Positions 1 to 64,000 of a stretch of 64,000 bases of DNA are shown here, piece after piece (the stretch's first letter is position 1; each line of letters opens with the position of its first letter). The DNA lies in the sequence record LR756500.1. One strand, 5' to 3'. The notes beneath the pieces are model-generated. The model was not told where the DNA came from. It ran no database searches and saw only the letters and a program-made list of their open reading frames with translations. The translations under genes were made by a program, and so were the position numbers.

Positions 1-47
1 CTGTTAATTCTATCCACTCTGGATCTGTTAATTTTCCTTTCATTTAA

Positions 48-872
48 CTAAGATTTTAGCATAACTTCCTTTAATTCATCTATTAAATTTAAATGTCTAG
101 TATCAAATGGTTGCCATGCTAATCCCATTTCTTTAAGATCAAAATGTTTAACAATTGTACTATAATCTTTTACACCTTCAGGATGTCCTATTACATAAAT
201 GCTATCAGCTAATTCAACTGCTAATTTAAGGTCATGTGTTGAAAAAATAACAGTATTTAATTCATTACTATTTTTAATTAAATTAAAAGATTCTTTAACA
301 TTCTCAATATTACCAACGTCTAATCCAGAAAAAGGTTCATCAAAAATCATAAAATATTTTGATGTTAATAATTGTTCAATAATTGCTGTACGCTGACGTT
401 GACCTCCAGATAATTCACAAGGATATTTATCTTTATGATCTATAAGACCCCATTTAGATAATTGTTCATTAATAATTTTAATTTTTTCTTGTTTAGTAGA
501 TTTATTTTTCTTTAATGCATATATCATTATTTGCATTACTGTTTTATGTCTAAATAATGTATATTTTTGATCTACAAATCCTACATCTCCTTCTTCTACT
601 TCTTTAGCATCTTCGACATTTTCTGTACTATTATTGGAAATTAATACCTGACCACTAATAGGTTTAACTAACCGTGTTAAAACTTTAAATAAAGTCGATT
701 TTCCTCTGCCTGATCTACCGACTACTGCAATAGTTTGGCCTGTAGCAATATATCCTTCTCTAACAACATCTTTTTCACATAATGTAATATCTTTAAGAAT
801 AACTTTATCACCATAACCTGCACTAACTTTATCAATATATAATAGTGTTTGTTTTAATTCGTATTTGTTCAT
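48..872 (-). CDS. ABC transporter ATP-binding subunit (NitT/TauT/SsuB-like)
   Basis: Walker A GRSGRGKS, signature LSGGQRQR, Walker B MIFDEP, H-loop STHD. Confidence 0.92.
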   Translation of the reverse strand: MNKYELKQTLLYIDKVSAGYGDKVILKDITLCEKDVVREGYIATGQTIAVVGRSGRGKSTLFKVLTRLVKPISGQVLISNNSTENVEDAKEVEEGDVGFVDQKYTLFRHKTVMQIMIYALKKNKSTKQEKIKIINEQLSKWGLIDHKDKYPCELSGGQRQRTAIIEQLLTSKYFMIFDEPFSGLDVGNIENVKESFNLIKNSNELNTVIFSTHDLKLAVELADSIYVIGHPEGVKDYSTIVKHFDLKEMGLAWQPFDTRHLNLIDELKEVMLKS

Positions 873-890
873 AATTAAGGTGTTTAAAGA

Positions 891-1661
891 TTAAAATTTA
901 GAATATCTGAATAACAATTTACGACTTTTAGTTAATAAAAAGTCTATACATAAACCTATAAGTATAATTATAATTTGTACTGCAACTACTCGGCCCTGAT
1001 TTCCAAGTTTATCAGAATTTTTTATAAGTACACCTAGACCACCACTTGCAATTAAAATACTTTCAACTGTAACTATAGATACCCATGCGATTGCTAAATT
1101 AGTTCGTATTGCTTCTATAATATAATCAAATCTTCCTTTAATAATAACTTCCCATAAAATCTCCCATCGTGTACAACCTAACGTTCTAGCATGATCAAAT
1201 TCTTCACCTGGAATATCTTTTAAAATTCCTAAAATTGAAGTTATAAGAAAAGTAGAAACAAAAACTATTAATACATTAATTTGTATAGCTCTTGCATCAC
1301 TAACTAATATAGCCATATAAAAAGCTATTCCAGTAAGAGGTAAATATCTAAATTTAGAAATAGTATTAGCTATAGGAGATAATAACGGCAAAGGAGATAA
1401 ATAACATATTGTTAACGAAATAATAATTGAAAAGAAAATAGATTGTCCAAATAAAGACAATGTACTAAATATATGAACCATTAATCCTTCTCTCCATAAA
1501 TCAGATACTCCAACTAATACTTGCGATGGAGTAGGAAAAAGATGTGTAGTACTTAATATTGAACTTAATATCCAAACAATAAATATAACAGCTATCCAAC
1601 CAAATTGTATAATACTTTTTTTGATATTTGTAATCTCTTCAAAGGGTCTTATAATTTTCAT
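891..1661 (-). CDS. ABC transporter permease (SsuC/TauC-like)
   Basis: Multiple hydrophobic helices, N-terminal FPTPSQV, EAA-like loop EEFDHARTLG, adjacent to the ABC ATPase. Confidence 0.85.
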   Translation of the reverse strand: MKIIRPFEEITNIKKSIIQFGWIAVIFIVWILSSILSTTHLFPTPSQVLVGVSDLWREGLMVHIFSTLSLFGQSIFFSIIISLTICYLSPLPLLSPIANTISKFRYLPLTGIAFYMAILVSDARAIQINVLIVFVSTFLITSILGILKDIPGEEFDHARTLGCTRWEILWEVIIKGRFDYIIEAIRTNLAIAWVSIVTVESILIASGGLGVLIKNSDKLGNQGRVVAVQIIIILIGLCIDFLLTKSRKLLFRYSKF

Positions 1662-1671
1662 AATATAAATT

Positions 1672-1947
1672 CTATTTTTTAATTTCTTCTAAATCATTTT
1701 TATCAGCATAAAATTTAACGAATGGATCCATTTTAAATGATTTTACAAAATCAAATTGGTCTTTTTTAGGAATTTCATCTAAAATATTTCTTATTTGAGA
1801 AGTATCATTAATTATAAAACCACCAGTCATAAATTTTTTTCCATCTTTTTCAATTAGAATTAAATTATTTGTTTTATCTATTGCATTTGATATTAATATT
1901 GCTTCTTCGTAGCCGTTTGTTGATGGAGTTATATGTAAAATTTTCAT
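1672..1947 (-). CDS. hypothetical protein
   Basis: 91-aa ORF co-oriented within the ABC cluster. Confidence 0.6.
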   Translation of the reverse strand: MKILHITPSTNGYEEAILISNAIDKTNNLILIEKDGKKFMTGGFIINDTSQIRNILDEIPKKDQFDFVKSFKMDPFVKFYADKNDLEEIKK

Positions 1948-1967
1948 ACGAATATATTTAAAGTTAA

Positions 1968-2004
1968 TTTGTAAAAGTGTCCTAAATTAGGACACTTTTA
2001 CAAA
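1968..2004. terminator. perfect inverted repeat, probable bidirectional terminator or RNA stability hairpin
   Basis: TTTGTAAAAGTGTCCTAA-a-TTAGGACACTTTTACAAA directly after the ompA-like gene. Confidence 0.65.
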
Positions 2005-2016
2005 TTCTTATTTATA

Positions 2017-3831
2017 TTATTTTAAAAGTGTTATTTCACTTCTTCTATTTTTAGCTTTACCATTAGAAGTATTGTTATCTGCTATAGGTTCATTTTGACC
2101 TTTACCATCTACTAATTGAAAACGTGATACTGGAATACCTTTGTTCATTAAATAATTTTGTACTGCATTAGCTCTTCCTTTTGATAAAGTTAAGTTAGCA
2201 TCTGCATTACCAGTATTATCAGTATGACCAATAATTTTAACTTTAGTATTTTCAGCTTGTATTAGTAAATTATAGATAGTTTCTAAATCTTTAGTTGACC
2301 CGGATATTGTTGAAGAACCTGTTTCAAAATTAATTGACCAATTACCACTAGCTAATACTTCAGTTTTAGTTTCTGTATAATCTGCTTTCTGAGTAACACC
2401 TGCATCAATATCATTAATAGATTTTAAGAAATATAAATTAACAGCATCATCATAAGGTACTACACCTGTCTTAATCATATCATTAAAACCACAAGGATTA
2501 AGTTCTACTAAATAAGATGAAATTTGATTATATACTGATTTATATCTATTTACTCCATCAGTAATACCATAGTATTGCATTGCATCTGCATAGTTAAAAA
2601 CTTTAGAGCCACCAATATTAAAACTAACTCCTCCTTTTTCGCCCTTTTGACCTTTAAATAAATCATACCAATATTTTGGTGTTTCTAAATTATATGTTTT
2701 ACATACAGCTTGTGATGCAAATACTGCCCACTGATCATATTGTTTAATTTGATTACATGCTATATAAGAATTTTTAAGTATGCCTGTAACAATTTTCTCA
2801 TGTTGTAAAGCCCATTCTTTGATAACTACAATAGTTGTTGCCATTTGATTATTAAATTCTTTTGTAGAAACAACATCTGTAAATCCAGTAAGAGCATCAA
2901 ATGCCATTTTATCTCCAGGTGTCCATGTTGTAGCTCCATCAATTTTTTTATCAATTGTTTTACCAGTCAATTTTCCATTTTTAACTTCTTTTAAAGGAAC
3001 TGTAAAACCACTTAATTGAGATTTAATTAATTCTTTAACAGATGCAATATAATCATCATTTTCAGAAGGAAAGAAATTTACAGCATCAGCATCATAAGTT
3101 TTAGGATCCGGATTTACAGGTAATTTATTAGCAAATGCATAATTTAAAGCTACTACCCAATCTCCATCTCCAATTACGGATGATATTAAAGATCCAATCA
3201 TTAATTTAGGATTATCTTTCCATTCTTTTGGTCCAATTAATTTATCTTCTCCATTAGACATACCGATAGCACCAATTGCTTGTACATGATATTTTCCTTT
3301 ACCGAATTTATCATCTAATGCTTGTTGTGTTGTTGAAATATAAAATGGAACGCCATCACCCATAATAGATACCGCAAAAGCTCCTTTATCAGATTCTGGA
3401 TATTCTTTTCCTTTATCATATTCTTCAACAAATTTAATATGCATATTTCTTAATTCTGAAACCCAATCTTGTCTTATAATTTCTAAATTTATACCAGATA
3501 TTTCCATTAAAGAACCTTTAGTAGGTCTAGGTCCACCATTTGCACTAATCATTCCACTGTTACAATTCCAAGCATATTCTGCGATACGAATTAATGGTTG
3601 ACTAACTACTGCAGTTGAAGGCTCTTCTGTTGGAACTGCAAGCATTGTACCTGCTGTAATATTATTTATATTATCAGTGTTTAGTTCTAAACCTGCCAGC
3701 TGTTTAGATTCATCAACTCTTAATCCAGGAGCAAACCAATATACTCCACCTAAAATTACGACTAAAATAATTGCGACAATAATAGCTTCAAAGCCGGTTG
3801 TCAAGTTTTTTGTTCTTAAAATTTTTCCCAT
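2017..3831 (-). CDS. membrane-anchored substrate-binding-like protein fused to a C-terminal OmpA peptidoglycan-binding domain
   Basis: N-terminal TM helix; C-terminal INFETGS...IIGHTDNTG...LSKGRANAV...GKGQNEP...NRRSEI OmpA motifs; next to ABC permease and ATPase. Confidence 0.8.
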   Translation of the reverse strand: MGKILRTKNLTTGFEAIIVAIILVVILGGVYWFAPGLRVDESKQLAGLELNTDNINNITAGTMLAVPTEEPSTAVVSQPLIRIAEYAWNCNSGMISANGGPRPTKGSLMEISGINLEIIRQDWVSELRNMHIKFVEEYDKGKEYPESDKGAFAVSIMGDGVPFYISTTQQALDDKFGKGKYHVQAIGAIGMSNGEDKLIGPKEWKDNPKLMIGSLISSVIGDGDWVVALNYAFANKLPVNPDPKTYDADAVNFFPSENDDYIASVKELIKSQLSGFTVPLKEVKNGKLTGKTIDKKIDGATTWTPGDKMAFDALTGFTDVVSTKEFNNQMATTIVVIKEWALQHEKIVTGILKNSYIACNQIKQYDQWAVFASQAVCKTYNLETPKYWYDLFKGQKGEKGGVSFNIGGSKVFNYADAMQYYGITDGVNRYKSVYNQISSYLVELNPCGFNDMIKTGVVPYDDAVNLYFLKSINDIDAGVTQKADYTETKTEVLASGNWSINFETGSSTISGSTKDLETIYNLLIQAENTKVKIIGHTDNTGNADANLTLSKGRANAVQNYLMNKGIPVSRFQLVDGKGQNEPIADNNTSNGKAKNRRSEITLLK

Positions 3832-3864
3832 TGTTAATAGAATTTAAAATTAATAAATAAAAGT

Positions 3865-4971
3865 TTAAAATATATCATTAAATCCACCGCTTTTTAATTT
3901 ATCTTGGTGTGTCAATTGATATTCAGGATTACTGTATTGTTTAGCATCAGGTAACTCATAACTACCAGTTTTGATATCATTAGCTAAAACATCTAAGTTT
4001 GCATATAAAGTATCGCTATCTCCATTTAATGCATATTGTGCAGTTAATGAATCAATATCATTAAGATTTCCGGATGTTATAGCAATATCTTGTGCAATAG
4101 TAGAAGTAACTACATCTAATGCATATTCAAGTTCCCATGTTTTAGTAAACATCATAGCAGATTTAGCACTTTCAGTAGCTTGTCGGGATTTTTGTGCAAA
4201 GTCATAATCTTTTTTCAAAATTTCAATAGTTGCATCAAAATCAGATACTTTAATATCCATTGTTGTTTCAACCATTATAAGTTTATGACTAAATTTTTTC
4301 ATAATATTAGCTCTTGTTCCATATTTTTGAATAAATTCAGTTTCTTGTGTAAGCTTATTACTTATACGAGCACTATCAGATAATAATTTACGAAATTCTG
4401 AATCAGTATTAACATATTCATCAGTTCCTTTTGCTGCAGGACCTCCGGTTTTTACCATATCATCTAATTGATCTTTTAATTTTTGTGCTTTTGCTTGTAT
4501 AGATACAACATCTGTTTGTAATTTTTTAGCTGTCTTCTCGGACTTATCAGCTTCTATTTCCATTTCATTTTTTAAATTCAAAATCTTTCCTTTTGCTTGT
4601 TGAAATTTTTGTTTATTTTGATACATTAAATCTCTTTGATGATATAATTCTGCAAATGGATCGTGTTTTATAATTGCTTTATGCAAATTTCGAGTTAATA
4701 CTCTTATTCCTTTAAGAATAACTGGCATTGCAATTATAAGTCCAAGTAATAATATTCCTGTTGTTGCTACAGCAAGAAATTGACCGATTGCTTGAAAAAC
4801 TACAGGCAATACATATACCCATAAACCATAACCAACAGCTCCTGCTGCTGCTAATTTAATAAAGAAATTTAATCCTTTTTCTCCTTTTCTCCAACTTGTT
4901 ATATTTTTAGATATATCGCTATCTTCAAAATGTTTAAAAATTGGTAAACTTTTTAAATTGCTATTGTCCAT
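3865..4971 (-). CDS. membrane-anchored coiled-coil protein (PspA/IM30-like, tentative)
   Basis: Two N-terminal TM segments followed by a long helical, charged heptad region; family assignment is inference. Confidence 0.5.
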   Translation of the reverse strand: MDNSNLKSLPIFKHFEDSDISKNITSWRKGEKGLNFFIKLAAAGAVGYGLWVYVLPVVFQAIGQFLAVATTGILLLGLIIAMPVILKGIRVLTRNLHKAIIKHDPFAELYHQRDLMYQNKQKFQQAKGKILNLKNEMEIEADKSEKTAKKLQTDVVSIQAKAQKLKDQLDDMVKTGGPAAKGTDEYVNTDSEFRKLLSDSARISNKLTQETEFIQKYGTRANIMKKFSHKLIMVETTMDIKVSDFDATIEILKKDYDFAQKSRQATESAKSAMMFTKTWELEYALDVVTSTIAQDIAITSGNLNDIDSLTAQYALNGDSDTLYANLDVLANDIKTGSYELPDAKQYSNPEYQLTHQDKLKSGGFNDIF

Positions 4972-4975
4972 AATT

Positions 4976-5737
4976 CTATTTTAAATTGTTAATAATTCCA
5001 TTTTTAACTTTAGTTATTGATCCCAATATTACATCTTTAGCGTGATCATTTGCCATTAATTTACAATCAATTTCAGTTAATTGAGTTGAATATTTAGAAT
5101 CAATTTGTGATAATAAACTTTCTTTTGACTGTATTTGATTTTTAATACTTTCTAATTGCATTTTTAAATTATCTAATTCTGCAACTAAATTTTTATTTTC
5201 ATTTTCTTTTTGATTAGTTACTTCATTTCTTTTTGTTTGACCTTTATCAACATAAGTTTTATATACTTTATTAATTTCAGTTATATAAAAATCTGATTGT
5301 GATAATAATGATTCTTTAGAAACTGTTTTATCAATTCCTTTAGCCATCATTAAAGCCATATTATAGATTTGTGGATTATCAATACCTGCACTAATAATAG
5401 ATTGATAATATTCGAAAAAATCATATCCTGTCATATTTAATCCTTCAAATCCTTGCTCATACATCTTCATTACTGAATCAATATGAGGTTGACATACAGG
5501 ATTAACTTCAGTTAGATTAGTATTTATAACAATTTTTTCAATATTAACAGTATTAGGAAAAGTAGTTTTTTGTTGTGTATTAGCAGTATTTGGAAAAGTA
5601 GAAGTACTTTTATTTGGTTCAATTTTTTTAGATTGTTCCTCTACTTTATCATTAACGAAAAAAAGATCTTTAAAACCCATATTACTATTTTTAAAATTTA
5701 TAATGTTGAGCACGTTTAAACTTAAAACATTTATCAT
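4976..5737 (-). CDS. hypothetical coiled-coil protein of the ABC/OmpA module (true start probably MGFKDLF)
   Basis: Co-oriented ORF with a C-terminal coiled coil. Confidence 0.6.
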   Translation of the reverse strand: MINVLSLNVLNIINFKNSNMGFKDLFFVNDKVEEQSKKIEPNKSTSTFPNTANTQQKTTFPNTVNIEKIVINTNLTEVNPVCQPHIDSVMKMYEQGFEGLNMTGYDFFEYYQSIISAGIDNPQIYNMALMMAKGIDKTVSKESLLSQSDFYITEINKVYKTYVDKGQTKRNEVTNQKENENKNLVAELDNLKMQLESIKNQIQSKESLLSQIDSKYSTQLTEIDCKLMANDHAKDVILGSITKVKNGIINNLK

Positions 5738-6492
5738 CTATATCTAAATGATATTCTAATTGATCTAATGAATTTATAAAATTATTAGATATAAAAGTAT
5801 TAGATAATCTTGCAATAATATAATCTTTTTTAACATTAAGAGTATAAAATTTATCGCATCCTATAAGAAAATCTAAAAATTCTTTTTCTATATGTTCTAT
5901 TTTTTCAGCCATAATATAAATTTAGCGATTAATATTCCAACAACAATAAATATAGCAGCAAGTATAAACATCGAAATACCTATAACAAATTTAAAGATAG
6001 TCATTCCAATTATATATGCGCATATAATAATAATAATTATTACTACCGAATATAAAATTAATTTTATTTTATTTTTTATCATCTTATCTTTTATTAATCG
6101 GTTTCTGACGTATCCTAATTATTTTAATTATTGGTAAATATAATAAAAAAGTTTTTAATTAAAATTTAAAGTTTAATTTATTTCCAGTCGGCATTTGGCT
6201 TATTAAATTCTTCACTATAATCAGGATCGGGATGAGCTATTTGATCTTTATATTCTTCTTTTAATTTATCTTGTTGTTCTAATAAAGCATTCCAATTATA
6301 CATTACACCTGATCGTTCTTTTATACCAACTTCTGTATAATTAAAATGATCTTTAGATAAAAAATCATTATGCTTAATTTTATTAATGATAGCTTTGCCT
6401 CCAGCAAAATCGTCTTCTCCTCTATATACATAACATGCGCCTGGAACATAAATTTCTTGTCCTTCTATTGGTTCAATTTTTTTATTTTTCAT
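5691..6492 (-). other. three short hypothetical CDS (5691-5912, 5897-6082 membrane, 6178-6492)
   Basis: ORF track; tightly packed and co-oriented. Confidence 0.55.
6133..6156 (-). promoter_or_regulatory. repeated promoter-like motif AAAACTTTTTTATTATATTTACC
   Basis: Same motif at about 12 intergenic sites, each upstream of a co-oriented gene run. Confidence 0.6.
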
Positions 6493-6703
6493 AATCTAAT
6501 ATTTCTTTTAAATTAATTTTTATACCTTCTTTTTGACCATTTAGATGTTCGACGTATAAATTATTACTGTCTAACAGTAATTTGTTATAAATTTAATAAT
6601 TAAAATAAATATAATAATAAAGATTTTAATTTAAAAATATTACTAAATTTTATATAAAACTATAAAGGCTTAATGATATATAAATAAATTAATATTTTAA
6701 ACA

Positions 6704-6868
6704 ATGGAAGATTTTAAGTTACTAAAACTGTCAAGAGCGTGTAAAGAGTTTAATGTTACTAGACAGACTTTATATAATTGGAAGGAAAAGGGTGTGTTGA
6801 ATTTTGTAAAAATCGGTGGTTTGAATTTTATAAAAGAAGAAGATATAAAAGCATTAATTAATAAATAA
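6704..6868 (+). CDS. 54-aa MerR/excisionase-type helix-turn-helix protein (not in ORF track)
   Basis: MEDFKLLKLSRACKEFNVTRQTLYNWKEKG...; near-identical copy at 53689-53853. Confidence 0.75.
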   Translation: MEDFKLLKLSRACKEFNVTRQTLYNWKEKGVLNFVKIGGLNFIKEEDIKALINK

Positions 6869-7117
6869 TTGAAGACAATTAAGTTGTCATATAAAACTTA
6901 TAAAGATAGATTAAGTAGAATAGGTTTTGATTTTTTAAAAACACTTTTTGAGAAATTTACATGTGAGATAGAAGTTATATCTGAAGTAGGTTCTGCTAAA
7001 CTTGATTCTGAAGAAATTTTTGAGGAAATAGTTCATTTACTTCATTGTTATAGTATGAAATTGTACTCAAGCAGACGTAATAAAAATATAGAAGACATAT
7101 GCAAAGTGGAGAACTAA
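6869..7117 (+). pseudogene. tnpA: IS607 serine transposase C-terminal fragment fused to the first 10 codons of a different tnpB
   Basis: YKDRLSRIGFDF...EEIVHLLHCYSMKLYSSRR is the IS607 TnpA C-terminal half; the catalytic N-terminal part is missing; MKTIKLSYKT matches the start of 52364-53686. Confidence 0.75.
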
Positions 7118-8340
7118 CTCAAGTAGAGAAACATATACTTACTTCATCTGAACTTTATGACTTAACATTTAAAGCAAAAAATCTTTATAATGCTGCTTTA
7201 TGGATCATAAGACAATCGTTCTGCAAAACTAAAGAATTAAGACACGAGTCTAAAATGATCTTCTATAACGAACTTTACACTTTGATGAAAGATCATGAAG
7301 CATATAAAGCATTACCTGCTGTGGCTGCTTAACAAATCTTAAGAACTCTAGACAAGAACTTCAAATCTTATTTCATGTTCATTAAAGATTGGAAGAAAAA
7401 TCCATCTAAATATTTAGGTATGCCAAAGCTTCCTAACTACATGAAGAAAGATGGTCATGCAACTTTTGCAATTCCAGGACAAACTTTTAGAACATTAAAA
7501 AATGGATTAACAATACCAAAAACTAAAGAAAAGTCATCTAACATAAAAACTAAAGTAACTAAAGAAAAATTAAAAGAAGTAAGAATCATACCACTTTCAC
7601 AAAAAAATAAAGTAAAAGTAGAAGTAATATATTCTAAAGAAAAACAAAATCTTAATTTAAATAAAGAAAATGCAATAGGAATTGACATTGGTGTAAATAA
7701 CTTAATGGCTATAACTTCAAATCAGATAGATCCTCTAGTATGTCTAATAAATGGTAGACCATTAAAGTCAATAAATCAATATTTTAACAAAAAATCTACA
7801 AAACTTAAGTCAGCTTTAGAAAAATGTCAAGGAAGAAAAACATCAAGAAAACTTGAGAAATTAAATCAAAAAAGACAAAACAAAATTGATGATTATCTTC
7901 ATAAAGCAAGTAAGAAAGTTATTGATTTATGTAAAGAAAATAACATCGGGACTATAGTTATAGGTCATAATAAAGAATGGAAGCAAGAATGCAACTTAGG
8001 AAAAGTTAACAACCAAAACTTTATTCAGTTGCCTTTCAATAAGTTAATTGGTATGATAACTTACAAAGCAGATTTAATTTCTAATGATGTTAAAGTTTCT
8101 GAAGAGTCTTACACAAGTAAAATTGATCATCTTGCTAATGAAGAAATGAAAAAACAAGAAACGTATAAAGGCAAAAGAATAAAGAGAGGATTGTTCTTAA
8201 GCAGCATTTGTAAAGTACTTAATGCAGACACAAATGGAAGCATCGGTATCTTAAGAAAAAAGAAAGCAGTTTCTAAAGAGTGGCTTGCCACTGTAGGAAA
8301 TAGAGGTTGTGTGTATCAGCCATTTAAAATAAGTTTATAA
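7099..8340 (+). pseudogene. tnpB: TnpB (IS607/IS605 family RuvC nuclease) with an in-frame TAA at 7330-7332
   Basis: ORFs 7099-7332 and 7375-8340 are in the same frame (LPAVAA*QILRTLDKNFKSY); GIDIGVNN, EESYTS and NADTNGS motifs. Confidence 0.85.
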
Positions 8341-8429
8341 TTTAAGTAGAACTAAAATAATAGTTTGAATATAAATTTAAAACAAATTTTAATAAAGTTT
8401 AACAAAAACGATACATAATATTTTCATAA

Positions 8430-9732
8430 TTATCTGTTATACCAAATTATTGTATCAAATTCTTTTCTAATATTTCCTTTTTTAATATCAGATGGATAAA
8501 TTTCAATATTAGTTTCTTGATTATCTTTTACGTAATGTCCATATCCGTCATAATTTATAAATCCACCACCTTTACAACAACCTATAAATTTTTTAAGAGA
8601 CATAACATCACCATATGTTGGAAGTTCAGATAATTCAATAGGTCTATTCATGCGTTCAACAATACTTAATTTTCTTAATTCTATTAAAGCATCTCCACAT
8701 GCAGCATCTTTTTGTTTATTATATTCTTCGAAATTTTTTAACATATCATTTGGTGCTGCTATATTTAAATTAGCTCCAAACCAATATGAATCAAATTCTT
8801 GAATTAACACATCACATTTATCATCTAATTCTTCAATGTGTTCTTTAAGTTTTTTGTATTCTTCTATTTCCATTTTTATTTTAATTCTTCTATTGTAAAA
8901 TATTTTTCATCTAATAAATAATCTCTTAGTTTCATTAATTCTTTTTTATCCCAAGGTTCATTTTGTTTTTTAAAATGTAATAAACTAAAATTAATAAAAT
9001 TATCGTCAAATTTATAATTACATTGTTTTTCTACATTATCTATAGTATCTATTAAAAATTTCATATGACCATACGATATCATATATTTTAGTCTTGTAAA
9101 AATAGCAGTTTTAGCAGAACCTATATTTTTATATACTTGTGCTCCACCTATATCGAAACGTCTACCTTTTCTATCTTTAATGATATACATTGGAACTCTT
9201 CCATACATCATAAGTTCTACTAAATCATTTAAGAAAATTTTATTTTTTTCTTCTAATAGTTTATGTTTCATTACTTTATTATTTTATTAATAAGTTTTAA
9301 ATTTTTACAAATTTTATAATTTAAACCATTCATTTTTAATACTTTAATATCAATATCGCTTAAATAAAAAGCTCTAAATGCCATAATGAAATATATCAAA
9401 ATTAAAAATTGTCCAGTTATACTTAATATTATAACAGCAATAATCCAACCAATCAGTGGCATAATTGATATAATTGATCCTAAATAAGAATTAGCACTAT
9501 ATGATATTTGCATATTATATGTAGTTAGTGTATTTCCCTCTATTTTTAAGAAACATAAATTTTTAATTTTAATATCATTTGCTAAAAATATGAATAATAA
9601 ATGCATGCACTCATGAAATATAAAAGCTGGAATTTCATAAATAGCTCTAATTATTTCAAGTGTTACCACTATTCTAGTTCTAATATCAACGCCTGATTTT
9701 ATAAATAATATAAGTTCTTTTAATTTAGTCAT
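8430..9732 (-). other. three hypothetical CDS (8430-8873, 8876-9271, 9271-9732 membrane)
   Basis: ORF track; abutting ORFs. Confidence 0.6.
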
Positions 9733-10546
9733 GATAATTAAACCCTCTTATACAAGATGCACAATTTGAAATAAATGTATTATAAAAAACTTTATTAAAT
9801 TCTTTAAATCGTTCGTTGAATCCTCCATTTAAATGATTTTTAATGTTATCGTAATCCCATACTCCAAATCCACATTTATATATTTTTCCTAATTCATCTA
9901 TAAGAAAACTATATTTACGATCAGGTTTATGACAATAGCAAGAAAACGATGAATAAACATTATATTCAAATTTTGCTCTACCAATAGGAACAATAGATTC
10001 ATCATTGACAATATTTTCGTCATCTATATAATAAATAATATTATGATCAGTTAAAATATGTTGAGCATCTTCTATATATCTATTTGTATGAAATTTATCA
10101 TTAGATAATGCAAGGTGAATATTTTTAAACTGTGAAATAAATTCAGCGAAAGATTTATCATGTTTAACCCAATCGGAATTAGTTACAATTCTTGTATGTT
10201 TTACAGTTGGAATTAATTCAGATAAAATTTCTTTATAGCTTGGATTACAAAATATTTCACCACCCATTAAATTAATTTTAGTGATTGATTGATTATTTTT
10301 TATGAATATTGCAATATTTTTAGCAGTTTCTATAGTCATCATATCATTGCTAATAGGTGAACAACTAAAACAACAATGATTACAACTCTGTGTACATTTA
10401 GTTGTTATTCTTATAGTAGCAGAAAGACCGGCTCTTTTAGGACATTCATCTTTTAATTTACATATTTCACAATTACATTCACATTCATCATGTTCTGATT
10501 TACATTTACATTCTAAACAAATATCACAAGGTTTAAAGTTACTCAT
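9725..10546 (-). CDS. radical SAM protein with a Cys-rich N-terminus and a SPASM/twitch-like C-terminus
   Basis: CTQSCNHC (CxxxCxxC), INLMGGEIF, IVTNS, C-terminal YKCG and CASC. Confidence 0.85.
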   Translation of the reverse strand: MSNFKPCDICLECKCKSEHDECECNCEICKLKDECPKRAGLSATIRITTKCTQSCNHCCFSCSPISNDMMTIETAKNIAIFIKNNQSITKINLMGGEIFCNPSYKEILSELIPTVKHTRIVTNSDWVKHDKSFAEFISQFKNIHLALSNDKFHTNRYIEDAQHILTDHNIIYYIDDENIVNDESIVPIGRAKFEYNVYSSFSCYCHKPDRKYSFLIDELGKIYKCGFGVWDYDNIKNHLNGGFNERFKEFNKVFYNTFISNCASCIRGFNYHD

Positions 10547-10612
10547 AATAATTCTTTTAAAGATTCAATATCATTTATAAATAAAGATATTTCATATTTA
10601 TTTAAAATAATA

Positions 10613-11358
10613 TTATTTTTTATTTTTTTCTTTCATATATTCCTTTAAATGTTTATGCCTTTTTAACCATTCAGGAGTATCTTCTTCTAACATATTATCT
10701 TTATGCTCTTCACAATACCATTTATCATTAATATCTTGTGTATAGCATGTTGGTTTATCACATATACAACACTTAGTTGTAGGATCAAATGCTTTTGAAT
10801 TAAAAAGATTACAATGTTTACAAATACCAGCACCGTTTCTATAATGTCTTCTTTCAAATTCATGATTAGTGCAAGACTTTATTTTAATAAATTCATTCCA
10901 TGCTTGTTCTTCGGCTTCTTCAATAGATGACCCTTCTCCTCTTATAAATGTTGATGGATCATTTGGAAATGCTTCAAAAAATGCGGTGATATAAGATTTT
11001 TTATCAGCTACAGCTTTTCCTAATTCAGTTAAAGGATCTTCTGATGTTATTGTTTTTTCAAATGATCCACTTGCTAAAACTATTCCATGACCTCCACATT
11101 GTACTCCACAATCTTCAGGCCAATCTTTTTTACAATCGTATTCTTTTCCAAATGATCTTCTTGCTTTTTTCATAATATTCCTAATTCTATAAGTATTGAA
11201 CTAAATCCATGTTCGCAATGTCCATCAGGTTCTATTCTACAACCATCACTACATACAGAAGGAACTACAGATTGCATTATATATAATTCCATTAATTCAT
11301 GAGTAGTTTCTACACCTTCGTTTAAAGCCACTTGTTCTATTGCTAATTTTTTCGACAT
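10613..11358 (-). other. two hypothetical CDS (10613-11173 with Zn-finger-like Cys/His; 11170-11358)
   Basis: ORF track. Confidence 0.55.
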
Positions 11359-11361
11359 ATT

Positions 11362-12501
11362 TTAAATTTTTTCTTCTAATTCTCGATGTATAAATCTAGT
11401 TACTCCTATAAATTCTTCAAGATCATCTAAGTCTTCTCCAAATATTAAAAAGCCATGATTCTTTAAATTTATACAAAATAATCCAAGTTCAAGTTCGATA
11501 TCTTCAAGCCAAGGTCCTATAATTTCAAATACTGCATCAACTTCGCGTAAATCACCACATGGATAATATTGTTTAGTCATCCATGCACCTTCTATATATG
11601 CATGACCATGAATAATATATCTCATTGATGGAAATCTTTTATAAAGTTCTATTTGAACAGGAGTATCCACACTTGGCTTTAAATTGCTATCAGTATATAA
11701 AATTTCATTATTACCTTCATAAGCATATACAAAATCTTCAGGCTTAATAAAATCTTTAGGCATATTTCGTCCAGATACTAAAATTCCATCATCTAACTTT
11801 TTAGAAGGAAATGTAAATGAACATCTAGTAGAAGCATTTCCAAAATATCTTCCACCTCTTTCTTTTTCTATTTTTTGAGCTACTATTTTTACTATATCAC
11901 AAAATTTTTGTTCAGGTTTTAAATCTTGATTAAGAAATTTTAGTTTTTCTTGGTCTGATACACTATCAAGCCAATCTACAACATCTCTATTTGGTTTTTT
12001 AGTATGAAACCAATGATGCATTTGTTCCTTAAGATTTAATAATTTTGTATTTTTTCTTATAGAATTTTTTGTCCATTCAATTAATTTTAGAATTGCCTGT
12101 ACAAGATCATTTAAATCTGATGTATCAACCCATAAATTTCCTAATGCATCAATAAGTTTAAATGCAAATCCATATTTACTCAAATGAATAGTTATAACAG
12201 CATTTGCATTCATTTTAAATATTCTGGTTACTGCATCTGCTATAGTTCTTTCATCATTGATAACTTTAGAACAAATTAATATAGAACCTTTTTTCTTTTT
12301 AGGATAATCTTTAGCAACTTCATTATTAATATTAGGCATCCAAATTATAAAATCATAATCAGGAACAAGATTTAAAGCATTTTGTAAATCATCTAAACTT
12401 CCACCGTTAACTTTATGTGTTACTAAAAGGTCAGATAATTTATTAACAATTGAAGATTCTCTAGCATCACCAAAATTACCACCAACAATTAATTTTTTCA
12501 T
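11362..12501 (-). CDS. protein with a C-terminal class II aldolase/adducin-like domain
   Basis: KPSVDTPVQ, IIHGHAY and LKNHGFLI metal-binding His pattern. Confidence 0.65.
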   Translation of the reverse strand: MKKLIVGGNFGDARESSIVNKLSDLLVTHKVNGGSLDDLQNALNLVPDYDFIIWMPNINNEVAKDYPKKKKGSILICSKVINDERTIADAVTRIFKMNANAVITIHLSKYGFAFKLIDALGNLWVDTSDLNDLVQAILKLIEWTKNSIRKNTKLLNLKEQMHHWFHTKKPNRDVVDWLDSVSDQEKLKFLNQDLKPEQKFCDIVKIVAQKIEKERGGRYFGNASTRCSFTFPSKKLDDGILVSGRNMPKDFIKPEDFVYAYEGNNEILYTDSNLKPSVDTPVQIELYKRFPSMRYIIHGHAYIEGAWMTKQYYPCGDLREVDAVFEIIGPWLEDIELELGLFCINLKNHGFLIFGEDLDDLEEFIGVTRFIHRELEEKI

Positions 12502-13782
12502 TTATAATATTCCTTTATCTTTTATACGTTCTGCAGCTACAACACTTATTAACCAATTTAATTGCATGCTTTTTATATTATATTTAATACAAAAATCATC
12601 TCCAAATTCTTTTTGAAAATGATATAAATCACTATATTTTCTTATTTCATCAAGAATAGTAATTACTTCTCCTAATGTAATTCCATTTTTTATAAATTTA
12701 GAATCTTTAGTTAATGAAATTGGATTAAATTTACCTGCATATAAATTAAATTTATTTTTAATAGCATCTTCTTCTAATTCCTTTAATTTAATTAAACCAT
12801 CTTCAGTTATTTCTCTTAAGTGTGCAATACCTAATTTTGTTAATGATCCATGAGGTGTTGCGAAAAATGGAATTGAAAACATTTTTTCCCCATTAAATTG
12901 TCCCCATGAACCATCGGGACTTTCACCAACTATTCTTCCAATTACTTCACCCCACATACAAGGATATCCAAGTTCGTATTTTTTAATACTATCTTTTTTA
13001 ATATCTATAAATCCAATTAAAGCCAATATATCCATCATAATTTAAAATTTTGAATTAGTTTTAATTGTTCTTCTGTAATAACTATTGCATTTCCGAAATG
13101 TTGTTCAATTTCTGCAACTGATTCATCTAATTTATATTCAATATAATCATCAAAATCTTCAAATTCATCTATATCAAATTCTTCATCTTCAATTGAAAAT
13201 GTAAATTTTTCAATAGGACTTATATTATTATTTTTAACATTTTCCGGATATACTGATATCATATAAAACACTTTTACCATATAATAAATATTTTAAATAA
13301 AGGTAAATATAATAATTTAGATTCATAAATAAAAAAGGGAATCTTTATTCAAAATTCCCTTTAACTTTTTATTTTTACATAAAAGAAGATTGTGTTTCTT
13401 CTTTATCTATATTTTTATTTTTAATAATACTATTTATAATTTTTTTTTCTTCTAATTCTCTATTAGATTTTTTTCTAATACCATCAAAAGTTTGATATGG
13501 TGATACATCATCTCTTACTTTTCTATCTTTAGGATATTTATAATCTACATCTTTATGTGCATTAGAACTTCCACCTAATTTATCATCCCAAAACTTTTTA
13601 AAATCACTAAGGTTAGAATTAAAATATCTTATTTTACTTAAAATATCTTTATTTTCTAATCTAACATTTTCGTCTCCTTCTACTCTAAATTCTTCATATA
13701 ATTTTTCAGTCTCTATTGCAGATAGACTATCTATAATCGACAATATGCGATTATAATCATTAAACTCAATTAGATTTTCCAT
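12502..13782 (-). other. three hypothetical CDS (12502-13038, 13035-13280, 13375-13782)
   Basis: ORF track. Confidence 0.55.
13334..13362. terminator. hairpin, probable terminator of 13375-13782
   Basis: AAAGGGAAT-11nt-ATTCCCTTT with A/T tails. Confidence 0.6.
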
Positions 13783-13793
13783 ATATTATTTTT

Positions 13794-13816
13794 AAAACTT
13801 TTTTATTATATTTACC
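13794..13816 (+). promoter_or_regulatory. repeated promoter-like motif
   Basis: AAAACTTTTTTATTATATTTACC, 20 bp upstream of the 13836 ATG. Confidence 0.6.
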
Positions 13817-13835
13817 CTTATTTAATTATATATTT

Positions 13836-16800
13836 ATGGAAATTAAATTAACCAACGAAGAATCAGAAGAATATTTCTATAACGCATTAAGTAATGGCGG
13901 ATTATCACTTTTAGAAAATTCTGGTATTATTTTATCTTACGATAAAGATCAATATAAATTAGCAGCAGAGAAATTAACAGATTCATGTTTTGAAGATGTT
14001 TTAATGCAAATTTTAATAGATGGAAATAAATTATCTTTTATTGATTTAGAAGGTGATGGAGAATATTCAAGAGAAGTAACATTAGAACTTGTGCATCAAA
14101 GAGTCAATAAAATGCCTCAAAAACATTTATTAGATTTAGTACAAGAAAATGATGATGCAATAACAGCAGATGTTTTGTTGCAAAGTGTTTTATACGACGG
14201 TGAAATAATATTTGGATAAAATGAAAAGAATTATTTTAGTAGATGATAATCATTATAAAGGCTGGGATGTTTTATTTAAACATATAATTAAAGACATTTA
14301 TGGTGATTTAGTAGAATATAGTTATGTTGATTTTTTAAATAAAACAGAAAGTCAAATACATGTTGAATTAGATAAATTATTTAGAAGTGCAAATGAAGAT
14401 ACAATATTTATTTTAGATAATCAACTTGGACTATCTTTAACTGGATTAGATTATTTAAAACTTTATAAAATTAATGCTATATTAAATACTGCTGATAGTA
14501 TTGGATTTGAAGCAGCTAAAAATGGAGCTTTATTTTATATGATGAAAGATAATCCTTCTAATCCAATGAGTAATGAAGAATTAAAAAATATGATGATTTT
14601 ATTTCATAAAACTATAATTAAACATTTTAGATTTATTCCAGAATTAATATGGCTAGTTTACAATAAATTAAATTAAGTATTATGAAAATGTATATACCTG
14701 AAATAGGAAATAAAATTCAATTATTAAATGATTGGAGTTTTAATCTTTATCCTGAACGAAGAAATGATTCTTTAATTGATTTATTAAATAAAAAATTTTC
14801 ATATAATTGGTTATATGAAGAAGTTGATGGTGAATCGAAAGCTGTTTATGTATTAATTGAATCTACTTTAGCAGATGATATTTATAATAAAATATGGCGT
14901 ATTAAAAATCCCGATTTTCATGATGAAAGAATTAAATTATTTAAAATAGCTCAAAACGATGGATATGTGTTTAAATATTTATTAAGTACTATACATAAAG
15001 ATTCTATTTTAACTATAGATAGAGTTTATATAAGAAAAGGAGCATCAGATTATAGTTCAATATCTTTTAGACTAGATAAAAAAGTATAATTGATATAAAT
15101 TATCAAACAAAACAAACATTTCAAACAATAAAATCATCTAATTTTGCCCAAAATTAGATGATGTTAATAAAATAGAATTTAGTTTAATTAATTAAAAATA
15201 TTATTATGATGACGTCTTATTATTCAGAACAAGAACTTCAAAATTATATTAGTGTAAAAGATAAAGATCTTAATACTTTATTTCAAGAATTACGAAAATT
15301 AATTCCAGATAGATATTATTTAAGAGAATCTAGTGTAACTCTTAAAAATTTCTTTAGAGTTAAAAAGAAAGAACTTACTTTTTATAGCCTATTATTTAGA
15401 TATGGAAATGATAATGATTTTGAATGTCAAAATATAAATTTTGAAGTTACAGGTTCAAAATCTTCAATAAATATTAGTGTTGAAAAATCATACATTATGT
15501 CAATGTTTTACGGTCTAATAAACGGTTATAGTCACGCAATAAATAAAAATAAACAAAAAGTAAACATTAAGCAATATCTTCATAAAAATATTAAGCAAGA
15601 AAAAGAATTAAAACGAAATATTTATGAAAACATTATTGTCGAATAACGATATAAAAAATTTAAACGATTTAGGATTTAAATTAAATATAACATCTAATTC
15701 AATAAAATATTTTATTTATAAAGTAAGATATAATTATTTTATTGAATTAGATGTGCATGAAACAGAATCATCGATTTTAATAAAGGTTTCAAACAGATAT
15801 GAAGATAAAAATTTTACCATATTTAATGGCACTTTTCAATCTATTGATTCATTAAAATATGTTTTATCAATAAGTAATATTGAAGATTGTGAATTAAAAC
15901 AAAAATGTATAACAAGTATTAAATACTAGAATGAAAACATATTTTTTACAAAACATTACAAAAAAATGGAATAAAATCTCAAATAAATATGGTAATGATC
16001 CTTTATTTGTTACTGCTATATTTTTTCCATTAGTTATCGTAGCATCTATATCATTTATGATAAGTATATTTTATAGTCATAGATTTTTCTGTGACTTTTT
16101 TGGCTGGCATAGAAGTAAAGATATTCTTATTAATAATTCTACTAAAACAGGTCACTGTGCTAGATGTGGAATGCAAAATTTAACAAAAGATTCAAACAAT
16201 AATTGGTATTAAACATGGAAGATTATCATTTAAAAAATAAAAAAATACTTACTATTGCTAAAAATATTTTTGGCGATATAGTTAAAAATGCTTATATAGC
16301 TTATTTTGATAAAGATTTAATTTCAGGATTGGTTTCATCTTATAAAAAATTAAAAGATGATAGTATATTATTACCTTACGATAGTGATGATATTGTATTA
16401 GAATTTAGTAATGGAAATTTAGTTAAATTTTCTAATTCTGAATGGGCTAGTATATCTAAAATTGAAACATTAAATATAATTTAAATGGACGAAACACCAA
16501 TTTCAGTTTTATTAAAACAGATTAAATTTTATAATCAATTTATCAATTCGCTTACAACAAAAGAAGGTATTGATGAAAATGCTTCTCAAAAGAAGTTAAA
16601 TAAATTGATAAAAGAATGTAAAATAAAAATAAAAGAGTTTAAAAGAGCAATTAAAATTTTAAAAGAATATGAAATTAAAAGTTGAATTTAACGATGCTAT
16701 TAAAGGTAATTTATCAGCTAAAAAACTTTTTATTATAACGTTAGTTGACGAAGAAGATACATCTAATACTTTATGGTTAGCAAATGATGAAAATGAATTA

Positions 16801-16923
16801 CACGATCTTGCAAAACAAAATATCGATGATGGAATTTTCGGAACAAAAGAAGAATTTAATAAAGCCTTTAAAGAAGACTGGGGAAGAATTATTTTATATA
16901 AAGAAATAGGAAGTATTTGTTAA
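13836..16923 (+). other. operon of nine short hypothetical CDS (13836-14219 to 16669-16923)
   Basis: Overlapping or abutting ORFs downstream of the promoter motif; internal hairpin at 15134-15161. Confidence 0.6.
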
Positions 16924-17291
16924 TTTTCTTTTTCTAAGAGAGCATAGTATTCTTTACAATGATCACATTGTATTTTACATTTAGACTGTCCTTCTATATC
17001 GCATTGGCAATAAAATTTTCTATTTATTCCTAAAATACAAAATTTAAATTCTTGTAAATTATTTTTAATTAAAAAATATCTATAAGATATTTCTTCTAAC
17101 ACTATTTTAAAATAATTTTGTTTTTTATCCATTTTTACACCAATAAAATCCAGGAAAATACGATTCTTCCGTTTCATAATTCCAATCATCATCCCAATAA
17201 TAGTATTCACTACATATTGGACAATTTCCATTATCATAATCTTCAACCAAAAATTTATGTTTACAGTTAGGACATTCTATTTCATTCATAA

Positions 17292-17522
17292 TCAAATGGA
17301 CATTACAACATAACCTTCTTCTATTCCAAATTGACCACCTTCTAAAATATAATTAACAGTTCTAGCCATCATTCTTCCTGTATATTGTTCACCATTCCAT
17401 TCTTTTAAAATAAGTGTATCTCCATTTTGAAAATTACGATCATTCTTTCTTACTTCAAATGTTTTATGACACATAAACATTTCCTGAAAATATTTAGAAG
17501 TAGTTTTTAATTCGTGTATCAT
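17292..17522 (-). CDS. ASCH/DUF3850 domain protein
   Basis: MIHELKT..YFQ....HKTFEVRKNDRNFQNGDTLILKEW. Confidence 0.8.
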   Translation of the reverse strand: MIHELKTTSKYFQEMFMCHKTFEVRKNDRNFQNGDTLILKEWNGEQYTGRMMARTVNYILEGGQFGIEEGYVVMSI

Positions 17523-17789
17523 GTTATATTTTATTTTGTTCTCTTATATTTTGTTCAAGTTCAAGCATTCCTGAAAAACAATCTCTTATATATGAATGTA
17601 ATTTACCTAATTCATATCCATATACAACATCATCTTTCTCTCCGTTACATAAATCTCTAATTGTATCGCCATGCATTTCAAACATTCGTCTATAATGCTC
17701 TATCTGCTCGAATTGATCATTTGTTATATATATTTTAGTTTCTTTCTTTTTACTTTTATTTTTCATATATTTTCAAATTTTGTTAATTT

Positions 17790-18095
17790 TTAAAATAAAA
17801 TAGTCAGAGGTTTCAGGTATTTCTCCTTAATAATAGACATTTGCAACTGCTATTAAATGTACTTGACTATTTTATTATTTAAAAATAACTATTGGATTAT
17901 TATTACGCCGTACGGGAAATGTAGAGCTTTCGGCACTCTCCTGGAATCATTTTCAGATCTCGCCACTAATAATAGTTTATTTCCACTCCAATAGTTATTC
18001 AGTTTCGCCCCCTGTATAGATAGTTTATACTCTATCAGATGCCCATGGTCAGCCATAGCTCTTTTTGATTATATCTAAATTGTTAGAAAGGGAGC
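17790..18095. ncRNA. candidate structured ncRNA, family unknown
   Basis: ORF-free gap of about 330 bp, locally GC-richer, with two 13-bp closing stems (17794-17806/17864-17876; 17884-17896/17987-17999) and several small hairpins. Confidence 0.4.
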
Positions 18096-18100
18096 CACCT

Positions 18101-21100
18101 CTATTTATCTTTTAAAAATTTTTCTAATAAATCTAACATTTCTTCAATTGACCAATTTTTATTTATAAATTTATAACTTCCGTCTTCAGTATCTTCAAAT
18201 GCAGGATAAATATAATACTTATGAATAACTGACACATGATCTTTAGGCTGTATATTAACGCAATAACCTGTATCTTTACAAAGAGCTTCAATTTTTTTAT
18301 CTAGTTCTTTACATTTTTTTCGGCTTTCGGCTTTTTGCCAAAAATTTATAAATGGAATATATTTACCTTCTTCCCATAAAGGATAAGTAATAAAATTTTC
18401 AGATATAAATGGAATTAATTTTTCAATTTGTTTATGTATTTTATTTTGTGCATTTGAATTTTTAATTAAATCATCTTTAATTTCACCTAAATCTTCAAAT
18501 ATATGATTAGGTAAATTTGAATAATTATTTTTTAAATATTCAATTACACTAATTAAATTTGTTCTTTCATTTTTCATTTCATTTTTCATTTAAAAAGTTA
18601 TCATAAATTTCTAAATATTTTTCACTAACACCTTCTATACTATACGGCAAAAAACTTTTATCATATTTTTTCCAATGATTCCAATATTTTTTAACTTGTT
18701 CTTCTAATTTAATATCTTTATCATTAACTTTTCTATGTAAAGACGTGAAAATTATTCCTGACATATCATCAGCGTGAACAATCCCAATAGTATTAAAATA
18801 TTTATGTAAATTACTTTCTTTATTCCATAATCCCTAATTATTTCTAATAGCTGTTCCAAAACCATGATGAATAGTTGAAATAGCATCTGTTTCATTGTTT
18901 TCAGCAAATCTTTTTAATTCAGTTATATCTGTATTTTTTATTAAAGCGNNNNNNNNNNNNNNNNNNNNNNNNNGTTTAATTTCTTTCATAATATGTTCTT
19001 TAATTTTTCATTTCGTATACAGTTTATATTATCACATTGATGTTTTCCTGGTCTAACTAAAGTTAATTTTTCTCCACAATCTCCACATGCATAAATTAAT
19101 TCTAGTTCTGAATCAGCATTAATTATCGTAATTTCTTTTAATAAGTTTTTATTTCTTTGTAAATCTTCTTCTAATCTTTTAATATATGTAGTCATCCTAT
19201 CAATTATATAATTAATTAGTAAATTATCATTTATTAAATTTTTATCAGATGTTGGATATGCAAAATGAAATTTATTACTATATTTATTGATATAGTAATA
19301 AATTTCATTTGAGCATTTTATAATTTTAGTTCCACCGTCTCTTATAGTATCGATAAAGGTTACACTAAAAAATTTACCACCTTTTATTACATATTTTTTA
19401 ATTAATTCTTCTTCCATAATTATCTATCTACTTCTATTATAGCATCCGGATGTTCTATACATGCATTTAAATATTTTTCAATCCATGGAACGAAATGAAT
19501 ATATAATCCCCATCCATTAGATGCATTAAATTGTTCATAAAATTCAGGTCTAGTTTTCATATCTTCTAAACCATTAGTAAGAGGTTCTATTAATTCGCTA
19601 GCTTTGGTTATATTAATTTCTTCAGGCCTCCATAAATGATAATATATTCCAGCCTCAGCTGCCATTTTTCCTAAATTATGTGTAATGTTTTGACCAAAAT
19701 ATATTTCATAATCTTCATATACACTATGACAATGATCACATTCTTTTTTAACTTTTTCTTTACTCTTTAAACTTACATCTAAACTCATAAAATATTTTTA
19801 ATTATACAATAATTCAGTAAGATTATATTCTAATTTATTTCTTTTTTCTAAATCTTTAATAGCTTGTTCAAATCTTTCAGCTGTTAATTCTTTTAAAGAT
19901 GAAATCATAAACCTTTGTGTTATAGTAGTAAATACTTCATAACTACCATCGTTATATTTTCTTATATTGATTCCATCTTTAATATACTCTGTTATTTCTT
20001 CATTCATTATTTGTCCTTTCTTTTTCTTTCTTTTTTTTGTATTGTTCAAATTGTAATGCATCAAATAAATATTCAACACCAAACCATCCGTATAAATCTC
20101 TTAATTTATAATTAAATTTATGAAACTTTAATATTTCATCAATAGTTAATTCAGGTAAATCTCTTTCAATACATCCTTTAAATGAATCAAATCTTGATTT
20201 AAAAGATTCATATTCTCCAACTCCTGATATTAAATATCCATCTCTAGTTTTTCTTATTAAATTTACAAAATCTTCTAAAGACTCTAAATTATCAAAATAT
20301 TTATTATCCATATTAATATGTTATTTTTCCTAAATTAATTAACTCATCTAAAATATTATCTAAGTATAAATCTAAATGTTCTTTAATTCGTTCTTTTAAA
20401 TAAAAATTTTGTTCTTCAAGATTTGCATTATTCCAATTATCTTCATTTACATCTACTTTTATTATTAGTTCATTAAATTTAACTTTTATTTTAAGTTCTT
20501 TTTCCATTTTTTAAATAAGTTTTTTGATATTTTCGTAATTTAATTTTAGATTTAGTACCATCTGCATTAATAACTAAGCAATATTTTTCTATAAAATATA
20601 CAATATTAGATTTACATTTTTCAAATTCTGTCATTATATTATTATTAAAGGTATATTTTCATTTAATTTTGATGCGTCATATCCTATATTAGTTGAATCA
20701 TTACCAGTTACACATTTTATAGGTCTTTCATGAAATAAATACACTGATTTAACTGCAGCTGCTATTAAAAAATATTCTCGCTCAGATAATGTTTCTTTTA
20801 AATTTATAAAATCTGTATTAATCATTAATTGATAATTTTTATCAGATTTAATATCGTAACCTATTAAAATGCAATGATGTAATTTACCTTTATATTTATT
20901 AAACCATTCATCATAAGATAATGAATTTTCCAATAGATATTTTTTAGCAATATCTGCATTATATTTTTTCATTTCTTCTAATGTAATTCCTTTTATGTAA
21001 AATTTACCAACTCCATCAAATGAATATTCTAAACCACCATTCCATATAACTTCATAAAATACTTCATCTTTATTATGTCCTATTGTTCCATATATTTTAT

Positions 21101-23002
21101 CTGATTGCATATTAACGAAAGCATCAGTAACTTTCTTCATATATGATTCATATTCAATTTGAAATTCATTTTTCATTTTTAAAAATTAATTTAAATTAAA
21201 AAATTTATTATCATCTTTTGAATCATAAAATGTTCTACTATCTATACCTGTATATTTTTTAATTATTTCGTAAAGTTCATTTCCTAATGCAGTAGCTTTA
21301 TCTTCATCGATAAGATTATTATGATAAGCAATATTAAAAAGTGTATGTCTAAATAATACTGTAGCATTCATTAATGCATCATCTTTATATTTATCAGGAA
21401 CTATTCCAACTTCCTCTGTTTTTACTTCAAATCCTAATATAATATCTGCCCAAGTATCTAAACTGTCTTGGAATTCTTTCTGTATTTCTTTAATTTGTTC
21501 TTTCATTATTTTTAAGTTAAATTATTGTCCCTTCTTTATATGCTTTATCTAAATATTCGTCATATATTTCTAATAAATATTTCTTTACTTTTCCTATTAA
21601 TTCTATTTTTTTTATTTCAGACAATTTTTCTATTTCTTCCATAATCTAAGTTTTTTAGAATTTATAAACTGTGTTTTTTTATGTTCTAAATATTGAATAT
21701 CTGTTATCATATCATGTATTGCACTATCATCTTTAAAACGAGTATAACAATAAATTATAAATGCATCTTTTGCAAGTTCAATTTGTTTATTTAATCTTTC
21801 CATTTATTTTAATTTGTAAAGTATTCATTACAATGTTTACATTTATAATGTGTTAATTCAATTCCTTTCATTTCTTCAGTGCATACTGGACAATTAGTTA
21901 TTCTTTTTGGATATGAATTCAAAATATTATTACAATTAATAAGCATTTCAGCTAATTTCTTTTTAGACAATTTCATATACATTGTCATTTTTTCTTCTTG
22001 TGTTTGTTCTATTGTTTGTAGCATATTTTTATTTATTATTTTTATTCATCCAAAATCAATTACACCATCAGGATATTTTTCCCAAAATTCTTTTAATCTT
22101 TTATATGAATTATATTTTAATTTTTTTTCTTCTTCATCACTATCAAATATTGTATTTTTAAATGATACAAGATCTTTATTATCTTCTAACCATTTAAAAC
22201 ATTCTATTTTAGAATAAATAACATCTAATGTATATTCGCCATTGGAAACTTCTCTTTTTGATGTTCTAAATAAATCATGATATTCAGTTTTATTTAAAGT
22301 TTCAATTTCAGAAATTCTTTGATCAATTTGAAATATTTCTATATCATCTAAATATGTTTCAAAATTTTCGCATTTATCCAATTTATCATAAAGTTCTTTA
22401 TACTCTTCGTATAATACTTTATCTTTATAAAACCGAGTGTGTAATCCCATAATATTAGTCTATATCAGGTATTATATCATATCTTCCATTAATTATTCCT
22501 TCTTCATCAATATATATTTTAGTATCGAATCCTCGTCCAAATCCACTTCTATATCCTTGTAATTTAAGCATATATTTCATGCATTCATCTGAATGACAAT
22601 CGGCTCTACATATTAAATAATTATATTGTTTAGTTTCTATAAAATCTCCTTTTCTCCAATTTTCTAATTCACATTCTAAATCTTTTGTTTGAGATTCTAT
22701 TTCACTTATTTTACCACAATATGGACATTTCATTTCCATATAAATACTATCAAACATTCCCATAATTATAATCTAAAAGTTCTTAAACTATTCATTATCT
22801 CTTTAATTGTTTCTGGATTTGATCTAAGATGAGTTTTTACTCTTCTTTTAGAAATAAGTTTTCTTGTATTATTTAAAATTATAAATTTATTTGCATAAAA
22901 CATCATAAGTTCTTCAATATAATTAGGCACATGAATTTTAATACTATTTATTTCGTTAAATTCATTTATTGCTTTAGTTGCATTTAAAATATTATTTTCC
23001 AT
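18101..23002 (-). other. run of about 13 short phage-type hypothetical CDS (e.g. 19420-19788 MSLDV..ITHNLGKMA..WRPEE..NGWG family; 22455-22763 CxxC)
   Basis: ORF track; tightly packed and co-oriented. Confidence 0.55.
18579..18948 (-). pseudogene. DUF6794-like protein interrupted by TAG at 18834-18836; 5' part lies in an N gap
   Basis: Reading frame HHGFGTAIRNN*GLWNKES...HADDMSGII continues into ORF 18579-18764. Confidence 0.55.
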
Positions 23003-23079
23003 ATATTTAATTTTAATTATAGCAAATATAATTAATTAGTTTATAATTTAAAAATAATCCTTAATAATTTATAGCTTAT

Positions 23080-23649
23080 TTATTTTATAATTTCATCTAT
23101 AACTCCTAATCTAAGGGCTTGTTTACTATTCATAGTCCAATCAATTTTATGAGTGTAAATTTTCTTAAGTTGTTTTTTAGATATTTTAGTTTTTTCAAGA
23201 GTTATTTTCTCAAGAAGTTTTTGTAATCTTTTTGTTTCATAAAACTCTTCTTCCATATCTTTAGCTTTACCCCAGAAACCATTACTTATTTGATGATATA
23301 ATGGTGTTGATAATTCATAACCAAATCTCTTATGTCCATTTATTAATATCATAAATCCGCACGACATAGCACAACCTGTAACAATAGTATAAATAGGTGT
23401 TTTACTTGTATTCATTATAGATAATAAACCAAAACATTGATATACCATTCCTCCATAAGAATCAATATAAATTTTAATTGGTTTACGTTTATATTTAACA
23501 TAATCTATTGCATATACTTTGGTAAGACGATCGTCTTCTTCATTAATTTCAATTATTCTTTCAGTTAATTTACCTATTGATTCTTGATCAACTTGCTTAT
23601 TAAAATACAAATTTCTACCTGTTGGAATTTCTAATTTATTTTCTGCCAT
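23080..23649 (-). CDS. clpP: ClpP-family serine protease
   Basis: IYIDSYGG, GCAMSCG (catalytic Ser), YHQIS (His), ALRLGVIDEII. Confidence 0.85.
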   Translation of the reverse strand: MAENKLEIPTGRNLYFNKQVDQESIGKLTERIIEINEEDDRLTKVYAIDYVKYKRKPIKIYIDSYGGMVYQCFGLLSIMNTSKTPIYTIVTGCAMSCGFMILINGHKRFGYELSTPLYHQISNGFWGKAKDMEEEFYETKRLQKLLEKITLEKTKISKKQLKKIYTHKIDWTMNSKQALRLGVIDEIIK

Positions 23650-23721
23650 AAAATTTTAAATTTATTATTTTATGGAAAATTAATATTTTGTTTAAATAAA
23701 ATTTAATTAATTTAATCTTTA

Positions 23722-23820
23722 TTTCAACATTAAATATTTTTTTAATTTTTTTAACATTGATTGTCCTAAGGCATTCATATTTAATTAATTATATATTATT
23801 ATTTATATATTTATGTTAGC
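23722..23820 (+). repeat. 99-bp element, copy 1 (attI-like site at the end of cassette array 1)
   Basis: 97/99 identical to the reverse complement of 34987-35085; ends in ttatG|TTAGC exactly at the first cassette core. Confidence 0.85.
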
Positions 23821-23827
23821 AACAATA

Positions 23828-24196
23828 CTACAAACCGTACTTCGATTTAAGTTTTTCTAATTGCTCCAACTCAATCTTTTTAATTCTTTCCTTTTCTTGT
23901 CTATCTCGTTCATCTTGTCTTTTTTGGTATTCAATTTCTTCTTGTTCACACGCTTGTTTGTATTCATTTTCAGAAATTAGACCCAAATCAACAAGTGGAT
24001 GGTCGGTATTATCTTTACTATATTGGTTTATATTCACTTCATTTTTTGTGTATCCAAATCCTTCTGTAATATCATTAACAACCAATACTGTAAATGTGTT
24101 ATCTGTAAATTTTAACCATAAATCGCCACAATCTAATTTCAAATCAGAGATTGTTTTTCCTTTCAATTCATTGATATTCTGTATTTCATTTTTCAT
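23828..24196 (-). CDS. cassette 1 ORF, hypothetical
   Basis: Flanked by GTTAGCAACA (23815) and TGTTGCTAAC (24228), 10/10 complementary. Confidence 0.75.
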   Translation of the reverse strand: MKNEIQNINELKGKTISDLKLDCGDLWLKFTDNTFTVLVVNDITEGFGYTKNEVNINQYSKDNTDHPLVDLGLISENEYKQACEQEEIEYQKRQDERDRQEKERIKKIELEQLEKLKSKYGL

Positions 24197-24230
24197 ATTA
24201 TATAAATTAATCGTTTATAATCCGTACTGT

Positions 24231-24338
24231 TGCTAACACATTGTATATGTCGGTTTTGCCAATTGGCTTTTGTGCTTTTGTGCTTTGACTGAGAGTATGT
24301 GCGTGGCAAAACCGAACACATACAACCATTCGTTATAA
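24231..24338 (+). repeat. attC-like site C1
   Basis: TGCTAAC..TTGTATATG-CGGTTTTGCCA..TGGCAAAACCG..CATACAA..GTTATAA. Confidence 0.85.
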
Positions 24339-24353
24339 GTAATAAAATAAAAA

Positions 24354-24518
24354 CTACTTACTACTATTAATATCCTTAATCAAAATTTGAATTTCTTCAT
24401 TTTTATTTTCTAACTCTTTTTCAAATGCTTTTTGAAACTCAAACTTTTGTTCTTCACTTAACTCATTCAAATTTTGAATGTTAGTTTGTCTAATTTCTGC
24501 TTTAATTTTCTTTTCCAT
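24354..24518 (-). CDS. cassette 2 ORF, 54 aa (MEKKIKAEIRQ..., below ORF-track cutoff)
   Basis: Flanked by GTTATAAGTA and TACTTATAAC, 10/10. Confidence 0.6.
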   Translation of the reverse strand: MEKKIKAEIRQTNIQNLNELSEEQKFEFQKAFEKELENKNEEIQILIKDINSSK

Positions 24519-24544
24519 AATTTTACTGTTTTTATTTTACATAC

Positions 24545-24666
24545 TTATAACAACAAATATAAAACATTGCTGATGTAGTTTCTATTTATATTATACGTTT
24601 AATTTCAAGTTTTGTTTCATTTATTTACATTCATGTTGCAACTTTTTATATTTGTAATCGTTATAG
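24545..24666 (+). repeat. attC-like site C2
   Basis: TTATAAC-aa-CAAATATAAAA...TTTTATATTTG-taatc-GTTATAG; the right 60 bp are 56/60 identical to 33957-34016 (inverted). Confidence 0.85.
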
Positions 24667-24675
24667 ATAATAAAA

Positions 24676-24894
24676 TTAAAAATAGTCATGACTATCTATA
24701 AATAACTCCTTATATGTTTCATCAGTAAAAGAAAATCCTCTACCATCAACCGTCATTTCTACAACTTGCATCACTTTTAAGTAATTAATTATTGTGTCAA
24801 GTTCGTCTTCTAATTCTTTACCTATTTTAAACATACTCATAGCTGCCATTATCTCACCAAGTCTTTCAATATTTTCTTTTACTTTCTCATCCAT
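24676..24894 (-). CDS. cassette 3 ORF, hypothetical
   Basis: Flanked by GTTATAGATA and TATCTATAAC, 10/10. Confidence 0.7.
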   Translation of the reverse strand: MDEKVKENIERLGEIMAAMSMFKIGKELEDELDTIINYLKVMQVVEMTVDGRGFSFTDETYKELFIDSHDYF

Positions 24895-24922
24895 ATTAAT
24901 TAGTATTTTTAATTTTACATAT

Positions 24923-25007
24923 CTATAACAACAAATATAAGAAATAAATCTTACTTTGTCTATTTTTTAATGAAAAGATTTACTTCTCATATTTGCAACC
25001 GTTAGGC
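24923..25007 (+). repeat. attC-like site C3
   Basis: CTATAAC-aa-CAAATAT..AAATCTT..AAGATTT..ATATTTG-caacc-GTTAGGC. Confidence 0.85.
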
Positions 25008-25011
25008 ATAA

Positions 25012-25203
25012 TTATACTCTACCACTAAGGTAGTATTCTATTTCACTCTTACTAAAATCATCGGGCTTGTTTTTATAGTACTCCCTTAATTTTCCTTCGT
25101 GAACACCTTGTTCAAATGCCCATTTCATATCATCTAATGAATAACTACGCCTAACAAAGTATAAACGTAATGTTTTCAGTTTTTCAATCAATCTTTTTAT
25201 CAT
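25012..25203 (-). CDS. cassette 4 ORF, hypothetical; start codon lies inside attC C4
   Basis: Cores GTTAGGCATA and TACGCCTAAC (9/10); peptide LRLYFVRRS is encoded by the attC arm. Confidence 0.7.
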   Translation of the reverse strand: MIKRLIEKLKTLRLYFVRRSYSLDDMKWAFEQGVHEGKLREYYKNKPDDFSKSEIEYYLSGRV

Positions 25204-25268
25204 ATTATTAAATTTTGTATTTCAAATTAAGTTCAGTTAAACACTACGTTTATACTCAACTGTTATGG
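25149..25268 (+). repeat. attC-like site C4
   Basis: GCCTAAC-aa-AGTATAAACG...CGTTTATACT-caact-GTTATGG. Confidence 0.8.
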
Positions 25269-25269
25269 T

Positions 25270-25443
25270 TCATGCTAATCGCACAATTTGACGTTCATCT
25301 ACTTGTGAAAAACAATTTTCATTATATGGTTGTCCATCGTACCAAAATGAACTACAGTCCCATCTCGCAACATTCCATCCTTCGTAACTAAAATTATTAG
25401 GGCTAAATAAGTATACCCAATAGTAACCTTCTTTTCTTTCCAT
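25270..25443 (-). CDS. cassette 5 ORF, 57 aa (MERKEGYYWV...)
   Basis: Flanked by GTTATGGTT and AACCATAAC, 9/9; more plausible than track ORF 25299-25586. Confidence 0.65.
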   Translation of the reverse strand: MERKEGYYWVYLFSPNNFSYEGWNVARWDCSSFWYDGQPYNENCFSQVDERQIVRLA

Positions 25444-25489
25444 TTTATTTTTATTTTAAGTTTAACAATCTGATTAATAAAGCACGAAA

Positions 25490-25582
25490 CCATAACATTT
25501 GCTATATGTAACACGGCTGAAAAGTCCGTACTATTTTGAGAATGTCTGCTATGCCGTGCTACACATATCATTTTCGTTATGA
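25490..25582 (+). repeat. attC-like site C5
   Basis: CCATAAC..TATATG..CACGGC...GCCGTG..CATAT..GTTATGA. Confidence 0.8.
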
Positions 25583-25768
25583 ACAATGCTTAACGTCTGC
25601 CAACGCTATGTCATGTCCACATTTTTTACATTTACCAACCATAATTAAGTGGTCGAAAGCATTGTTCATAACACCAAATAAATGAAATTTCTCTATTTCA
25701 TCTATTGTCGGTAGTGCTTTTATTGTTACTTCTATACCACTTGGCAATTTTACTTTCATATTTTTCAT
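25577..25768 (-). CDS. cassette 6 ORF, hypothetical with CxxC; stop codon lies in the core site
   Basis: GTTATGAACA (25576) and TGTTCATAAC (25663), 10/10. Confidence 0.6.
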   Translation of the reverse strand: MKNMKVKLPSGIEVTIKALPTIDEIEKFHLFGVMNNAFDHLIMVGKCKKCGHDIALADVKHCS

Positions 25769-25922
25769 AGTCTATACCCATAGAACAAACCTTTCGCTTC
25801 GCAACACTAACATCAGATATATTCAATTTTTTATTTGTATTATCCAAAGTTTCTTCTAAAATTTTACTCTTTTCCATTTTATTAAATTTTGTGTTAGAAC
25901 TACGTATATGTAATCATTATAG
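25666..25922 (+). repeat. compound or degenerate attC-like site C6 (two AAC half-sites; GTT core mutated to ATT)
   Basis: TCATAAC at 25666, CACTAAC at 25805, ATTATAG at 25916 after the usual -taatc- spacer. Confidence 0.55.
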
Positions 25923-25926
25923 CCAA

Positions 25927-26277
25927 TTAAAGCACTGAATCATAATTGCTGCCTCTATCATCATAATCCCATTTAGAATCAAGCTCATAATATTCTTTTT
26001 TTGATTGTTGGTATTCGATTCCTTTTTGCAATTCTTTAATTTGAGAATTAAGTTTATCTATTTTATTTTGCCTTTGCTCTGAAATGTATTTTTGTGCATC
26101 ATTAACTGTTTTGAAAAATTTGTCGGAAGTCATAGATAAGCATATTCTCCAATTATACTCCGTACCAGCACTACGCAAAGACCTGACAAATGCGTAACTA
26201 TCGGTTAATTTGACGCAATCTCTTTCCCATATTCTAACTAAATCATCCTTTACAATATAAACTTTAAAAAACTCCAT
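25927..26277 (-). CDS. cassette ORF, hypothetical
   Basis: Between C6 and C7; cores ATTATAGCC and GACTATAAC (7/9). Confidence 0.7.
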   Translation of the reverse strand: MEFFKVYIVKDDLVRIWERDCVKLTDSYAFVRSLRSAGTEYNWRICLSMTSDKFFKTVNDAQKYISEQRQNKIDKLNSQIKELQKGIEYQQSKKEYYELDSKWDYDDRGSNYDSVL

Positions 26278-26295
26278 ATCTATAAAATTAACTGA

Positions 26296-26425
26296 CTATA
26301 ACCCGTGGTATGGTTAGTTGCCGTGTTAGTACTAAATTTAAGCGTTACTACCCGCTTGTAATTTTCTGTAATTTGATAGGAAAGTAGCCCGCAATCGGCA
26401 ACTAACCATACAACCAACGTTATGA
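26296..26425 (+). repeat. attC-like site C7
   Basis: CTATAAC..GTATGGTTAGTTGCCG...CGGCAACTAACCATAC..GTTATGA (16-bp perfect arm). Confidence 0.9.
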
Positions 26426-26431
26426 TTAATT

Positions 26432-26611
26432 TTACTCAACCACTTCAAAGTCACCAACATTAATTGGGTGATATACACCCAACCCCTGACATATTGTAAA
26501 TGTTCCATCTTCATTAAATCCTTGATATGGCTCATCCTCTTCAAATATATCACCACTTTTAAATGTTGTCATATACCCCTCATAATCTTTTAGTAATTTA
26601 ATTTTTTTCAT
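26432..26611 (-). CDS. cassette ORF, 59 aa (MKKIKLLKDYEG...)
   Basis: Cores GTTATGATTA and TAACCATAAC (9/10); more plausible than track ORF 26338-26556. Confidence 0.65.
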   Translation of the reverse strand: MKKIKLLKDYEGYMTTFKSGDIFEEDEPYQGFNEDGTFTICQGLGVYHPINVGDFEVVE

Positions 26612-26637
26612 ATTTTAATATTTAAGTAAAAAACTAA

Positions 26638-26731
26638 CCATAACAAGGTGTATAAAACATAACCTAATTACAAATTTTAAATTAACCACGGAACTATAAT
26701 AGGTTATGTTTCATACACCTAACCGTTAGCG
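26638..26731 (+). repeat. attC-like site C8
   Basis: CCATAAC-a-AGGTGTATAAAACATAACCTA...TAGGTTATGTTTCATACACCT-aacc-GTTAGCG. Confidence 0.9.
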
Positions 26732-26948
26732 GTAATTTAATAACAGTATTTTGAGCATCTTCATAGCTTTCAAATATCTTATTACATCTTGGACAAGAAC
26801 AACAACCGTCAACAACGGGTATAGCAAATAATTTTACTAAGTCAAATCGTAATTTTCCACATATTTCTCCTGTCATTTTTATATAATCAAGATTATCGTT
26901 ATCAATTTTTACATCACTTAATAATAAGTGTACTTCTTGTTCTGTCAT
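26694..26948 (-). CDS. cassette ORF, hypothetical; starts inside C9 and reads through into C8
   Basis: LFAIPVVDG is encoded by the attC arm; cores GTTAGCGGT and ACCGTCAAC (7/9). Confidence 0.55.
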   Translation of the reverse strand: MTEQEVHLLLSDVKIDNDNLDYIKMTGEICGKLRFDLVKLFAIPVVDGCCSCPRCNKIFESYEDAQNTVIKLPLTVRCMKHNLL

Positions 26949-27011
26949 ATTTATAAATTTATTAGTTATTACTATTAATTCCGAACTGAGTATATCTGAG
27001 TGTCGTTATAT
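26807..27011 (+). repeat. long degenerate attC-like site C9
   Basis: CGTCAAC..GGGTATAGC ... GTATATCTG..GTTATAT. Confidence 0.5.
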
Positions 27012-27021
27012 GCAATAAAAA

Positions 27022-27156
27022 TTATTTTTTGGATATTTTATATAACATTATAAATCCTATTAAAAAGTGATGGATGTTGTACAATTTGCCATTTCTATCA
27101 ACTTCGCTACAAAAATATCCAAATCCTATTACAAATGGCAAAATCTTTATATTCAT
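27022..27156 (-). CDS. cassette ORF, 44 aa
   Basis: Small ORF between C9 and C10. Confidence 0.45.
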   Translation of the reverse strand: MNIKILPFVIGFGYFCSEVDRNGKLYNIHHFLIGFIMLYKISKK

Positions 27157-27168
27157 AATTTTTACAGT

Positions 27169-27298
27169 TTATAACAACAAATATAAGCAATTATTTTCAT
27201 TACTTCCAAAATAAATGTTGTTTGTTAATATTAATTTTGTTCTTTTAATTAAGTTTCTACTAATTTTACTCAAATGTATATACCTGCAGACGTTAGCT
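27169..27298 (+). repeat. attC-like site C10
   Basis: TTATAAC-aa-CAAATATAAG ... TATATACCTGCAGAC-GTTAGCT. Confidence 0.7.
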
Positions 27299-27303
27299 GC
27301 CAT

Positions 27304-27495
27304 TTAAGGAAGCTCTGTAATAACATAGTTAATAGCCATGTTTATTTCTGTTTCAATTTTAAATCTATACCCATTAAGCTCATAAACATTTTCATCTTTC
27401 ATTTTTTCTAAACTAAACTTTTGCAATAGTTCATAAATCTGCGAAAGTGTAAGATTATTCACGTTGGCTTTTATGTTTAAGTTTATTGTCATCAT
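27304..27495 (-). CDS. cassette ORF, hypothetical
   Basis: Cores GTTAGCTGCC and GGTAGCTAAC (9/10). Confidence 0.65.
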   Translation of the reverse strand: MMTINLNIKANVNNLTLSQIYELLQKFSLEKMKDENVYELNGYRFKIETEINMAINYVITELP

Positions 27496-27508
27496 AATAA
27501 AAAATGGT

Positions 27509-27594
27509 AGCTAACATGATATATAAGCCATACAATGTTAAGGTTTATACTAATTTGATAGTGTCGGGTATGACTTATATACCCATTGTTAGAG
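27509..27594 (+). repeat. attC-like site C11
   Basis: AGCTAAC..TATATAAGCCATAC...GTATGACTTATATA..GTTAGAG. Confidence 0.85.
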
Positions 27595-27598
27595 TGCA

Positions 27599-27793
27599 TT
27601 ATCTAAACACTCCTAAAAAATCTTTTAAGCAACTTTCGTTACATACGTAAAATATTTTATTTCCCTTAAAATAACATTCTGGCACTTTCATTGCTTTATG
27701 CTTTTTAATTTGTTTTTTACAACTTTCACAATTAACGCACTCTAACAAAGTATTAGCGTTATTGCCTTTCTTGCTTTCTGATAAGTTTTCCAC
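27599..27793 (-). CDS. cassette ORF, CxxC hypothetical; start lies inside C12
   Basis: Cores GTTAGAGTGC and GCACTCTAAC, 10/10; GNNANTLLEC is encoded by the attC arm. Confidence 0.7.
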   Translation of the reverse strand: MENLSESKKGNNANTLLECVNCESCKKQIKKHKAMKVPECYFKGNKIFYVCNESCLKDFLGVFR

Positions 27794-27860
27794 ATTTTAT
27801 ATTTTAATGTTGTTAATAATTGTTTGTGATTGCGTTAACTCCAATACTCGACCATTAGGT
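27740..27860 (+). repeat. attC-like site C12 (GTT mutated to ATT)
   Basis: CTCTAAC-aa-AGTATT ... AATACT-cgacc-ATTAGGT. Confidence 0.65.
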
Positions 27861-28049
27861 TCAATCATTAATTTGTTTTGAATCTTCTATCATATTTTTG
27901 ATTCGTTCTTTGAATCTATGTTCGTATTCCTTATCAACTTCACCCAAGTCAGTTGTTTCAAGATATTTTTTAGGTAATCCTTTACCCATAGTTTCCTTGA
28001 GTTTATTTTGAAAATACTCAAGTTCTTCGTTTGTGTTTTTATTTTCCAT
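27861..28049 (-). CDS. cassette ORF, hypothetical
   Basis: Cores ATTAGGTT and AACCTAAC (7/8). Confidence 0.6.
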   Translation of the reverse strand: MENKNTNEELEYFQNKLKETMGKGLPKKYLETTDLGEVDKEYEHRFKERIKNMIEDSKQIND

Positions 28050-28091
28050 ATTTTATATTTTTTTACAAAGGTAAAACAAATTAATGACAAA

Positions 28092-28145
28092 ACCTAACAA
28101 ATGATAAACAACATTAAAACATTCGTTTATCTGCAACCGTTATAA
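28092..28145 (+). repeat. short attC-like site C13 (54 bp)
   Basis: ACCTAAC-aaat-GATAAAC...GTTTATC-tgcaacc-GTTATAA. Confidence 0.8.
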
Positions 28146-28155
28146 AACAGTTTGC

Positions 28156-28302
28156 TTAAAAAAGTTTTCCACATTTTATACATCTAACCAAATAAGCACC
28201 AACCTCAAACTTTTCAAATTCGTGTTTGCAAACAGATTTTATAACAGGTATATCCAATTGCTTTTTTTGTTTTCTAAATAAACATTTTCACAATTTTTTC
28301 AT
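28156..28302 (-). pseudogene. cassette ORF with TGA at codon 5 (MKKL*KCLFRKQKKQLDIPVIKSVCKH...)
   Basis: Cores GTTATAAAA and TTTTATAAC, 9/9; starts inside C14. Confidence 0.5.
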
Positions 28303-28362
28303 CTTGTATTTCAATTTAATTTTTACTAATTTTACGCAACTATATACCTGCAGCCTTTATAG
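28239..28362 (+). repeat. attC-like site C14 (GTT mutated to TTT)
   Basis: TTATAAC-a-GGTATAT..TTGC...GCAA..ATATACC-tgcagcc-TTTATAG. Confidence 0.65.
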
Positions 28363-28563
28363 TGCATTAAGGAAGTCCTCAGCATCCTTCACACTAAAGC
28401 ATTTTGTGAATTTACCTGTATTTTCATTCAACACTATTACAAAATCAACTGCTCCGTAATTAAATGCCAATTTAGTTGCTTCAATATCAAACACACATAA
28501 AGCATTATACTTTGGTATTACGGGTTGACAATCTGAATATTTTTTATCTAAAATTCTTAACAT
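28357..28563 (-). CDS. cassette ORF, hypothetical
   Basis: Cores TTTATAGT and ACTATAAC (7/8). Confidence 0.6.
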   Translation of the reverse strand: MLRILDKKYSDCQPVIPKYNALCVFDIEATKLAFNYGAVDFVIVLNENTGKFTKCFSVKDAEDFLNAL

Positions 28564-28582
28564 AGTTTTAAGTATTAACTTA

Positions 28583-28677
28583 CTATAACAATGTGTATAT
28601 GTAATGCAGCCAATAAGTTAATTGTAAATTGAAAGTATATGCAAGACAAACCGACATCATACCGCCAGCCATTATAG
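28583..28677 (+). repeat. attC-like site C15 (GTT mutated to ATT)
   Basis: CTATAAC..TGTATATGTAATG ... CATCATAC..cagcc-ATTATAG. Confidence 0.6.
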
Positions 28678-28681
28678 CCAA

Positions 28682-28840
28682 TTAAAAAGTAACACCATTA
28701 TCATATCCAACCTCTATTGATATATTTTCAATTTCAGTATTTAATATTTGTGCTATCTTTTCTTTTAGTTCGATTATCTTGGTTACATCAATCATTACAT
28801 CTTTGTAAACAGAAATTGAAATTAGTTCTTTTTCATTCAT
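28682..28840 (-). CDS. cassette ORF, 52 aa
   Basis: Small ORF between C15 and C16. Confidence 0.5.
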   Translation of the reverse strand: MNEKELISISVYKDVMIDVTKIIELKEKIAQILNTEIENISIEVGYDNGVTF

Positions 28841-28848
28841 ATTATCTA

Positions 28849-28880
28849 AGCAAACATTCTCATATACTTAACCATTATAG
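28849..28880 (+). repeat. collapsed attC remnant C16
   Basis: CATATACTT-aacc-ATTATAG retains only the right arm and a mutated core. Confidence 0.4.
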
Positions 28881-28889
28881 ATAATGAAA

Positions 28890-29180
28890 TTAAATATCCT
28901 TAAAAAGTCTTCTTGGTGCTACTAATCTTCTACCATCATCACATTTAATAATATATTCACCATCAGGTTCTATAACAGTATCTAAAACATTATAAATATT
29001 ACCAACTGTTATTGGAAAATTTGGGTTTGGATTTTCCGTACATAGAACTTGTTTAAGCATAAACTTATTATTAAATGTTCCATAAATATCTGAATTAACT
29101 ATTTTAATTTCACTATCTATAGCATCAGATATATGTAATTTTTCATCTTTTTTCATAATACTATTTTTATTAGTTAACAA
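28890..29180 (-). CDS. cassette ORF, hypothetical; starts inside C17
   Basis: Cores ATTATAGATA and TATCTATAGC (8/10); LHISDAIDS is encoded by the attC arm. Confidence 0.6.
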   Translation of the reverse strand: MLTNKNSIMKKDEKLHISDAIDSEIKIVNSDIYGTFNNKFMLKQVLCTENPNPNFPITVGNIYNVLDTVIEPDGEYIIKCDDGRRLVAPRRLFKDI

Positions 29181-29205
29181 AACAACTTAATACGCCTTGT
29201 TATGT
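29117..29205 (+). repeat. degenerate terminal attC-like site C17
   Basis: CTATAGC..GATATATGTAAT ... GTTATGT overlapping the 3' end of the MazG-like gene. Confidence 0.45.
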
Positions 29206-29600
29206 TTGTACGCCCTTGTTTGATTATAGAGCATTTTCAATTCGATATGCTTTTCAATATCAATGTTTCTTTGTCCTATAAAATCGAGCAATCTAATAAA
29301 TACGTCTGCAATTTCATCTTCAAAAGTATCCTTTACCTGAGTTCTGAAAATTTCCTCAAACTTTATCATATCGTTTTCTTTTGCTGCCAAATCTAAATCT
29401 TCTCGAATAGTTTTGCCGTCAATAATAAATTCAGCATCATCAATTTTGGCATATTGTCCTTTTCTATCAGCTTCCAAAGCCTCAGATAATTCAGAAACCA
29501 TAAGCATTAATAAAGTACCTGTTTCTCTTGGTTCGTCCCAAAAACCCTTTGCCTTTGCTCTTTCATGAAAATGTTTTGCTAATTCGTTTAAATTATTCAT
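29187..29600 (-). CDS. MazG-like nucleotide pyrophosphohydrolase
   Basis: LMVSELSEALEADRK and EDEIADVFIRLLD (ExxE...ExxD), C-terminal YKHNK. Confidence 0.85.
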   Translation of the reverse strand: MNNLNELAKHFHERAKAKGFWDEPRETGTLLMLMVSELSEALEADRKGQYAKIDDAEFIIDGKTIREDLDLAAKENDMIKFEEIFRTQVKDTFEDEIADVFIRLLDFIGQRNIDIEKHIELKMLYNQTRAYKHNKAY

Positions 29601-29622
29601 ATTATTTTATCTTTTAAGTTTT

Positions 29623-30039
29623 TTAAAAATTTATTACAGACAGATCTAAATAATATTGTGGATCTGCATAGTCTTGAATTTCAGAAACTAATCCATTAAA
29701 TTTCATTTTAAAATCTCTATTTATATTTATAAGGTAAACAATTCTTCCATGTGGTTTTATGGAATACCTATCTCCTTCGATATTTTCAACTGAGCGATTT
29801 TGCATTAAAACATATCCACCAATTGTTAATGCAATATCATCAATCATTTTTTCTTTATCCCCAATTTCTTCATGCCAAGGTATTGCAACTAAATCTAAAT
29901 CTCTATTCATTGAGCCATGCACAATAATATTATATCCATATTTTAAACCTATTTCTTTTATTATTTCAAAGTAAAATGAATATAAATTTGGTTTAGCATG
30001 AATTGGTTTAATGTCTGTTATAGGATTTGTTGTATTCAA
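29623..30039 (-). CDS. conserved phage hypothetical, nucleotidyltransferase-like
   Basis: VHGSMNRDLDLVAIPW resembles the GS-x-DxD motif. Confidence 0.5.
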   Translation of the reverse strand: MNTTNPITDIKPIHAKPNLYSFYFEIIKEIGLKYGYNIIVHGSMNRDLDLVAIPWHEEIGDKEKMIDDIALTIGGYVLMQNRSVENIEGDRYSIKPHGRIVYLININRDFKMKFNGLVSEIQDYADPQYYLDLSVINF

Positions 30040-30133
30040 ATATTTATTAAATAAAATTTTATTATTAAATTATATAACCAAAATTAATTATGTTTATAAT
30101 TTAATCAATTTTTATATTTTTAATTTTACATAC

Positions 30134-30167
30134 TTATAACAACTATTTTTACACTTAATCGTTAGTA
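30134..30167 (+). repeat. orphan collapsed attC-like remnant
   Basis: TTTTACATACTTATAAC (same context as C2) ... taatc-GTTAGTA. Confidence 0.45.
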
Positions 30168-30226
30168 ACAATATAAAAATAAAGTTTGTAGAATAACCGA
30201 TACAGACTCAATATTATTAAAAGAAT

Positions 30227-30658
30227 TTAAATAAAATCATATTTCATAATTATCTTATTATCGATTTCTTTAACAACAGTCCATCCCATTTTTAAATGAT
30301 ATTCTTTTGCAAAAACTGTATCTAAAAATATAGTTTTATATCCTAATAATTTTGCATATTCAAATCTTTTTTCAGTTAACATCAATCCATATCCATTACC
30401 TCTATATTCTGGTTCAACCCATAACAATAAATTCCAGGGAGATATAGTCCTATCTATTTCATTAATAGTATCAAATAATCCACAACCTATAGGTTTATCA
30501 TCTATTATCAATACATAACAAACTGAATCAGATTCATTATTTAAATACCTTCTAATCTCACTTAAACTATATTCATCATCAACTTGCCAACGTTCTTTCA
30601 TAATAGATGAAACATAATTAATATACATGTGAGTTAATTTTTCTATTTTAATTTCCAT
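30227..30658 (-). CDS. GNAT-family N-acetyltransferase
   Basis: LWVEPEYRGNGYG acetyl-CoA motif; YHLKMGW. Confidence 0.85.
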   Translation of the reverse strand: MEIKIEKLTHMYINYVSSIMKERWQVDDEYSLSEIRRYLNNESDSVCYVLIIDDKPIGCGLFDTINEIDRTISPWNLLLWVEPEYRGNGYGLMLTEKRFEYAKLLGYKTIFLDTVFAKEYHLKMGWTVVKEIDNKIIMKYDFI

Positions 30659-32079
30659 TCAAATTTATAATTGCCTGTTCCAAAACATCTATANNNNNNN
30701 NNNNNNNNNNNNNNNNNNNNNNNNNNNNNNNNNNNNNNNNNNNNNNNNNNNNNNNNNNNNNNNNNNNNNNNNNNNNNNNNNNNNNNNNNNNNNNNNNNNN
30801 NNNNNNNNNNNNNNNNNNNNNNNNNNNNNNNNNNNNNNNNNNNNNNNNNNNNNNNNNNNNNNNNNNNNNNNNNNNNNNNNNNNNNNNNNNNNNNNNNNNN
30901 NNNNNNNNNNNNNNNNNNNNNNNNNNNNNNNNNNNNNNNNNNNNNNNNNNNNNNGGCTCCACCAACAACCGAAGTATTTAATTTATTAGCAAACCGTAAA
31001 AGCTCCCATTCATTTTCTTTAGCAACTTGATTTAAATTTTTACGTAAGGATCCGAAGGTCATTAATGATACTAACTCACCTTCATAATATAAACCTAATT
31101 TAATAGCAGCATTAGTATTGCCCTGTAAATGGTTCCTATTTAAAAATTCTCTACTATCACCAGAATTAACGGTTTTAATTACACATTTTCTAGCATACAC
31201 TTTATCAGTAGATAAATTTAATAAATTCTTTATTCTTGATTTTACTATATCTCTTTTGTTATACCAAACATCTTCCCATATATGTATTAAATTAATTCCC
31301 AATTCTTTGCATCTATTACTTTTATCTATATGATATTCTTTAGGTTTATTAAATTCATTATGCCAATATACTCCATTATGTTCAAATGCTATATTTTTAT
31401 CTTCAATATAAATATCAAGTTCTCTATTTTTTAATTCTTTTTTAGAATTAATTCTAAATGGTTTTAAATAAATGTCTTTTATCCAATCTATTAATTCTAT
31501 TTCAGAATTACTTTTTCCGTGATTAGGATTACATTTTAAACATGGATTAATATTTATATTTATTCTTCTATATAATAATTGAGAATCTATTATTGATATA
31601 CTTTTACATTCAACACATTCTATTTTTATTTTTTGTTGATCATCCCATTCTATTATTTTAATTTTATCTTTTAATTTTTCTTTAGCAAAAGGAAAATAAT
31701 ATTTATCTTTAAAATAATTTGATTGTGTTATATGTTGTACTCCATATCTTTTTAGAACTGTTATTCTTGTTCTTTTTTCTTTTAAAACTATTGCACATTT
31801 TCTACTACAGCTAGAAGAATAACCAGGCATTATACCCATAAATTTAGATGAAGGTATTTTATTACCACATACTTCACATTTTGGAATTTCAGTTTTATCA
31901 TGTAATGCATGATAAAGTTTTTCTTTAAAAGACGTTAATTTTAGATTATTATTTATAGAATATTTTTCTATTTCTAATAATAGATTAGGATAATTATTTT
32001 TAAAAAATTCAATTCTAGTAGTACTAGATGTAAGTTTTCCGTTTTTTATTAATATTTTATTTAAATCATTTGATAACAT
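30643..32079 (-). CDS. Hef-like homing endonuclease (Zn ribbons, Vsr/PD-(D/E)xK-like nuclease, GNAT-like C-terminus); contains an N gap at 30694-30954
   Basis: ELDIYIEDKNIAFEHNGVYWH, LIHIWEDVW, ARKC..FLNRNHLQG, WELLRFA. Confidence 0.7.
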   Translation of the reverse strand: MLSNDLNKILIKNGKLTSSTTRIEFFKNNYPNLLLEIEKYSINNNLKLTSFKEKLYHALHDKTEIPKCEVCGNKIPSSKFMGIMPGYSSSCSRKCAIVLKEKRTRITVLKRYGVQHITQSNYFKDKYYFPFAKEKLKDKIKIIEWDDQQKIKIECVECKSISIIDSQLLYRRINININPCLKCNPNHGKSNSEIELIDWIKDIYLKPFRINSKKELKNRELDIYIEDKNIAFEHNGVYWHNEFNKPKEYHIDKSNRCKELGINLIHIWEDVWYNKRDIVKSRIKNLLNLSTDKVYARKCVIKTVNSGDSREFLNRNHLQGNTNAAIKLGLYYEGELVSLMTFGSLRKNLNQVAKENEWELLRFANKLNTSVVGGAXXXXXXXXXXXXXXXXXXXXXXXXXXXXXXXXXXXXXXXXXXXXXXXXXXXXXXXXXXXXXXXXXXXXXXXXXXXXXXXXXXXXXXXYRCFGTGNYKFEWKLK

Positions 32080-32117
32080 TTAATTATATGGTTAATTATT
32101 ATTATGTTTAATAAAAT

Positions 32118-32996
32118 TTAAACATAATCACCTTCCTGTATTTCAGGTAACTCTCCCATCTTATTTCTATACAATAATGTAATCATCGGTAAATTTACCC
32201 ATCTTAAATCCTTCTCAACTAATTGATTTTTAATACGTTCAAGAATGTCCCTGTCACTTCCCCGAGGTTCGCTGCGTACTGGTGAAGTAAGAAATTGCTC
32301 TCTTACATTTCTATATCTTAAATCCTTAAATTCCTTCAAATCCCAACAAAATGTTGAATGCCAACTTTCTGTTATATGAGAAATATTATTCCCCCCTATA
32401 TGTTTAACAACTCCTCTTTCTGGTCTACAATATGTATCTGTTCCTGTTTTATATCTTTTTATTATAGCTGTCGAAGAAAAGAATTTTGCTTTAGGATATC
32501 TAGTTATTGCCTTAGCCATATATTCTAGATGGTTAGGAAGCCATATATCATCGTGATCTAAACGACAAATAAAATTTACACCATCCCTTACTGCTTTATC
32601 AATAGCTATATTTGCAGCAACATCAGACCCTGAATGCCAAAGATCTGCCCCCCTGAATCGGATCCTTTCACCTGGCAGTTCCAGATTTTCATATACGATT
32701 TTTGAGTATTCGAATGATTCAACTAAAGGCTTGATTTCATTATCACTTTCATAGTCATCACCCATTAGATAAATTTTGTAGTTTTGGTATGATTGGTTTT
32801 TGATAGATTGAAGAGCTTCTTGTAATCTCATAGGAGTAGTACCATCGCTTCTTTTATAGGTAGCAACTATAATACCAAATCTTATATTTGTTCTGTGTTC
32901 TATTTTTTTGAATTTATCTATTTTATCCGATAAATCATTTTGTTTATTTTGATCTTCTTGATTAAAATTTTGAAAATTTTCTAATAAGGTGTCCAT
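32118..32996 (-). CDS. family 2 glycosyltransferase
   Basis: IIVATYKR, YLMGDD, RLDHDDIWLPNHL (DxD). Confidence 0.8.
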   Translation of the reverse strand: MDTLLENFQNFNQEDQNKQNDLSDKIDKFKKIEHRTNIRFGIIVATYKRSDGTTPMRLQEALQSIKNQSYQNYKIYLMGDDYESDNEIKPLVESFEYSKIVYENLELPGERIRFRGADLWHSGSDVAANIAIDKAVRDGVNFICRLDHDDIWLPNHLEYMAKAITRYPKAKFFSSTAIIKRYKTGTDTYCRPERGVVKHIGGNNISHITESWHSTFCWDLKEFKDLRYRNVREQFLTSPVRSEPRGSDRDILERIKNQLVEKDLRWVNLPMITLLYRNKMGELPEIQEGDYV

Positions 32997-33040
32997 AAAA
33001 ATATTATTTGAATATATATTTGGAATTTTAATTTTATTTT

Positions 33041-33060
33041 AAACTTTTTTATTATATTTA
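33041..33060 (+). promoter_or_regulatory. repeated promoter-like motif upstream of cassette array 2
   Basis: AAACTTTTTTATTATATTTA at the strand-switch point. Confidence 0.6.
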
Positions 33061-33160
33061 AATTTAATAATATTTAGTTATATGAATCAAAATTTAAAAA
33101 TATTAATAAAATGAGAACAATAAAGGCACAGAAGACTTAATTACTGGTATAATTATTGAA

Positions 33161-33316
33161 ATGAAAAACGAAGACAACTTTGAAAGAAAAGCTGCACAGC
33201 GAATAATCGAAGCACTAACAGATGAAAATAATTTGAATATACCCCCAGTTATCGTTTCAATTTGCGATGGTCTTTTGTTTGAATGTACTGATAGAGAAAC
33301 AATACATAACGAATGA
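33161..33316 (+). CDS. cassette ORF, 51 aa
   Basis: LNIPPVIVS is encoded by the half-site (GTTATCG at 33248). Confidence 0.5.
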   Translation: MKNEDNFERKAAQRIIEALTDENNLNIPPVIVSICDGLLFECTDRETIHNE

Positions 33317-33437
33317 TGCGTTTATTCTCGTTGCCGTATTAGGAGCAGAAATTATTAACCATAAAATAAACACAATATGAAAAAAGGAACTTCAAATAAG
33401 CAGAAAGCAGGCAATAGAATTAAACGCAATGTTATAA
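33304..33437 (-). repeat. attC-like site D1
   Basis: ACATAAC..TGCGTTTATTCTCGTTGCC...GGCAATAGAATTAAACGCA-at-GTTATAA. Confidence 0.8.
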
Positions 33438-33604
33438 AATTGTTGCCCGACCGGAGAATTTATGATGAATACACATTTATAATTGGAAGTATGCAACACG
33501 GAACATCCTACATGGGTAAATCGGACGAAACTATAAAACACCACGACAATATAATCGCATGGCTTAAAAAACGTAGAGAGGAGTTTAAGGGCAATGTTTT
33601 ATAA
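33377..33604 (+). CDS. cassette ORF, hypothetical; starts inside D1 and stops in the next core
   Basis: Cores GTTATAAAA and TTTTATAAC, 9/9. Confidence 0.65.
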   Translation: MKKGTSNKQKAGNRIKRNVIKLLPDRRIYDEYTFIIGSMQHGTSYMGKSDETIKHHDNIIAWLKKRREEFKGNVL

Positions 33605-33731
33605 CGGACGGCGGTTGGCTTTCGTTGCCGATGCTCGATTAACGACAAATGATTATTAATAGTAAAAATTTAAAATTATGCAGACAGATTCTAAAAACCA
33701 AATAGGCAATGAAGCTAATACCATGTTATGT
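33599..33731 (-). repeat. attC-like site D2
   Basis: TTATAAC..GGTTGGCTTTCGTTGCC...GGCAATGAAGCTAATACC-at-GTTATGT. Confidence 0.8.
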
Positions 33732-33905
33732 GAAGTGTATTTTGTAAAAAAAGGTAAAAAGTTTATGAAAGGACATGGATATAGCACATTAAAAGGATAT
33801 AAATTTAGTTGGACTTTCAATAAAAACGAAGCAAGAAAAATGGAATATAGCACAGCAAATAGTTTAGCAATTTCAAGCGGTGGTGTATTGAAACAACAAC
33901 TATAA
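33678..33905 (+). CDS. cassette ORF, hypothetical; starts inside D2
   Basis: GNEANTMLCEV is encoded by the attC arm. Confidence 0.65.
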   Translation: MQTDSKNQIGNEANTMLCEVYFVKKGKKFMKGHGYSTLKGYKFSWTFNKNEARKMEYSTANSLAISSGGVLKQQL

Positions 33906-33952
33906 ATGGTCAATTAGTAGAAATTCCACGCTACGACCCTCTTTATTATTGT

Positions 33953-34067
33953 GGCTAACGGTTGCAAATATAAAACGTTGCAACATGAATGTAATTAAAT
34001 GAAACAAAACTTGAAAAAATGCTCGAATAACCACGGATGCCCAACTGTTTTATACCATATGTTAGCG
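33953..34067 (-). repeat. attC-like site D3
   Basis: GGCTAAC..TATAAAAC...GTTTTATA..GTTAGCG; body shared with C2. Confidence 0.85.
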
Positions 34068-34103
34068 GTAGTGATTTTTTAACTTATTAATATTTAACGA
34101 TTT

Positions 34104-34991
34104 ATGAAAACAAAAAGATTTGATAGTTCAGAAGGTAATGTTTGGAAATATGTATTTGACTTTGAAAATGCAGTTGCCGAAGCGGTACTTTACAAATATG
34201 AAAACTTTTACAAAAGGACTGTACTTTGCGTGAGTGTGCAAAGTGGATGCCCTGTTGGTTGCAAATTTTGCGGAACTGGCAAAAAGTTTATTAGAAACCT
34301 TACAAACTTAGAAATAGTTGCACAGGTTAAACATTGCTTAAAAGACATGAATATTGAAAATGTTAATTCGGCTAGTGATCGTTTCCAAATAATGTTTATG
34401 AGTATGGGTGAACCTACTTTAAATATTGATAATGTAATAACGGCAATAAAGGATTTAAACAACTTATATCCAAATGCTGAATTACTTATTTCAACTATGG
34501 GGGCAAAAAACAATACCGCTTTTGAAAAACTGTTAAAAGTAAGTATTGAAATACAAAAGGTTGGTTTGCAATTTTCAGTACATGAAGCATTTGAAGAAAA
34601 AAGAAACCAATTAATATCATTTAAAAATAAATTGAATTTACGTGAAATGCGTGATTTTGGCATTGAGTGGAATAGGCAAACAAAACGCCCTGTATATGTG
34701 AATTATTGCATTGGAGAAACAAACCAAAGCAATGAAGAGATGGATAGGCTTAAAGACTTATTTAGCCCTGCTCTTTTCAATTTTACATTTTCGGTTATTT
34801 GCTCTTCTGATGAAAACATGAAAGATAAAGGATATAGAGAACTGAACAAGATAAACACAATTACTTCATCATTTGTTGAATGTGGTTATAATGTTCGAGT
34901 TTTCGACCCTGCTGGTCAAGATGATATTGGGGGCGGGTGCGGACAATTATGGTATGTACAAAACTGGATGCGTGACCATCATTACCGCTAA
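34104..34991 (+). CDS. RlmN/Cfr-family radical SAM methyltransferase carried as a gene cassette
   Basis: LCVSVQSGCPVGCKFC, FMSMGEP, DIGGGCGQL; cores GTTAGCGGTA and TACCGCTAAC, 10/10. Confidence 0.85.
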   Translation: MKTKRFDSSEGNVWKYVFDFENAVAEAVLYKYENFYKRTVLCVSVQSGCPVGCKFCGTGKKFIRNLTNLEIVAQVKHCLKDMNIENVNSASDRFQIMFMSMGEPTLNIDNVITAIKDLNNLYPNAELLISTMGAKNNTAFEKLLKVSIEIQKVGLQFSVHEAFEEKRNQLISFKNKLNLREMRDFGIEWNRQTKRPVYVNYCIGETNQSNEEMDRLKDLFSPALFNFTFSVICSSDENMKDKGYRELNKINTITSSFVECGYNVRVFDPAGQDDIGGGCGQLWYVQNWMRDHHYR

Positions 34992-35085
34992 CATAAATAT
35001 ATAAATAATAATATATAATTAATTAAATATGAATGCCTTAGGACAATCAATGTTAATAAAATTTAAAAAATATTTAATGTTGAAA
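34987..35085 (-). repeat. 99-bp element, copy 2 (attI-like site at the end of array 2)
   Basis: 97/99 identical to the reverse complement of 23722-23820; contains TATAAATA facing the LRR gene. Confidence 0.85.
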
Positions 35086-35108
35086 AATTATTTAATTTTA
35101 TAAAATAA

Positions 35109-35759
35109 ATGGAATATAACGATAAAAATGGATTAGAATTAATAGCTGAATTAGCTAAAGTTAGTACTGATAAGCTAATGAATTTAACTATTTTAATACT
35201 AAGTAGTAATAAATTGACTTCTATACCAAAAGAGATAGGATTACTTACTAATTTAAGAGAATTACGTTTATCCAATAATGAATTAACATCTGTACCAAAA
35301 GAGATAGGAAATTTGGTAAATTTACAACATTTACATTTAAATAGTAATAAATTAACTTCTATACCATTAGAAATATTTAATCTTATAAAATTAACTAAAT
35401 TATTATTATATAGTAATAAATTGACTTCTATACCAAAAGAGATAGGAAATTTAATAAATTTACAGCGTTTATTTTTAAGTTATAATGCATTGACTTCATT
35501 ACCTAAAGAGATAGGAAATTTGGTAAATTTATGTGAATTACTATATACAAATACTAAGATGGTTTCAATACCTATTGAGTTAGTTAAGTTAAATGTTTTT
35601 CCAAAGTTAGATTTATCAGAATTAACTCTGCCGTTATGGGCTGAATTATTTCAAGAAGATAAATTTAAAGTTATTAAGCATAAAGATTTTCCAAAAGATT
35701 TAAGAAATCATCCATGGTTTATTGATGTAGCTTATGCAGATGATTTTGGACTTATTTAA
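35109..35759 (+). CDS. leucine-rich repeat protein
   Basis: About six 23-aa repeats LTSIPKEIGNLxNLxxLxLxxN, with DNA-level repeats TTGACTTCTATACCAAAAGAGATAGGA. Confidence 0.9.
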   Translation: MEYNDKNGLELIAELAKVSTDKLMNLTILILSSNKLTSIPKEIGLLTNLRELRLSNNELTSVPKEIGNLVNLQHLHLNSNKLTSIPLEIFNLIKLTKLLLYSNKLTSIPKEIGNLINLQRLFLSYNALTSLPKEIGNLVNLCELLYTNTKMVSIPIELVKLNVFPKLDLSELTLPLWAELFQEDKFKVIKHKDFPKDLRNHPWFIDVAYADDFGLI

Positions 35760-35771
35760 AAATATTATAAT

Positions 35772-36309
35772 ATGATAATGAAAGTAATAAATGATCAAAG
35801 ACCGATATTTAATGGCCAATTTATAGCATTTGTAACAGGTTTAAAAAGTATTAATACATATCCAAAATATTTGAGAATTGGTGAAGTTATAGATGCAAAA
35901 GATTATGTAATTAAAGAATTAGTAAATAGTAAAATATGGAAAGTATATCCATCTAATATTATTACTACTGGTGATGATGGTATAGTTCAAGGTGTTGCAT
36001 CACAAATAGTTTTCACAGAAAAATTATAAATTAAAAATGGAAAATATTGTTTTATTAACAGAAGAAAAAGAATTTTTATATTCAAAGATTGAGTATATTA
36101 AAAAGAAGAATTTACAAAATAAAAATTTAGATATATACAATTTTCTTAAAAATGAAGAAGATGAGGTTGTATCTGAAGATTTATTTATAAAAATTCTTAA
36201 TTGTTTAGAGTATACATTTAAGAAAAAGTTAAAAGGTTTAGACAAGCCTATAAAGAAAGAAGTATTTGAATCTTTATTAAATAAGGTTCCTAAAATATGG
36301 AAAGAATAA
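35772..36309 (+). other. two hypothetical CDS (35772-36029, 36037-36309)
   Basis: ORF track. Confidence 0.55.
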
Positions 36310-37458
36310 TTATTCTATATTTGGATAATTAAAAAGTTTATTTTGATAGTTTTTAAGAATAAGATTTCCATTTTCATCTTTACCTTGATAGTATTCAGGA
36401 AGAATAGGAATTTTACCTCCTCCACCTGGAGCATCAATTACAAAGGTAGGTATAGCATAGCCTGAAGTATTACCTCTAAGATTAAACATTATTTCTATTC
36501 CTTTTTCGATTGAGGTTCTAAAATGTTCTGAACCTAGAATTGGATCACATTGATATAAATAGTACGGTCTAACTCTAACTTTAAGTAATTCATGAAATAA
36601 TTTTTTAAGAATTAATGAGTCATCATTAATTCCTTTAAGTAATACCGTTTGAGATCCTAATGGAATTCCAGCATTTGCTAATAAGTTGCAAGCTTGTTTT
36701 ACTTCAGGAGTAATTTCATCTGGATGAGTAAAATGTATACTCATAAAAAGAGGATGATATTTTTGTAGAATATTTATTAGTTTTTTGTTTATTCTTTGTG
36801 GAAGTATAACTGGAACTTTGGTTCCAATTCTTATTATTTCAATATGTTTGATATTTCTAATAGTTGATAATAAATAATCAAGTTGTGAATCAGGTAAAGT
36901 TAATGGATCACCGCCAGAAATTATTACATCTCTTATTTCAGTATGTTCTCGCAAATAATTAAAAGCAGATTCCCAATTATTTAAATTTTTTTCTTTTGCT
37001 ACAATATGAGAACGTGTACAATATCTACAATATGTTGCACAAAAATCTGTTGCTAAAAATAAAACTCTATCTGGATATCGATGTATAATATTAGGTACCG
37101 GATTATCTTCATTTTCATTTAATGGATCTGATAATTCACCCTCATTTATATAATATTCATTTACAATCGGAATAACGCTTTTTCTTAATGATTGCAATGA
37201 ATTATTTTTATCTATTAAGCTAGAATAATAAGGTGTTATTCTTATAGGTAATGAATCTTTATTATTATCATTTATAGATTTTTCATTATCATTTAAATTA
37301 AAAAAATCATTTAATTGTTTAATGTTTGTAATACTATTTTTTATTTGCCATCGCCAGTCATTCCACTGTTCTTTTGATGTATTAGGAAAATTTTCTTTTA
37401 AATATTCTATTGATTTTTCACTAGGTTCTATAAGTGAGATATCATCATTTTTGTCCAT
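36310..37458 (-). CDS. kamA: lysine 2,3-aminomutase (KamA-family radical SAM/PLP enzyme)
   Basis: WNDWRWQ, HRYPDRVL, CATYCRYC, SGGDPL, PYYLYQCD, DAPGGGGK (PLP Lys). Confidence 0.9.
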   Translation of the reverse strand: MDKNDDISLIEPSEKSIEYLKENFPNTSKEQWNDWRWQIKNSITNIKQLNDFFNLNDNEKSINDNNKDSLPIRITPYYSSLIDKNNSLQSLRKSVIPIVNEYYINEGELSDPLNENEDNPVPNIIHRYPDRVLFLATDFCATYCRYCTRSHIVAKEKNLNNWESAFNYLREHTEIRDVIISGGDPLTLPDSQLDYLLSTIRNIKHIEIIRIGTKVPVILPQRINKKLINILQKYHPLFMSIHFTHPDEITPEVKQACNLLANAGIPLGSQTVLLKGINDDSLILKKLFHELLKVRVRPYYLYQCDPILGSEHFRTSIEKGIEIMFNLRGNTSGYAIPTFVIDAPGGGGKIPILPEYYQGKDENGNLILKNYQNKLFNYPNIE

Positions 37459-37592
37459 TTTAATTTTATTTTAAACATTGTAAATTGTATTTTATTTATT
37501 CACTTTTTTAAAATAATTTTATAGGATATGCATAAAATGTTTTAATTATAAAAAATGTTCGGGTGATATATAAAAAAAATAATGTTTAAGTT

Positions 37593-39044
37593 ATGAGTTT
37601 ACTAAATTTTAATGATTATAGATATAAAAGACTAGAAAAAGAAACTATTATAGACAAAAGAGTTATAATGGAACAAGCAGAATATGTTGCTGCTTTAAAT
37701 GAAGCTTTTGCATCTAAAAATATTATGCGTATGATTGCTTTAGCTGATAGACAGTCCCAAAAAGCATGGTACAGTTCGTTCGTAAAAGACTTTTATAAAG
37801 TTTATAATATTAGTATTGACAAAGTTAAAGATGAAGATTTTAAAGAAGCTAATGTTGAAGATTTTTTTAGAGGTGGAAAATTATATAAAGATGAAGTTAG
37901 ATCTGAATTAAAAGGTAAATTTCCAATTGATAAAAGATATTTAGCTATATGTATTAATAGAGATAAAGATAATACTTTAGAAAGAGCAGCAAAAGAAGAT
38001 TTAGAAACTCTAAACAAATATTTAAAAGAAGTTGGATTTGATCTTAAAAAAGAAGTTCCAGAATTATTAAAAGCTGCTAGCGATAATCCAGCTAAATTTA
38101 AAACTGTACTTTCACAAAAGTTAAAAGAAAAAAATGTTGATGATATAGCATTTAAAAAAATACATAATGTATTTACAGAATATGATAATATTAGAAAAAT
38201 AGAAATTCCAGTAATTACATCTATTATAATCGGTGGACATGCAGTATATCATGGTTTTGAACCTTCAACTACTGAAGTTAGAGAAAAAAGAGAAATAGCA
38301 CTTCCAGTTCCTACGATGTGGAGAGAAGATAGATATGGTGTATTACATTCACCAACATTAATTCATAGATATGTTCCAATTGATCAAGTTACAAATCTTA
38401 AAATTTTTAAATCAGTTTCTCAACCTACGATTGAAGCAGCTACTGATACTGTATATTATGTTGATGTTGATGAATTATCAGCAAAATATGATATGGGTAC
38501 AAAAATGAGTGATAGAAAAATAGCAAAATCTGGTAGCCCATTCTTTATGAGTAATGAAGAAATTAAAGCAGAAACAAAACGTTTAATGTTGCTTAAAACA
38601 AAACATAAAATAGATACACATGCAATGACTGCTTTATATCTATTCTGCATTAAAAGATTTACTATGGAAATGGCTAAAGATTCTTTTAAAATGGATAATG
38701 TAGAATTTACTATTGGAAGTCAAAAAATTACTTCAGGAATTAAAATATTAGATCATTTTAATACACTTTTAAAAGAATATCAAAAAGTTAATTCAGCATA
38801 TAGTGATTTCTTAAAAAATATTACTCCTGCTGATGAAGATTTAATTACAAATAAACTTACTTCTAAATTTTCATTAGATGCAAAACAACAAGCTATCAGC
38901 GATCAATTATCTGGTTATATTGAACAGATATTAGGATTCAGACAAAAAGCTTTAGACATGTATAGTCAAATGCAACAAATAGGAATTACTTTTACTAAAG
39001 ATGAAATTAAACAACTTTCACCTTCATTAGAATTAGGAAAATAA
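37593..39044 (+). CDS. hypothetical 483-aa helical protein
   Basis: Long ORF followed by a terminator. Confidence 0.7.
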   Translation: MSLLNFNDYRYKRLEKETIIDKRVIMEQAEYVAALNEAFASKNIMRMIALADRQSQKAWYSSFVKDFYKVYNISIDKVKDEDFKEANVEDFFRGGKLYKDEVRSELKGKFPIDKRYLAICINRDKDNTLERAAKEDLETLNKYLKEVGFDLKKEVPELLKAASDNPAKFKTVLSQKLKEKNVDDIAFKKIHNVFTEYDNIRKIEIPVITSIIIGGHAVYHGFEPSTTEVREKREIALPVPTMWREDRYGVLHSPTLIHRYVPIDQVTNLKIFKSVSQPTIEAATDTVYYVDVDELSAKYDMGTKMSDRKIAKSGSPFFMSNEEIKAETKRLMLLKTKHKIDTHAMTALYLFCIKRFTMEMAKDSFKMDNVEFTIGSQKITSGIKILDHFNTLLKEYQKVNSAYSDFLKNITPADEDLITNKLTSKFSLDAKQQAISDQLSGYIEQILGFRQKALDMYSQMQQIGITFTKDEIKQLSPSLELGK

Positions 39045-39050
39045 ATTATA

Positions 39051-39079
39051 AAAAAGGAACTAAAATTTAGTTCCTTTTT
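39051..39079. terminator. hairpin terminator
   Basis: AAAAAGGAACTAAA-a-TTTAGTTCCTTTTT. Confidence 0.7.
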
Positions 39080-39122
39080 AGTTTGGTATAATTTTTGATG
39101 TATAACTCTTAAAATAAATTTT

Positions 39123-39707
39123 ATGAAAACTTTCTTATTAACAATAGTATTATGTTTTATTTCCATTTTATCTTTTTCTCAATATCAAGATTATGAAAAT
39201 AGAATTAAAAAATTTCATCATCATAATCACTATTATTCTTATTATGATTATCCAAATTATAATTATGAATTATATAGTTATTATGTTAAATCTTGTAATT
39301 TTGAAATAATTATTTCATTTAATTCGAATACATATTATAAATATTATGTGTATGATAGAAAGTATAATAATTATTGGAGCTTATTTAATTATAACTACAA
39401 TGTTAATTGTTCTAACTATAGTAATCTCAGATCTAATAATAATATATCAATACAAACAAACAAACCACAAGTAGTAAATAATACAAAGCCTATTATTTAT
39501 AATAAACCTTCATCAACGAACATCTCTGTTAATAGAAAGCCTTATTATAATAGTACCTATAATAACAAATCATCTAATACTACGTATAATAAAAATAATT
39601 ATAGTAAGCCTGTAACAGAATCAGGTAAATTTCATGGAACACGAAATACGAATCACGGAATAAAAACTCAAAAAATTAACAAAACAGTAATTAACCATCG
39701 TCATTAA
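39123..39707 (+). CDS. secreted Tyr/Asn-rich low-complexity protein
   Basis: Signal-peptide-like N-terminus; Y/N-rich body. Confidence 0.55.
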   Translation: MKTFLLTIVLCFISILSFSQYQDYENRIKKFHHHNHYYSYYDYPNYNYELYSYYVKSCNFEIIISFNSNTYYKYYVYDRKYNNYWSLFNYNYNVNCSNYSNLRSNNNISIQTNKPQVVNNTKPIIYNKPSSTNISVNRKPYYNSTYNNKSSNTTYNKNNYSKPVTESGKFHGTRNTNHGIKTQKINKTVINHRH

Positions 39708-40158
39708 AAAATAAAAATTATATAAAATCTAAACAATTTTTTACGGATTACTAATCACGGAATAAACTGTCAAAATTAATTAATTTCCATATAAATGAAA
39801 ATACTATAAATTGTATAAAAACATTAAATGTAAATTATAAAGCTAGAAATAGCTGAATAATAAATTTATGATTAATAATCTTAATAACTACAAAAATTCT
39901 AATAACCACAAAACAAATAAAGTTAATTACAAAACAAAATTAAAAATACGTTAATCTTTCTATTTTAAATTTTAATACCATTTTATTAAATTTAAGTAAA
40001 TATAATAATTTTGTAAATATTAAAAAATATTTGAATATACATATTTTTAATGCATTGGGATTTTTTATTAACAATTTTGGCCGCCTATTGTTAATAAAAA
40101 AACTACAAAATTTATAGAATTCTATATATAAATTATAATATAAATTACTTTAATTTTT

Positions 40159-40755
40159 ATGTTAGCAATAGCTCCACCTAATAAAAAAGAGATTATAAAC
40201 TATTCTAATTGGTTAGAAAAAAGAAAAATACCTTTTCATATACTTAATGAATATGATAATATAAATAGTTATTCTATGCTTATGTTATGTGGAGGTCCTG
40301 ATATAGGAAAAAATAAATTAAGAGATGAATTAGAAATAAAATGGTTTAATGATGCTTATAGAAAAATTCCTGTAATTGGAATTTGTAGAGGATTACAATT
40401 AGTTAATATTATTCTTAATGGTACTCTTTATGAAGATTTATCTGATGAATTAATAATGCATTCGACTGATAAAAATTCTATTTCTAATGAACCTTCTTCA
40501 AATTTAAATTCAAGTTTTCATAATATTATATACAATAATTTTAAAATTGAAGTTAATTCTAGACATCATCAGGGAATTAAAGTATTAGGTGAAGGATTAA
40601 AACCTTTAGCATATAGTGAAGGAGATAATTTAATAGAAATGATTAAAGGATTTAAATCTTTATTTGTACAATGGCACCCTGAAAGAGAAGAAGTATATGA
40701 AATGCCAGCAGAAAGAATCGTATCATTGTGGATAGAAAAGTTTATGTTACTTTAA
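40159..40755 (+). CDS. class I glutamine amidotransferase-like / peptidase C26
   Basis: LCGGPD, GICRGLQ, NSRHHQG, QWHPE. Confidence 0.88.
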   Translation: MLAIAPPNKKEIINYSNWLEKRKIPFHILNEYDNINSYSMLMLCGGPDIGKNKLRDELEIKWFNDAYRKIPVIGICRGLQLVNIILNGTLYEDLSDELIMHSTDKNSISNEPSSNLNSSFHNIIYNNFKIEVNSRHHQGIKVLGEGLKPLAYSEGDNLIEMIKGFKSLFVQWHPEREEVYEMPAERIVSLWIEKFMLL

Positions 40756-40812
40756 TTCTAAATTTTTATTTTTAAAACTTTTTTATTATATTTACTTTTA
40801 AAATAAAAAAAT

Positions 40813-41619
40813 ATGCTGCCTGATAATATTTTTGATTCTCCTGAAAATCCATTATATCTTACACAAAATTCATTTTATATTCCGTTAACATGTACTAGGG
40901 AATCTGAAAAAGCTAAATTATTGACATGGAGAATAAAAGATAAAACTAAATCTATTTGGGTTCCTGATAGTGTAATAGAAGAAAAATTAAAAAATCCATC
41001 ATTTTTACCAGAAAGTTATAATACTTATAAATTAAAAAGTTATTTTTATTCCAGAATAGAACAAAGTATTAATCCAAACGAAAAAGGATTTTTTAGTGAA
41101 GTTGCAAAAGGTTTATCAATTATTATAAAATTAGAAAAAGAAAAACAAGAAAAACAAAAATTAAATCTTTTTATAAAACGATGTAAATCATTATTAAATT
41201 TATTTGATATAAATATTAATGATTATGATAAAAATTTTATTTATACTTCAGCTGGATTAATGACATATTCATTGGAATTTAATCGCCTAATGCCAGGTTT
41301 AAATTTATCTTTAACAATTCCGAATAAAGTTACAACTGAAGCAACATTTATTACCGGCTTTTGGAATAAATTTCAAATTGATGGATATATTAATAGTAAT
41401 AGTTTATTAGGAATTTTACTTGCATATGATGCGTATAGAACAGATTTACCTGAAGAATATAGAGTTAAATTATTAAAAATGTATAATAATAAAATATTAA
41501 CTCATGATAAAACATTTGAATTTTCTGATGATCATTCCGTATATAAAAATGGTTTAGAAGAAAGACAAATCATTTATATCTTACTATCAATACTAAAAAT
41601 ATTAAATATTCAAACTTAA
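40813..41619 (+). CDS. hypothetical protein
   Basis: ORF downstream of the promoter motif at 40774-40795. Confidence 0.6.
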   Translation: MLPDNIFDSPENPLYLTQNSFYIPLTCTRESEKAKLLTWRIKDKTKSIWVPDSVIEEKLKNPSFLPESYNTYKLKSYFYSRIEQSINPNEKGFFSEVAKGLSIIIKLEKEKQEKQKLNLFIKRCKSLLNLFDININDYDKNFIYTSAGLMTYSLEFNRLMPGLNLSLTIPNKVTTEATFITGFWNKFQIDGYINSNSLLGILLAYDAYRTDLPEEYRVKLLKMYNNKILTHDKTFEFSDDHSVYKNGLEERQIIYILLSILKILNIQT

Positions 41620-41622
41620 ATT

Positions 41623-42084
41623 ATGAAAATTAACGAAATTATAAAAAATATACTTGAATTTATTATCTTATCAAGTAAATGGTTATTAATACCATTCTAT
41701 TTAAAGTTATTTTGGACGTTAATAAAATTAATGTATCATTTTATTTATCAAGGTGAAATAAGTAATGAAGATATAATATCTACTTTAGAAGATATAGATA
41801 TTGTTATGATTGCAAATCTTGTAAAAATGATTATAGTTGGAAGTTATAATTCATTTGTATATAAATTAAATAATTTAGAATCTGAACATATTACATCAGG
41901 TGGATTAAAAATAAAAATGGCAACATCTATAATAGGCGTATCATCTATTTATTTATTACAAACTTTCATTAATGTTACAAATATTTCACAAGATATAATT
42001 ATTAAGCAGATATTAATATTTGGAGCATTTATTATTGGAGCATTAGTTTTAGCAATCATAAATTATTTATATTCAAAACATTAA
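41623..42084 (+). CDS. UPF0114/YqhA-family membrane protein
   Basis: SSKWLLIPFY..DIVMIANLVKMIIVGSY..LKIKMATSIIGVSSIYLL. Confidence 0.75.
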   Translation: MKINEIIKNILEFIILSSKWLLIPFYLKLFWTLIKLMYHFIYQGEISNEDIISTLEDIDIVMIANLVKMIIVGSYNSFVYKLNNLESEHITSGGLKIKMATSIIGVSSIYLLQTFINVTNISQDIIIKQILIFGAFIIGALVLAIINYLYSKH

Positions 42085-42524
42085 TATGCTAAGACGAGAA
42101 TTTAAGCCTGGTGAAAAAGTAATATTAGATGAAAAATATGCTAATAGTTCTATAGTTGAAGTAGTTAGTCAAACTCCTAAAAAATTATATACTATGGTAA
42201 AATCAGAAACTTCTGAATGGGAAGTAATGACAATTAGACTTACTTCAATAAATAAATAGTTTCAGATATTCCTAATGTATCGTTATTAAAAAATCCATCT
42301 ACAATAGATTTATTTATATCTTCTTTTAAAGAAAAATTATCATTAATAATATTTAAATCTTTGGATATTGAACAACTATAATTTAAAATAATAATAAAAA
42401 TTAAAATTAATCGCATCATATTTTTATTTTATATATAACTCATTTTTATTTAAAACGATGATACGCATATTAATTAATTATTAATTATTCGTTAAATATA
42501 TAGTATATAAAATAAATAATAATT

Positions 42525-43990
42525 ATGGATACTTTAAAAACTTATCAAGACTATAATAAAGAATTAGATGAACAGGAAATAGAAAAATCGTTAGTTAATG
42601 CAAAATCTATTACTGAAAAATTAATGTCTAAATTACATAAAATAGCTGAAGATATAGTTAAAAATAAATCAAAAAAACCTTTAAAAGAATCTAAAGAACA
42701 AGATAAAACTATAAAGCAAGTTAATAAAGTTATTAATGAATGGTTAATAGGACTTGGTTATGGTACTGGTGCTGGATATCCAATACTTTATGATTATGGA
42801 AATTTAGCTAAAAACTATGCACAAAATCAAATTAAAGAACCAAGAGACGGTGAAGAAAAAGAATAATTAATTTAATTCATAAGAAATTTTATTTATAATT
42901 TTATAATTTAAATCATAAAATATTTCAGTTATATGAAAATTAAATATTTCTATTTCTTTAAATTCCCCTATATCAAATTGAATTCCACCATCTCTCATTG
43001 GAAACACATTTACTTGTGTTATAAATATAATATTTGATAAAGATTCTAAAAGTATTATTGCCGATTCAATTGATTGTATAGTTGTTTTTTCTGCATCATA
43101 AGTATCCCAATTCTTTTCTAAATCTAGAAAAGATAAAATTGTTTTATTTAATTCTTTTTTATTCATTAGTAATGTAAATTTAAATACAAATTATTTTGAT
43201 CATCTTTATAATAAATCGGAGAAAAAATTGGTGAATATTGATCTTTGGTATCATTTAACTCTTCTTCTGTATATTTATTTAATTTAGAAACATCTAAGTT
43301 TGGATATTCTTCCTTATCATTATATTCTCCGTCCATTTTTTCATTATGTTCTAATGCATTATAATATTGTTCTCCTTTTTTACAAATTACTGCCCATCCT
43401 TTAGATCTAAATCCTTGTGGATATGGTTTTAACTCTCCTGTTCTTGGATTTTTATCACAACACATTCCAGTAATATCATTACCATTATAATATGAATCGG
43501 GTATTCTTTGTACAAACAATTTCGCAGTACTTGGTATGTTATGTTTTTCTATAAATTTTAAAAGATTATCTATTGTGCATAAATGTTTATTTGTAAAATA
43601 GTCTGATTCAACTTCATTTCTAGTTGGTTTAAACCACCCCATTTTTTCATCAATTAATCTTTTATATCTTGAAATATAATCTATTATTTCAGAAGGTAAC
43701 CATTGTTTATTATCTTGTCTTGATAAATGCTCATATGCTTCTATAATTTTATATTCATCTCTTTTTTGACAATCAATAACTATATTAATTTTTAATGACT
43801 CATCTGAACACCAAACTCTGATGTTATGAATTATTTTAAATTCATCATGTTCTTTTTTATAGATTAATTTATCTCTAGATGGATATTCCCAAGTACCTGT
43901 AACATTATAATGTCCGTTTTCTTTTACTTTACATGCAGAAGTAAAAAAAGAAATAAAATTTTCATCTAAATATTTTTTTACATTTATCAT
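42525..43990. other. hypothetical CDS 42525-42866 (+), 42867-43166 (-), 43166-43990 (-)
   Basis: ORF track. Confidence 0.55.
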
Positions 43991-44763
43991 AGTTCAATTA
44001 TTTTTTTAGGATTATATCCTGAAAATTCTAAATTATATCCCTGATAACCGTATTGATTACATGTTAATATAGTATTATTTATTTTTACATCTTCTATATT
44101 TCTATGGGAATGACCATATATCCAATAATCTATATTATTATCAGCTATAATATCATAATTTTCTGATACAAAAGCATTACTAATAATACTTGATTTATAA
44201 TCAGGATGGACAACTAATTTAGTCGGTAAATGATGTGTAACTACAACAGTTTTCGTATTTTTATTATCTTTTAATGCATTAACTATAAAAAATTTAGCAT
44301 CTAAATGTAATGAATTAAAATCTTTATATGATAATGTATATTTTCCTTTTTTGATATGATTAAAGTCCATTACATTTCTTTCAATATAAAAAGATTCATA
44401 TTCATTAATATGAGACCATAATGTTGAAAAAATAAATTGAACTCCTTTATAATCAATTGAGACATTATTTACTAAATGAATATTATCTCTAATATCTTCA
44501 TTTAAAAATGGCTGTGAAATTTTATTTAAATCACTTAAGTAATAATATTCATGATTGCCAGGAACAATAAAAATTTTATCAAAATACATTGATAAATGAT
44601 CAAAAATAGGATCATTATAATGTAACTTGTCCATTTTAGTGATATCACCGGCTAATATTAAAACTTCACCACTAGGAACAATTATTGAATTAATGTTTTG
44701 AGATATAAATTCATAATTTATCATTCTCTCTAAATGAAGATCTGATAAATATTGTATCTTCAT
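43987..44763 (-). CDS. calcineurin-like metallophosphoesterase
   Basis: SDLH, AGD, PGNHE, THHLP, YGHSH. Confidence 0.9.
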   Translation of the reverse strand: MKIQYLSDLHLERMINYEFISQNINSIIVPSGEVLILAGDITKMDKLHYNDPIFDHLSMYFDKIFIVPGNHEYYYLSDLNKISQPFLNEDIRDNIHLVNNVSIDYKGVQFIFSTLWSHINEYESFYIERNVMDFNHIKKGKYTLSYKDFNSLHLDAKFFIVNALKDNKNTKTVVVTHHLPTKLVVHPDYKSSIISNAFVSENYDIIADNNIDYWIYGHSHRNIEDVKINNTILTCNQYGYQGYNLEFSGYNPKKIIEL

Positions 44764-45339
44764 TTAAATGAATTATAATGTTCCTTTTTAAATGTTATGA
44801 ATGATAATTTTTCATCAACACATTTTTCACAAACTTGAGCAGTCCATTTTTCTTCATCATTATGTTCGCTGTAATATCCCCAATAAGCAGAAAGATTCAT
44901 ATAAGAAAATTCATAAGTTTTTTCTCCATTATCTACTCTTAAATCATTTTCAATAACACCTTCATTAACTTTGCAGCTTTTGCCACAAATATCACATAAT
45001 ATATCTATAACTACTTCTTGCTTTTTTAATTGTACTTGTTTAATTTCCATTTATTAATAATTTTAAATATATTTGTAAATCTGCACACATTTCATAATCC
45101 TGACATTCAGCTAAAATAGTTATTGATTCTTTTAATTTATTTATTTTTTCTTCTAATGATATTTCTTGTGATTTAATAAATGACATTGGATCAATCATCA
45201 TTTCTAAATAAAACCCTTTAGCTTTTTGAATACTTTTTTGTTGTTGTTTATTTAAATGAGCATTTAATTTTTGCTGAATTTCATTATTAACTAAAATATT
45301 ATTTAGTTCATTGTCATTACTATAATTTGGAATATACAT
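44760..45339 (-). other. two hypothetical CDS (44760-45050, 45040-45339)
   Basis: ORF track; divergent promoter motif at 45377-45397. Confidence 0.55.
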
Positions 45340-45505
45340 AAGAATAAAATTTGAAATTTATATTTTTGAATTATATGTAAATTTAATAAAAAAGTTTAAA
45401 AAATAAAAAAATTTTAATACATTCTTTTTCAAAAAATTATTTGATAACTAATATTTTAAATTTAAAACTTTATTATTATATTTACTTTTAATTATATAAA
45501 AATTA

Positions 45506-48500
45506 ATGAAAACCTTAAAAACAATAGGTAGAATAATATCAATAAATTGCAATGCTGAACTTGATAACGGAGAAATATTATCTTTAAATTTAAGTAATAA
45601 AGATTTGATTTCTTGTCCAGGAGTTGATAGCATACATACAGTAAGTTCATTAATTGGTCATTTAATTGGAACTCCTATTGAACAATTTGTTATTAAAAAT
45701 CCTATAGAATCTCAACTTATTAAAGATGTAAAAAATAAATTAGTAGAAGTTCATTCTCGTACATCTATTATTCATTTAACTAAAGGTGTTAAAGTTGATC
45801 TTTATACTATAAAAGGATTTAAACAACACACTTATAAATATGATTCATATCAAGATGCATATGATGATTTAGAATATTGTCGCAAATATTTAAACAATTA
45901 ATTATGATGAGTATATCTGAAAAACAAAGATTTAAAATCAGTATAATTGATTTTATCGTTGAAAATGGAAAACATGAAGTTGGAAAAGATAAGTTAGGAA
46001 ATACTGTATGTTTAGGAGATTTAGTAAAATATAATAATGAAGATAATTGGTTTATCGTTTATCGTTATGGAAATATACTTTTAAAACAAGTAGGAATGAT
46101 CGCTATGATTGGAAGTATACATTTTGTAAGTGGAGATTTTTCTAATGTTGAAAAACAAAATGCTTTTGCCTCTGGAGTTGATTGGCTTGCTATTGGTTAT
46201 GAAGATGAACCATTTTATGAAAAGGTAAAACATTTAGTTAAATAATATATGATACAAAAATTCAGAAAGAAACCAGTTGAGATTGAAGCAATCCAATGGA
46301 ACGGAAACTCAAACAGAATGGAAATTGAACAATTTGTTGGAAGAGAATTAAAAACAGAATTAGAAAGTGAAACGGCTTATGTTGCTGGGAAAGGTGCTCC
46401 AATTTTTAGTTTATTAATCGAAACAAAAGAAGGAGTAATGAAAGCATTTAGAAGTGATTGGATTATTAAAGAGCCTTTTCCAACTGGCGATAGAGATTTT
46501 TATCCTTGTAAAAATAATATTTTTAAAAATACTTATGATGTAATTAAATAAATTATGAAATCATTTATTTTTGTAGGATTAATAATTATTGCTAATGCTT
46601 ATAATCCAGCATTTGTAGAATCTAATGAATCTACATTTTTATTACTTTTTATATTTAGCTTTATTTATGAAATAAGATTAGATTATTTAAAATATAAAAA
46701 AAAATAAATTATGAAAACATTTTATATAAATGGTATAACTATAGAATTAGATGAAACTAAAACTTATTTAGATTTTTATTTAATTAAAGGAGAACCACAA
46801 TTAAAATCAATAGATTTTGAAAAGATGCTACAATATGCGTCTGAAGATAAATTAAAAATTGATGCAGAATTTAAAACACTTTTAGAATATTTAAAAAGAT
46901 GGACAGTAGAAGCTCCTAGAAAAAGAGGTTATCGTCAAATGAAAAGAGATGGAATGATTGTATTAAGTGGTGAATATTTCTTTGAAAATGATGAAGGAGA
47001 AGAGATAATTAATAATTTGGAAAATACTGGAATTTTAACTGAATATTTACTCGAAAAATTATATTAAATGGAACATCTAATTGATGGAGAAAAAGCATAT
47101 CCTATTTATAAATTAACTGCTAAATGGGAACAAGACGGAGAACATGACCCAGAATATCCAATTTTTCATAAAGGATTAAAGGAAGGTAGAGTTCATAATT
47201 CAACAGGATTTTCGTATATGTTTAAAGTTGAACAAACAGATGCTGAATTAACGATATTTTCAAGTAATTGGTGGACAAATCATTATAATAAAATTGATAA
47301 ATACGATAAAGTTCCTTTATCAGAAAAACATGTAGATAATTTAGTTATTGAATTTAAATTGATTGAATATGAAACTTGGTATTTAACATGGTTTCAACAT
47401 CAAACTTTCGATAATGGCCAAACTAATGAAGAGGTTTTAAGAAGTTTTGAAAAATTTGTAAGAAGAAAAGAAGATTTAAATCATAAAAACAGTCATTGGG
47501 GAGGTGATAGAAATTTTGATAATGATAAACCTTTCTATACATTAATGGGCGCTGAAGATAGATGGAGATGGCATGGATCGGGAAAAAATGGAAAACCTGA
47601 TGAACACAGTCCAGCTCCGTGTAGATGTAAATATTGTAAAGAACAAGGTGTAATAAGAATAGCACATTAATATGTTAAACATTTCTAAAAAACGAAAATT
47701 TCCTTTTAATGAATTAAAAGATGGTTGGACTGTTACTGATAAGTATTTTATATACGAAATACGTAAAAAATATATTGGAAATTTTCTTAATACATGGTTT
47801 ATTGGAGATAAAATACAAGCATCTAATTTAGAACGTAATAAAGTTAAATTTAAAAATGGAGAATTAAGAGATTTCATTATAAAAGATGAATTTATAACAG
47901 TTAAAAAGGTTAATAAAGATACATCATATAAATTATACAACAGAAAATATAATCCTATTTCTATAACAATAATGTGCCCTACTGGCGCCAAATTCAAGCA
48001 GAATGATAATGGAGAATATTTATATGAAATGAAAGCTCAAATTCATTCTGTTGATGATTCATCTTTTAGAATATGGTGGGCTTATTACTATAATAATAAA
48101 AATACATTTAAAGAATTAGAAATAATACGATTAAAATTAATGAAATGGATAAGTTCTCAATCTATTATTGATGGTAAAGATTTTTTACTTAAATGTCTTG
48201 AATTAGGTGCAGCAAAAGAAAGTATCGATTACAATTAAAAATTAAATTATGGAAACAAAAGTATTAGAATTGAAAAAGTTAGTTTTAGCAGACGCAGTTT
48301 CAACAGAAATTCCAGATGGAAGTTATTCAGGCAATCGGGGAGGTTATGTCGTTACCTTTAGTGTTAAAAATATAACTTATGAGGCTAAATTAAATGTTGG
48401 TGTTAAATGTATGAGCTGTCCTTGTACTGTGAATGTTAAAGATGGTCAAATAACTATCATAGAATATTAAAATGGAAAATTTAAAAGAAAAATTAATAGA

Positions 48501-51347
48501 ATTATTTTTAAAATCTTGTAATGATTTTAAAATATCAAGAGCAGAAAACTTTCAGAATTTTGATATCCCAAGTGAATCTCGTGTTAAAATTTTAGATTTT
48601 TTACCAAAATTCATACGTATAGGAGATAAGTTTTTTAAATCTACAAATGAAGTTATTCACAATTATGGATATGGATTTAAATATAATGATAATCCGCCTT
48701 TAATGATTGCATCGTATTTTAATACATATACATATAAATACGGAACATTTTTTCCTCTTATAAGTTATTTATTTTGGGACAATTATATAAATAGAAAAAA
48801 AGGAAATAAATTTGCTACAGATTATGTTAATAAAAATGAAGATGCTTATTATACTGATTGTGAAAATATTTTCAGTAAAACGATTACTATTGAAATGCGT
48901 GCTAATTTTATTATTCATGGAACATTAGTTTCTAAATTAACAGAAAAAGAATTCATTAATTTACATGATGAATTAACAAATAGTATTAAAAAGCACGATA
49001 TATTTAAATTAGAAGAACGATTAAAAGATTAAATAATGAAAAATCAAACTTTAATTAACATTGCTAAAAGCATTTTAAAAGAATTATTATCTCAATGTAC
49101 TGAAGAAGAACAATTACAATTTAAACGAATGTATTCAAACAATCATTTAGATATGCCCATAAATGAAGTAGTTGATAAAATGAATATTGAAAATATAGAT
49201 TGGGCAATTTCTCAATGTGAAAGAACAATTGAAAAGAAAAATAAAATAAAAGAAGAAAATTCTTATAAGCAAAAAGAAATTTGGGAAAACATTTTCAGCG
49301 AATTGGAAAATAAATGTTTAAATGCTACTACAGTAATAAATCATTTAAATGAAAATTATACAATATTAAAAAATGATTTTAAATCAGAAATAAGTTATAA
49401 ATTAGAAAAACAAATAATTGATGGAGTATGGCGTGATACTACTTATAAAAGTTATATTTCTCCTAAAAAAGCAATTGCAGCATATAATGCGATGCCTTAT
49501 CATAGTATAGAACTAGATAAAAAAAATGATATGCAATTTAGAATAAAAGAAATACATTCAATAATAACAGAAAAAATTTCTGACTTTAAAATTTAATTTT
49601 ATGGGACGTAACGATAGAAATCAAGATTATTCTAAAGAGAATTATAAATTCGCCCAGGTTGATGAAAATATAATTTATCAATTAATAGATCAAAATCCTA
49701 AAATTTTTAAAAAGGGAAAATCTTTAGAAAAATCTTCAACAATTTGGAAAATCAATATTAATGTTAAAAAAGGATATTTAATTTCTATTTTAAATATTAT
49801 TTGTTCATCTGATAGATACAAATGGTTTGATAATTTAAATAATGAAGTAGGAAGCGTTTATTTATATAGAAAAGAATTTAAAAATGTCGAAAAACCTATA
49901 TTTTATATCATTATCTACAGATATGGAATTAGATTTGAATTTTCAGAATTATTTGATGGAACTAGTAACGGTTTGCCTAGAACAAATAGAATTATAACAG
50001 ATGAAGAAGAAAAATTAATGATAAGTAATATTAATAATAATATTAATTTAACTCACATAAAGCATATCATTAATAAATATTCTAAATTTTCTAATAATAC
50101 TATACTAAATATTTATGAAGATATACAAATGAATGAAGTATTTAGCTCATTATTTAAATATATTAAAAAGTTTAAATTATATAAAAATATTGATATTAAA
50201 AATTTAAAAAATCTTTTTAATGCTTTTATCATTACATCTGAAGATATTCGTGTAGCTGTGTATGATAATATTAATAACATATTAATAGAATTATTTAAAC
50301 TAATTGGAGATTATTATTATAAATATTTAGAATATTTTATTGATAATGATCCAATTAAATATATCGAATTTATAAAAATTTGCAATAAAAAAATTCGTAC
50401 AAAATATGAACATTTATTTAATGCTGAAGATTTTAGTTTAATTTAAAAATACTTATGATTAAAAATTTTATTTTAACAGTCTTAACAATAGACTTAAATA
50501 GTCCTTACATAAAACATGGGAGTTGGATTTTAATGACTATTATTTTTCTTATTGTTTTTGGTTATTTTAACAGTAATAAAAGTAGAGGAATTGATAGTTT
50601 ATCAAATGGAATATTTACAATATTTTGTTATTTAATTTCATGGATAATTTGGTTAATAATTTATTAATATGAGAAAATTTACAGAAGGCTATATTTTAGA
50701 GGAAGATGAATTTCTTTTAAAGATTTCAGGATCTGGATATCGTGAACATAATGCTAATAAAGGATTTTTAACAAAATTTACGCAAAAAGGAAAAATTCCT
50801 TTACCTTTTAAAAATTGGCATCCAGACCTTGACATATATGTAGTTAAAGAGGAATTTCGAAAAGGATGGAAAATCGTTGGCTTTAGAGAAGGAATGAGTA
50901 CAACTTGGGTAATATTAGTTCATCCGAATAATTATACTCTTGAAATTAATATTAGTAATTTTATAAATTTACTTAAAGAAATAACAATTGATAAAGGTGA
51001 ACTAATAGGAGAATTTAGATGGGAAGATCATAATTTAATTCAAAAATAATATTCAAATTTATGCAAATAATTAAAATAATATGAAAAACCTTTTAAAAAT
51101 AAAAACACTTCTAAAAAATATTCCAGAAAAAGTATTATATGATTTTGATTTATTGAAATTATTAAGAGAAGTTCAAATTAATGCTGTAGAAGTATCATTA
51201 GAATTAGCGGCTAAATCAGCTACGACTAAAGATGATCCTAATTCTTATGCCGGAAATACTGGAAGTGAATGTTCTGCTGATATCATAGTTGATACAAAAT
51301 CAATATTAGATTGTAGACAAACTTTAATTAATCAAATTTATGAATAG
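45506..51347 (+). other. operon of about 14 phage-type hypothetical CDS (incl. 46249-46551 RKKPVEIEAIQW family)
   Basis: Co-oriented, tightly packed, downstream of the promoter motif at 45464-45485. Confidence 0.6.
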
Positions 51348-51852
51348 AAATTGGAGTAGAAAAGATCGTCATACTAGAAGAAAAATAAAAGGTATTATTG
51401 ATAAAATAGAATTTGCTACTAAAGATATGCCTATAATACTTGAAGTTGTTGCATGTGGTTCTTATAGAAGGCAGTTTGATTATTGTGGTGATTTAAATAT
51501 GTTATTTAAATTATCAAATATTGATAAAGTTGGAGATGTTATTCCTATACTTATAAATAAAATAGGACCTGATGAAATATTAACACATGGAAAAAAGAAA
51601 TCAAATATTTTAATAAATAAAGTTCAAATTGATTTAAATTTCTCAAGTGTTGAATCATGGCCTTATGCTTTATTACATCATACTGGATCAGTCGAAGAAA
51701 GTATTAGGTTACGAAAAGTAGCAAAAAATAAAAATTTAAAACTAAATGAAAAAGGATTATATAATGAAAATGATGAATTAATTAAATTATCTTCAGAAAG
51801 AGATATTTATAATTATTTAGGTATTGAATATAGAAGTCCAGAAAATAGATAA
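51340..51852 (+). CDS. minimal DNA polymerase X-family nucleotidyltransferase
   Basis: CGSYRR...GDLN, QIDL, ALLHHTGS, LNEKGL, SERDIYNYLGIEY.SPENR. Confidence 0.75.
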   Translation: MNRNWSRKDRHTRRKIKGIIDKIEFATKDMPIILEVVACGSYRRQFDYCGDLNMLFKLSNIDKVGDVIPILINKIGPDEILTHGKKKSNILINKVQIDLNFSSVESWPYALLHHTGSVEESIRLRKVAKNKNLKLNEKGLYNENDELIKLSSERDIYNYLGIEYRSPENR

Positions 51853-52264
51853 AACAATGGAAATTTTAGAAAAGATATTTTTAAGAAAAGCTAAGAAAAA
51901 ATATTATACAAGTTTAAGTCCTAATATTGCAATAGAACATATTGTATATAATTTTTTTAATGATGAAATAATTATTCCGTCAGGATATATTAGTGATGAA
52001 ATTCAGTTTGTATTAAATGATTTATATTTTAATTATAAAAATAAAAATGATTTTAAATTTAGAATTATAAATTTTATGTATAAATATCATAAACAAAAAG
52101 AAACTAAACTAAAATATAATTTAAGTCCTAAAGATAATAAAGTATGGGCATGGAATAAAAAAATGTGGAGAACTACAAAATATTTTTTAGGAATTAAATA
52201 TTATGTTTATACTCTTATTAAACATAATCAAAAAGATTTAGAAATTAAATATTCATTTAAATGA
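51824..52264 (+). CDS. hypothetical protein
   Basis: ORF track. Confidence 0.5.
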   Translation: MNIEVQKIDKTMEILEKIFLRKAKKKYYTSLSPNIAIEHIVYNFFNDEIIIPSGYISDEIQFVLNDLYFNYKNKNDFKFRIINFMYKYHKQKETKLKYNLSPKDNKVWAWNKKMWRTTKYFLGIKYYVYTLIKHNQKDLEIKYSFK

Positions 52265-52363
52265 AAAAAGAAGAAATAATAGGTACTACTGGTAAACTTG
52301 TTGATTTATTTAAAATATAAAATTCAATAAATTAAATAATTAATTATAAAAAAGTATAAATAT

Positions 52364-53686
52364 CTATATTTTGTCTATAAAGACATAATTAAGAACCATA
52401 CTTTTATGTGAATTTTGCTTAAAAACATCAAACTCATGTAAACACTCATCCAATGAAACTCGATATTTCAATCTCGAATTTTTTACAACCTCAATATAAA
52501 ATCCCTTCCAATCCTTAAACGATGTAACCATTTCCTTCCATCGGTGTTTCACATCAAAAACTGGATAAAACCCTACCTTGCTTTTCTTTATTCTATACTC
52601 GTACCCTCGTCTAGCAATCTCTATCGACGCATTTACCGCATCAGTATATTCGTATTGCATATTCCCTATAAAACTAGAATACGCTGGATTAACTTCATAT
52701 AAACCAATACCTAATACATTCAATCTTTTAGCCAAATTAGAAATAAATTTATCTCTCTTCCATAAATTTCTATTCTTTCGATTTCCTATTTTATTATGTT
52801 TTTGCTCTTTAGTTAATTTTTGCTTAAACTTCAAATCCTCAATATATACAGTCTTACAACCAAACTGTCTAGCAATCAATGATACAGATTTAGCAATCTC
52901 GATCGTTTCAAAATTTAATTTATTCTGATAATACTTCATCTTAACAGAATCTGAACTTAATTTTTTACTTAAAATTTTATTAAAAATTAATTTCAAACTA
53001 AACTCTTGAGCATGAATAACTTTATTATTTTCTAAAACGGAAATTCCAATTGTATCTGGATTCAAATCGATACCTAAATACCTATTTTCATTTAATTGCT
53101 TAATCTCTTTATTCTTAAACTCTTCGAAACTTATATAAACATACTTCATATCAAATCGAACAGAATATGTATATCCATGCTCATTATATTTAACTTCATT
53201 TAATTGTTGAAGCCTAAACAACTCTTTCTTTATATTATTCCTTAAATTAGGTAATTCAAGTTCTATATGTTTAACTTTATTTAACTTAAATATTATTTTA
53301 TTATTCTCTATAATATTCAACTTAAAACTTCTATTTCCTTTTTTTAATACTTCGCCTTGAATATTTAATGGACTCAATCGTTTTAAATCAAATTCTTCTT
53401 TAGAAATTTTGTCTTTTAATCTATTAATAAAATTAAACTTTCCACCAAATACAACTTTAATATCTTCAAACCTCTTCTGCATTGCTTTACCATCCAATAT
53501 AGCACATTGAACTAACCAAGAGTTAAGCAAATCAACATTACTTAACTCTTTAGTCAATAATCTTATTTCCTTCTCATTCTTACCCTCGAGAAATCGATTA
53601 TAACTATACCTTACAACATTAGAGTATTGCTTAAGTATAGAAGTTAAATCTTCATCAGTTTTATATGGTAACTTAATTGTTTTCAA
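52364..53686 (-). CDS. tnpB: TnpB-related RuvC nuclease (IS200/605/607 accessory, Cas12f-like), apparently intact and lacking the Zn finger
   Basis: LGIDLNPD, YIEDL, VNPAYSS, TDAVNAS; TTG start right after the HTH ORF. Confidence 0.8.
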   Translation of the reverse strand: MKTIKLPYKTDEDLTSILKQYSNVVRYSYNRFLEGKNEKEIRLLTKELSNVDLLNSWLVQCAILDGKAMQKRFEDIKVVFGGKFNFINRLKDKISKEEFDLKRLSPLNIQGEVLKKGNRSFKLNIIENNKIIFKLNKVKHIELELPNLRNNIKKELFRLQQLNEVKYNEHGYTYSVRFDMKYVYISFEEFKNKEIKQLNENRYLGIDLNPDTIGISVLENNKVIHAQEFSLKLIFNKILSKKLSSDSVKMKYYQNKLNFETIEIAKSVSLIARQFGCKTVYIEDLKFKQKLTKEQKHNKIGNRKNRNLWKRDKFISNLAKRLNVLGIGLYEVNPAYSSFIGNMQYEYTDAVNASIEIARRGYEYRIKKSKVGFYPVFDVKHRWKEMVTSFKDWKGFYIEVVKNSRLKYRVSLDECLHEFDVFKQNSHKSMVLNYVFIDKI

Positions 53687-53688
53687 TC

Positions 53689-53853
53689 TTATTTATTAAT
53701 TAATGCTTTTATATCTTTATCTTTTATAAAATTCAAACCACCAATCTTTACAAAATTCAACACACCCTTTTCCTTCCAATTATATAAAGTCTGTCTAGTA
53801 ACATTAAATTCTTTACATACCTTCGATAGTTTTAATAACTTAAAATCTTCCAT
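53689..53853 (-). CDS. 54-aa helix-turn-helix protein, paralog of 6704-6868
   Basis: MEDFKLLKLSKVCKEFNVTRQTLYNWKEKG... Confidence 0.75.
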   Translation of the reverse strand: MEDFKLLKLSKVCKEFNVTRQTLYNWKEKGVLNFVKIGGLNFIKDKDIKALINK

Positions 53854-53981
53854 TGCTTAAAATATTAATTTATTTTATATATCATCAAGCCTTTATAGTT
53901 TTATATAAAATTTAGTTATATTTTTAAATTAAAAACTTTAATATTATATTTAATTATTAAATTTATATAAATTATAACAAA

Positions 53982-54724
53982 TTGATATTAGATAATAATA
54001 AAGAATTAACTCAAAAAGAATGGAATGCTCTTTGTATAATTCATAAATTAACATTAAGACTTGATATTGGTATAAGATTTGACTGGTCAAAATCAATTGA
54101 TGTTAAACATAAAAGTATATCACAGATTATTGATGAAAGTGTTTTTTTAAATAAAGAAACTAAAAAAATTATTATAAGTAAATCTAAAAGTTTTTACGGT
54201 AACCATGGTAGAATATCATGTAATTGGTATAGATGTACTAAATGCAATTCAACAACTATACTGGAACTTGATAAATATTGTTCTAAATGTGGTACAGAAT
54301 TAATTTGGGAAGAATAATTACGAAATATATTTACTTAGATTAAAAAATTATGTATATTAAATATATAGAGCAAAAAATTTCATATGCTAGTACAGTTATT
54401 GATAATACGTATTTAATCAATACTTCAGAAATATTTTCAATTAAATGTACTAAAAGAACTGAAGAATATACAAAGCCTGGAGGTTTTTCAGAAGTATATT
54501 TAAAAGAGTTTGGATTTATTACTATCTATAAAACTGATAAAATGTATCATCAATTTAATTTTACTAGTCATAAAAATACCGATGAATTTATAATGAAATT
54601 AGAAGAATATATAATTAATAATGAATCAATTGTTAAAGAAATTATAATTGAACACGAAGTAGTAGAAAGACCTAAATTTCCTGATAAAGAAAATTCTAAT
54701 ACATTCGATATAAAAATAAATTAA
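53982..54724 (+). other. two hypothetical CDS (53982-54317 with Zn ribbon, 54350-54724)
   Basis: ORF track. Confidence 0.55.
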
Positions 54725-54728
54725 ATAA

Positions 54729-55181
54729 ATGGAAGCTTTTGAAAAATTAGAAAAAGTTCTTAATCATATACAAAACGTTCAGAGAATTGCACAAAAACTT
54801 GGTATCATTTTAATTAAAAAAGGTGAACAAGAATTAGGAAGAAATCTTATAGCAAATGCGCAAATACATGATAATAGTAAATTAAAAGGTATTGAATTTG
54901 AACATTTATTTGCAGGCGATGAATTATTAAATGTTACAATTAAACATCATCATACAACAAATCCTCATCATCCTGAATATTGGGGAGATATTAAAAATAT
55001 GCCAGATGTTTATATAGCTGAAATGATATGCGATTTTATATCTAGATCTACGGAATTCGGTACAAGTGTTAGAGAATGGATAGAAAAAAATGCAACAAAA
55101 AAATATTCATTTGAAATGACTGATGAAATCGGTATAAAAATAAGTTATTTTATGAATTTAGTTTTAGATAAACCTTTTTGA
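54729..55181 (+). CDS. HD-like DUF5662-type protein
   Basis: IHDNSK, HHHTTNPHHPEYW, EMICD. Confidence 0.55.
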   Translation: MEAFEKLEKVLNHIQNVQRIAQKLGIILIKKGEQELGRNLIANAQIHDNSKLKGIEFEHLFAGDELLNVTIKHHHTTNPHHPEYWGDIKNMPDVYIAEMICDFISRSTEFGTSVREWIEKNATKKYSFEMTDEIGIKISYFMNLVLDKPF

Positions 55182-55411
55182 AATGATTGAAATAGGAAAA
55201 ATTTATACTTATAAGGATGGTAGATCTGTTATAGTTATACAAAAAAGTGATAAACAATTAAGAGCAGAAGTATCAGATGATATAGAAAACAAATGGAATC
55301 CATTTTGGATATACTATTCTGATTTAATTTTTATACTTTAAATAAAATTTTTAAATTTAAAACTTTTTTATTATATTTACATATTATTTAATTTAAATCT
55401 GTTATTATACT

Positions 55412-55983
55412 ATGCTAAAACCTGAACATATATATTTTCATATTTTAGATTCAGATATAATAGGTCATATAGAAGTCGTTATAACTCCTATTGAAATATT
55501 TAATAAAGTTAAGTTTATTTCAAGCATAAAAACATATCCTGAACTTAAAAATATTTTTAATGAATTAGAATTAGAATTTATTGATTCTTCAAGACTTATT
55601 CATAATGGTATTTTAACAAAAGAAGAATTAAATGATAAAATGCTTTCTTTAGGATTTAAAACAAACGAAGAATTTAAAGAAATAACAGAAAGTTTTTTTG
55701 AAATTGAATACGTTCCAAAATCAATTGAAGAATTAAAAAATTTAATAAAATGAAAATATTATTTTTACTTTTAAGTATTATTATTTTAACATCTTGTAGT
55801 GTATCAACATCAAAAATTGATGCTAATAAATTTAATACTAATGATATTACATATATAGAAGATACTAGAACTGGTGTATGTTATGCTATAATAGCTGTTC
55901 AAAAAGGTGGAAATTTTGAACAAAATGGAATTGGATTTACAGAAGTTCCTTGTGATAAAGTAAAAGAATATTTAAATAAATAA
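55412..55983 (+). other. two hypothetical CDS (55412-55753; 55750-55983 lipoprotein with ILTSC lipobox)
   Basis: ORF track; promoter motif at 55359-55380. Confidence 0.55.
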
Positions 55984-56024
55984 ACAATATTTATTAATCT
56001 CATATAAATTTAAAATAATTACAT

Positions 56025-56465
56025 ATGAAAATTGCTAAAGGTCTTAAAATAAAAAATGAGTTAAAAATAAAATTATCTCATCTTCAATCTCTTTTAATAC
56101 AACATAATTCTTCAATCGTTGGATCAACTAATGATTATAATACAGAAGAAGTATTAAAAGAATATATTGAGGTAAGAGATAAACTTATTTTACTTAAAAC
56201 AAATTTACAAAAGGCTACTTTACCTATTTATCAAAAAATATTTCGTATTTCTGAATTGAAAGCTACAATTAAAGCGTTAAGAAGTATGAATACAATATCT
56301 GGTAAAACAGTTAATTCTAGATATGGCGGTAGTGAAGTTATTGAAAATATAGCAACAATTGGTAACTTAGCTGTCGATAAAAAAGTTAAAGATATTGAAT
56401 TTGAAATTTCAAATTTACAAGATGAAATTGATGAATTCAACAATACTACTAATTTTGAATTTTAA
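56025..56465 (+). CDS. DIP1984/DUF6847-like helical protein
   Basis: MKIAKGL..., C-terminal LQDEIDEFNNTT pattern; family assignment from recalled pattern, not searched. Confidence 0.5.
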   Translation: MKIAKGLKIKNELKIKLSHLQSLLIQHNSSIVGSTNDYNTEEVLKEYIEVRDKLILLKTNLQKATLPIYQKIFRISELKATIKALRSMNTISGKTVNSRYGGSEVIENIATIGNLAVDKKVKDIEFEISNLQDEIDEFNNTTNFEF

Positions 56466-56479
56466 TTTATTATTGGTAT

Positions 56480-56655
56480 AGGGAACAGCGAAAGTGATTA
56501 ATTATTACATTACCCAGCAAGGTAAAACTTAAATTCTGACATTTAGATAACGTTAAAGATAATGAATTCAAAATTTATTCTTTATAATTCAAATATTCAA
56601 AATTTAAAATTTAAAAATCATCTTTGTAAATTTTAATTATTATTAGCTGTTTCCG
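56480..56655 (+). ncRNA. candidate structured ncRNA downstream of the DIP1984-like gene
   Basis: Closing stem GGAACAGC...GCTGTTTCC, hairpin TTACC-cagcaa-GGTAA, internal TTCAAAA/TTTAAAA repeats. Confidence 0.45.
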
Positions 56656-56690
56656 TTTTTAAAACAAATAAATATATAAATAATAAAATA

Positions 56691-56935
56691 ATGAACAAGA
56701 TACAGCGATGGAGTTATCCAAAAGTGTATACTAAATTAAATTTATTGGCTGAGGAAGAAGGTTTCTTTATTAAGCAGGTGAATCCAGCATATACTAGTCA
56801 GACTTGTTCAGAATGCGGGGAATATAGATAAAGAGAGTCCGTAAAGGTGAGGTTTATTTATGTTCGAGCTGTAAAATAGAGATTAATACAGCATTGAATA
56901 TTTTGCATAGAGGAGTATATGGTCCCTCTAATTAA
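56691..56935 (+). pseudogene. tnpB: TnpB C-terminal remnant (Zn ribbon, frameshifted)
   Basis: RWSY..VNPAYTSQTCSECG / RKGEVYLCSSC..ALNILHRGVYGPS. Confidence 0.75.
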
Positions 56936-57039
56936 AAATAATTATAATAAATACAAATTATGCGATTTAAAATATCAAATACTGGCAAAGGAGCATTCCT
57001 TTTTTCTGTCTCGTAAAGAAACAGAAAAATAAATGCTTT

Positions 57040-60000
57040 ATGGGAAAAACTTACATTCATATTCAAAAAGCTAAACATGGTTTGGCTTATATTGAATTTA
57101 ATGATTATTTAGAATTAAATAATGAATATTATGAGAAACTAGATCAAATTTATGATTCATTTGGATTGTATTCTAAATATTTACGACATTGTCATAGAAG
57201 TGGGGAAACAGATTGGTTATTTACAACTCGTATTAAAAAACGAAATAAGATTGCTAATAAAGATATGCAATCACAGTTGAATGATTATTATGGAATTGAA
57301 GAAAAGAATTTAAACAAATTTAGAGATAAATCACTCAAAGTATTTCAACTTAAAAAGAAATATGGTATACCATCATCTTATAGTTATTTTACTTTTAGTA
57401 AAAAATTCTCAACATTTAAAGGAGCTTTAAGAGCTGGAAAATCATCTATTAAAAATAATAGATATTTTGAATTTGAAATATTAGAAAATAATAAAATAAT
57501 TTATAAAGAAAATAAAAATGGAAGAAATTGAAGATTTAAAATTTGAATCAGAATTAAATAAAAAAAATACTTTAGAGGAAGTAAAAGAGTATTATGAACA
57601 AATTTATGCTAAAAGATTAACTAGTAGTTATACTATTAATATTGGAGGTCCTATATACAATAAATATTTAGTTAACTATTTAAAAAATAAAGTAAAATGG
57701 AGTGGTAAAGAAATTTTATTTCTTAATACTTTAGTTAATAATTTAGAAGTAAATTTATCTAAAGATAATTTCAAATTACCTGCTATGTTTGTTGAAGGAA
57801 TTGATCAATTTTTATCTCGTCATGAGGGCTTTGGATGCGCTAGTGGTGATAAAATATTTAATATATTTGTGTCATTACAAAATGTAGTTTTATATTTAAC
57901 AGAATTACAAAATGAATTAAAAGCAACAAAAAATAAATTAATTCAATTAGAGACAGAACGAGCAAAAGTACAGATGGTTTAATAAAGTACGAATTACGAA
58001 AAACGAATACTTAAAACAGTCAAAATAATGGATGAAAAAGAGTTAAAAGAAAAAATTAAAAATGAATTAGTAGGAGTTGAACTTAAAAAAATAATTCCAT
58101 CAACTACTAGAGTGCAAGCTGTTCATCTTAAAATTAATGGTACTAATTATCAAGTTACAGTTTCTCCATTACCTAGATTATGGACCGAAACAGCGGCTTA
58201 TGAAGCAACAAGAACTGGAAGAGTTTTAGATTTTACAAAGTCGTTCTTTAAATTCCAAGGTGATGATATATTTGAAGGTATTAAAGAATTATCTAATTGC
58301 TTAAATGGATTACCATTTAAAAATGAAAATAATACTAAACCATTATTAGATTTTAAACTAAAATAAATATGAAAATTTTTAAACGACATACCCTCATAAT
58401 TAGAGGAGAATAATTAGTTCCCTATATTATTCTCCAATAACAAAATAAGGAGGATAATATGAAAAATTACAAAAGAGCTCTAAGAAGAGATCAAAAAAGA
58501 ACTAAGTATATTAAACGTTTAAAGATGTTTTATTTTAGTGATTCATGGTTAGTTAATTGTAAATCATGGACTGATGTTGAAAAAGAACATCCAGTAATAG
58601 CATATAAATTAAAAACAATGTCTACGACATGCAGTTGTGAAATGTGTGCTTATTTAAAATATAATAGAACGGAATTTAAACATAAAACAAATAAATTATT
58701 AAATGAGTTTGAATACAATTACGAAAATTCAGTATTATGATATAGTAACTAAATATAAAAATACTTATCATAATCCTATTAAAATTAAAGCTAATCCAAA
58801 TGTTTCAGCAGAAGATATTATGAAATTTGCTTATAAAAATAAATTTATTAATGAAGATGATTTTCATTTTAAAATCAAAATTAATCCTATCACTGAACAC
58901 CAATATAAAAAATTAAGTATGACAAAATGAAAAAAATTTTATTTATATTATTAACATTTTCATTTTCATTTATATATGCTCAAGATTATTATAATCCTGA
59001 TCAAGCAGAAATTAATGATTTAAAAATGATTATAAAAACATATGAAAAGGAAAATTTATCATTAAAAAATGATTGTAAAGATTTAAATGATAAATTTATT
59101 AAAACTATAGATTCTCTTACATTACAAAATATAGAAACAGTTAAAATGCTAACTAATTTAAAATTTGATTTAAAAGTCATTTATGCTGTAAATAAAGCCA
59201 AAATTAAATTTTTAGAAAACCAAATGAATCTTAGTCATGAATTTTCTATTCGACTTATAGATATAGTTATGCTTGGATTTATTATTGTAATTTTTACATT
59301 ATTACCAACATCTAAAAAGAATTAAATTTTAAAATTACTTTAAATCTTATTTTTATTTTAAACCCTTTGTTATTATATTTATTTTAAATAATAATAATTA
59401 TATGGAAACTTTAAGATTAAATAGATATTCAGTATGGTCAAAATATGTTAGAACATTTTGGGGAATTAAAGATGAATCCACATTATCTGATATATGCTCG
59501 TATCGAGCATATAGTATTTTACCTGCTATTTTATTACCATTTACTATAACATCTTATATTATATGGGAATTATTTAGATATATTTTGGATGGAAAACATA
59601 GTTATAAAAATGATAATGGTTTAAATGTAATATGGTTAATTTTTGTACCATTTATTTTATCATGTATATTAACGTTCGTTGAAAATAAAGATCATATAAG
59701 TCTTAATATGGTTTTAAATATTGATAAATTAACATTTTATATTTTAAGTTATTTTGCTTCTCCTATTATTGGAATTCTTATATTATTAATATTAATAGCA
59801 TTTCTTGCAATGCTTATGGGAATATATAAGTTAGGTGAAATAATTATTGAAATAATTAAAGATCTTTTTAAATCAAAAAATGAAACAACTAAAGTGAAGA
59901 AACCTACATTATTAGGCGAATTTCATAAAAGTTTAAAAGAAAAATATTGTACAAAAATAGAATGGTTTTAAGTAAGAAAATAATATCGATTATTAATTAC

Positions 60001-62687
60001 TTTAAATCTTATTTTTATTTTAAACCCTTTGTTATTATATTTACCTATAATTATTAAAATAAATTTTTATGAAAAACTGGCCATTTACAGAAGAAATAGG
60101 GCAAGGTCCTAGAAGTATTATCAGACAAGATATTATGCAGTTACCAAATGTTAAAAATTGTATGACAAAGGACGATACAATTACTATTGTAGATTCTTTT
60201 AATGTTAAACATCCAGATGAAAAACATTCTGTAAATATCCCGCTTGTTGAAGATATCATTAAAAATTATTCTAAAGGTGCTGGGTTTGTTATTGAATCAA
60301 TGACATCAAAAAGAGTTCAAATTAAAAATACCGATACTTATCATTTGATTTATACAATACACAATTTTGATAAAATAAAGTAAAATGAATTTTACCAATT
60401 TTAATAAAAGAATTTTTTCAAAATACCCTGGTATCAATTGGATTGGTACTAGTGGTACATTGAAAATTGATGAAAAGAGAATGGTAACTATTACTATAAA
60501 TGATCCTGCAATTCATCAACATTATACTTCATATAAATGTGAAATTAAAAATATTTTACTCGGTAATAGTATAGCATTTAAATCTTTTAATTTTAATGAA
60601 CATTTAGTTATTGATGATAATAGAAAATCAGACAGTAATGGTATTAAATTAATTTCTTATGTTAAAATTGATTGGTATAATGCTCCTAAAAATGAAACAC
60701 AAATTGCTGATATTATTTTTAATTGGATTAATCAATATAAAATAGTTGAAGATAAAAAGAAATTTATTGTTTTAACTGATGAAGGAACTACAATGTCTCC
60801 TAATGGGAAAGATGTTGAAAATTTACAAGTTTTAGCAATATTAGAATCAAAAGATAAAGAATTAGCGGAACTTGAATTTAAGCATGATTATAAAAAAATG
60901 CTAAAAGACGGTAAATGGAAAAACTATAAAATTCACGAATTAATTTAATTATGTTAATTGTATCTAATTTTCACGACTATTATGATACATCTATGGGAAT
61001 CCATGGAATAGATAAAACTATTGTTTATAATAGAAAAACCGAAGAAATAAAAAAATTTCATATAGACTTAGAAAAAAAATTACCACATATTTCAAAAGGA
61101 TATAGTATCCGTTTTAATAGTACTGTTACTAAAGATAAACCTAATATGATTCCTTACATTATCGGGTTTTGTGGTAAATCTTATGTTGTATATAAAAAAT
61201 CTTGGTATGAAGAATATCCCACTGAAAATTTTGAATTCATATATGATTATGAAGAAATAAAAAAAATATTACTTAATAATAAAGAAAGATATGATTTAAA
61301 TAAACATACAGAATTACAATTAGCTGAAGCCTATAAGTTTTATCATAATAAACCTTTATTTAAAAATGTATTTTTAGAGTTAAAAACACCGATCTTTTCA
61401 TATGAACTTCATAAACAATTTATAATAAATCCAAAACTTTTAGATTACCAATTTTTTAAAGTTTTTGATCCATTTACAACATTTCAAGAAATACAAATGT
61501 TTATAGGTGGTGTATTAACTAATCCCGAAAAAAATTATATTCAAATTGATGAAAAATATCGTCAAGCACAAAGAGGTTTAGATAAAACATCTTTCAGACA
61601 ACAAGCTCCAGGTAAAAAGAAAGAACAAAGAAAAATTAATAAAGAACGTAAACGTAAAACTAATGAAAACAAATAAATTAGTACTCTTATATATTTCAAT
61701 ATCTTTACTATTTTCATGCGCTTCTAATAATACTACCGATAAAAAATATGAACCTGAACCTGAATTTAAAAATAGTGAATATCCTATTATAAAGTGGGTA
61801 TTAATATCTTCACAAAATAAAGGTTATCTTATAACTTTAGATGAAAATGAAAAATATTTTTTTATATGGCCTGAAGGACCTGTATTTAACTATAATACTG
61901 AAGAGGAAGTATCACCTCATAAATATTTAGAGTTATCTGATATGATACAAGACTTTAAAAATAAATCAAAAATAAAAGAAATTAAAAAACTTTATAATGA
62001 TTAAAGTATATTTAAATTCAAATTTTATAATAGACTCTATTAATCAAAATTTAACTGGTGAGTTAACTCATGTAGCAAATATTGATATATTAGATTTGGA
62101 AAAAGCCTTTTATTTAACACAAAATTTAACAGATTCTTGGATTAAAAATAAAGAAATTGTTCCTGTTATTAATGAACTTCAAAGATCAATATCTGCTGGA
62201 GATGTATTTGAATATGCAGATACTTTTTATTTTATTGATATGATAAGATTTAAAGAAATAGAAGTAGATAAATCTAAAATTAAATAATATGAATCGAAAA
62301 ATTGATAAAGATATTTTCAAAAAAAATATTAGTGATAGTGCAAAAATTATAAGAACATTAATTGAAAAAGCAATTAATTCTCACGAAATAACTATTGATG
62401 AACATGAAAAAATTACTCATTTAGCAACTGCTGATGGATTAATTGATAATCATGAAAAAGCATTACTTGCACAATTAAACGATTTAATTAATGATAAAAC
62501 GATTAAATTTGTTAAAAGTAAAGAAGCTGTTTTAAAAGAAAAAACCTCTTTAACAAAAGATGAAATAAAAATTTTATTAAACGATGAGTTTATAATTTTT
62601 GAAAAGAAATGGCATGGTGTTATGAATGGTTCAGATCTACAAACTTTAGCGCAATTTATTATGCAAATAAATGAAAAATTAAAATAA
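57040..62687 (+). other. run of about 14 hypothetical CDS (some membrane proteins or lipoproteins)
   Basis: ORF track; co-oriented. Confidence 0.55.
59333..60043 (+). repeat. 49-bp exact direct repeat (59333-59381 and 59995-60043) containing the promoter motif and flanking CDS 59402-59971
   Basis: AATTACTTTAAATCTTATTTTTATTTTAAACCCTTTGTTATTATATTTA twice. Confidence 0.85.
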
Positions 62688-63038
62688 TGGCTTGTTTAGA
62701 AGAAGGTACAGTTAGTGGAAAACCATTAACTAAAAAAGAAAGTATAGAACAATTAATAAGGTTATATGAATATAACTATAATTGTGCATGTCGCGATAAT
62801 GATTCTATTAAAATAGAATATTATTCAGAACAATTAAAAAAACAAAAAGAAAAATTGAAATAATGGCTAAAAAAACAGCATCAAATAATTCAGTTATAAA
62901 ATATTGTCCTTATTGTAAAAATCCATTACAAGACAATACTAAACTAGCGCAAGGAATAAAAGAATGCACTGTATGTGATGCAAGATTTTTAATTATAACA
63001 ACTACAGTACCGAAAAAAGAAATAGAAAATAATGAATT

Positions 63039-63434
63039 ATGATAATTGAAGACTATATTAAACAATTAATTAAAATTGAAGTTATAGAAAATTCTGACGA
63101 TTTCGGTTATTATCCTTTTCATCTTTGGAGTGAAAATAAAGATGGTACTAATGATTTAAATTCATTATTATTAGGAGGAGATGTTTTAAGTTGTTATAAA
63201 AGATTTAAATCTTATATAGTTAAAAATGCAAAAACTATTTATATGTCAGTTGACTTTCCTGCTGTCGAAGATAATGCGAGAGATTTTGTTGCTGTATTTT
63301 CTTATGTTAATGGGGAAGTTAATTGTATAGCAATACCGTATAACATAAAAAATGGAGAAGTTTTTCCTATCATAAAAGAAGGAAAATTTATAAATCTAAT
63401 TTTAAATCAATTAAATGCTGTTATAAATAATTGA
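63039..63434 (+). CDS. hypothetical protein
   Basis: ORF track. Confidence 0.55.
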   Translation: MIIEDYIKQLIKIEVIENSDDFGYYPFHLWSENKDGTNDLNSLLLGGDVLSCYKRFKSYIVKNAKTIYMSVDFPAVEDNARDFVAVFSYVNGEVNCIAIPYNIKNGEVFPIIKEGKFINLILNQLNAVINN

Positions 63435-63460
63435 ATTCATTAATTACGAATTACGAATTA

Positions 63461-63491
63461 CGATATCTGTTCTTATTAAAGGCAGATATCG
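63461..63491 (+). terminator. hairpin after 63039-63434
   Basis: CGATATCTG-13nt-CAGATATCG preceded by 3x ATTACGA. Confidence 0.45.
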
Positions 63492-63762
63492 TTGTTTATA
63501 CAAACTTTAAAATAGTATTGTAAAATTCTATTTAAAATATTTTTTTCTTAAAATATTTGTTAATATATTTATTTAATAATTAATATTAATACAATAACAT
63601 GGTACATTCATATAAAAATTACAAATCTAGTTTAAAGATAAGTATTAAAAATAATAAATCCAATACTTAATTAAAAACAATATTACCGATTTTTATATTA
63701 ATATCTTTGTTATTAAATTTACCTATTAATTTAAAATATTTATTAACTTTAATTTTTTAATC

Positions 63763-64000
63763 ATGTCAAACAAAAACAAGCAAACTGGTGCAAAAAAGAA
63801 TTTAAACGAAAATGATAATTCTGATGCCCAAACTGTTGCTACTGATGTAGTTAACAATGTAGAAAACAAAGAAGAAGCTGTCGAAAATAACGAAGAAGTT
63901 GTTGTAGAAGATATGCAAATTCCTGAAATTCCTACTGCTGAAAAAGCAAAGAAAAGAATTATTAAACCTTTAGTAAAAGGTATTGGTTTTAATGATTTTG
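63763..64000 (+). CDS. partial CDS running off the window (acidic N-terminus)
   Basis: ATG at 63763, open to the window end (MSNKNKQTGAKK...). Confidence 0.55.
   Translation, partial: MSNKNKQTGAKKNLNENDNSDAQTVATDVVNNVENKEEAVENNEEVVVEDMQIPEIPTAEKAKKRIIKPLVKGIGFNDF

Follow-up and report, generated by a model that had tools for sequence, protein, structure and literature searches.

Integron-like gene-cassette arrays in a large uncultured phage that lacks an intact copy of the associated recombinase gene

Integrons, and in particular the sedentary chromosomal integrons and the CALINs, are the closest described relatives of the arrangement reported here (PMC4889954; PMC9892861). They consist of arrays of promoter-poor, mostly single-gene cassettes that are co-oriented and separated by imperfect palindromes with AAC/GTT cores and a variable loop. 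The core flanks of each cassette are complementary to each other, and a tyrosine recombinase of the Xer/IntI branch is encoded beside a simple insertion site that is not a hairpin. Hairpins are homogeneous within a lineage, as with Vibrio repeats, and loss of the integrase leaves CALIN-like arrays. The arrangement reported here shares these features. CALINs with two or more attC sites have been reported in phages, and five of six phage attC sites that were tested were recombined by IntI1 (PMC9892861).

Three other systems are also relevant for comparison. In Treponema-type integrons the integrase is transcribed in the same direction as the cassettes (PMC3607928). The enzymes of those integrons are true IntI proteins encoded upstream of the array, next to attI. 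Xer recombinases (XerA, XerCD) can use folded single-strand sites and can flank gene modules, as illustrated by IMEX elements such as CTX phage and by the pdif modules of Acinetobacter plasmids. Finally, the PeSL regulatory cassettes of T4-type phages are stem-loop repeats that flank small accessory genes in the variable regions of large phages. These are promoter-terminator units that are shuffled by homologous recombination, and both modular gene gain and loss and the formation of mini-circles have been linked to them (PMC2839356; PMC4122927).

We examined a window of 64,000 nucleotides from sequence record LR756500.1, a 429-kb record of an uncultured phage whose GenBank record spans 462 kb. 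A preliminary description based on sequence alone had noted about 17 attC-like palindromes between positions 23815 and 29205, each separating one small ORF, and had proposed that the phage acquires genes through an integron-type system. The observation is confirmed by our analysis. Read on the minus (coding) strand, the intergenic stretches have the layout xxxTAAC, about 5 nt, stem, variable loop, stem, about 2 nt, GTTAxxx. Profile HMMs built only from hairpins of other viral contigs yield 19 hits in the 429-kb record, all in three clusters. Fourteen significant hits, with E-values from 2e-3 to 5e-19, form the first array, three form a second and inverted array in the window, and two lie outside the window (Table 1). 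About four more junctions in the first array are degenerate, with cores mutated to TAAT or TAAA or with a weak stem, and the earlier figure of about 17 is therefore reasonable. However, several longest-ORF calls run into degenerate hairpins, so the statement that each palindrome separates one ORF is only approximate.

Table 1. Coordinates of the array features, numbered from the first letter of the 64,000-nucleotide window. Designations beginning with L are loci fetched for comparison; hairpin classes are named by length, and E-values are from nhmmer searches.
Position	Strand	Feature	Supporting observations
23815-29205	-	Array 1, about 18 co-directional cassettes	Runs from the first degenerate TAAC core (29205) to the terminal core (23815-23818)
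23828-29180	-	Cassette ORFs of array 1: 28890-29180, 28682-28840, 28357-28563, 28156-28257 (doubtful), 27861-28049, 27599-27793, 27304-27495, 27022-27156, 26694-26948, 26432-26611, 25927-26277, 25698-25877, 25577-25768, 25270-25443, 25012-25203, 24676-24894, 24354-24518, 23828-24196	Most have no family match; phrog_33653 (3e-47) for 23828-24196, phrog_13655 for 25270-25443, DUF7244 for 28890-29180, weak zf-FCS for 27599-27793; several 5' ends overlap degenerate hairpins
29123-29205	-	First, degenerate hairpin-derived junction	R' core mutated to GCTA
28841-28889		Degenerate junction	
28584-28677	-	Hairpin, 88-nt class	E=2.6e-8; 5' core degenerate (TAAT)
28243-28355	-	Hairpin remnant, 115-nt class	E=2.2e-3; 5' core degenerate (TAAA)
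28092-28144	-	Hairpin, 48-nt class	E=1.9e-10; 87-88% identical to hairpins in L298, L339, L299
27743-27862	-	Degenerate hairpin	5' core TAAT; R' core at 27737-27746 pairs 10/10 with 27588-27597
27508-27592	-	Hairpin, 88-nt class	E=2e-5
27168-27300	-	Hairpin, 115-nt class	E=4.8e-13; stem partly decayed; 88% identical to L269/L172
26949-27021		Degenerate junction	
26639-26733	-	Hairpin, 88-nt class	E=1.5e-5; 20-bp stem
26297-26425	-	Hairpin, 126-nt class	E=4.1e-7; 91% identical to L255; 85% over 59 nt to a bacterial element in L423
25807-25909	-	Degenerate hairpin, 115-nt class	E=6.2e-9; 5' core TAAT; start of ORF 25698-25877 lies in its loop; 82-85% identical to L245, L202, L305
25664-25726	-	Partial hairpin (3' half only)	E=1.7e-3; R' core pairs 16/16 with 25576-25591
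25491-25581	-	Hairpin, 88-nt class	E=5.9e-4
25147-25268	-	Hairpin, 115-nt class	E=1.5e-14; 93% identical to a hairpin in a recombinase-linked array (L213/L289)
24923-25007	-	Hairpin, 79-nt class	E=5.5e-19; 96% identical to L216
24544-24667	-	Hairpin, 115-nt class	E=1.7e-16; 90-93% identical to L199, L271
24331-24568	-	Cassette shared with another viral contig	95% identical to L234 7814-8051; likeness ends at the TAAC core, and the hairpin bodies on either side differ
24230-24340	-	Hairpin, last complete one of array 1	E=6.8e-4
23779-23821	-	Terminal, attI-like site	TAAC core (23815-23818 on the plus strand), then AT-rich sequence and no hairpin
23719-23778	-	19-codon ORF, possibly the 5' stub of the deleted recombinase gene	Position and reading; resembles recombinase N-termini, not statistically significant on its own
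33305-33435	+	Array 2, hairpin 1, 126-nt class	E=1.1e-6; a 75-codon ORF (33377-33604) starts in its loop and ends in the next TAAC core
33599-33732	+	Array 2, hairpin 2	E=2.2e-6; 5' core flank pairs 9/9 with the 3' core flank of hairpin 1; ORF 33678-33905 starts in its loop
33951-34069	+	Array 2, hairpin 3	E=2.6e-9
34104-34991	+	Radical-SAM gene, last cassette of array 2	Pfam PF04055; flanking cores pair 12/13; stop codon lies in the terminal TAAC
34989-35103	+	Terminal module of array 2: TAAC site plus 24-codon stub ORF (35029-35103)	Nearly identical to the end of array 1 from the core onward and unlike it before the core

The variable bases beside the GTTA core on one side of an ORF pair with those beside the TAAC core on its other side. 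Perfect runs of 9-16 nt occur at 23815/24237, 24332/24551, 24660/24929, 25262/25496, 25576/25672, 27588/27746 and 28139/28245. The preliminary description had held that complementarity no better than in shuffled pairings would count against its proposal. Over 13 cassettes of the window, 5.23 of the six variable positions next to the 4-nt core pair, compared with 2.34 +/- 0.38 for shuffled pairings, and none of 20,000 shuffles reaches the observed value. The two cores of one and the same hairpin give only 2.0. Likewise, over 308 cassettes from many contigs, 5.47 of eight positions pair, against 2.88 +/- 0.07 for shuffled pairings and 2.79 for the two cores of one hairpin. This pairing extends at least 11 nt and includes a conserved G:T at position 7. 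Within the hairpins, 17 of 18 stem pairs show compensatory changes, and one G-U/T pair is kept in 35 of 40 sequences. It should be recognized that the hairpin set was seeded with a motif taken from this window, that our scanner required TAAC/GTTA, and that the profile HMMs built from this set partly overlap the recombinase loci.

Related viral loci reveal the probable partner of these hairpins. In 67 distinct loci found by protein homology to the recombinase, 315 hairpins, all co-oriented, lie upstream of a gene for a 265-268 amino acid Xer/XerA-like tyrosine recombinase, and 11 lie downstream. A hairpin is present within 1.5 kb upstream in 49 of 55 loci. The catalytic residues R..K..HxxR..H..Y are invariant, and the closest sequence relatives of the enzyme are XerA, XerD and XerC (NF040815 at 184 bits; PDB 4a8e at E=1e-37). 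A conserved TAAC site lies upstream of every recombinase gene, at a distance of about 50 nt. The window belongs to this family because its hairpins are 83-96% identical to hairpins of recombinase-linked arrays, and because one of its cassettes is shared with L234, although the upstream hairpin in L234 is only partly shared.

Comparison of related genomes shows cassette turnover exactly at the core. Loci L336 and L337 are 99.98% identical over 10.85 kb from the TAAC upstream of the recombinase gene onward and are unrelated before it. Loci L339 and L340 are 100% identical over 1229 nt in the same way, and L346 and L347 show a cassette replacement between conserved flanks. Breakpoints fall mainly at the TAAC core on the 5' side of the hairpin, although some similarity blocks also end at the GTTA core. 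Hairpin bodies are linked to the downstream ORF rather than the upstream ORF in nine pairs against one, and ORFs often start inside the loop of the preceding hairpin. However, hairpin bodies form conserved families that occur with unrelated ORFs (1470 of 1481 pairs), and therefore homologous exchange between hairpins may add to the shuffling. Contigs of the source sample show the array colinear, with no excision joints, but this is weak evidence because contigs hide rare forms.

No intact tyrosine recombinase was found in this phage. A search for PF00589 returned no match in the 429-kb record or in the 462-kb GenBank record. The preliminary description had suggested that the enzyme is encoded elsewhere in the genome or borrowed from the host, but the genome holds only remnants. 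At record position 311324-311536, tblastn gives E=1e-16 for residues 36-111 joined to the C-terminal tail. This internally deleted copy, whose catalytic domain is missing, abuts a third small array of two hairpins outside the window. Both window arrays end in the same terminal site plus a short possible stub of the gene. The 15-mer TAACATAAATATATA occurs twice in the record, once at the end of each window array, and in 5.6 Mb of fetched loci it occurs only 47 nt upstream of the recombinase start in L336/L337.

The interpretation offered in the preliminary description is thus partly supported. These are gene cassettes bounded at AAC/GTT cores, and each carries its own complementary core flanks, as expected of units that pass through a circular form with a folded hairpin site. 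Unlike in integrons, however, the associated enzyme in relatives lacks the IntI-specific insertion, and by the IntegronFinder definition (PMC4889954) this is not an integron. Furthermore, the recombinase gene is immediately downstream of the array and co-oriented with it rather than upstream and divergent, and breakpoints are mainly at TAAC rather than at G|TT of R', as had been supposed. Relative to integrons, the hairpin precedes its ORF, the unpaired spacer is 5 nt rather than 2 nt, the core stem is long (4 plus at least 11 pairs, with a fixed G:T), and the carriers are huge phages. In comparison with Treponema-type integrons, the recombinase gene here follows the last cassette. Among Xer systems, no 28-bp dif-like site with two arms and a 6-8 bp spacer was seen here, where the sites are instead 48-130 nt hairpins in long one-way arrays.

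We consider it likely, though not certain, that both window arrays are cassette arrays of an integron-like gene-capture system found in large phages and, in a related form, in Bacteroidota chromosomes. We found no description of this system in the literature searched, and it looks like a phage counterpart of the bacterial integron. In this view, each mobile unit would consist of a hairpin body, a GTTA core with its flank, an ORF, and a flank ending in a TAAC core. As a circle, its two flanks would pair to complete a long hairpin site, TAAC...GTTA plus at least 11 flank pairs. The recombinase would join the TAAC core of a folded hairpin to the simple TAAC site upstream of its own gene, such that new cassettes would enter hairpin-first, next to the recombinase, with polarity opposite to that of integrons. 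The folded substrate is probably the coding (top) strand, because conserved G-T pairs exist only on that strand, but G-U-compatible pairs on this strand would also fit a role in RNA. The anatomy, the clustering, the core complementarity, the link to the recombinase gene, the breakpoints at TAAC and the absence of an intact recombinase from this phage rest directly on the sequence comparisons. In contrast, catalysis by the recombinase, the circular intermediate, single-strand folding, the strand that is cut and the order of events are inferred from sequence alone. On this evidence, with several cores decayed to TAAT or TAAA, the arrays are now frozen, CALIN-like stores of small accessory genes. 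Activity in this phage could only come in trans, from a co-infecting relative or from a Bacteroidota host that carries homologous recombinases and hairpins.

An alternative is that this is a canonical CALIN, captured from or serviced by a bacterial integron, whose hairpins are ordinary attC sites cut at G|TT of R' by a host IntI, as first proposed. The attC-like layout, the own-core complementarity, the precedent of phage CALINs and partial matches of TIGR02249 to the related recombinases are consistent with this idea. Nevertheless, we regard it as unlikely. The recombinases tied to these hairpins lack about 48 amino acids where IntI4 has its specific insertion and score below the IntI cut-offs (151 against 265 bits). 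The gene position, the breakpoints and the order of hairpin and ORF described above also argue against it, as does the 5-nt spacer, which shows no evident extrahelical-base pattern.

A slightly less probable possibility is that the hairpins are regulatory modules, such as terminators, RNA-processing elements or promoter-plus-stem-loop units like the PeSLs, and that genes are shuffled by homologous recombination between these repeats without a dedicated recombinase. The hairpin bodies are indeed conserved families, 83-96% identical between unrelated cassettes, the G-U-compatible pairs lie on the transcribed strand, and this genome has no intact recombinase. However, homologous exchange within repeats cannot create cassette-specific complementary flanks outside the repeat. 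Breakpoints fall at a 4-nt core, including at a terminal site that has no hairpin, and the position and orientation relative to a tyrosine recombinase gene are strict. There is also no T-run after the hairpins and no excess of sigma-70-type promoter matches (43 against 41 +/- 6.3) or terminator matches (3 against 1.1), none of which lie on the hairpins.

Very unlikely is a spread of REP/MITE-like or IS200/IS605-type subterminal hairpins by a transposase, because even though an OrfB_IS605/TnpB-like ORF is present in the window at 7375-8340 and HUH transposases recognize imperfect hairpins, the hairpins occur only in three tight co-oriented clusters with none near the TnpB gene, no TnpA was noticed among the proteins scanned (which did not involve a directed search for the Y1 family), the flanking complementarity spans ORFs rather than the ends of the element, and the consistent partner is a tyrosine recombinase.

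The window examined here corresponds to bases 176865-240864 of a 429,198-bp IMG/VR virus record with a G+C content of 24% and an estimated completeness of 96%. The same sequence is 100% identical to GenBank record LR756500.1, an uncultured phage of 462,018 bp, and the source sample is a groundwater metagenome. Genes in the 23-33 kb region are on the minus strand, and array 1 lies between a ClpP-like gene and a gene for a 137-aa protein. Two masked stretches remained as N in the copy of the record that was analyzed. The coordinates of all features discussed are collected in the table at the end of this section.

The array noted in the preliminary description is real. When read on the minus (coding, or "top") strand, each intergenic element has the order variable flank, TAAC, about 5 nt, a stem of 11-21 bp, loop, stem, about 2 nt, GTTA, and variable flank. 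This is the R''-L''-loop-L'-R' layout of an imperfect palindrome with AAC/GTT cores, as expected for attC sites, which are conserved in structure rather than in sequence. A MAFFT alignment of the eight clearest hairpins in the window was too ragged to support a covariance model, and a search of Rfam at gathering thresholds identified no family in the window. We used a structure scanner and profile HMMs built from hairpins of other contigs. A strict scan of the whole record finds such structures almost only in this region, and the profile HMMs give 19 hits in 429 kb, of which 14 lie in array 1, three in a second, inverted array within the window, and two outside the window. About four more junctions in array 1 are degenerate, with cores mutated to TAAT, TAAA, or GCTA.

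The preliminary description had reported that the core on one side of an ORF is complementary to that on its other side, and had stated that its interpretation would be refuted if complementarity were no better than in shuffled pairings. Complementarity is strong. Runs of 9-16 nt occur, and across 13 cassettes 5.23 of 6 variable positions pair, whereas shuffled pairings give 2.34 +/- 0.38 and the two cores of one hairpin give 2.0. The refuting condition is thus directly contradicted by the data.

A large family of such elements exists elsewhere. A 17-nt motif from two window hairpins retrieved viral contigs that hold arrays of up to 16 such hairpins, which means that the hairpin set was seeded from this window. 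These hairpins share the same 5/2-nt spacer asymmetry and fall into discrete length classes of 48, 79, 88, 115, and 126 nt. Over 308 cassettes from these contigs, the flank after GTTA of one hairpin pairs with the flank before TAAC of the next at 5.47 of 8 positions, compared with 2.88 +/- 0.07 for shuffled pairings and 2.79 for the same hairpin. Pairing runs for at least 11 nt, with a fixed G:T at position 7. In an alignment of 40 diverse hairpins, 17 of 18 stem pairs show compensatory changes, and one G-U/T pair is kept in 35 of 40 sequences. These findings indicate that a folded single strand is under selection, and this is probably the coding strand because the opposite strand would carry A-C mismatches. 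The G-T (G-U) pairs at alignment columns 33/85 and 28/90 and at core flank position 7 are conserved on the coding strand only, which implies strand-specific folding but would also be compatible with a function in RNA. The hairpins of the window are 83-96% identical to members of this family.

Two of five array-bearing records had a PF00589 gene directly beside the array, and the encoded protein was used to fetch 80 viral loci. Among 67 distinct loci, 315 hairpins lie upstream of the gene, all on its strand, and 11 lie downstream. A hairpin is present within 1.5 kb upstream in 49 of 55 loci. The protein is 265-268 aa in length with invariant catalytic residues. It scores 184-186 bits on NF040815 (XerA/integron integrase) against a cut-off of 220, and far below the XerC and XerD cut-offs. 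With the integron integrase models it scores 151 bits on TIGR02249, in two pieces, against a cut-off of 265, and 104 bits on NF011946 against a cut-off of 435. The archaeal XerA-type structure PDB 4a8e is matched at E=1e-37. The protein also aligns to IntI4 (2a3v) in two pieces, with 29 aa where IntI4 has 77, and this is the region of the IntI-specific insertion. By the accepted definition, which requires PF00589 plus the IntI-specific additional domain (intI_Cterm) (PMC4889954), it is not an IntI.

Every recombinase gene is preceded at about 35-55 nt by a conserved TAAC followed by AT-rich sequence, with no hairpin, and pairs of near-identical genomes among the fetched loci diverge exactly there. 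Loci L336 and L337 are 99.98% identical over 10.85 kb from the TAAC onwards and unrelated before it, and loci L339 and L340 are 100% identical over 1229 nt in the same way. Loci L346 and L347 differ by a replaced cassette block between conserved flanks, with one edge at a hairpin's TAAC. Likewise, similarity blocks most often start or stop at TAAC, and hairpin bodies travel with the downstream ORF in nine cases and with the upstream ORF in one. In array 2 and elsewhere the ORF starts inside the loop of the preceding hairpin, and some stop codons lie in the next TAAC. One window cassette is 95% identical to one in L234, another viral contig, and the likeness ends at the TAAC core.

From these observations we infer a unit consisting of hairpin body, GTTA flank, ORF, flank, and TAAC, which would be inserted at the terminal TAAC next to the recombinase. 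This polarity is the reverse of that of integrons, where the attC follows its ORF and crossover is at G|TT of R'. A minority of similarity blocks also end at GTTA, and so the model is not exclusive. The evidence is entirely computational. The hairpin anatomy, its clustering, the flank complementarity, the link to the recombinase gene, and the breakpoints at TAAC are observed directly in the sequences, whereas catalysis by the recombinase, a circular intermediate, single-strand folding, the strand and position of cleavage, and the order of events are inferred.

In this phage, no tyrosine recombinase is detectable by PF00589 in either record, including the extra 33 kb present only in the GenBank copy. 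Array 1 ends at a TAAC followed by a 15-mer that occurs in this record only at the ends of arrays 1 and 2. In 5.6 Mb of fetched loci, the same 15-mer occurs only at the pre-recombinase site of L336/L337. From the core onwards, the two array ends are nearly identical for about 100 nt, but before the core they differ. Each carries a short ORF (19 or 24 codons) whose start resembles recombinase N-termini. This likeness is not significant alone: A profile of the recombinase 5' region found nothing in the record, and an ungapped test of the 19-codon ORF gave 30 of 57 matches, which is reached by about 10% of ATG-started 57-mers. The interpretation of this ORF as a possible stub of the recombinase gene therefore rests on its position, on its duplication at both array ends, and on the shared 15-mer. 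Array 2 has three hairpins, and its last cassette is a radical-SAM gene flanked by cores that pair at 12 of 13 positions. Outside the window, two hairpins abut a recombinase remnant (E=1e-16) that keeps residues 36-111 joined to the C-terminal tail and has lost the catalytic domain.

With several mutated cores, the arrays look like relics, a decayed state in which they have outlived their recombinase. Contigs of the source groundwater sample and of two soil metagenomes showed the array colinear, other contigs carrying only single hairpins, and one uninformative joint, with no sign in these assembled sequences of circles or deletions at cores. The two soil metagenomes, which come from other studies, hold short contigs 90-99% identical to scattered parts of array 1, so close relatives or shared cassettes occur outside groundwater. 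Synteny through the flanking genes was not informative. ClpP relatives (at most 67% identical) have no arrays next to them, and the 90%-identical MazG-like gene found in L081, an unrelated 4.5-kb viral contig with 33% G+C, sits next to terminase-like genes and proved to be a false lead for cassette comparison. The ORFs of the cassettes are mostly 50-120 aa with no known function, and only a few match PHROG families of unknown function, DUF7244, or a weak zinc-finger model.

Homologs of the enzyme, about 40-48% identical, occur in many Bacteroidota genomes, including Flavobacterium limicola, Algoriphagus, and Pseudopedobacter. They pass NF040815 at 221-229 bits and, in loci L439, L432, L423, L410, L419, L402, and others, have 126-nt-class hairpins of the same family downstream on the opposite strand, between co-directional ORFs. 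This looks like a chromosomal counterpart with a different gene orientation. Direct blastn of the arrays against the Bacteroidota loci gave only one short hit, and the link to bacteria rests on the profile hits. It points to Bacteroidota hosts and to a possible source of recombinase in trans.

The interpretation offered in the preliminary description, that the phage acquires genes through an integron-type system with re-integration at G|TT, is partly supported. The hairpins have the attC layout, and an attI-like simple site does lie next to the recombinase gene in relatives. However, that gene lies downstream of the array and is co-oriented with it, rather than upstream and divergent with attI and the Pc promoter in between, and breakpoints fall at the 5' TAAC core. 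Clusters of 14 and three hairpins without a recombinase have the structure of CALINs, in which two or more attC sites lie close together with no integrase nearby, although these hairpins were counted by our own profiles rather than by the standard attC model. CALINs with two or more attC sites have been reported in phages, and IntI1 recombined five of six tested sites (PMC9892861).

PeSL cassettes, in which an early promoter consensus plus a terminator-type stem-loop flank each ORF, are known in T4-type phages. The present hairpins do not fit this description, as a scan for sigma-70-type signals found no excess of promoter-like or terminator-like sites and none on the hairpins, and no T-run follows GTTA. 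A link between the hairpins and the TnpB-like gene of the window was rejected on the distribution of the hairpins.

In the literature searched, we found no report of hairpin arrays tied to a Xer-like recombinase in phages. A survey of tyrosine recombinases notes that the IntI insertion is not fully conserved in its "integron-like" subgroup (PMC8138268). Integrons are the textbook example of a dedicated gene-capture machine and are defined by IntI and its extra domain. This case suggests the same logic of folded hairpin sites, cassettes, and an adjacent insertion site, but run by a simpler Xer-like enzyme, with reversed polarity, on the genomes of very large phages. A bolder possibility, which we consider about as likely as not, is that this is a widespread gene-capture platform of huge phages and Bacteroidota and a mirror-image cousin of the integron. 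In this view, a short Xer/XerA-like recombinase without the IntI domain would insert circular cassettes hairpin-first at a TAAC site just upstream of its own gene, using the coding strand as the folded substrate. The platform would have arisen either independently of IntI or as the pre-IntI state of integron evolution.

If confirmed, such a system would give phages their own means of stockpiling and exchanging small accessory genes, which are candidates for anti-defense or host-takeover functions, and would link phage and Bacteroidota gene pools through shared hairpins. It would also make the step from Xer to IntI in integron evolution directly testable, explain a class of hypervariable regions in huge-phage genomes, and flag a blind spot of integron finders that require the IntI domain.

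Features of the window and of the surrounding record (window coordinates unless marked as record positions)
Position	Strand	Feature	Remarks
7375-8340	+	321-aa OrfB_IS605/TnpB-like ORF	PF01385, 2.5e-23; no TnpA noticed nearby; not near any hairpin cluster
18949-18973		Masked stretch (N)
23080-23649		ClpP-like gene	Flanks array 1
23712-27921		Region matched by the soil metagenome contigs
23815-23818	-	Terminal TAAC of array 1	Plus-strand coordinates
24230-28677	-	14 profile HMM hits (array 1)
24331-24568	-	Cassette shared with L234
29162-29623		Region matching L081 143-599	84% identical in DNA; likeness stops at the gene's edges, so the gene has moved between phages by itself
29187-29600	-	137-aa gene	Flanks array 1; protein 90% identical to that in L081
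30643-32079	-	478-codon ORF, partly masked	Visible part gives only a weak REase_MTES_1575 match
30694-30954		Masked stretch (N)	Within the 478-codon ORF
33305-34069	+	Three profile HMM hits (array 2)
33305-35103	+	Array 2, including its terminal module
34104-34991	+	Radical-SAM gene	Appears to be a cassette
35109-35759	+	Leucine-rich-repeat protein gene	LRR_4, 3e-22; right after the terminal module of array 2
36310-37458	-	Radical-SAM gene	Also carries a lysine-2,3-aminomutase C-terminal domain
Record 311324-312142		Two hairpins followed by the recombinase remnant	Locus L296 8325-9143
Record 311710-312142		Two profile HMM hits

Follow-up and report, generated by a model that had tools for sequence, protein, structure and literature searches.

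What is the short run of ORFs and inverted repeats on the plus strand of an uncultured 462-kb phage genome (LR756500.1), and is it a second copy of the cassette system that fills a longer array nearby? We addressed this question in a 64,000-nt stretch of that genome, referred to here as the window, in which a masked run of N at 18949-19234 was left unread. Our analysis indicates a short, partly decayed array of four cassettes at 33077-34992 (array 2), built like a bacterial integron but without an integrase of its own, and we regard this reading as likely. The sequence features listed in a preliminary description of the locus are all present at their places, whereas its interpretation holds only in part. 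The features are as follows.

33041-33060 (+): phage promoter-like motif at the head of array 2, an exact match to AAACTTTTTTATTATATTTA
33077-33125 (+): R'-like core GTTATATG plus a leader module that opens array 2
33161-33316 (+): ORF of 51 aa in cassette A, whose 5' side is incomplete; its end core ACATAAC is at 33304-33310
33304-33437 (+): hairpin site D1, with core ..TAAC, arms 33317-33335 and 33410-33428 and core GTTATAA at 33431; the start codon of ORF 33377 lies in its loop
33377-33604 (+): ORF of 75 aa in cassette B (33311-33605); its stop TAA lies inside the end core TTTTATAAC
33599-33731 (+): hairpin site D2 (33596-33734 as scored), with arms 33613-33629 and 33705-33722 and core GTTATGTGAAG at 33725; the start codon of ORF 33678 lies in its loop
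33678-33905 (+): ORF of 75 aa in cassette C, truncated at its 3' end
33906-33959 (+): orphan 48-nt tail plus foreign end core GTGGCTAAC, the remnant of another cassette's 3' end
33950-34070 (+): hairpin site D3, a chimera
34104-34991 (+): RlmN/Cfr-like radical SAM (rSAM) gene of 295 aa in cassette D (33960-34992); its stop TAA lies inside the end core TACCGCTAAC
34993-35090 (+): 99-bp terminal element, a 36-nt AT-rich attI-like spacer followed by ATG and about 19 codons that may be the 5' stump of an integrase gene
23722-23814 (-): inverted copy of the 99-bp element, closing array 1
23815-30170 (-): array 1, with nine strong and about five weaker hairpin sites and matched cores

Each cassette is an ORF bracketed by a GTTA-type core upstream and its reverse complement (..TAAC) downstream, with D1-D3 at the junctions. 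In cassette B, GTTATAAAA at 33431-33439 matches TTTTATAAC at 33597-33605 over 9/9 positions, and in cassette D, GTTAGCGGTA at 34061-34070 matches TACCGCTAAC at 34983-34992 over 10/10. The AT-rich 9/9 core is only modest evidence on its own, whereas the G+C-rich 10/10 core is strong evidence. In cassette C, GTTATGTG at 33725 does not match GTGGCTAAC at 33951-33959, and for cassette A only an approximate partner core lies upstream, at 33077. The leader module at 33077 aligns with the GTTATAAGTATGTAAAATTAAAAATA module that heads array 1 (30155) and three of its cassettes. Over 34 ORFs in 7 arrays, the five bases outside TAAC/GTTA are complementary across the ORF in 131/170 positions (77%), but within one hairpin in only 63/175 (36%); for array 2 the values across the ORF are 5/5, 0/5 (the rearranged cassette) and 5/5. 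However, the same cores (GTTAGCAAC / GTTGCTAAC) recur around unrelated ORFs.

The three hairpin sites differ in how far they stand out from chance. A covariance model built from nine array-1 sites only, the test that had been set for the relationship between the arrays, clearly recovered only D3 (49.5 bits, E 3.5e-7), which was its only strong hit outside the training set; D2 was marginal (15.1 bits, E 3) and D1 was not found. With a position-weight plus pairing model trained only on sites from other phages, window sites ranked 1-7 genome-wide with D3 third, D2 ranked 16th, and D1 was again not detected. Conversely, D1 has the best arm complementarity of the three, matched by only one other site among about 1,100 TAAC..GTTA pairs outside the arrays (p about 0.001, compared to 0.009 for D3 and 0.019 for D2). 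Folding energies of D1-D3 are not exceptional, with z from -2.0 to +1.5 (-1.4 and -2.0 for D1), and that of the 99-bp element is also unremarkable, so that the argument cannot rest on thermodynamics. Generic TAAC..GTTA folding and inverted-repeat scans were swamped by AT-rich noise. The folding of D1-D3, no better than that of shuffles, together with the AT-only 9/9 core and the lack of homologues for ORFs 33161 and 33377, would fit ordinary intergenic terminator hairpins between small phage genes with cores that match by chance. We consider this very unlikely, since it is contradicted by the G+C-rich 10/10 core, by the excess of complementarity across ORFs, by the near restriction of high-scoring sites to the arrays across the 429-kb genome record and by the junctions in cultured isolates described below. 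Moreover, the hairpins are not followed by T-runs.

The preliminary description proposed that array 2 is an independent second locus of the same system, mirroring array 1 about the strand-switch point. It is indeed a second array of the same system, lies on the opposite strand, diverges from the 30.2-33.0 kb segment and ends in the same 99-bp element. However, the two arrays are not independent. Their terminal elements (34993-35090 and 23722-23814), which are the only two copies in the genome record, are 98% identical, with identity beginning exactly after GCTAAC. Furthermore, the 5' half of D3 (33956-34016) is 93% identical over 61 nt to site S2 of array 1, while from 34017 onwards D3 and the following gene are 90% identical over 976 nt to the site and gene in the related phage contig L010. 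Freshwater contigs also break at 34017. The description also inferred that the motif at 33041 drives the array. The motif is one of 9 matches in the window against 0.17 expected, but its role as a promoter is inferred from sequence alone.

The mismatched cores around ORF 33678 had been taken to suggest the loss of an intervening cassette. They do mark a rearrangement, but not simply a missing cassette. Intact copies of the ORF 33678 cassette in two further related contigs, L026 and L027, end in TTCGCCTAAC, which matches their own GTTAGGCGAA (10/10), whereas the window copy has lost its last ~20 nt and is fused to the 48-nt tail, which is absent from the intact copies and carries a core that fails to match at 0/5 outer bases. 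Fourteen homologues of this ORF at 70-89% identity are conserved from the R' core (residues GEVY) to SSGG, and the window C-terminus deviates from them. The hairpins equivalent to D2 in L026 and L027 have different arm sequences that still pair.

Comparison with related phages suggests what the system is, which the preliminary description did not address. The array-1 model also found arrays in L010, L011, L013, L014, L026 and L027. In L010, L011, L013 and L014, the arrays lie immediately upstream of a Xer-like tyrosine recombinase gene of 266-277 aa on the same strand and end at ..AAC| directly before it, and the 99-bp element sits where the integrase-proximal element sits in these contigs and in the cultured Polaribacter phage Freya. 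Related sea-water phages thus carry the same arrays beside a simpler recombinase, and in the cultured Polaribacter phages, too, the arrays end at ..AAC| directly before a Xer-like tyrosine recombinase gene. L013 and L014 have flanks that are 95-99% identical but completely different arrays, bounded by GCTCAAC| and TAAC|. Likewise, the isolates Freya_1, 5, 8, 9 and 10 have 100% identical flanks and differ only by blocks bounded at ..AAC|, with Freya_1 carrying the empty site. In 14 sites from other phages, 93.7% of cells pair against 70% in shuffles, with 59 double-compensated cells against 24 expected, and slid controls give 29-51%. TAAC and GTTA are invariant in 9 window sites and in 14-16 sites from relatives, and the stems covary; by this criterion for attC sites, inverse core RYYYAAC and core GTTRRRY at the ends of imperfect palindromes, D3 is clear and D1 and D2 are weak.

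We therefore read array 2 as one of three integrase-less arrays of an integron-like system for site-specific gene-cassette recombination, carried by Bacteroidota-type phages. Our data establish the structure of the sites, the matched cores, the positions of the junctions, the linkage to the recombinase in relatives, and the gain and loss of cassettes between isogenic isolates. In contrast, catalysis by that recombinase, the use of single-stranded or double-stranded substrates, the attI role of the AT-rich element and expression from the 33041 motif are inferred. In this view, units are joined at the invariant AAC/GTT, and the element abutting ..TAAC| would be the attI equivalent. The crossover position is not uniform, however. 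For ORF 33678, conservation starts at R' while both flanking hairpins differ between contexts, and one freshwater contig keeps the 3' arm of a site but switches cassette after GTTA. Exchange may therefore occur at both cores, or the hairpins evolve fast. A model in which the upstream hairpin always travels with its ORF, which we first favoured, fits the rSAM cassette but not the ORF 33678 cassette.

No intact recombinase was found in the 462-kb genome, where TIGR02249, PF00589 and PF00239 gave no hit, so no activity can be claimed here. Only an 88-aa N-terminal remnant remains, an integrase pseudogene that lies elsewhere in the genome with two cassette-like ORFs. The peptide of the 99-bp element could be a further stump: in an anchored comparison it resembles the N-terminus of the Ingeline integrase, and only 3 of 4,636 genome 19-mers, probably including the element's own two copies, score as well (shuffle p 0.014). 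This comparison is only suggestive; BLASTP against an integrase was not significant. With the recombinase surviving only in this form, we read array 2 as frozen and decaying, with a truncated first cassette, a third cassette lacking its 3' end and a chimeric D3, and any further shuffling would need a recombinase supplied in trans. Logan contigs of the source sample show no excision variant; two apparent joints are array-1 contigs matching the shared pieces.

The system shares with integrons and CALINs (clusters of attC sites lacking an integrase) the arrays of mostly promoterless small ORFs, the imperfect hairpins that begin ..YAAC and end GTTR.., the matching of outer core bases across the ORF rather than within the hairpin, crossover at AAC/GTT, and a conserved platform site next to a tyrosine recombinase gene that is empty or filled in isogenic genomes. 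It differs in its recombinase, which in relatives scores 145 bits against TIGR02249, below the cut-off of 265, aligns to IntI4 in two pieces that skip about 48 residues where IntI4 carries its specific insertion, and aligns continuously to XerA. Moreover, in classical integrons the cassette ORFs read away from attI, whereas here all ORFs read towards the conserved element and the recombinase gene, which lies downstream of the array on the same strand, and the hairpin loops often hold the ribosome-binding region, the start codon and the first ~17 codons of the following ORF. A further difference is that conservation blocks suggest exchange at both cores. In inverted-integrase integrons, such as that of Treponema denticola, the integrase and the cassette ORFs are also on the same strand, but intI lies upstream of the cassettes rather than after the last one.

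A fragment of an ordinary chromosomal integron picked up from the host as a CALIN, and serviced if at all by the host's IntI, would also explain the RYYYAAC..GTTRRRY appearance, the matched cores, the absence of an integrase and the higher G+C content of the arrays (32% in array 2 and 27.5% in array 1 against a 24% background). CALINs with 2-3 attC sites, found with IntegronFinder or HattCI, have been reported in 17 of 10,705 phage genomes, including virulent phages and a Polaribacter phage (Qi et al. 2023, PMC9892861). The genome studied here is not listed there and carries about 14 plus 3 sites in two arrays and a third small locus; a search of that paper by terms alone revealed no mention of a link to a phage Xer-like recombinase or of reversed ORF polarity. 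We consider a host-derived CALIN unlikely, since the same arrays sit beside a phage-encoded Xer-like recombinase in several unrelated phage contigs and in cultured lytic isolates, and ORF polarity relative to the integrase end is opposite to the classical layout. Furthermore, the cassette genes are phage-type, with PHROG hits, and the rSAM gene is an ordinary non-cassette gene in four other phage contigs. A scan of 185,579 species genomes found only one 54-aa fragment of the rSAM gene, in a Ferruginibacter MAG without an array.

Modular shuffling as described for the PeSL cassettes of T4-type phages, in which conserved promoter-terminator stem-loops serve as portable homology for general recombination (PMC2839356, PMC4122927), appears even less likely. 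Here, too, small ORFs are separated by stem-loops in a hyperplastic region of a large phage, some 3' arms (TTATATTTG..) resemble the phage's own promoter motif, and D3 is joined at a short shared run inside the loop. However, the sites are diverse and are not repeats, with a mean column identity of 42-49%, different arms and only TAAC/GTTA invariant, and the promoter motif occurs once, at the head of array 2. In addition, junctions are precise at AAC|, the cores are cassette-specific inverse complements, and the arrays are linked to a tyrosine recombinase gene.

Integrons are treated as a bacterial, and recently archaeal, device defined by IntI. A broader reading, which we consider about as likely as not, is that phages of Bacteroidota, from 40-kb cultured Polaribacter phages to this 462-kb phage, carry their own integron analogue: a platform driven by a Xer-type recombinase without the IntI domain, with cassettes in reversed polarity and recombination hairpins that double as translation-start or leader modules for the next gene. 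Turnover would be fast enough for sister isolates from one host to hold from none to about twelve annotated ORFs in the array, and the two arrays and the integrase pseudogene in the phage studied here would be the remains of such a platform. The same cassette logic next to a simpler enzyme in virulent-type phages bears on how IntI and attC recombination arose from Xer systems, and would explain how these phages exchange small accessory genes at single-base precision. The system is experimentally tractable, as cultured, non-pathogenic hosts and isogenic phages with empty and filled platforms already exist in the Freya series. Moreover, an annotated integrase in these phages need not mean lysogeny, which is how it was read in PMC8776804.

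Regarding the cassette contents, the small ORFs of array 2 hit no Pfam, NCBIfam or PHROG family, and ORF 33377 has no homologue in 5.8 billion proteins other than itself. A fixed LxE leader motif in the loop-encoded N-termini was considered but dropped, because D1 and the array-1 site S4 do not show it. A search of viral contigs with the flanking GT2 gene found no relatives, and so offered no syntenic locus of a close relative for comparison. The rSAM gene occurs as a complete cassette in the contig L002 (97% aa identity) and in freshwater contigs, and homology to the window ends exactly at 34992. Its product matches Pfam Radical_SAM and shows the CxxxCxxC cluster with the upstream Cys (LCVSVQSGCPVGCKFCGTG) and the C-terminal GGGCGQL motif of RlmN/Cfr RNA methyltransferases. 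NCBIfam RlmN/Cfr hits range from E 1e-32 to 1e-19, but all lie far below the family cut-offs (best score 113 bits against 422) and cover model positions 75-342 only, as the protein lacks the N-terminal domain of ~70 residues.

The sequence is 100% identical to LR756500.1, an unannotated record of 462,018 bp from an uncultured phage with a G+C content of about 24%, and also matches a 429-kb IMG/VR record (G000). The only sequencing runs holding the whole stretch are from a groundwater metagenome. A run of 286 N at 18949-19234 was excluded from the analysis. The promoter-like 20-mer at the head of the region is one of nine copies in the window (6135, 6606, 13795, 33041, 40775, 45378, 45465, 53933 and 55360), mostly at the heads of gene blocks, whereas only 0.17 matches are expected. 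It is followed by four ORFs on the + strand, each of which is preceded by a core beginning with GTTA and followed by a core ending with TAAC. The main features are:
33041-33060, the promoter-like 20-mer.
ORF 33377 (+), cores GTTATAAAA (33431) and TTTTATAAC (33605), matching at 9/9 positions.
ORF 33678 (+), cores GTTATGTG and GTGGCTAAC, which do not match.
34104-34991 (+), radical SAM gene, cores GTTAGCGGTA (34061) and TACCGCTAAC (34992), matching at 10/10 positions.
99-bp element, immediately after 34992.
23722-23814, inverted, the only other copy of the 99-bp element in the genome, immediately after the last core of array 1.
23815-30170 (minus strand), array 1.

The TAA of the core serves as the stop codon of both ORF 33377 and the radical SAM gene. 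The sequence features listed in the preliminary description were thus all confirmed. Array 1 comprises nine long imperfect hairpins which start with ..TAAC and end with GTTA.., as well as about five weaker ones. We built a covariance model from the nine sites and searched the window with filters off. A second model, which combined position weights and arm pairing and was trained only on sites from other phages, ranks window sites 1-7 across the whole genome. In addition, arm complementarity was scored for every TAAC..GTTA pair in the genome.

Table. Support for the three hairpin sites of array 2 (model trained on array 1; rank in 429 kb with the model trained on other phages; p for arm complementarity).
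D3 (33950-34070): 49.5 bits, E 3.5e-7, the only strong non-training hit; rank 3; p 0.009.
D2 (33596-33734): 15.1 bits, E 3; rank 16; p 0.019.
D1 (33304-33437): not listed; not in the top 45; p about 0.001.

The preliminary description had named a failure of D1-D3 to score with a model trained only on array 1 as evidence against its reading, and by this criterion only D3 passes cleanly. The folding energies of D1-D3 are ordinary. D1 and D2 are divergent, long-looped sites whose loops contain the start codons of ORF 33377 and ORF 33678, while their 3′ arm and GTTA core lie inside those ORFs. The array-1 sites S4 and S12 are built in the same way. Two isolated short TAAC..GTTA hairpins with high arm complementarity (scores 17 and 14) were also detected outside the window at G000 172440-172492 and 61132-61185, and these may represent solitary sites.

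A comparison of 34 ORFs from seven arrays, two in the window and five elsewhere, revealed a signature of cassettes. The five bases outside the invariant TAAC/GTTA are complementary between the upstream and the downstream core of the same ORF in 131 of 170 positions, but between the two ends of one hairpin in only 63 of 175. In sites from other phages the stems covary: 93.7% of cells pair compared to 70% in shuffles, 59 cells are double-compensated compared to 24 expected, and slid controls give 29-51% pairing. The position just outside TAAC/GTTA is unpaired in 9 of 14 sites in this alignment, which was fitted to the model. In integrons, this is the pattern left by recombination inside the core of attC sites. 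Moreover, the same extended cores, GTTAGCAAC and GTTGCTAAC, bracket unrelated ORFs in three different phages (window 24237 and 23815, minus strand; 7006 and 7640 in the phage contig L002; 3975 and 4100 in L017, a record from the Polaribacter phage set), suggesting that cores are drawn from a limited repertoire.

Related phages supply the parts which are missing here. The radical SAM protein has six relatives in IMG/VR. In L002/L010 (97% amino acid identity) its gene is a complete cassette with a hairpin on both sides, while in four other phage contigs (L004-L007) it is an ordinary gene without such flanks. The RlmN/Cfr-like gene (34104-34991) lacks the N-terminal domain but keeps the catalytic cysteines, and a 54-aa fragment at 87% identity was found in a Ferruginibacter MAG (L008, 10001-10162). 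DNA homology between the window and L010 runs from 34017 to exactly 34992, and freshwater contigs break at the same two points and carry the L010-type loop before 34017. D3 is therefore a chimera, since its 5′ half is 93% identical to array-1 site S2 and its 3′ half belongs to the radical SAM cassette. Larger accessory genes also travel as cassettes: a 40-kb phage contig (L026, 1-7601) has model-positive sites between genes for an N6/N4 DNA methylase, endonuclease VII, a PAPS-reductase-like protein and the homologue of ORF 33678.

Right after the array of L002 lies a gene for a 266-aa tyrosine recombinase. Its best matches are XerA (170 bits, cut-off 220) and the integron-integrase family (145 bits, cut-off 265). 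It aligns continuously to XerA of Pyrococcus, but to Vibrio IntI4 only in two pieces that skip about 48 residues, where IntI carries its specific insertion. Relatives of this recombinase at 76% and 35% identity again have arrays of model-positive sites directly upstream on the same strand, and in every case the last cassette ends with ..TAAC against an AT-rich element that runs up to the recombinase start codon. The contigs L013 and L014 have flanks which are 95-99% identical but wholly different arrays, bounded by GCTCAAC on the left and TAAC on the right, with the junction directly after the AAC.

Homologues of the recombinase with 35-38% identity are also encoded by cultured phages, namely the Polaribacter phages Freya, Danklef and Leef and the Cellulophaga phage Ingeline. 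The genomes of Freya_1 to Freya_10 range from 43,978 to 48,920 bp, and the five isolates compared in detail (Freya_1, 5, 8, 9 and 10) have 100% identical flanks and differ only upstream of the recombinase gene, where they carry from zero to twelve annotated ORFs.

Table. State of the array in Freya isolates (coordinates of the Freya_10 record).
Freya_1: empty site, TTGTTTACAAC joined directly to ACCCCTATAAC..
Freya_9: lacks the last 307 nt.
Freya_5: ends at 902.
Freya_8: lacks 1-902.

Every breakpoint is directly after an ..AAC core. Danklef (Danklef_1) shares a block of 1,169 nt at 99.6% identity, which is bounded by AAC at both ends. The study describing these phages interpreted the integrase as a sign of lysogeny and does not mention cassettes (PMC8776804). 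A survey of 10,705 phage genomes reported 17 small CALINs and does not list the genome studied here (PMC9892861), and our literature searches found no description of this arrangement.

No tyrosine or serine recombinase domain was found in the 462 kb of this phage. However, a protein search revealed an 88-aa frame at LR756500.1 48593-48820, outside the window, which is 51% identical to residues 30-110 of the L002 recombinase but has neither a start codon nor a catalytic domain. This integrase pseudogene (within LR756500.1 47093-50320; G000 about 311.3-312.3 kb) is preceded by two small cassette-like ORFs and directly followed by the phage promoter motif, and represents a third, tiny array locus. 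The 99-bp element consists of a 36-nt AT-rich spacer, an ATG and about 19 codons. The encoded peptide resembles the N-terminus of the Ingeline recombinase: only 3 of 4,636 genome 19-mers, probably including the element's own two copies, score as well (shuffle p 0.014), although BLASTP does not detect the similarity. We therefore infer that the element is an attI-like site with a recombinase stump.

The non-matching cores around ORF 33678, from which the preliminary description had suggested a lost intervening cassette, can be explained by comparison with intact copies. Fourteen homologues at 70-89% identity are nearly invariant from the residues encoded at the GTTA core to “SSGG”, whereas their first ~17 residues, encoded in the hairpin, vary. 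Intact cassettes in the contigs L026 and L027 have GTTAGGCGAA and TTCGCCTAAC as matched cores, while the window copy diverges about 20 nt before that end and continues with 48 unrelated nucleotides and the foreign core GTGGCTAAC. Thus, the cassette lost its 3′ end and is fused to the tail of another. The N-terminal ~17 residues encoded by hairpin loops and 3′ arms share a loose pattern (..N.AN..L.EV) with a fixed reading frame across the GTTA core (window 33678-33735 and 27746-27793, the latter on the minus strand; L013 7613-7740; proteins P0003-P0014), whereas the rest of the protein is about 95% conserved. The hairpins seem to act as interchangeable translation-start modules.

Overall, array 2 is real, belongs to the same system as array 1 and is partly decayed. 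We regard this system as an integron-like cassette platform of phages. Its ORFs read toward the recombinase-proximal element, whereas those of a classical integron read away from the corresponding site. While crossover directly after AAC next to this element is shown by our comparisons, the attI-like role of the 99-bp element and expression of the arrays are inferred. Some 3′ arms resemble the phage promoter motif, and array 2 opens with the same leader module as array 1. The evidence on which hairpin belongs to which ORF is divided: the radical SAM gene keeps its upstream hairpin across contexts, ORF 33678 keeps neither flanking hairpin, and one freshwater contig switches cassette after GTTA. 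Exchange at both cores, by an enzyme without the strand-selecting domain of IntI, would explain these three findings, but this is conjecture.

The segment between the two arrays (30227-32996, minus strand) carries genes for a GNAT acetyltransferase, a 478-aa protein with a weak REase_MTES_1575 match, and a family-2 glycosyltransferase for which no relative was found in IMG/VR, and its G+C content drops to 17% at 30-31 kb. Directly after the 99-bp element lies a gene for a leucine-rich-repeat protein (35109-35759) with four 69-nt tandem units (35171-35584), and a second radical SAM gene, of the lysine 2,3-aminomutase type (LAM_C, E 5e-16), is located at 36310-37458 on the minus strand.

What the first reader, a model, noticed from the sequence alone, without database searches (positions are those of the whole stretch)
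34061..34992. RlmN/Cfr-family methyltransferase as the most recently inserted cassette
Seen: a 295-aa radical SAM protein with CxxxCxxC, the upstream conserved Cys (LCVS), MGEP and the C-terminal methyl-carrier Cys (GCGQL). It is bounded by a perfect 10-bp GTTAGCGGTA/TACCGCTAAC pair, with its stop codon inside the core. Known: RlmN methylates C2 of A2503 and tRNA A37, and Cfr methylates C8 of A2503 and confers multi-antibiotic resistance. Inference: a mobile RNA (or other) methyltransferase on a phage cassette. The substrate is unknown, and no resistance claim can be made from the sequence alone.
Basis: partly seen in the sequence, partly recalled or inferred. Interest (0 to 1): 0.7.

Follow-up and report, generated by a model that had tools for sequence, protein, structure and literature searches.

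The report
Phage RlmN-like methylase lacking RNA-docking domain
A huge phage carries an intact, horizontally acquired radical-SAM methyltransferase that is related to the RNA methylases RlmN and Cfr but belongs to a separate, virus-borne branch without their RNA-docking domain, and whose relatives sit next to phage NAD+-rebuilding genes, so its target is probably not the ribosomal site that gives antibiotic resistance.

Summary
ORF 34104-34991 (+) encodes a 295-aa radical-SAM protein with CxxxCxxC and both catalytic cysteines of the RlmN/Cfr mechanism. The flanking inverted repeat is real and longer than reported: 13 bp perfect, 18 bp with one G·U.

The protein is not an RlmN or Cfr orthologue.
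- It scores far below every RlmN and Cfr equivalog cut-off.
- It lacks the HhH2 N-terminal RNA-docking domain.
- It has replaced the stem-binding and ribose-contacting residues.
- It falls in a separate clade of about 280-320-aa proteins, mostly on viral contigs.

The window is part of the uncultured huge phage LR756500.1. The gene looks imported. Its GC3 is 4 SD above the genome mean. About 90% nucleotide identity to unrelated phage contigs covers only the ORF, or the ORF plus a 42-87-nt leader. The repeat arms lie at or near the module ends in three contexts. They are not a recurrent integron-type site.

In relatives the gene repeatedly lies directly beside NAPRTase-family NAD+-reconstitution genes, and once it is fused to a Nudix domain. 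That link is absent locally in this phage.

My reading is an RlmN-type C-methylase with a changed, unknown substrate and a likely counter-defence accessory role. No resistance claim is warranted.

The parts
34104..34991 (+). ORF of 295 aa: radical-SAM methylase of the RlmN/Cfr superfamily, from a short viral clade without the N-terminal HhH2 domain
34058..34075 (+). Left arm of the inverted repeat, inside the 5' leader and 29-46 nt upstream of the ATG
   Evidence: The arm is also present in the leaders of L030 and L118.
34978..34995 (+). Right arm of the inverted repeat. It covers the last four codons, the stop codon and 4 nt beyond.
   Evidence: The coding part, CATCATTACCGCTAA, is shared by relatives L018, L022, L030, L112 and L118.
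34017..34103 (+). 87-nt leader that travels with the ORF in some phages
   Evidence: About 90% nucleotide identity to L030 begins at 34017. Identity to L118 begins at 34062.
34017..34992 (+). Imported module (leader plus ORF) shared with the otherwise unrelated phage contig L030
   Evidence: The ORF's GC3 is 0.264 against a genome mean of 0.102 ± 0.040.
33946..34016 (+). Local 71-nt intergenic repeat that abuts the imported module, with a sharp junction at 34016/34017
   Evidence: It is 89% complementary to 24603-24673 and is not shared with L030.
24603..24673 (-). Second copy of the 71-nt intergenic repeat, lying just after the stop of ORF 24676-24894 (-)
24982..25016 (-). Partial third copy of the intergenic repeat (its CTAACGGTTGCAAATAT head)
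26725..26736 (-). Third copy of the arm 12-mer (ATTACCGCTAAC on the - strand), at the 3' end of the unrelated ORF 26694-26948 (-). It is followed by GGTT, as in the repeat head.

Best explanation
Enzyme (shown). The gene encodes an intact class-A radical-SAM methyltransferase that uses RlmN/Cfr chemistry. In that chemistry a [4Fe-4S] cluster sits on C49/C53/C56. A methyl group is first placed on C279. 5'-deoxyadenosyl radical turns it into a Cys-CH2 radical, which adds to an electron-poor aromatic carbon. C42 then resolves the adduct. The protein belongs to a distinct clade found mostly on viral contigs. This clade keeps the beta-sheet extension, the barrel and the C-terminal methyl-Cys loop. 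It has lost the HhH2 domain and the basic residues with which RlmN and Cfr dock onto L-shaped RNA. It lines the substrate pocket with its own invariant residues.

Substrate (inferred). It therefore most likely C-methylates an adenine-type ring in a substrate other than the A2503 junction or whole tRNA. That substrate could be a small RNA loop or an adenine nucleotide.

Role (inferred from relatives, not shown for this phage). Relatives repeatedly sit directly beside, or are fused into, phage NAD+-reconstitution operons, and they also lie near ADP-ribose-processing and RNA-repair genes. The likeliest role is a counter-defence or host-takeover accessory tied to NAD+/ADP-ribose metabolism.

Origin (shown). 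The phage acquired the gene horizontally as a module of about 0.93-0.98 kb made of a leader plus the ORF.

Repeat (predicted only). The 15-18-nt terminal inverted repeat would clamp the 5' leader to the stop-codon region in the mRNA.
For: Superfamily membership:
- NCBIfam RlmN and Cfr models score E 1e-32 to 1e-19.
- Solved Cfr and RlmN chains score E 2.5e-16 and 2.5e-15.
- The AF2 model has pLDDT 95.3.
- In Foldseek the first eleven hits are all RlmN-family or Cfr chains (E 3e-18 to 9e-14), and the next radical-SAM enzyme scores 3e-7.
- The cluster cysteines (C49/C53/C56) are invariant and the two mechanistic cysteines (C42/C279) are conserved in at least 90% of 58 family members.

Distinct clade:
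- The tree separates the short proteins from the nested RlmN+Cfr clade by several branches with at least 95% support.
- There is no match to the N-terminal domain, and alignments begin at about RlmN residue 88.
- Mapping the Cfr-RNA contacts from PMC13001441 gives these replacements, each conserved in at least 12 of the 14 short-family sequences compared: R184/R185 to A125/E126, S103 to V40, S153 to M97, R327 to F267.

Viral distribution:
- 442 IMG/VR contigs encode a relative.
- The nearest ESM-Atlas clusters are 67-100% Viruses.
- Copies labelled bacterial lie in a prophage or a phage-like contig.

NAD+ link:
- Core NAD+-synthesis genes lie in the flank of 15 of 63 dereplicated loci.
- The NAPRTase-family gene is within about 510 nt in 8 of 13 loci and within 2.6 kb in all 13.
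- The partners include NARP1-type (Prs-like plus Nampt-like), NARP2-type (Nampt plus NMNAT-Nudix) and PncB/NrtR-type sets (pathway definitions from 10.1101/2024.02.11.579819).
- The adjacency is scattered over the family tree, with at least 8 changes forced.
- P0125 is an RlmN-like-Nudix fusion followed by NadV and NMNAT.
- 7 of 10 further large records, and this phage itself, carry an NAPRTase gene elsewhere.

Horizontal transfer.

Predicted RNA clamp.
Against: - In this phage the gene is not next to NAD+ genes. The NAPRTase gene is about 97 kb away and the NMNAT-like gene about 87 kb away.
- Within the query's own subclade (at least 57% identity) only L118 shows the link.
- No background rate was measured for how often any accessory gene of large phages lies near NAD+ genes, and large phages often carry such genes.
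- Every characterised member of the superfamily acts on RNA. Some basic residues near the pocket are kept (R38, R167, R195, R265). Proteobacterial-phage members keep an RlmN-like C-terminal tail.
- tRNA or tmRNA genes lie within 10 kb in 28 of 60 loci, and RNA-repair-type genes in 10 of 63.
- A slow enzyme that consumes two SAM per turnover is ill suited to bulk metabolite conversion.
- The complex prediction with a neighbouring NadV gave no answer.
- No activity was measured.
Confidence: 0.45

Rival explanations
1. It is a working RlmN analogue. It is a minimal m2A methyltransferase that modifies A37 of phage and/or host tRNAs, or a small RNA hairpin. Its purpose would be to tune decoding or to protect tRNA from anticodon nucleases, independently of NAD+ metabolism.
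For: - The closest characterised relatives are RlmN and Cfr.
- Both catalytic cysteines are kept.
- tRNA or tmRNA genes lie within 10 kb in 28 of 60 loci, nearly always on the same strand.
- In Stenotrophomonas phage ANB28 the gene sits inside a tRNA cluster.
- Rnl1, RtcB or metallophosphoesterase genes are nearby in 10 of 63 loci.
- This phage encodes 26 tRNAs and a tmRNA.
- Some members carry an RlmN-like C-terminal tail.
Against: - The HhH2 domain that reads the L-shape is absent.
- The anticodon-stem/H90-binding arginines and the ribose contacts are replaced.
- tRNA distances are spread roughly evenly over ±10 kb, so the link is regional and not operonic, whereas NAPRTase genes are directly adjacent.
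- In this phage the tRNA cluster is more than 110 kb away. Only tRNA-Asp and tRNA-Glu, out of the five species that are RlmN substrates in E. coli, have A37.
- Many members are acidic, with pI about 5.
Confidence: 0.3
2. It is a Cfr-like enzyme that makes m8A2503 in 23S rRNA and would give multi-drug (PhLOPSA) resistance.
For: There is distant homology to Cfr (E 6.7e-25 to NF000424; 9p0p E 2.5e-16). The methyl-Cys machinery is shared.
Against: - It scores 84-88 bits against cut-offs of 530-550.
- It lies outside the well-supported Cfr clade.
- It has no N-terminal domain, which in Cfr anchors the H90/H91/H92 junction.
- The Cfr residues W101, S103, S151, S153, R184, R185, R327 and F330 are all replaced.
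- Its setting is lytic-phage accessory regions, not resistance plasmids.
Confidence: 0.03
3. It C-methylates adenine in phage DNA or in a deoxynucleotide precursor, as a new DNA hypermodification against restriction.
For: - The residues that contact the 2'-OH and 3'-O in Cfr are replaced by V40 and M97.
- RNA-shape recognition has been lost.
- A distant member is fused to an HD/dNTPase-like domain.
- Some loci have neighbours such as ThyX, Dam, an N6/N4 methylase and a dGTP-diphosphohydrolase-like gene.
Against: - There is no precedent for this chemistry on DNA.
- The DNA-metabolism neighbours are not recurrent in the cluster analysis.
- A stoichiometrically costly, slow enzyme is unlikely to modify a 460-kb genome.
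Confidence: 0.07
4. It is an integron-like gene cassette, with GTTAGC/GCTAAC as a recombination core used by a site-specific recombinase.
For: - The repeat arms lie at or near the ends of the shared module. L118 shares 34062-34994 and L030 shares up to 34992.
- The stop codon lies inside the right arm.
- A (C)TAAC|G(G)TTG junction recurs at the head of intergenic repeats in the window, L030 and L112.
Against: - GTTAGCG does not fit GTTRRRY.
- No compact attC follows the ORF.
- The motif does not recur in the genome beyond three local copies.
- Four contexts (L018, L022, L026, L112) have the gene without a left arm.
- No integrase was sought or seen nearby.
Confidence: 0.05

Closest known systems
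RlmN (dual-specificity 23S rRNA m2A2503 / tRNA m2A37 radical-SAM methyltransferase; TIGR00048, PDB 3RFA, 5HR7)
   Same: - The fold matches (Foldseek E about 1e-18, TM 0.8).
- The CxxxCxxC motif and both mechanistic cysteines (C118/C355 correspond to C42/C279) are present.
- The GEP SAM motif, the beta-sheet extension and the C-terminal methyl-Cys loop are present.
   Different: - There is no HhH2 N-terminal domain of about 85 aa.
- It scores 105 bits against a cut-off of 290.
- It falls in a separate clade.
- R206/R207 are replaced by A/E, T116 by V and R344 by F.
- It is encoded by viruses and linked to NAD+ salvage genes, not housekeeping genes.
Cfr (23S rRNA m8A2503 methyltransferase, antibiotic resistance; NF000424, PDB 9P0P, cryo-EM complex in PMC13001441)
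   Same: It shares the same superfamily, mechanism residues and core fold.
   Different: - It lies outside the Cfr clade.
- It scores 88 bits against a cut-off of 530.
- It lacks the N-terminal domain that anchors the H90-H92 junction.
- It lacks the Cfr-specific contacts W101, S103, S151, S153, R327 and F330.
- There is no basis for a resistance phenotype.
Phage NAD+ reconstitution pathways NARP1 (Adps + Namat) and NARP2 (Nampt + Nmnat) (10.1101/2024.02.11.579819; PMC13464706)
   Same: Relatives of this gene lie directly beside, or are fused into, these operons in many independent phage lineages.
   Different: The described pathways need no radical-SAM enzyme, and these papers do not mention one. 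In this phage the gene is not adjacent to the NAD+ genes.
Mobile promoter/stem-loop cassettes of T4-type phages (PeSL elements; from my own knowledge of Arbiol et al. 2010, not checked here)
   Same: A single accessory ORF with its own leader has been exchanged between unrelated phage genomes. It is bordered by short repeated intergenic elements.
   Different: The repeat family here has only 2-3 copies in the genome. Promoter function was not shown, and circular intermediates were not tested.

Membership tests
RlmN/Cfr superfamily (class A radical-SAM methylases) | Radical-SAM CxxxCxxC cluster motif | tested here: met
   C49/C53/C56 are invariant in the 58-sequence alignment.
RlmN/Cfr superfamily (class A radical-SAM methylases) | Two mechanistic cysteines: a methyl carrier in the C-terminal loop and a resolving Cys before the cluster motif | tested here: met
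   C279 aligns with RlmN C355 and Cfr C338. C42 aligns with RlmN C118 and Cfr C105.
RlmN/Cfr superfamily (class A radical-SAM methylases) | Core fold: beta-sheet extension, partial TIM barrel and C-terminal loop | tested here: met
   The AF2 model has pLDDT 95.3. The first eleven Foldseek hits are RlmN-family or Cfr chains, with an 11-order E-value gap between the top RlmN-family hit and the next family.
RlmN (orthologue) | Score at or above the equivalog cut-off | tested here: not met
   TIGR00048 scores 105 against 290, NF008396 scores 79 against 633, and PRK14464 scores 113 against 422.
RlmN (orthologue) | N-terminal HhH2 RNA-docking domain (RlmN_N) | tested here: not met
   There is no Pfam match beyond Radical_SAM. 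Alignments start at RlmN residues 75-113, depending on the search.
RlmN (orthologue) | Placement inside the RlmN clade | tested here: not met
   It is separated from the RlmN+Cfr clade by several branches with at least 95% support. The tree is unrooted.
RlmN (orthologue) | m2A formation at A2503 or A37 | not testable with these tools
   This needs biochemistry.
Cfr (resistance methyltransferase) | Score at or above the Cfr model cut-off, and clade membership | tested here: not met
   NF000424 scores 88 against 530 and TIGR04432 scores 84 against 550. The protein lies outside the 99%-supported Cfr clade.
Cfr (resistance methyltransferase) | Residues that bind A2503, U2504, H90 and the H91 junction | tested here: not met
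   W101, S103, S151, S153, R184, R185, S187, R327 and F330 are all replaced, and the N-terminal domain is absent.
Cfr (resistance methyltransferase) | C8 methylation and the PhLOPSA phenotype | not testable with these tools
   This needs an experiment.
Integron gene cassette | A compact attC downstream of the ORF with GTTRRRY / RYYYAAC cores, recurring between cassettes | tested here: not met
   The arms are 912 nt apart and flank the ORF. GTTAGCG does not fit the core. The motif is not enriched genome-wide.
Integron gene cassette | An associated integron integrase | not tested
   Not searched for.
NARP-linked accessory gene | Operon-level adjacency to NAPRTase-family, NMNAT or Prs-like genes | tested here: inconclusive
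   The feature is met in 15 of 63 dereplicated relatives and in L118, which is 93% identical. It is not met in this window, where the NAD+ genes lie about 87-97 kb away.

The most novel reading that the evidence does not exclude
The short viral clade is the first RlmN/Cfr-type radical-SAM methylase with a non-RNA substrate. It would C-methylate the adenine (or pyridine) ring of an NAD+/ADP-ribose-derived nucleotide, for example an immune signal such as a cyclic ADPR isomer, or NAD+ itself. It would act as an unrecognised third component of phage NAD+-reconstitution counter-defence.
Probability: 0.2. Interest if true: 0.9.

Novelty: new variant of a known kind. Interest (0 to 1): 0.58.

Why it matters
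RlmN and Cfr are the only characterised enzymes that use the methyl-cysteine radical mechanism, and both act on one RNA architecture. This work points to a large, well-conserved clade found mostly on viral contigs: 442 IMG/VR contigs, and thousands of predicted proteins. The clade keeps the chemistry but has discarded the RNA-docking parts, so the mechanism may have been redirected to a new substrate.

The repeated, independent, operon-level association with NARP1-, NARP2- and PncB-type NAD+ genes has apparently not been described. It includes a Nudix fusion. It gives a concrete, testable lead for a new anti-defence activity.

Automatic annotation calls these proteins '23S rRNA (adenine2503-C2)-methyltransferase' or links them to Cfr. 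That naming is not justified and could be misread as a resistance determinant in viromes.

Tried and rejected
- Literature searches for phage-encoded RlmN/Cfr-like or radical-SAM partners of NadV/NARP found nothing relevant. The NARP papers do not mention such an enzyme. The library is limited, so absence is weak evidence.
- PHROGs gave only a weak hit to an unknown-function family. PADLOC gave nothing. Rfam found nothing in the leader or ORF. No sigma-70-type promoter or intrinsic terminator stands out.
- A predicted complex of the RlmN-like protein with the adjacent NadV-like protein of L059 returned no verdict. It counts neither for nor against binding.
- I first judged the inverted repeat to be a private feature of this genome, because L018, L022, L026, L004 and L006 lack it. 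I revised this when L030 and L118 proved to share the leader and its left arm.
- Isoelectric point was not discriminating as a proxy for RNA binding.
- tRNA proximity is regional only.
- Position 37 of the phage's own tRNAs was neutral evidence.
- The Schwalm et al. 2016 paper on the RlmN-tRNA structure could not be fetched. The comparison with tRNA binding therefore rests on the Cfr cryo-EM preprint.
- The two masked N stretches in the window (18949-18973 and 30694-30954) were left unread and unfilled.
Full report
**1. What is at the coordinates**

The window is 100% identical to part of LR756500.1, an uncultured 462-kb phage. It lies at 176865-240864 of a 429-kb IMG/VR record. The genome has 24% GC.

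ORF 34104-34991 (+) encodes 295 aa.
- LCVS, with C42.
- CPVGCKFC, with C49/C53/C56.
- SMGEP.
- GGGCGQL, with C279.

The 10-bp pair GTTAGCGGTA / TACCGCTAAC lies at 34061-34070 and 34983-34992, and the stop codon is inside the right arm. The repeat is longer than reported. It is 13 bp perfect and 18 bp with a single mismatch (34058-34075 / 34978-34995).

Flanking 10-bp repeats are frequent in this AT-rich genome: 47 of 462 ORFs have one. Nearly all are A/T-only, and only two contain 4 G/C. The 12-mer ATTACCGCTAAC has three copies (two exact, one with one mismatch) within 8.3 kb, and no exact copy appeared in shuffles. At two mismatches the genome-wide count equals chance. The repeat is real, but it is local and not a genome-wide core.

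**2. What the protein is**

Pfam sees only the generic Radical_SAM domain, just above its cut-off (30.2 against 29.5 bits).

NCBIfam finds RlmN and Cfr models at E 1e-32 to 1e-19, but far below every equivalog cut-off:

| Model | Score (bits) | Cut-off (bits) |
|---|---|---|
| TIGR00048 (RlmN) | 105 | 290 |
| NF000424 (Cfr) | 88 | 530 |

Solved Cfr (9P0P) and RlmN (3RF9) chains match at E 2.5e-16 and 2.5e-15. The alignments start at about RlmN residue 86-113.

An AlphaFold2 model built on 58 homologues is confident (pLDDT 95.3). In Foldseek its first eleven hits are all RlmN-family or Cfr chains (E 3e-18 to 9e-14, TM about 0.8). The next radical-SAM enzyme scores 3e-7. Superfamily membership and the methyl-cysteine mechanism residues are therefore well supported.

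Orthology to RlmN or Cfr is not supported. Three lines of evidence argue against it.

First, the tree. It had 118 sequences: close homologues, 50%-cluster representatives, cultured-phage homologues, three RlmN and three Cfr. Full-length RlmN and Cfr form a nested clade. The query and all cultured-phage homologues lie in a separate group of 280-320-aa proteins, across several branches with at least 95% support.

Second, the domain structure. The alignment shows that the whole family lacks the N-terminal domain of about 85 residues. In the Cfr-rRNA cryo-EM structure this HhH2 domain anchors the H90/H91/H92 junction and reads RNA shape. The tRNA bound to RlmN overlays that L-shaped RNA (PMC13001441).

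Third, the substrate contacts. Mapping the published Cfr contacts onto the family gives the following:
- The stem-binding R184/R185 (RlmN R206/R207) become A125/E126.
- The ribose contacts S103 and S153 become V40 and M97.
- R327 (RlmN R344) becomes F267.
- F330 becomes A270.
- The family has its own invariant pocket residues: Y30, Y32, Q95, Q156, R195, T228, S230 and R265.

**3. Distribution**

The word-indexed search found more than 5,500 relatives. The 120 best hits listed are mostly 290-300 aa and 61-97% identical. The exhaustive search found 71 cluster representatives at E of 1e-30 or lower.

IMG/VR holds 442 viral contigs with a relative, and many are 100-425 kb. Cultured phages with homologues at 44-51% identity include:
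- Xanthomonas phage JGB6.
- Stenotrophomonas phages ANB28 and BUCTxx99.
- Salmonella phage Arash.
- Aeromonas phage Ahp1.
- Several Vibrio phages.

The copies labelled bacterial that I inspected lie in an SPbeta-like prophage of Paenibacillus sophorae and in a phage-like 120-kb contig. The nearest ESM-Atlas clusters are 67-100% Viruses.

I found no paper describing this clade.

**4. Genomic context of relatives**

I called ORFs in 63 loci, dereplicated at 90% identity of the anchor protein. I clustered the neighbours and annotated the recurrent clusters.

The top recurrent neighbour is a NAPRTase-family gene (NadV/Nampt/Namat type). It is present in 13 loci. It lies within about 510 nt in 8 of them and within 2.6 kb in all 13. 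Other recurrent neighbours are:

| Neighbour | Loci |
|---|---|
| NMNAT or NadM-Nudix | 9-10 |
| Prs-like | 6 |
| Macro | 5 |
| NADAR | 6 |
| T4 Rnl1 | 4 |
| RtcB | 3 |
| Metallophosphoesterase | 3 |

By the definitions of Osterman et al., the partner sets correspond to NARP1 (Prs-like Adps plus Nampt-like Namat) and NARP2 (Nampt plus Nmnat).

Two loci strengthen the link:
- L118 encodes a protein 93% identical to the query. Its gene order is NrtR regulator, RlmN-like, an unknown gene, NMNAT, Nudix, PncB.
- P0125 is an RlmN-like-Nudix fusion followed by overlapping NadV and NMNAT genes.

On the family tree the NAD+-linked loci are not clustered. The tree needs 16 changes, and at least 8 are forced by well-supported branches. 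The adjacency has therefore arisen or been lost many times.

tRNA and tmRNA genes behave differently. They occur within 10 kb in 28 of 60 loci, but at roughly uniform distances. That is a regional association and not an operonic one.

Seven of ten further large records carry an NAPRTase gene elsewhere. So does this phage, at G000:307744-308319, with an NMNAT-like gene at 298322-298726. These lie about 87-97 kb from the gene.

I did not measure a background rate for random accessory genes, so the size of the enrichment is not established.

**5. Local context and origin in this phage**

The gene's local neighbours are:
- A GT2 glycosyltransferase.
- A GNAT acetyltransferase.
- A homing-endonuclease-like gene, which contains a masked N stretch that I left unread.
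- A leucine-rich-repeat protein.
- A lysine-2,3-aminomutase-like radical-SAM gene.

No NAD+ genes, tRNA genes or RNA-repair genes lie nearby.

The gene is compositionally foreign. Its GC3 is 0.264 against a genome mean of 0.102 ± 0.040, which puts it in the 98.7th percentile of 311 ORFs.

Nucleotide identity to other phage contigs is confined to the gene. Those contigs have entirely different neighbouring genes.

| Contig | Identity | Window range shared |
|---|---|---|
| L018, L022, L112 | about 90% | 34101-34991/2 (ORF only) |
| L026 | 82% | ORF |
| L030 | 90% | 34017-34992 |
| L118 | 88% | 34062-34994 |

Immediately upstream, 33946-34016 is a local 71-nt repeat. A second copy lies at 24603-24673 (-) and a partial copy at 24982-25016 (-). 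The junction with the imported segment at 34016/34017 is sharp.

The right arm's coding part (…HHYR-stop) is shared by L018, L022, L030, L112 and L118. The left arm is present only where the leader is shared, that is in the window, L030 and L118. In L118 the shared segment begins and ends at the arms.

A junction of the form (C)TAAC|G(G)TTG recurs in several places:
- At the head of the local repeats.
- At 26725, at the end of an unrelated ORF.
- Beside the gene in L030 and L112.

My conclusion is that the gene moves between phages as a small module, with or without its leader. Its ends coincide with short repeats. This is not an integron-type cassette system. The core does not fit GTTRRRY, there is no compact attC, and there is no genome-wide recurrence.

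If the module is transcribed as one RNA, the arms are predicted to pair with probability about 1.0. The helix is 18 bp at -26 kcal/mol in the window and 15 bp at -22 kcal/mol in L030. It would enclose the whole ORF and bury the stop codon. No covariation is available to test whether pairing is under selection, and Rfam finds no known RNA family.

**6. Mechanism and function**

Shown:
- An intact RlmN/Cfr-type catalytic apparatus.
- Loss of the RNA-docking domain and of the basic stem contacts.
- A distinct conserved pocket.
- A distribution mostly on viral contigs.
- Horizontal transfer.
- Repeated tight linkage to NAD+-reconstitution genes in relatives.

Inferred:
- The enzyme performs methyl-Cys radical C-methylation on an adenine-type ring in a substrate that is not the L-shaped RNA of RlmN/Cfr.
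- It acts as a counter-defence or takeover accessory tied to NAD+/ADP-ribose metabolism. I put this reading at about 0.45.

Rivals:
- The main rival, at about 0.3, is a minimal RlmN analogue that acts on tRNA A37 or a small RNA. It is supported by precedent, by regional tRNA and RNA-repair neighbours, and by retained basic residues and an RlmN-like C-terminal tail in some members.
- Cfr-like resistance is unlikely, at about 0.03.
- DNA or deoxynucleotide modification is possible but unsupported, at about 0.07.

**7. Verdict**

This is a new variant of a known kind: an uncharacterised viral clade of RlmN/Cfr-type methylases without the N-terminal domain.

The finding is moderately interesting in itself. 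It becomes more interesting because of the NAD+-operon link and the Nudix fusion, which make a non-RNA substrate a testable possibility.

Noticed in passing
window 36310-37458 (-): A second radical-SAM gene lies 1.3 kb downstream, on the opposite strand. It is lysine-2,3-aminomutase-like (LAM_C plus Radical_SAM; KamA/EpmB type). No PHROG matches it.
   Followed up: partly
window 35109-35759 (+): A 216-aa leucine-rich-repeat protein lies directly downstream of the methylase. Its DNA shows a 69-nt periodic direct repeat (35171-35584).
   Followed up: partly
window 30643-32079 (-), with N run 30694-30954; second N run 18949-18973: A homing-endonuclease-like ORF (PHROG 3339/559) is interrupted by a masked stretch of N. 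A second short N run lies at 18949-18973.
   Followed up: no
window 24526-24567, 24904-24945, 27150-27191, 30115-30156: A conserved motif of about 42 nt (…TTTTACATAC/TTATAACAACAAATATAA…) recurs upstream of small minus-strand ORFs. It may be a phage promoter or regulatory box.
   Followed up: no
G000:C1:324156-381549 (outside the window): The phage encodes 26 tRNAs and a tmRNA in one minus-strand region. They include a tRNA with anticodon CUA, which ARAGORN calls 'tRNA-Pyl'. The same kind of suppressor-like tRNA appears in related loci L059, L090 and L102. This hints at TAG recoding in part of these phages.
   Followed up: no
G000:C1:307744-308319 (-) and 298322-298726 (-) (outside the window): This phage carries its own NAPRTase-family gene and an NMNAT-like gene, about 87-97 kb from the methylase. 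It therefore has NAD+ salvage capacity, although the genes are not adjacent.
   Followed up: partly
L110:2043-3449 and L111:724-3003: There are natural fusions of the short RlmN-like domain. One is fused to a Nudix domain and is followed by NadV and NMNAT. A more distant one is fused to an HD/HD_assoc (dNTPase-like) domain.
   Followed up: partly
L004:6577-7785 (Paenibacillus sophorae prophage): A Gad2-family (anti-Gabija) gene lies two genes upstream of the RlmN-like gene in an SPbeta-like prophage. This is another anti-defence neighbour.
   Followed up: no
L033:1898-2506, also L061 and L091: TnpB/Cas12f-like (TNB domain) ORFs lie within a few kb of the gene in three loci. Three such ORFs also exist in the window's own genome.
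   Followed up: no
window 40159-40755 (+): A peptidase C26 / class-I glutamine amidotransferase-like gene (gamma-glutamyl hydrolase type) lies in the same accessory region.
   Followed up: no
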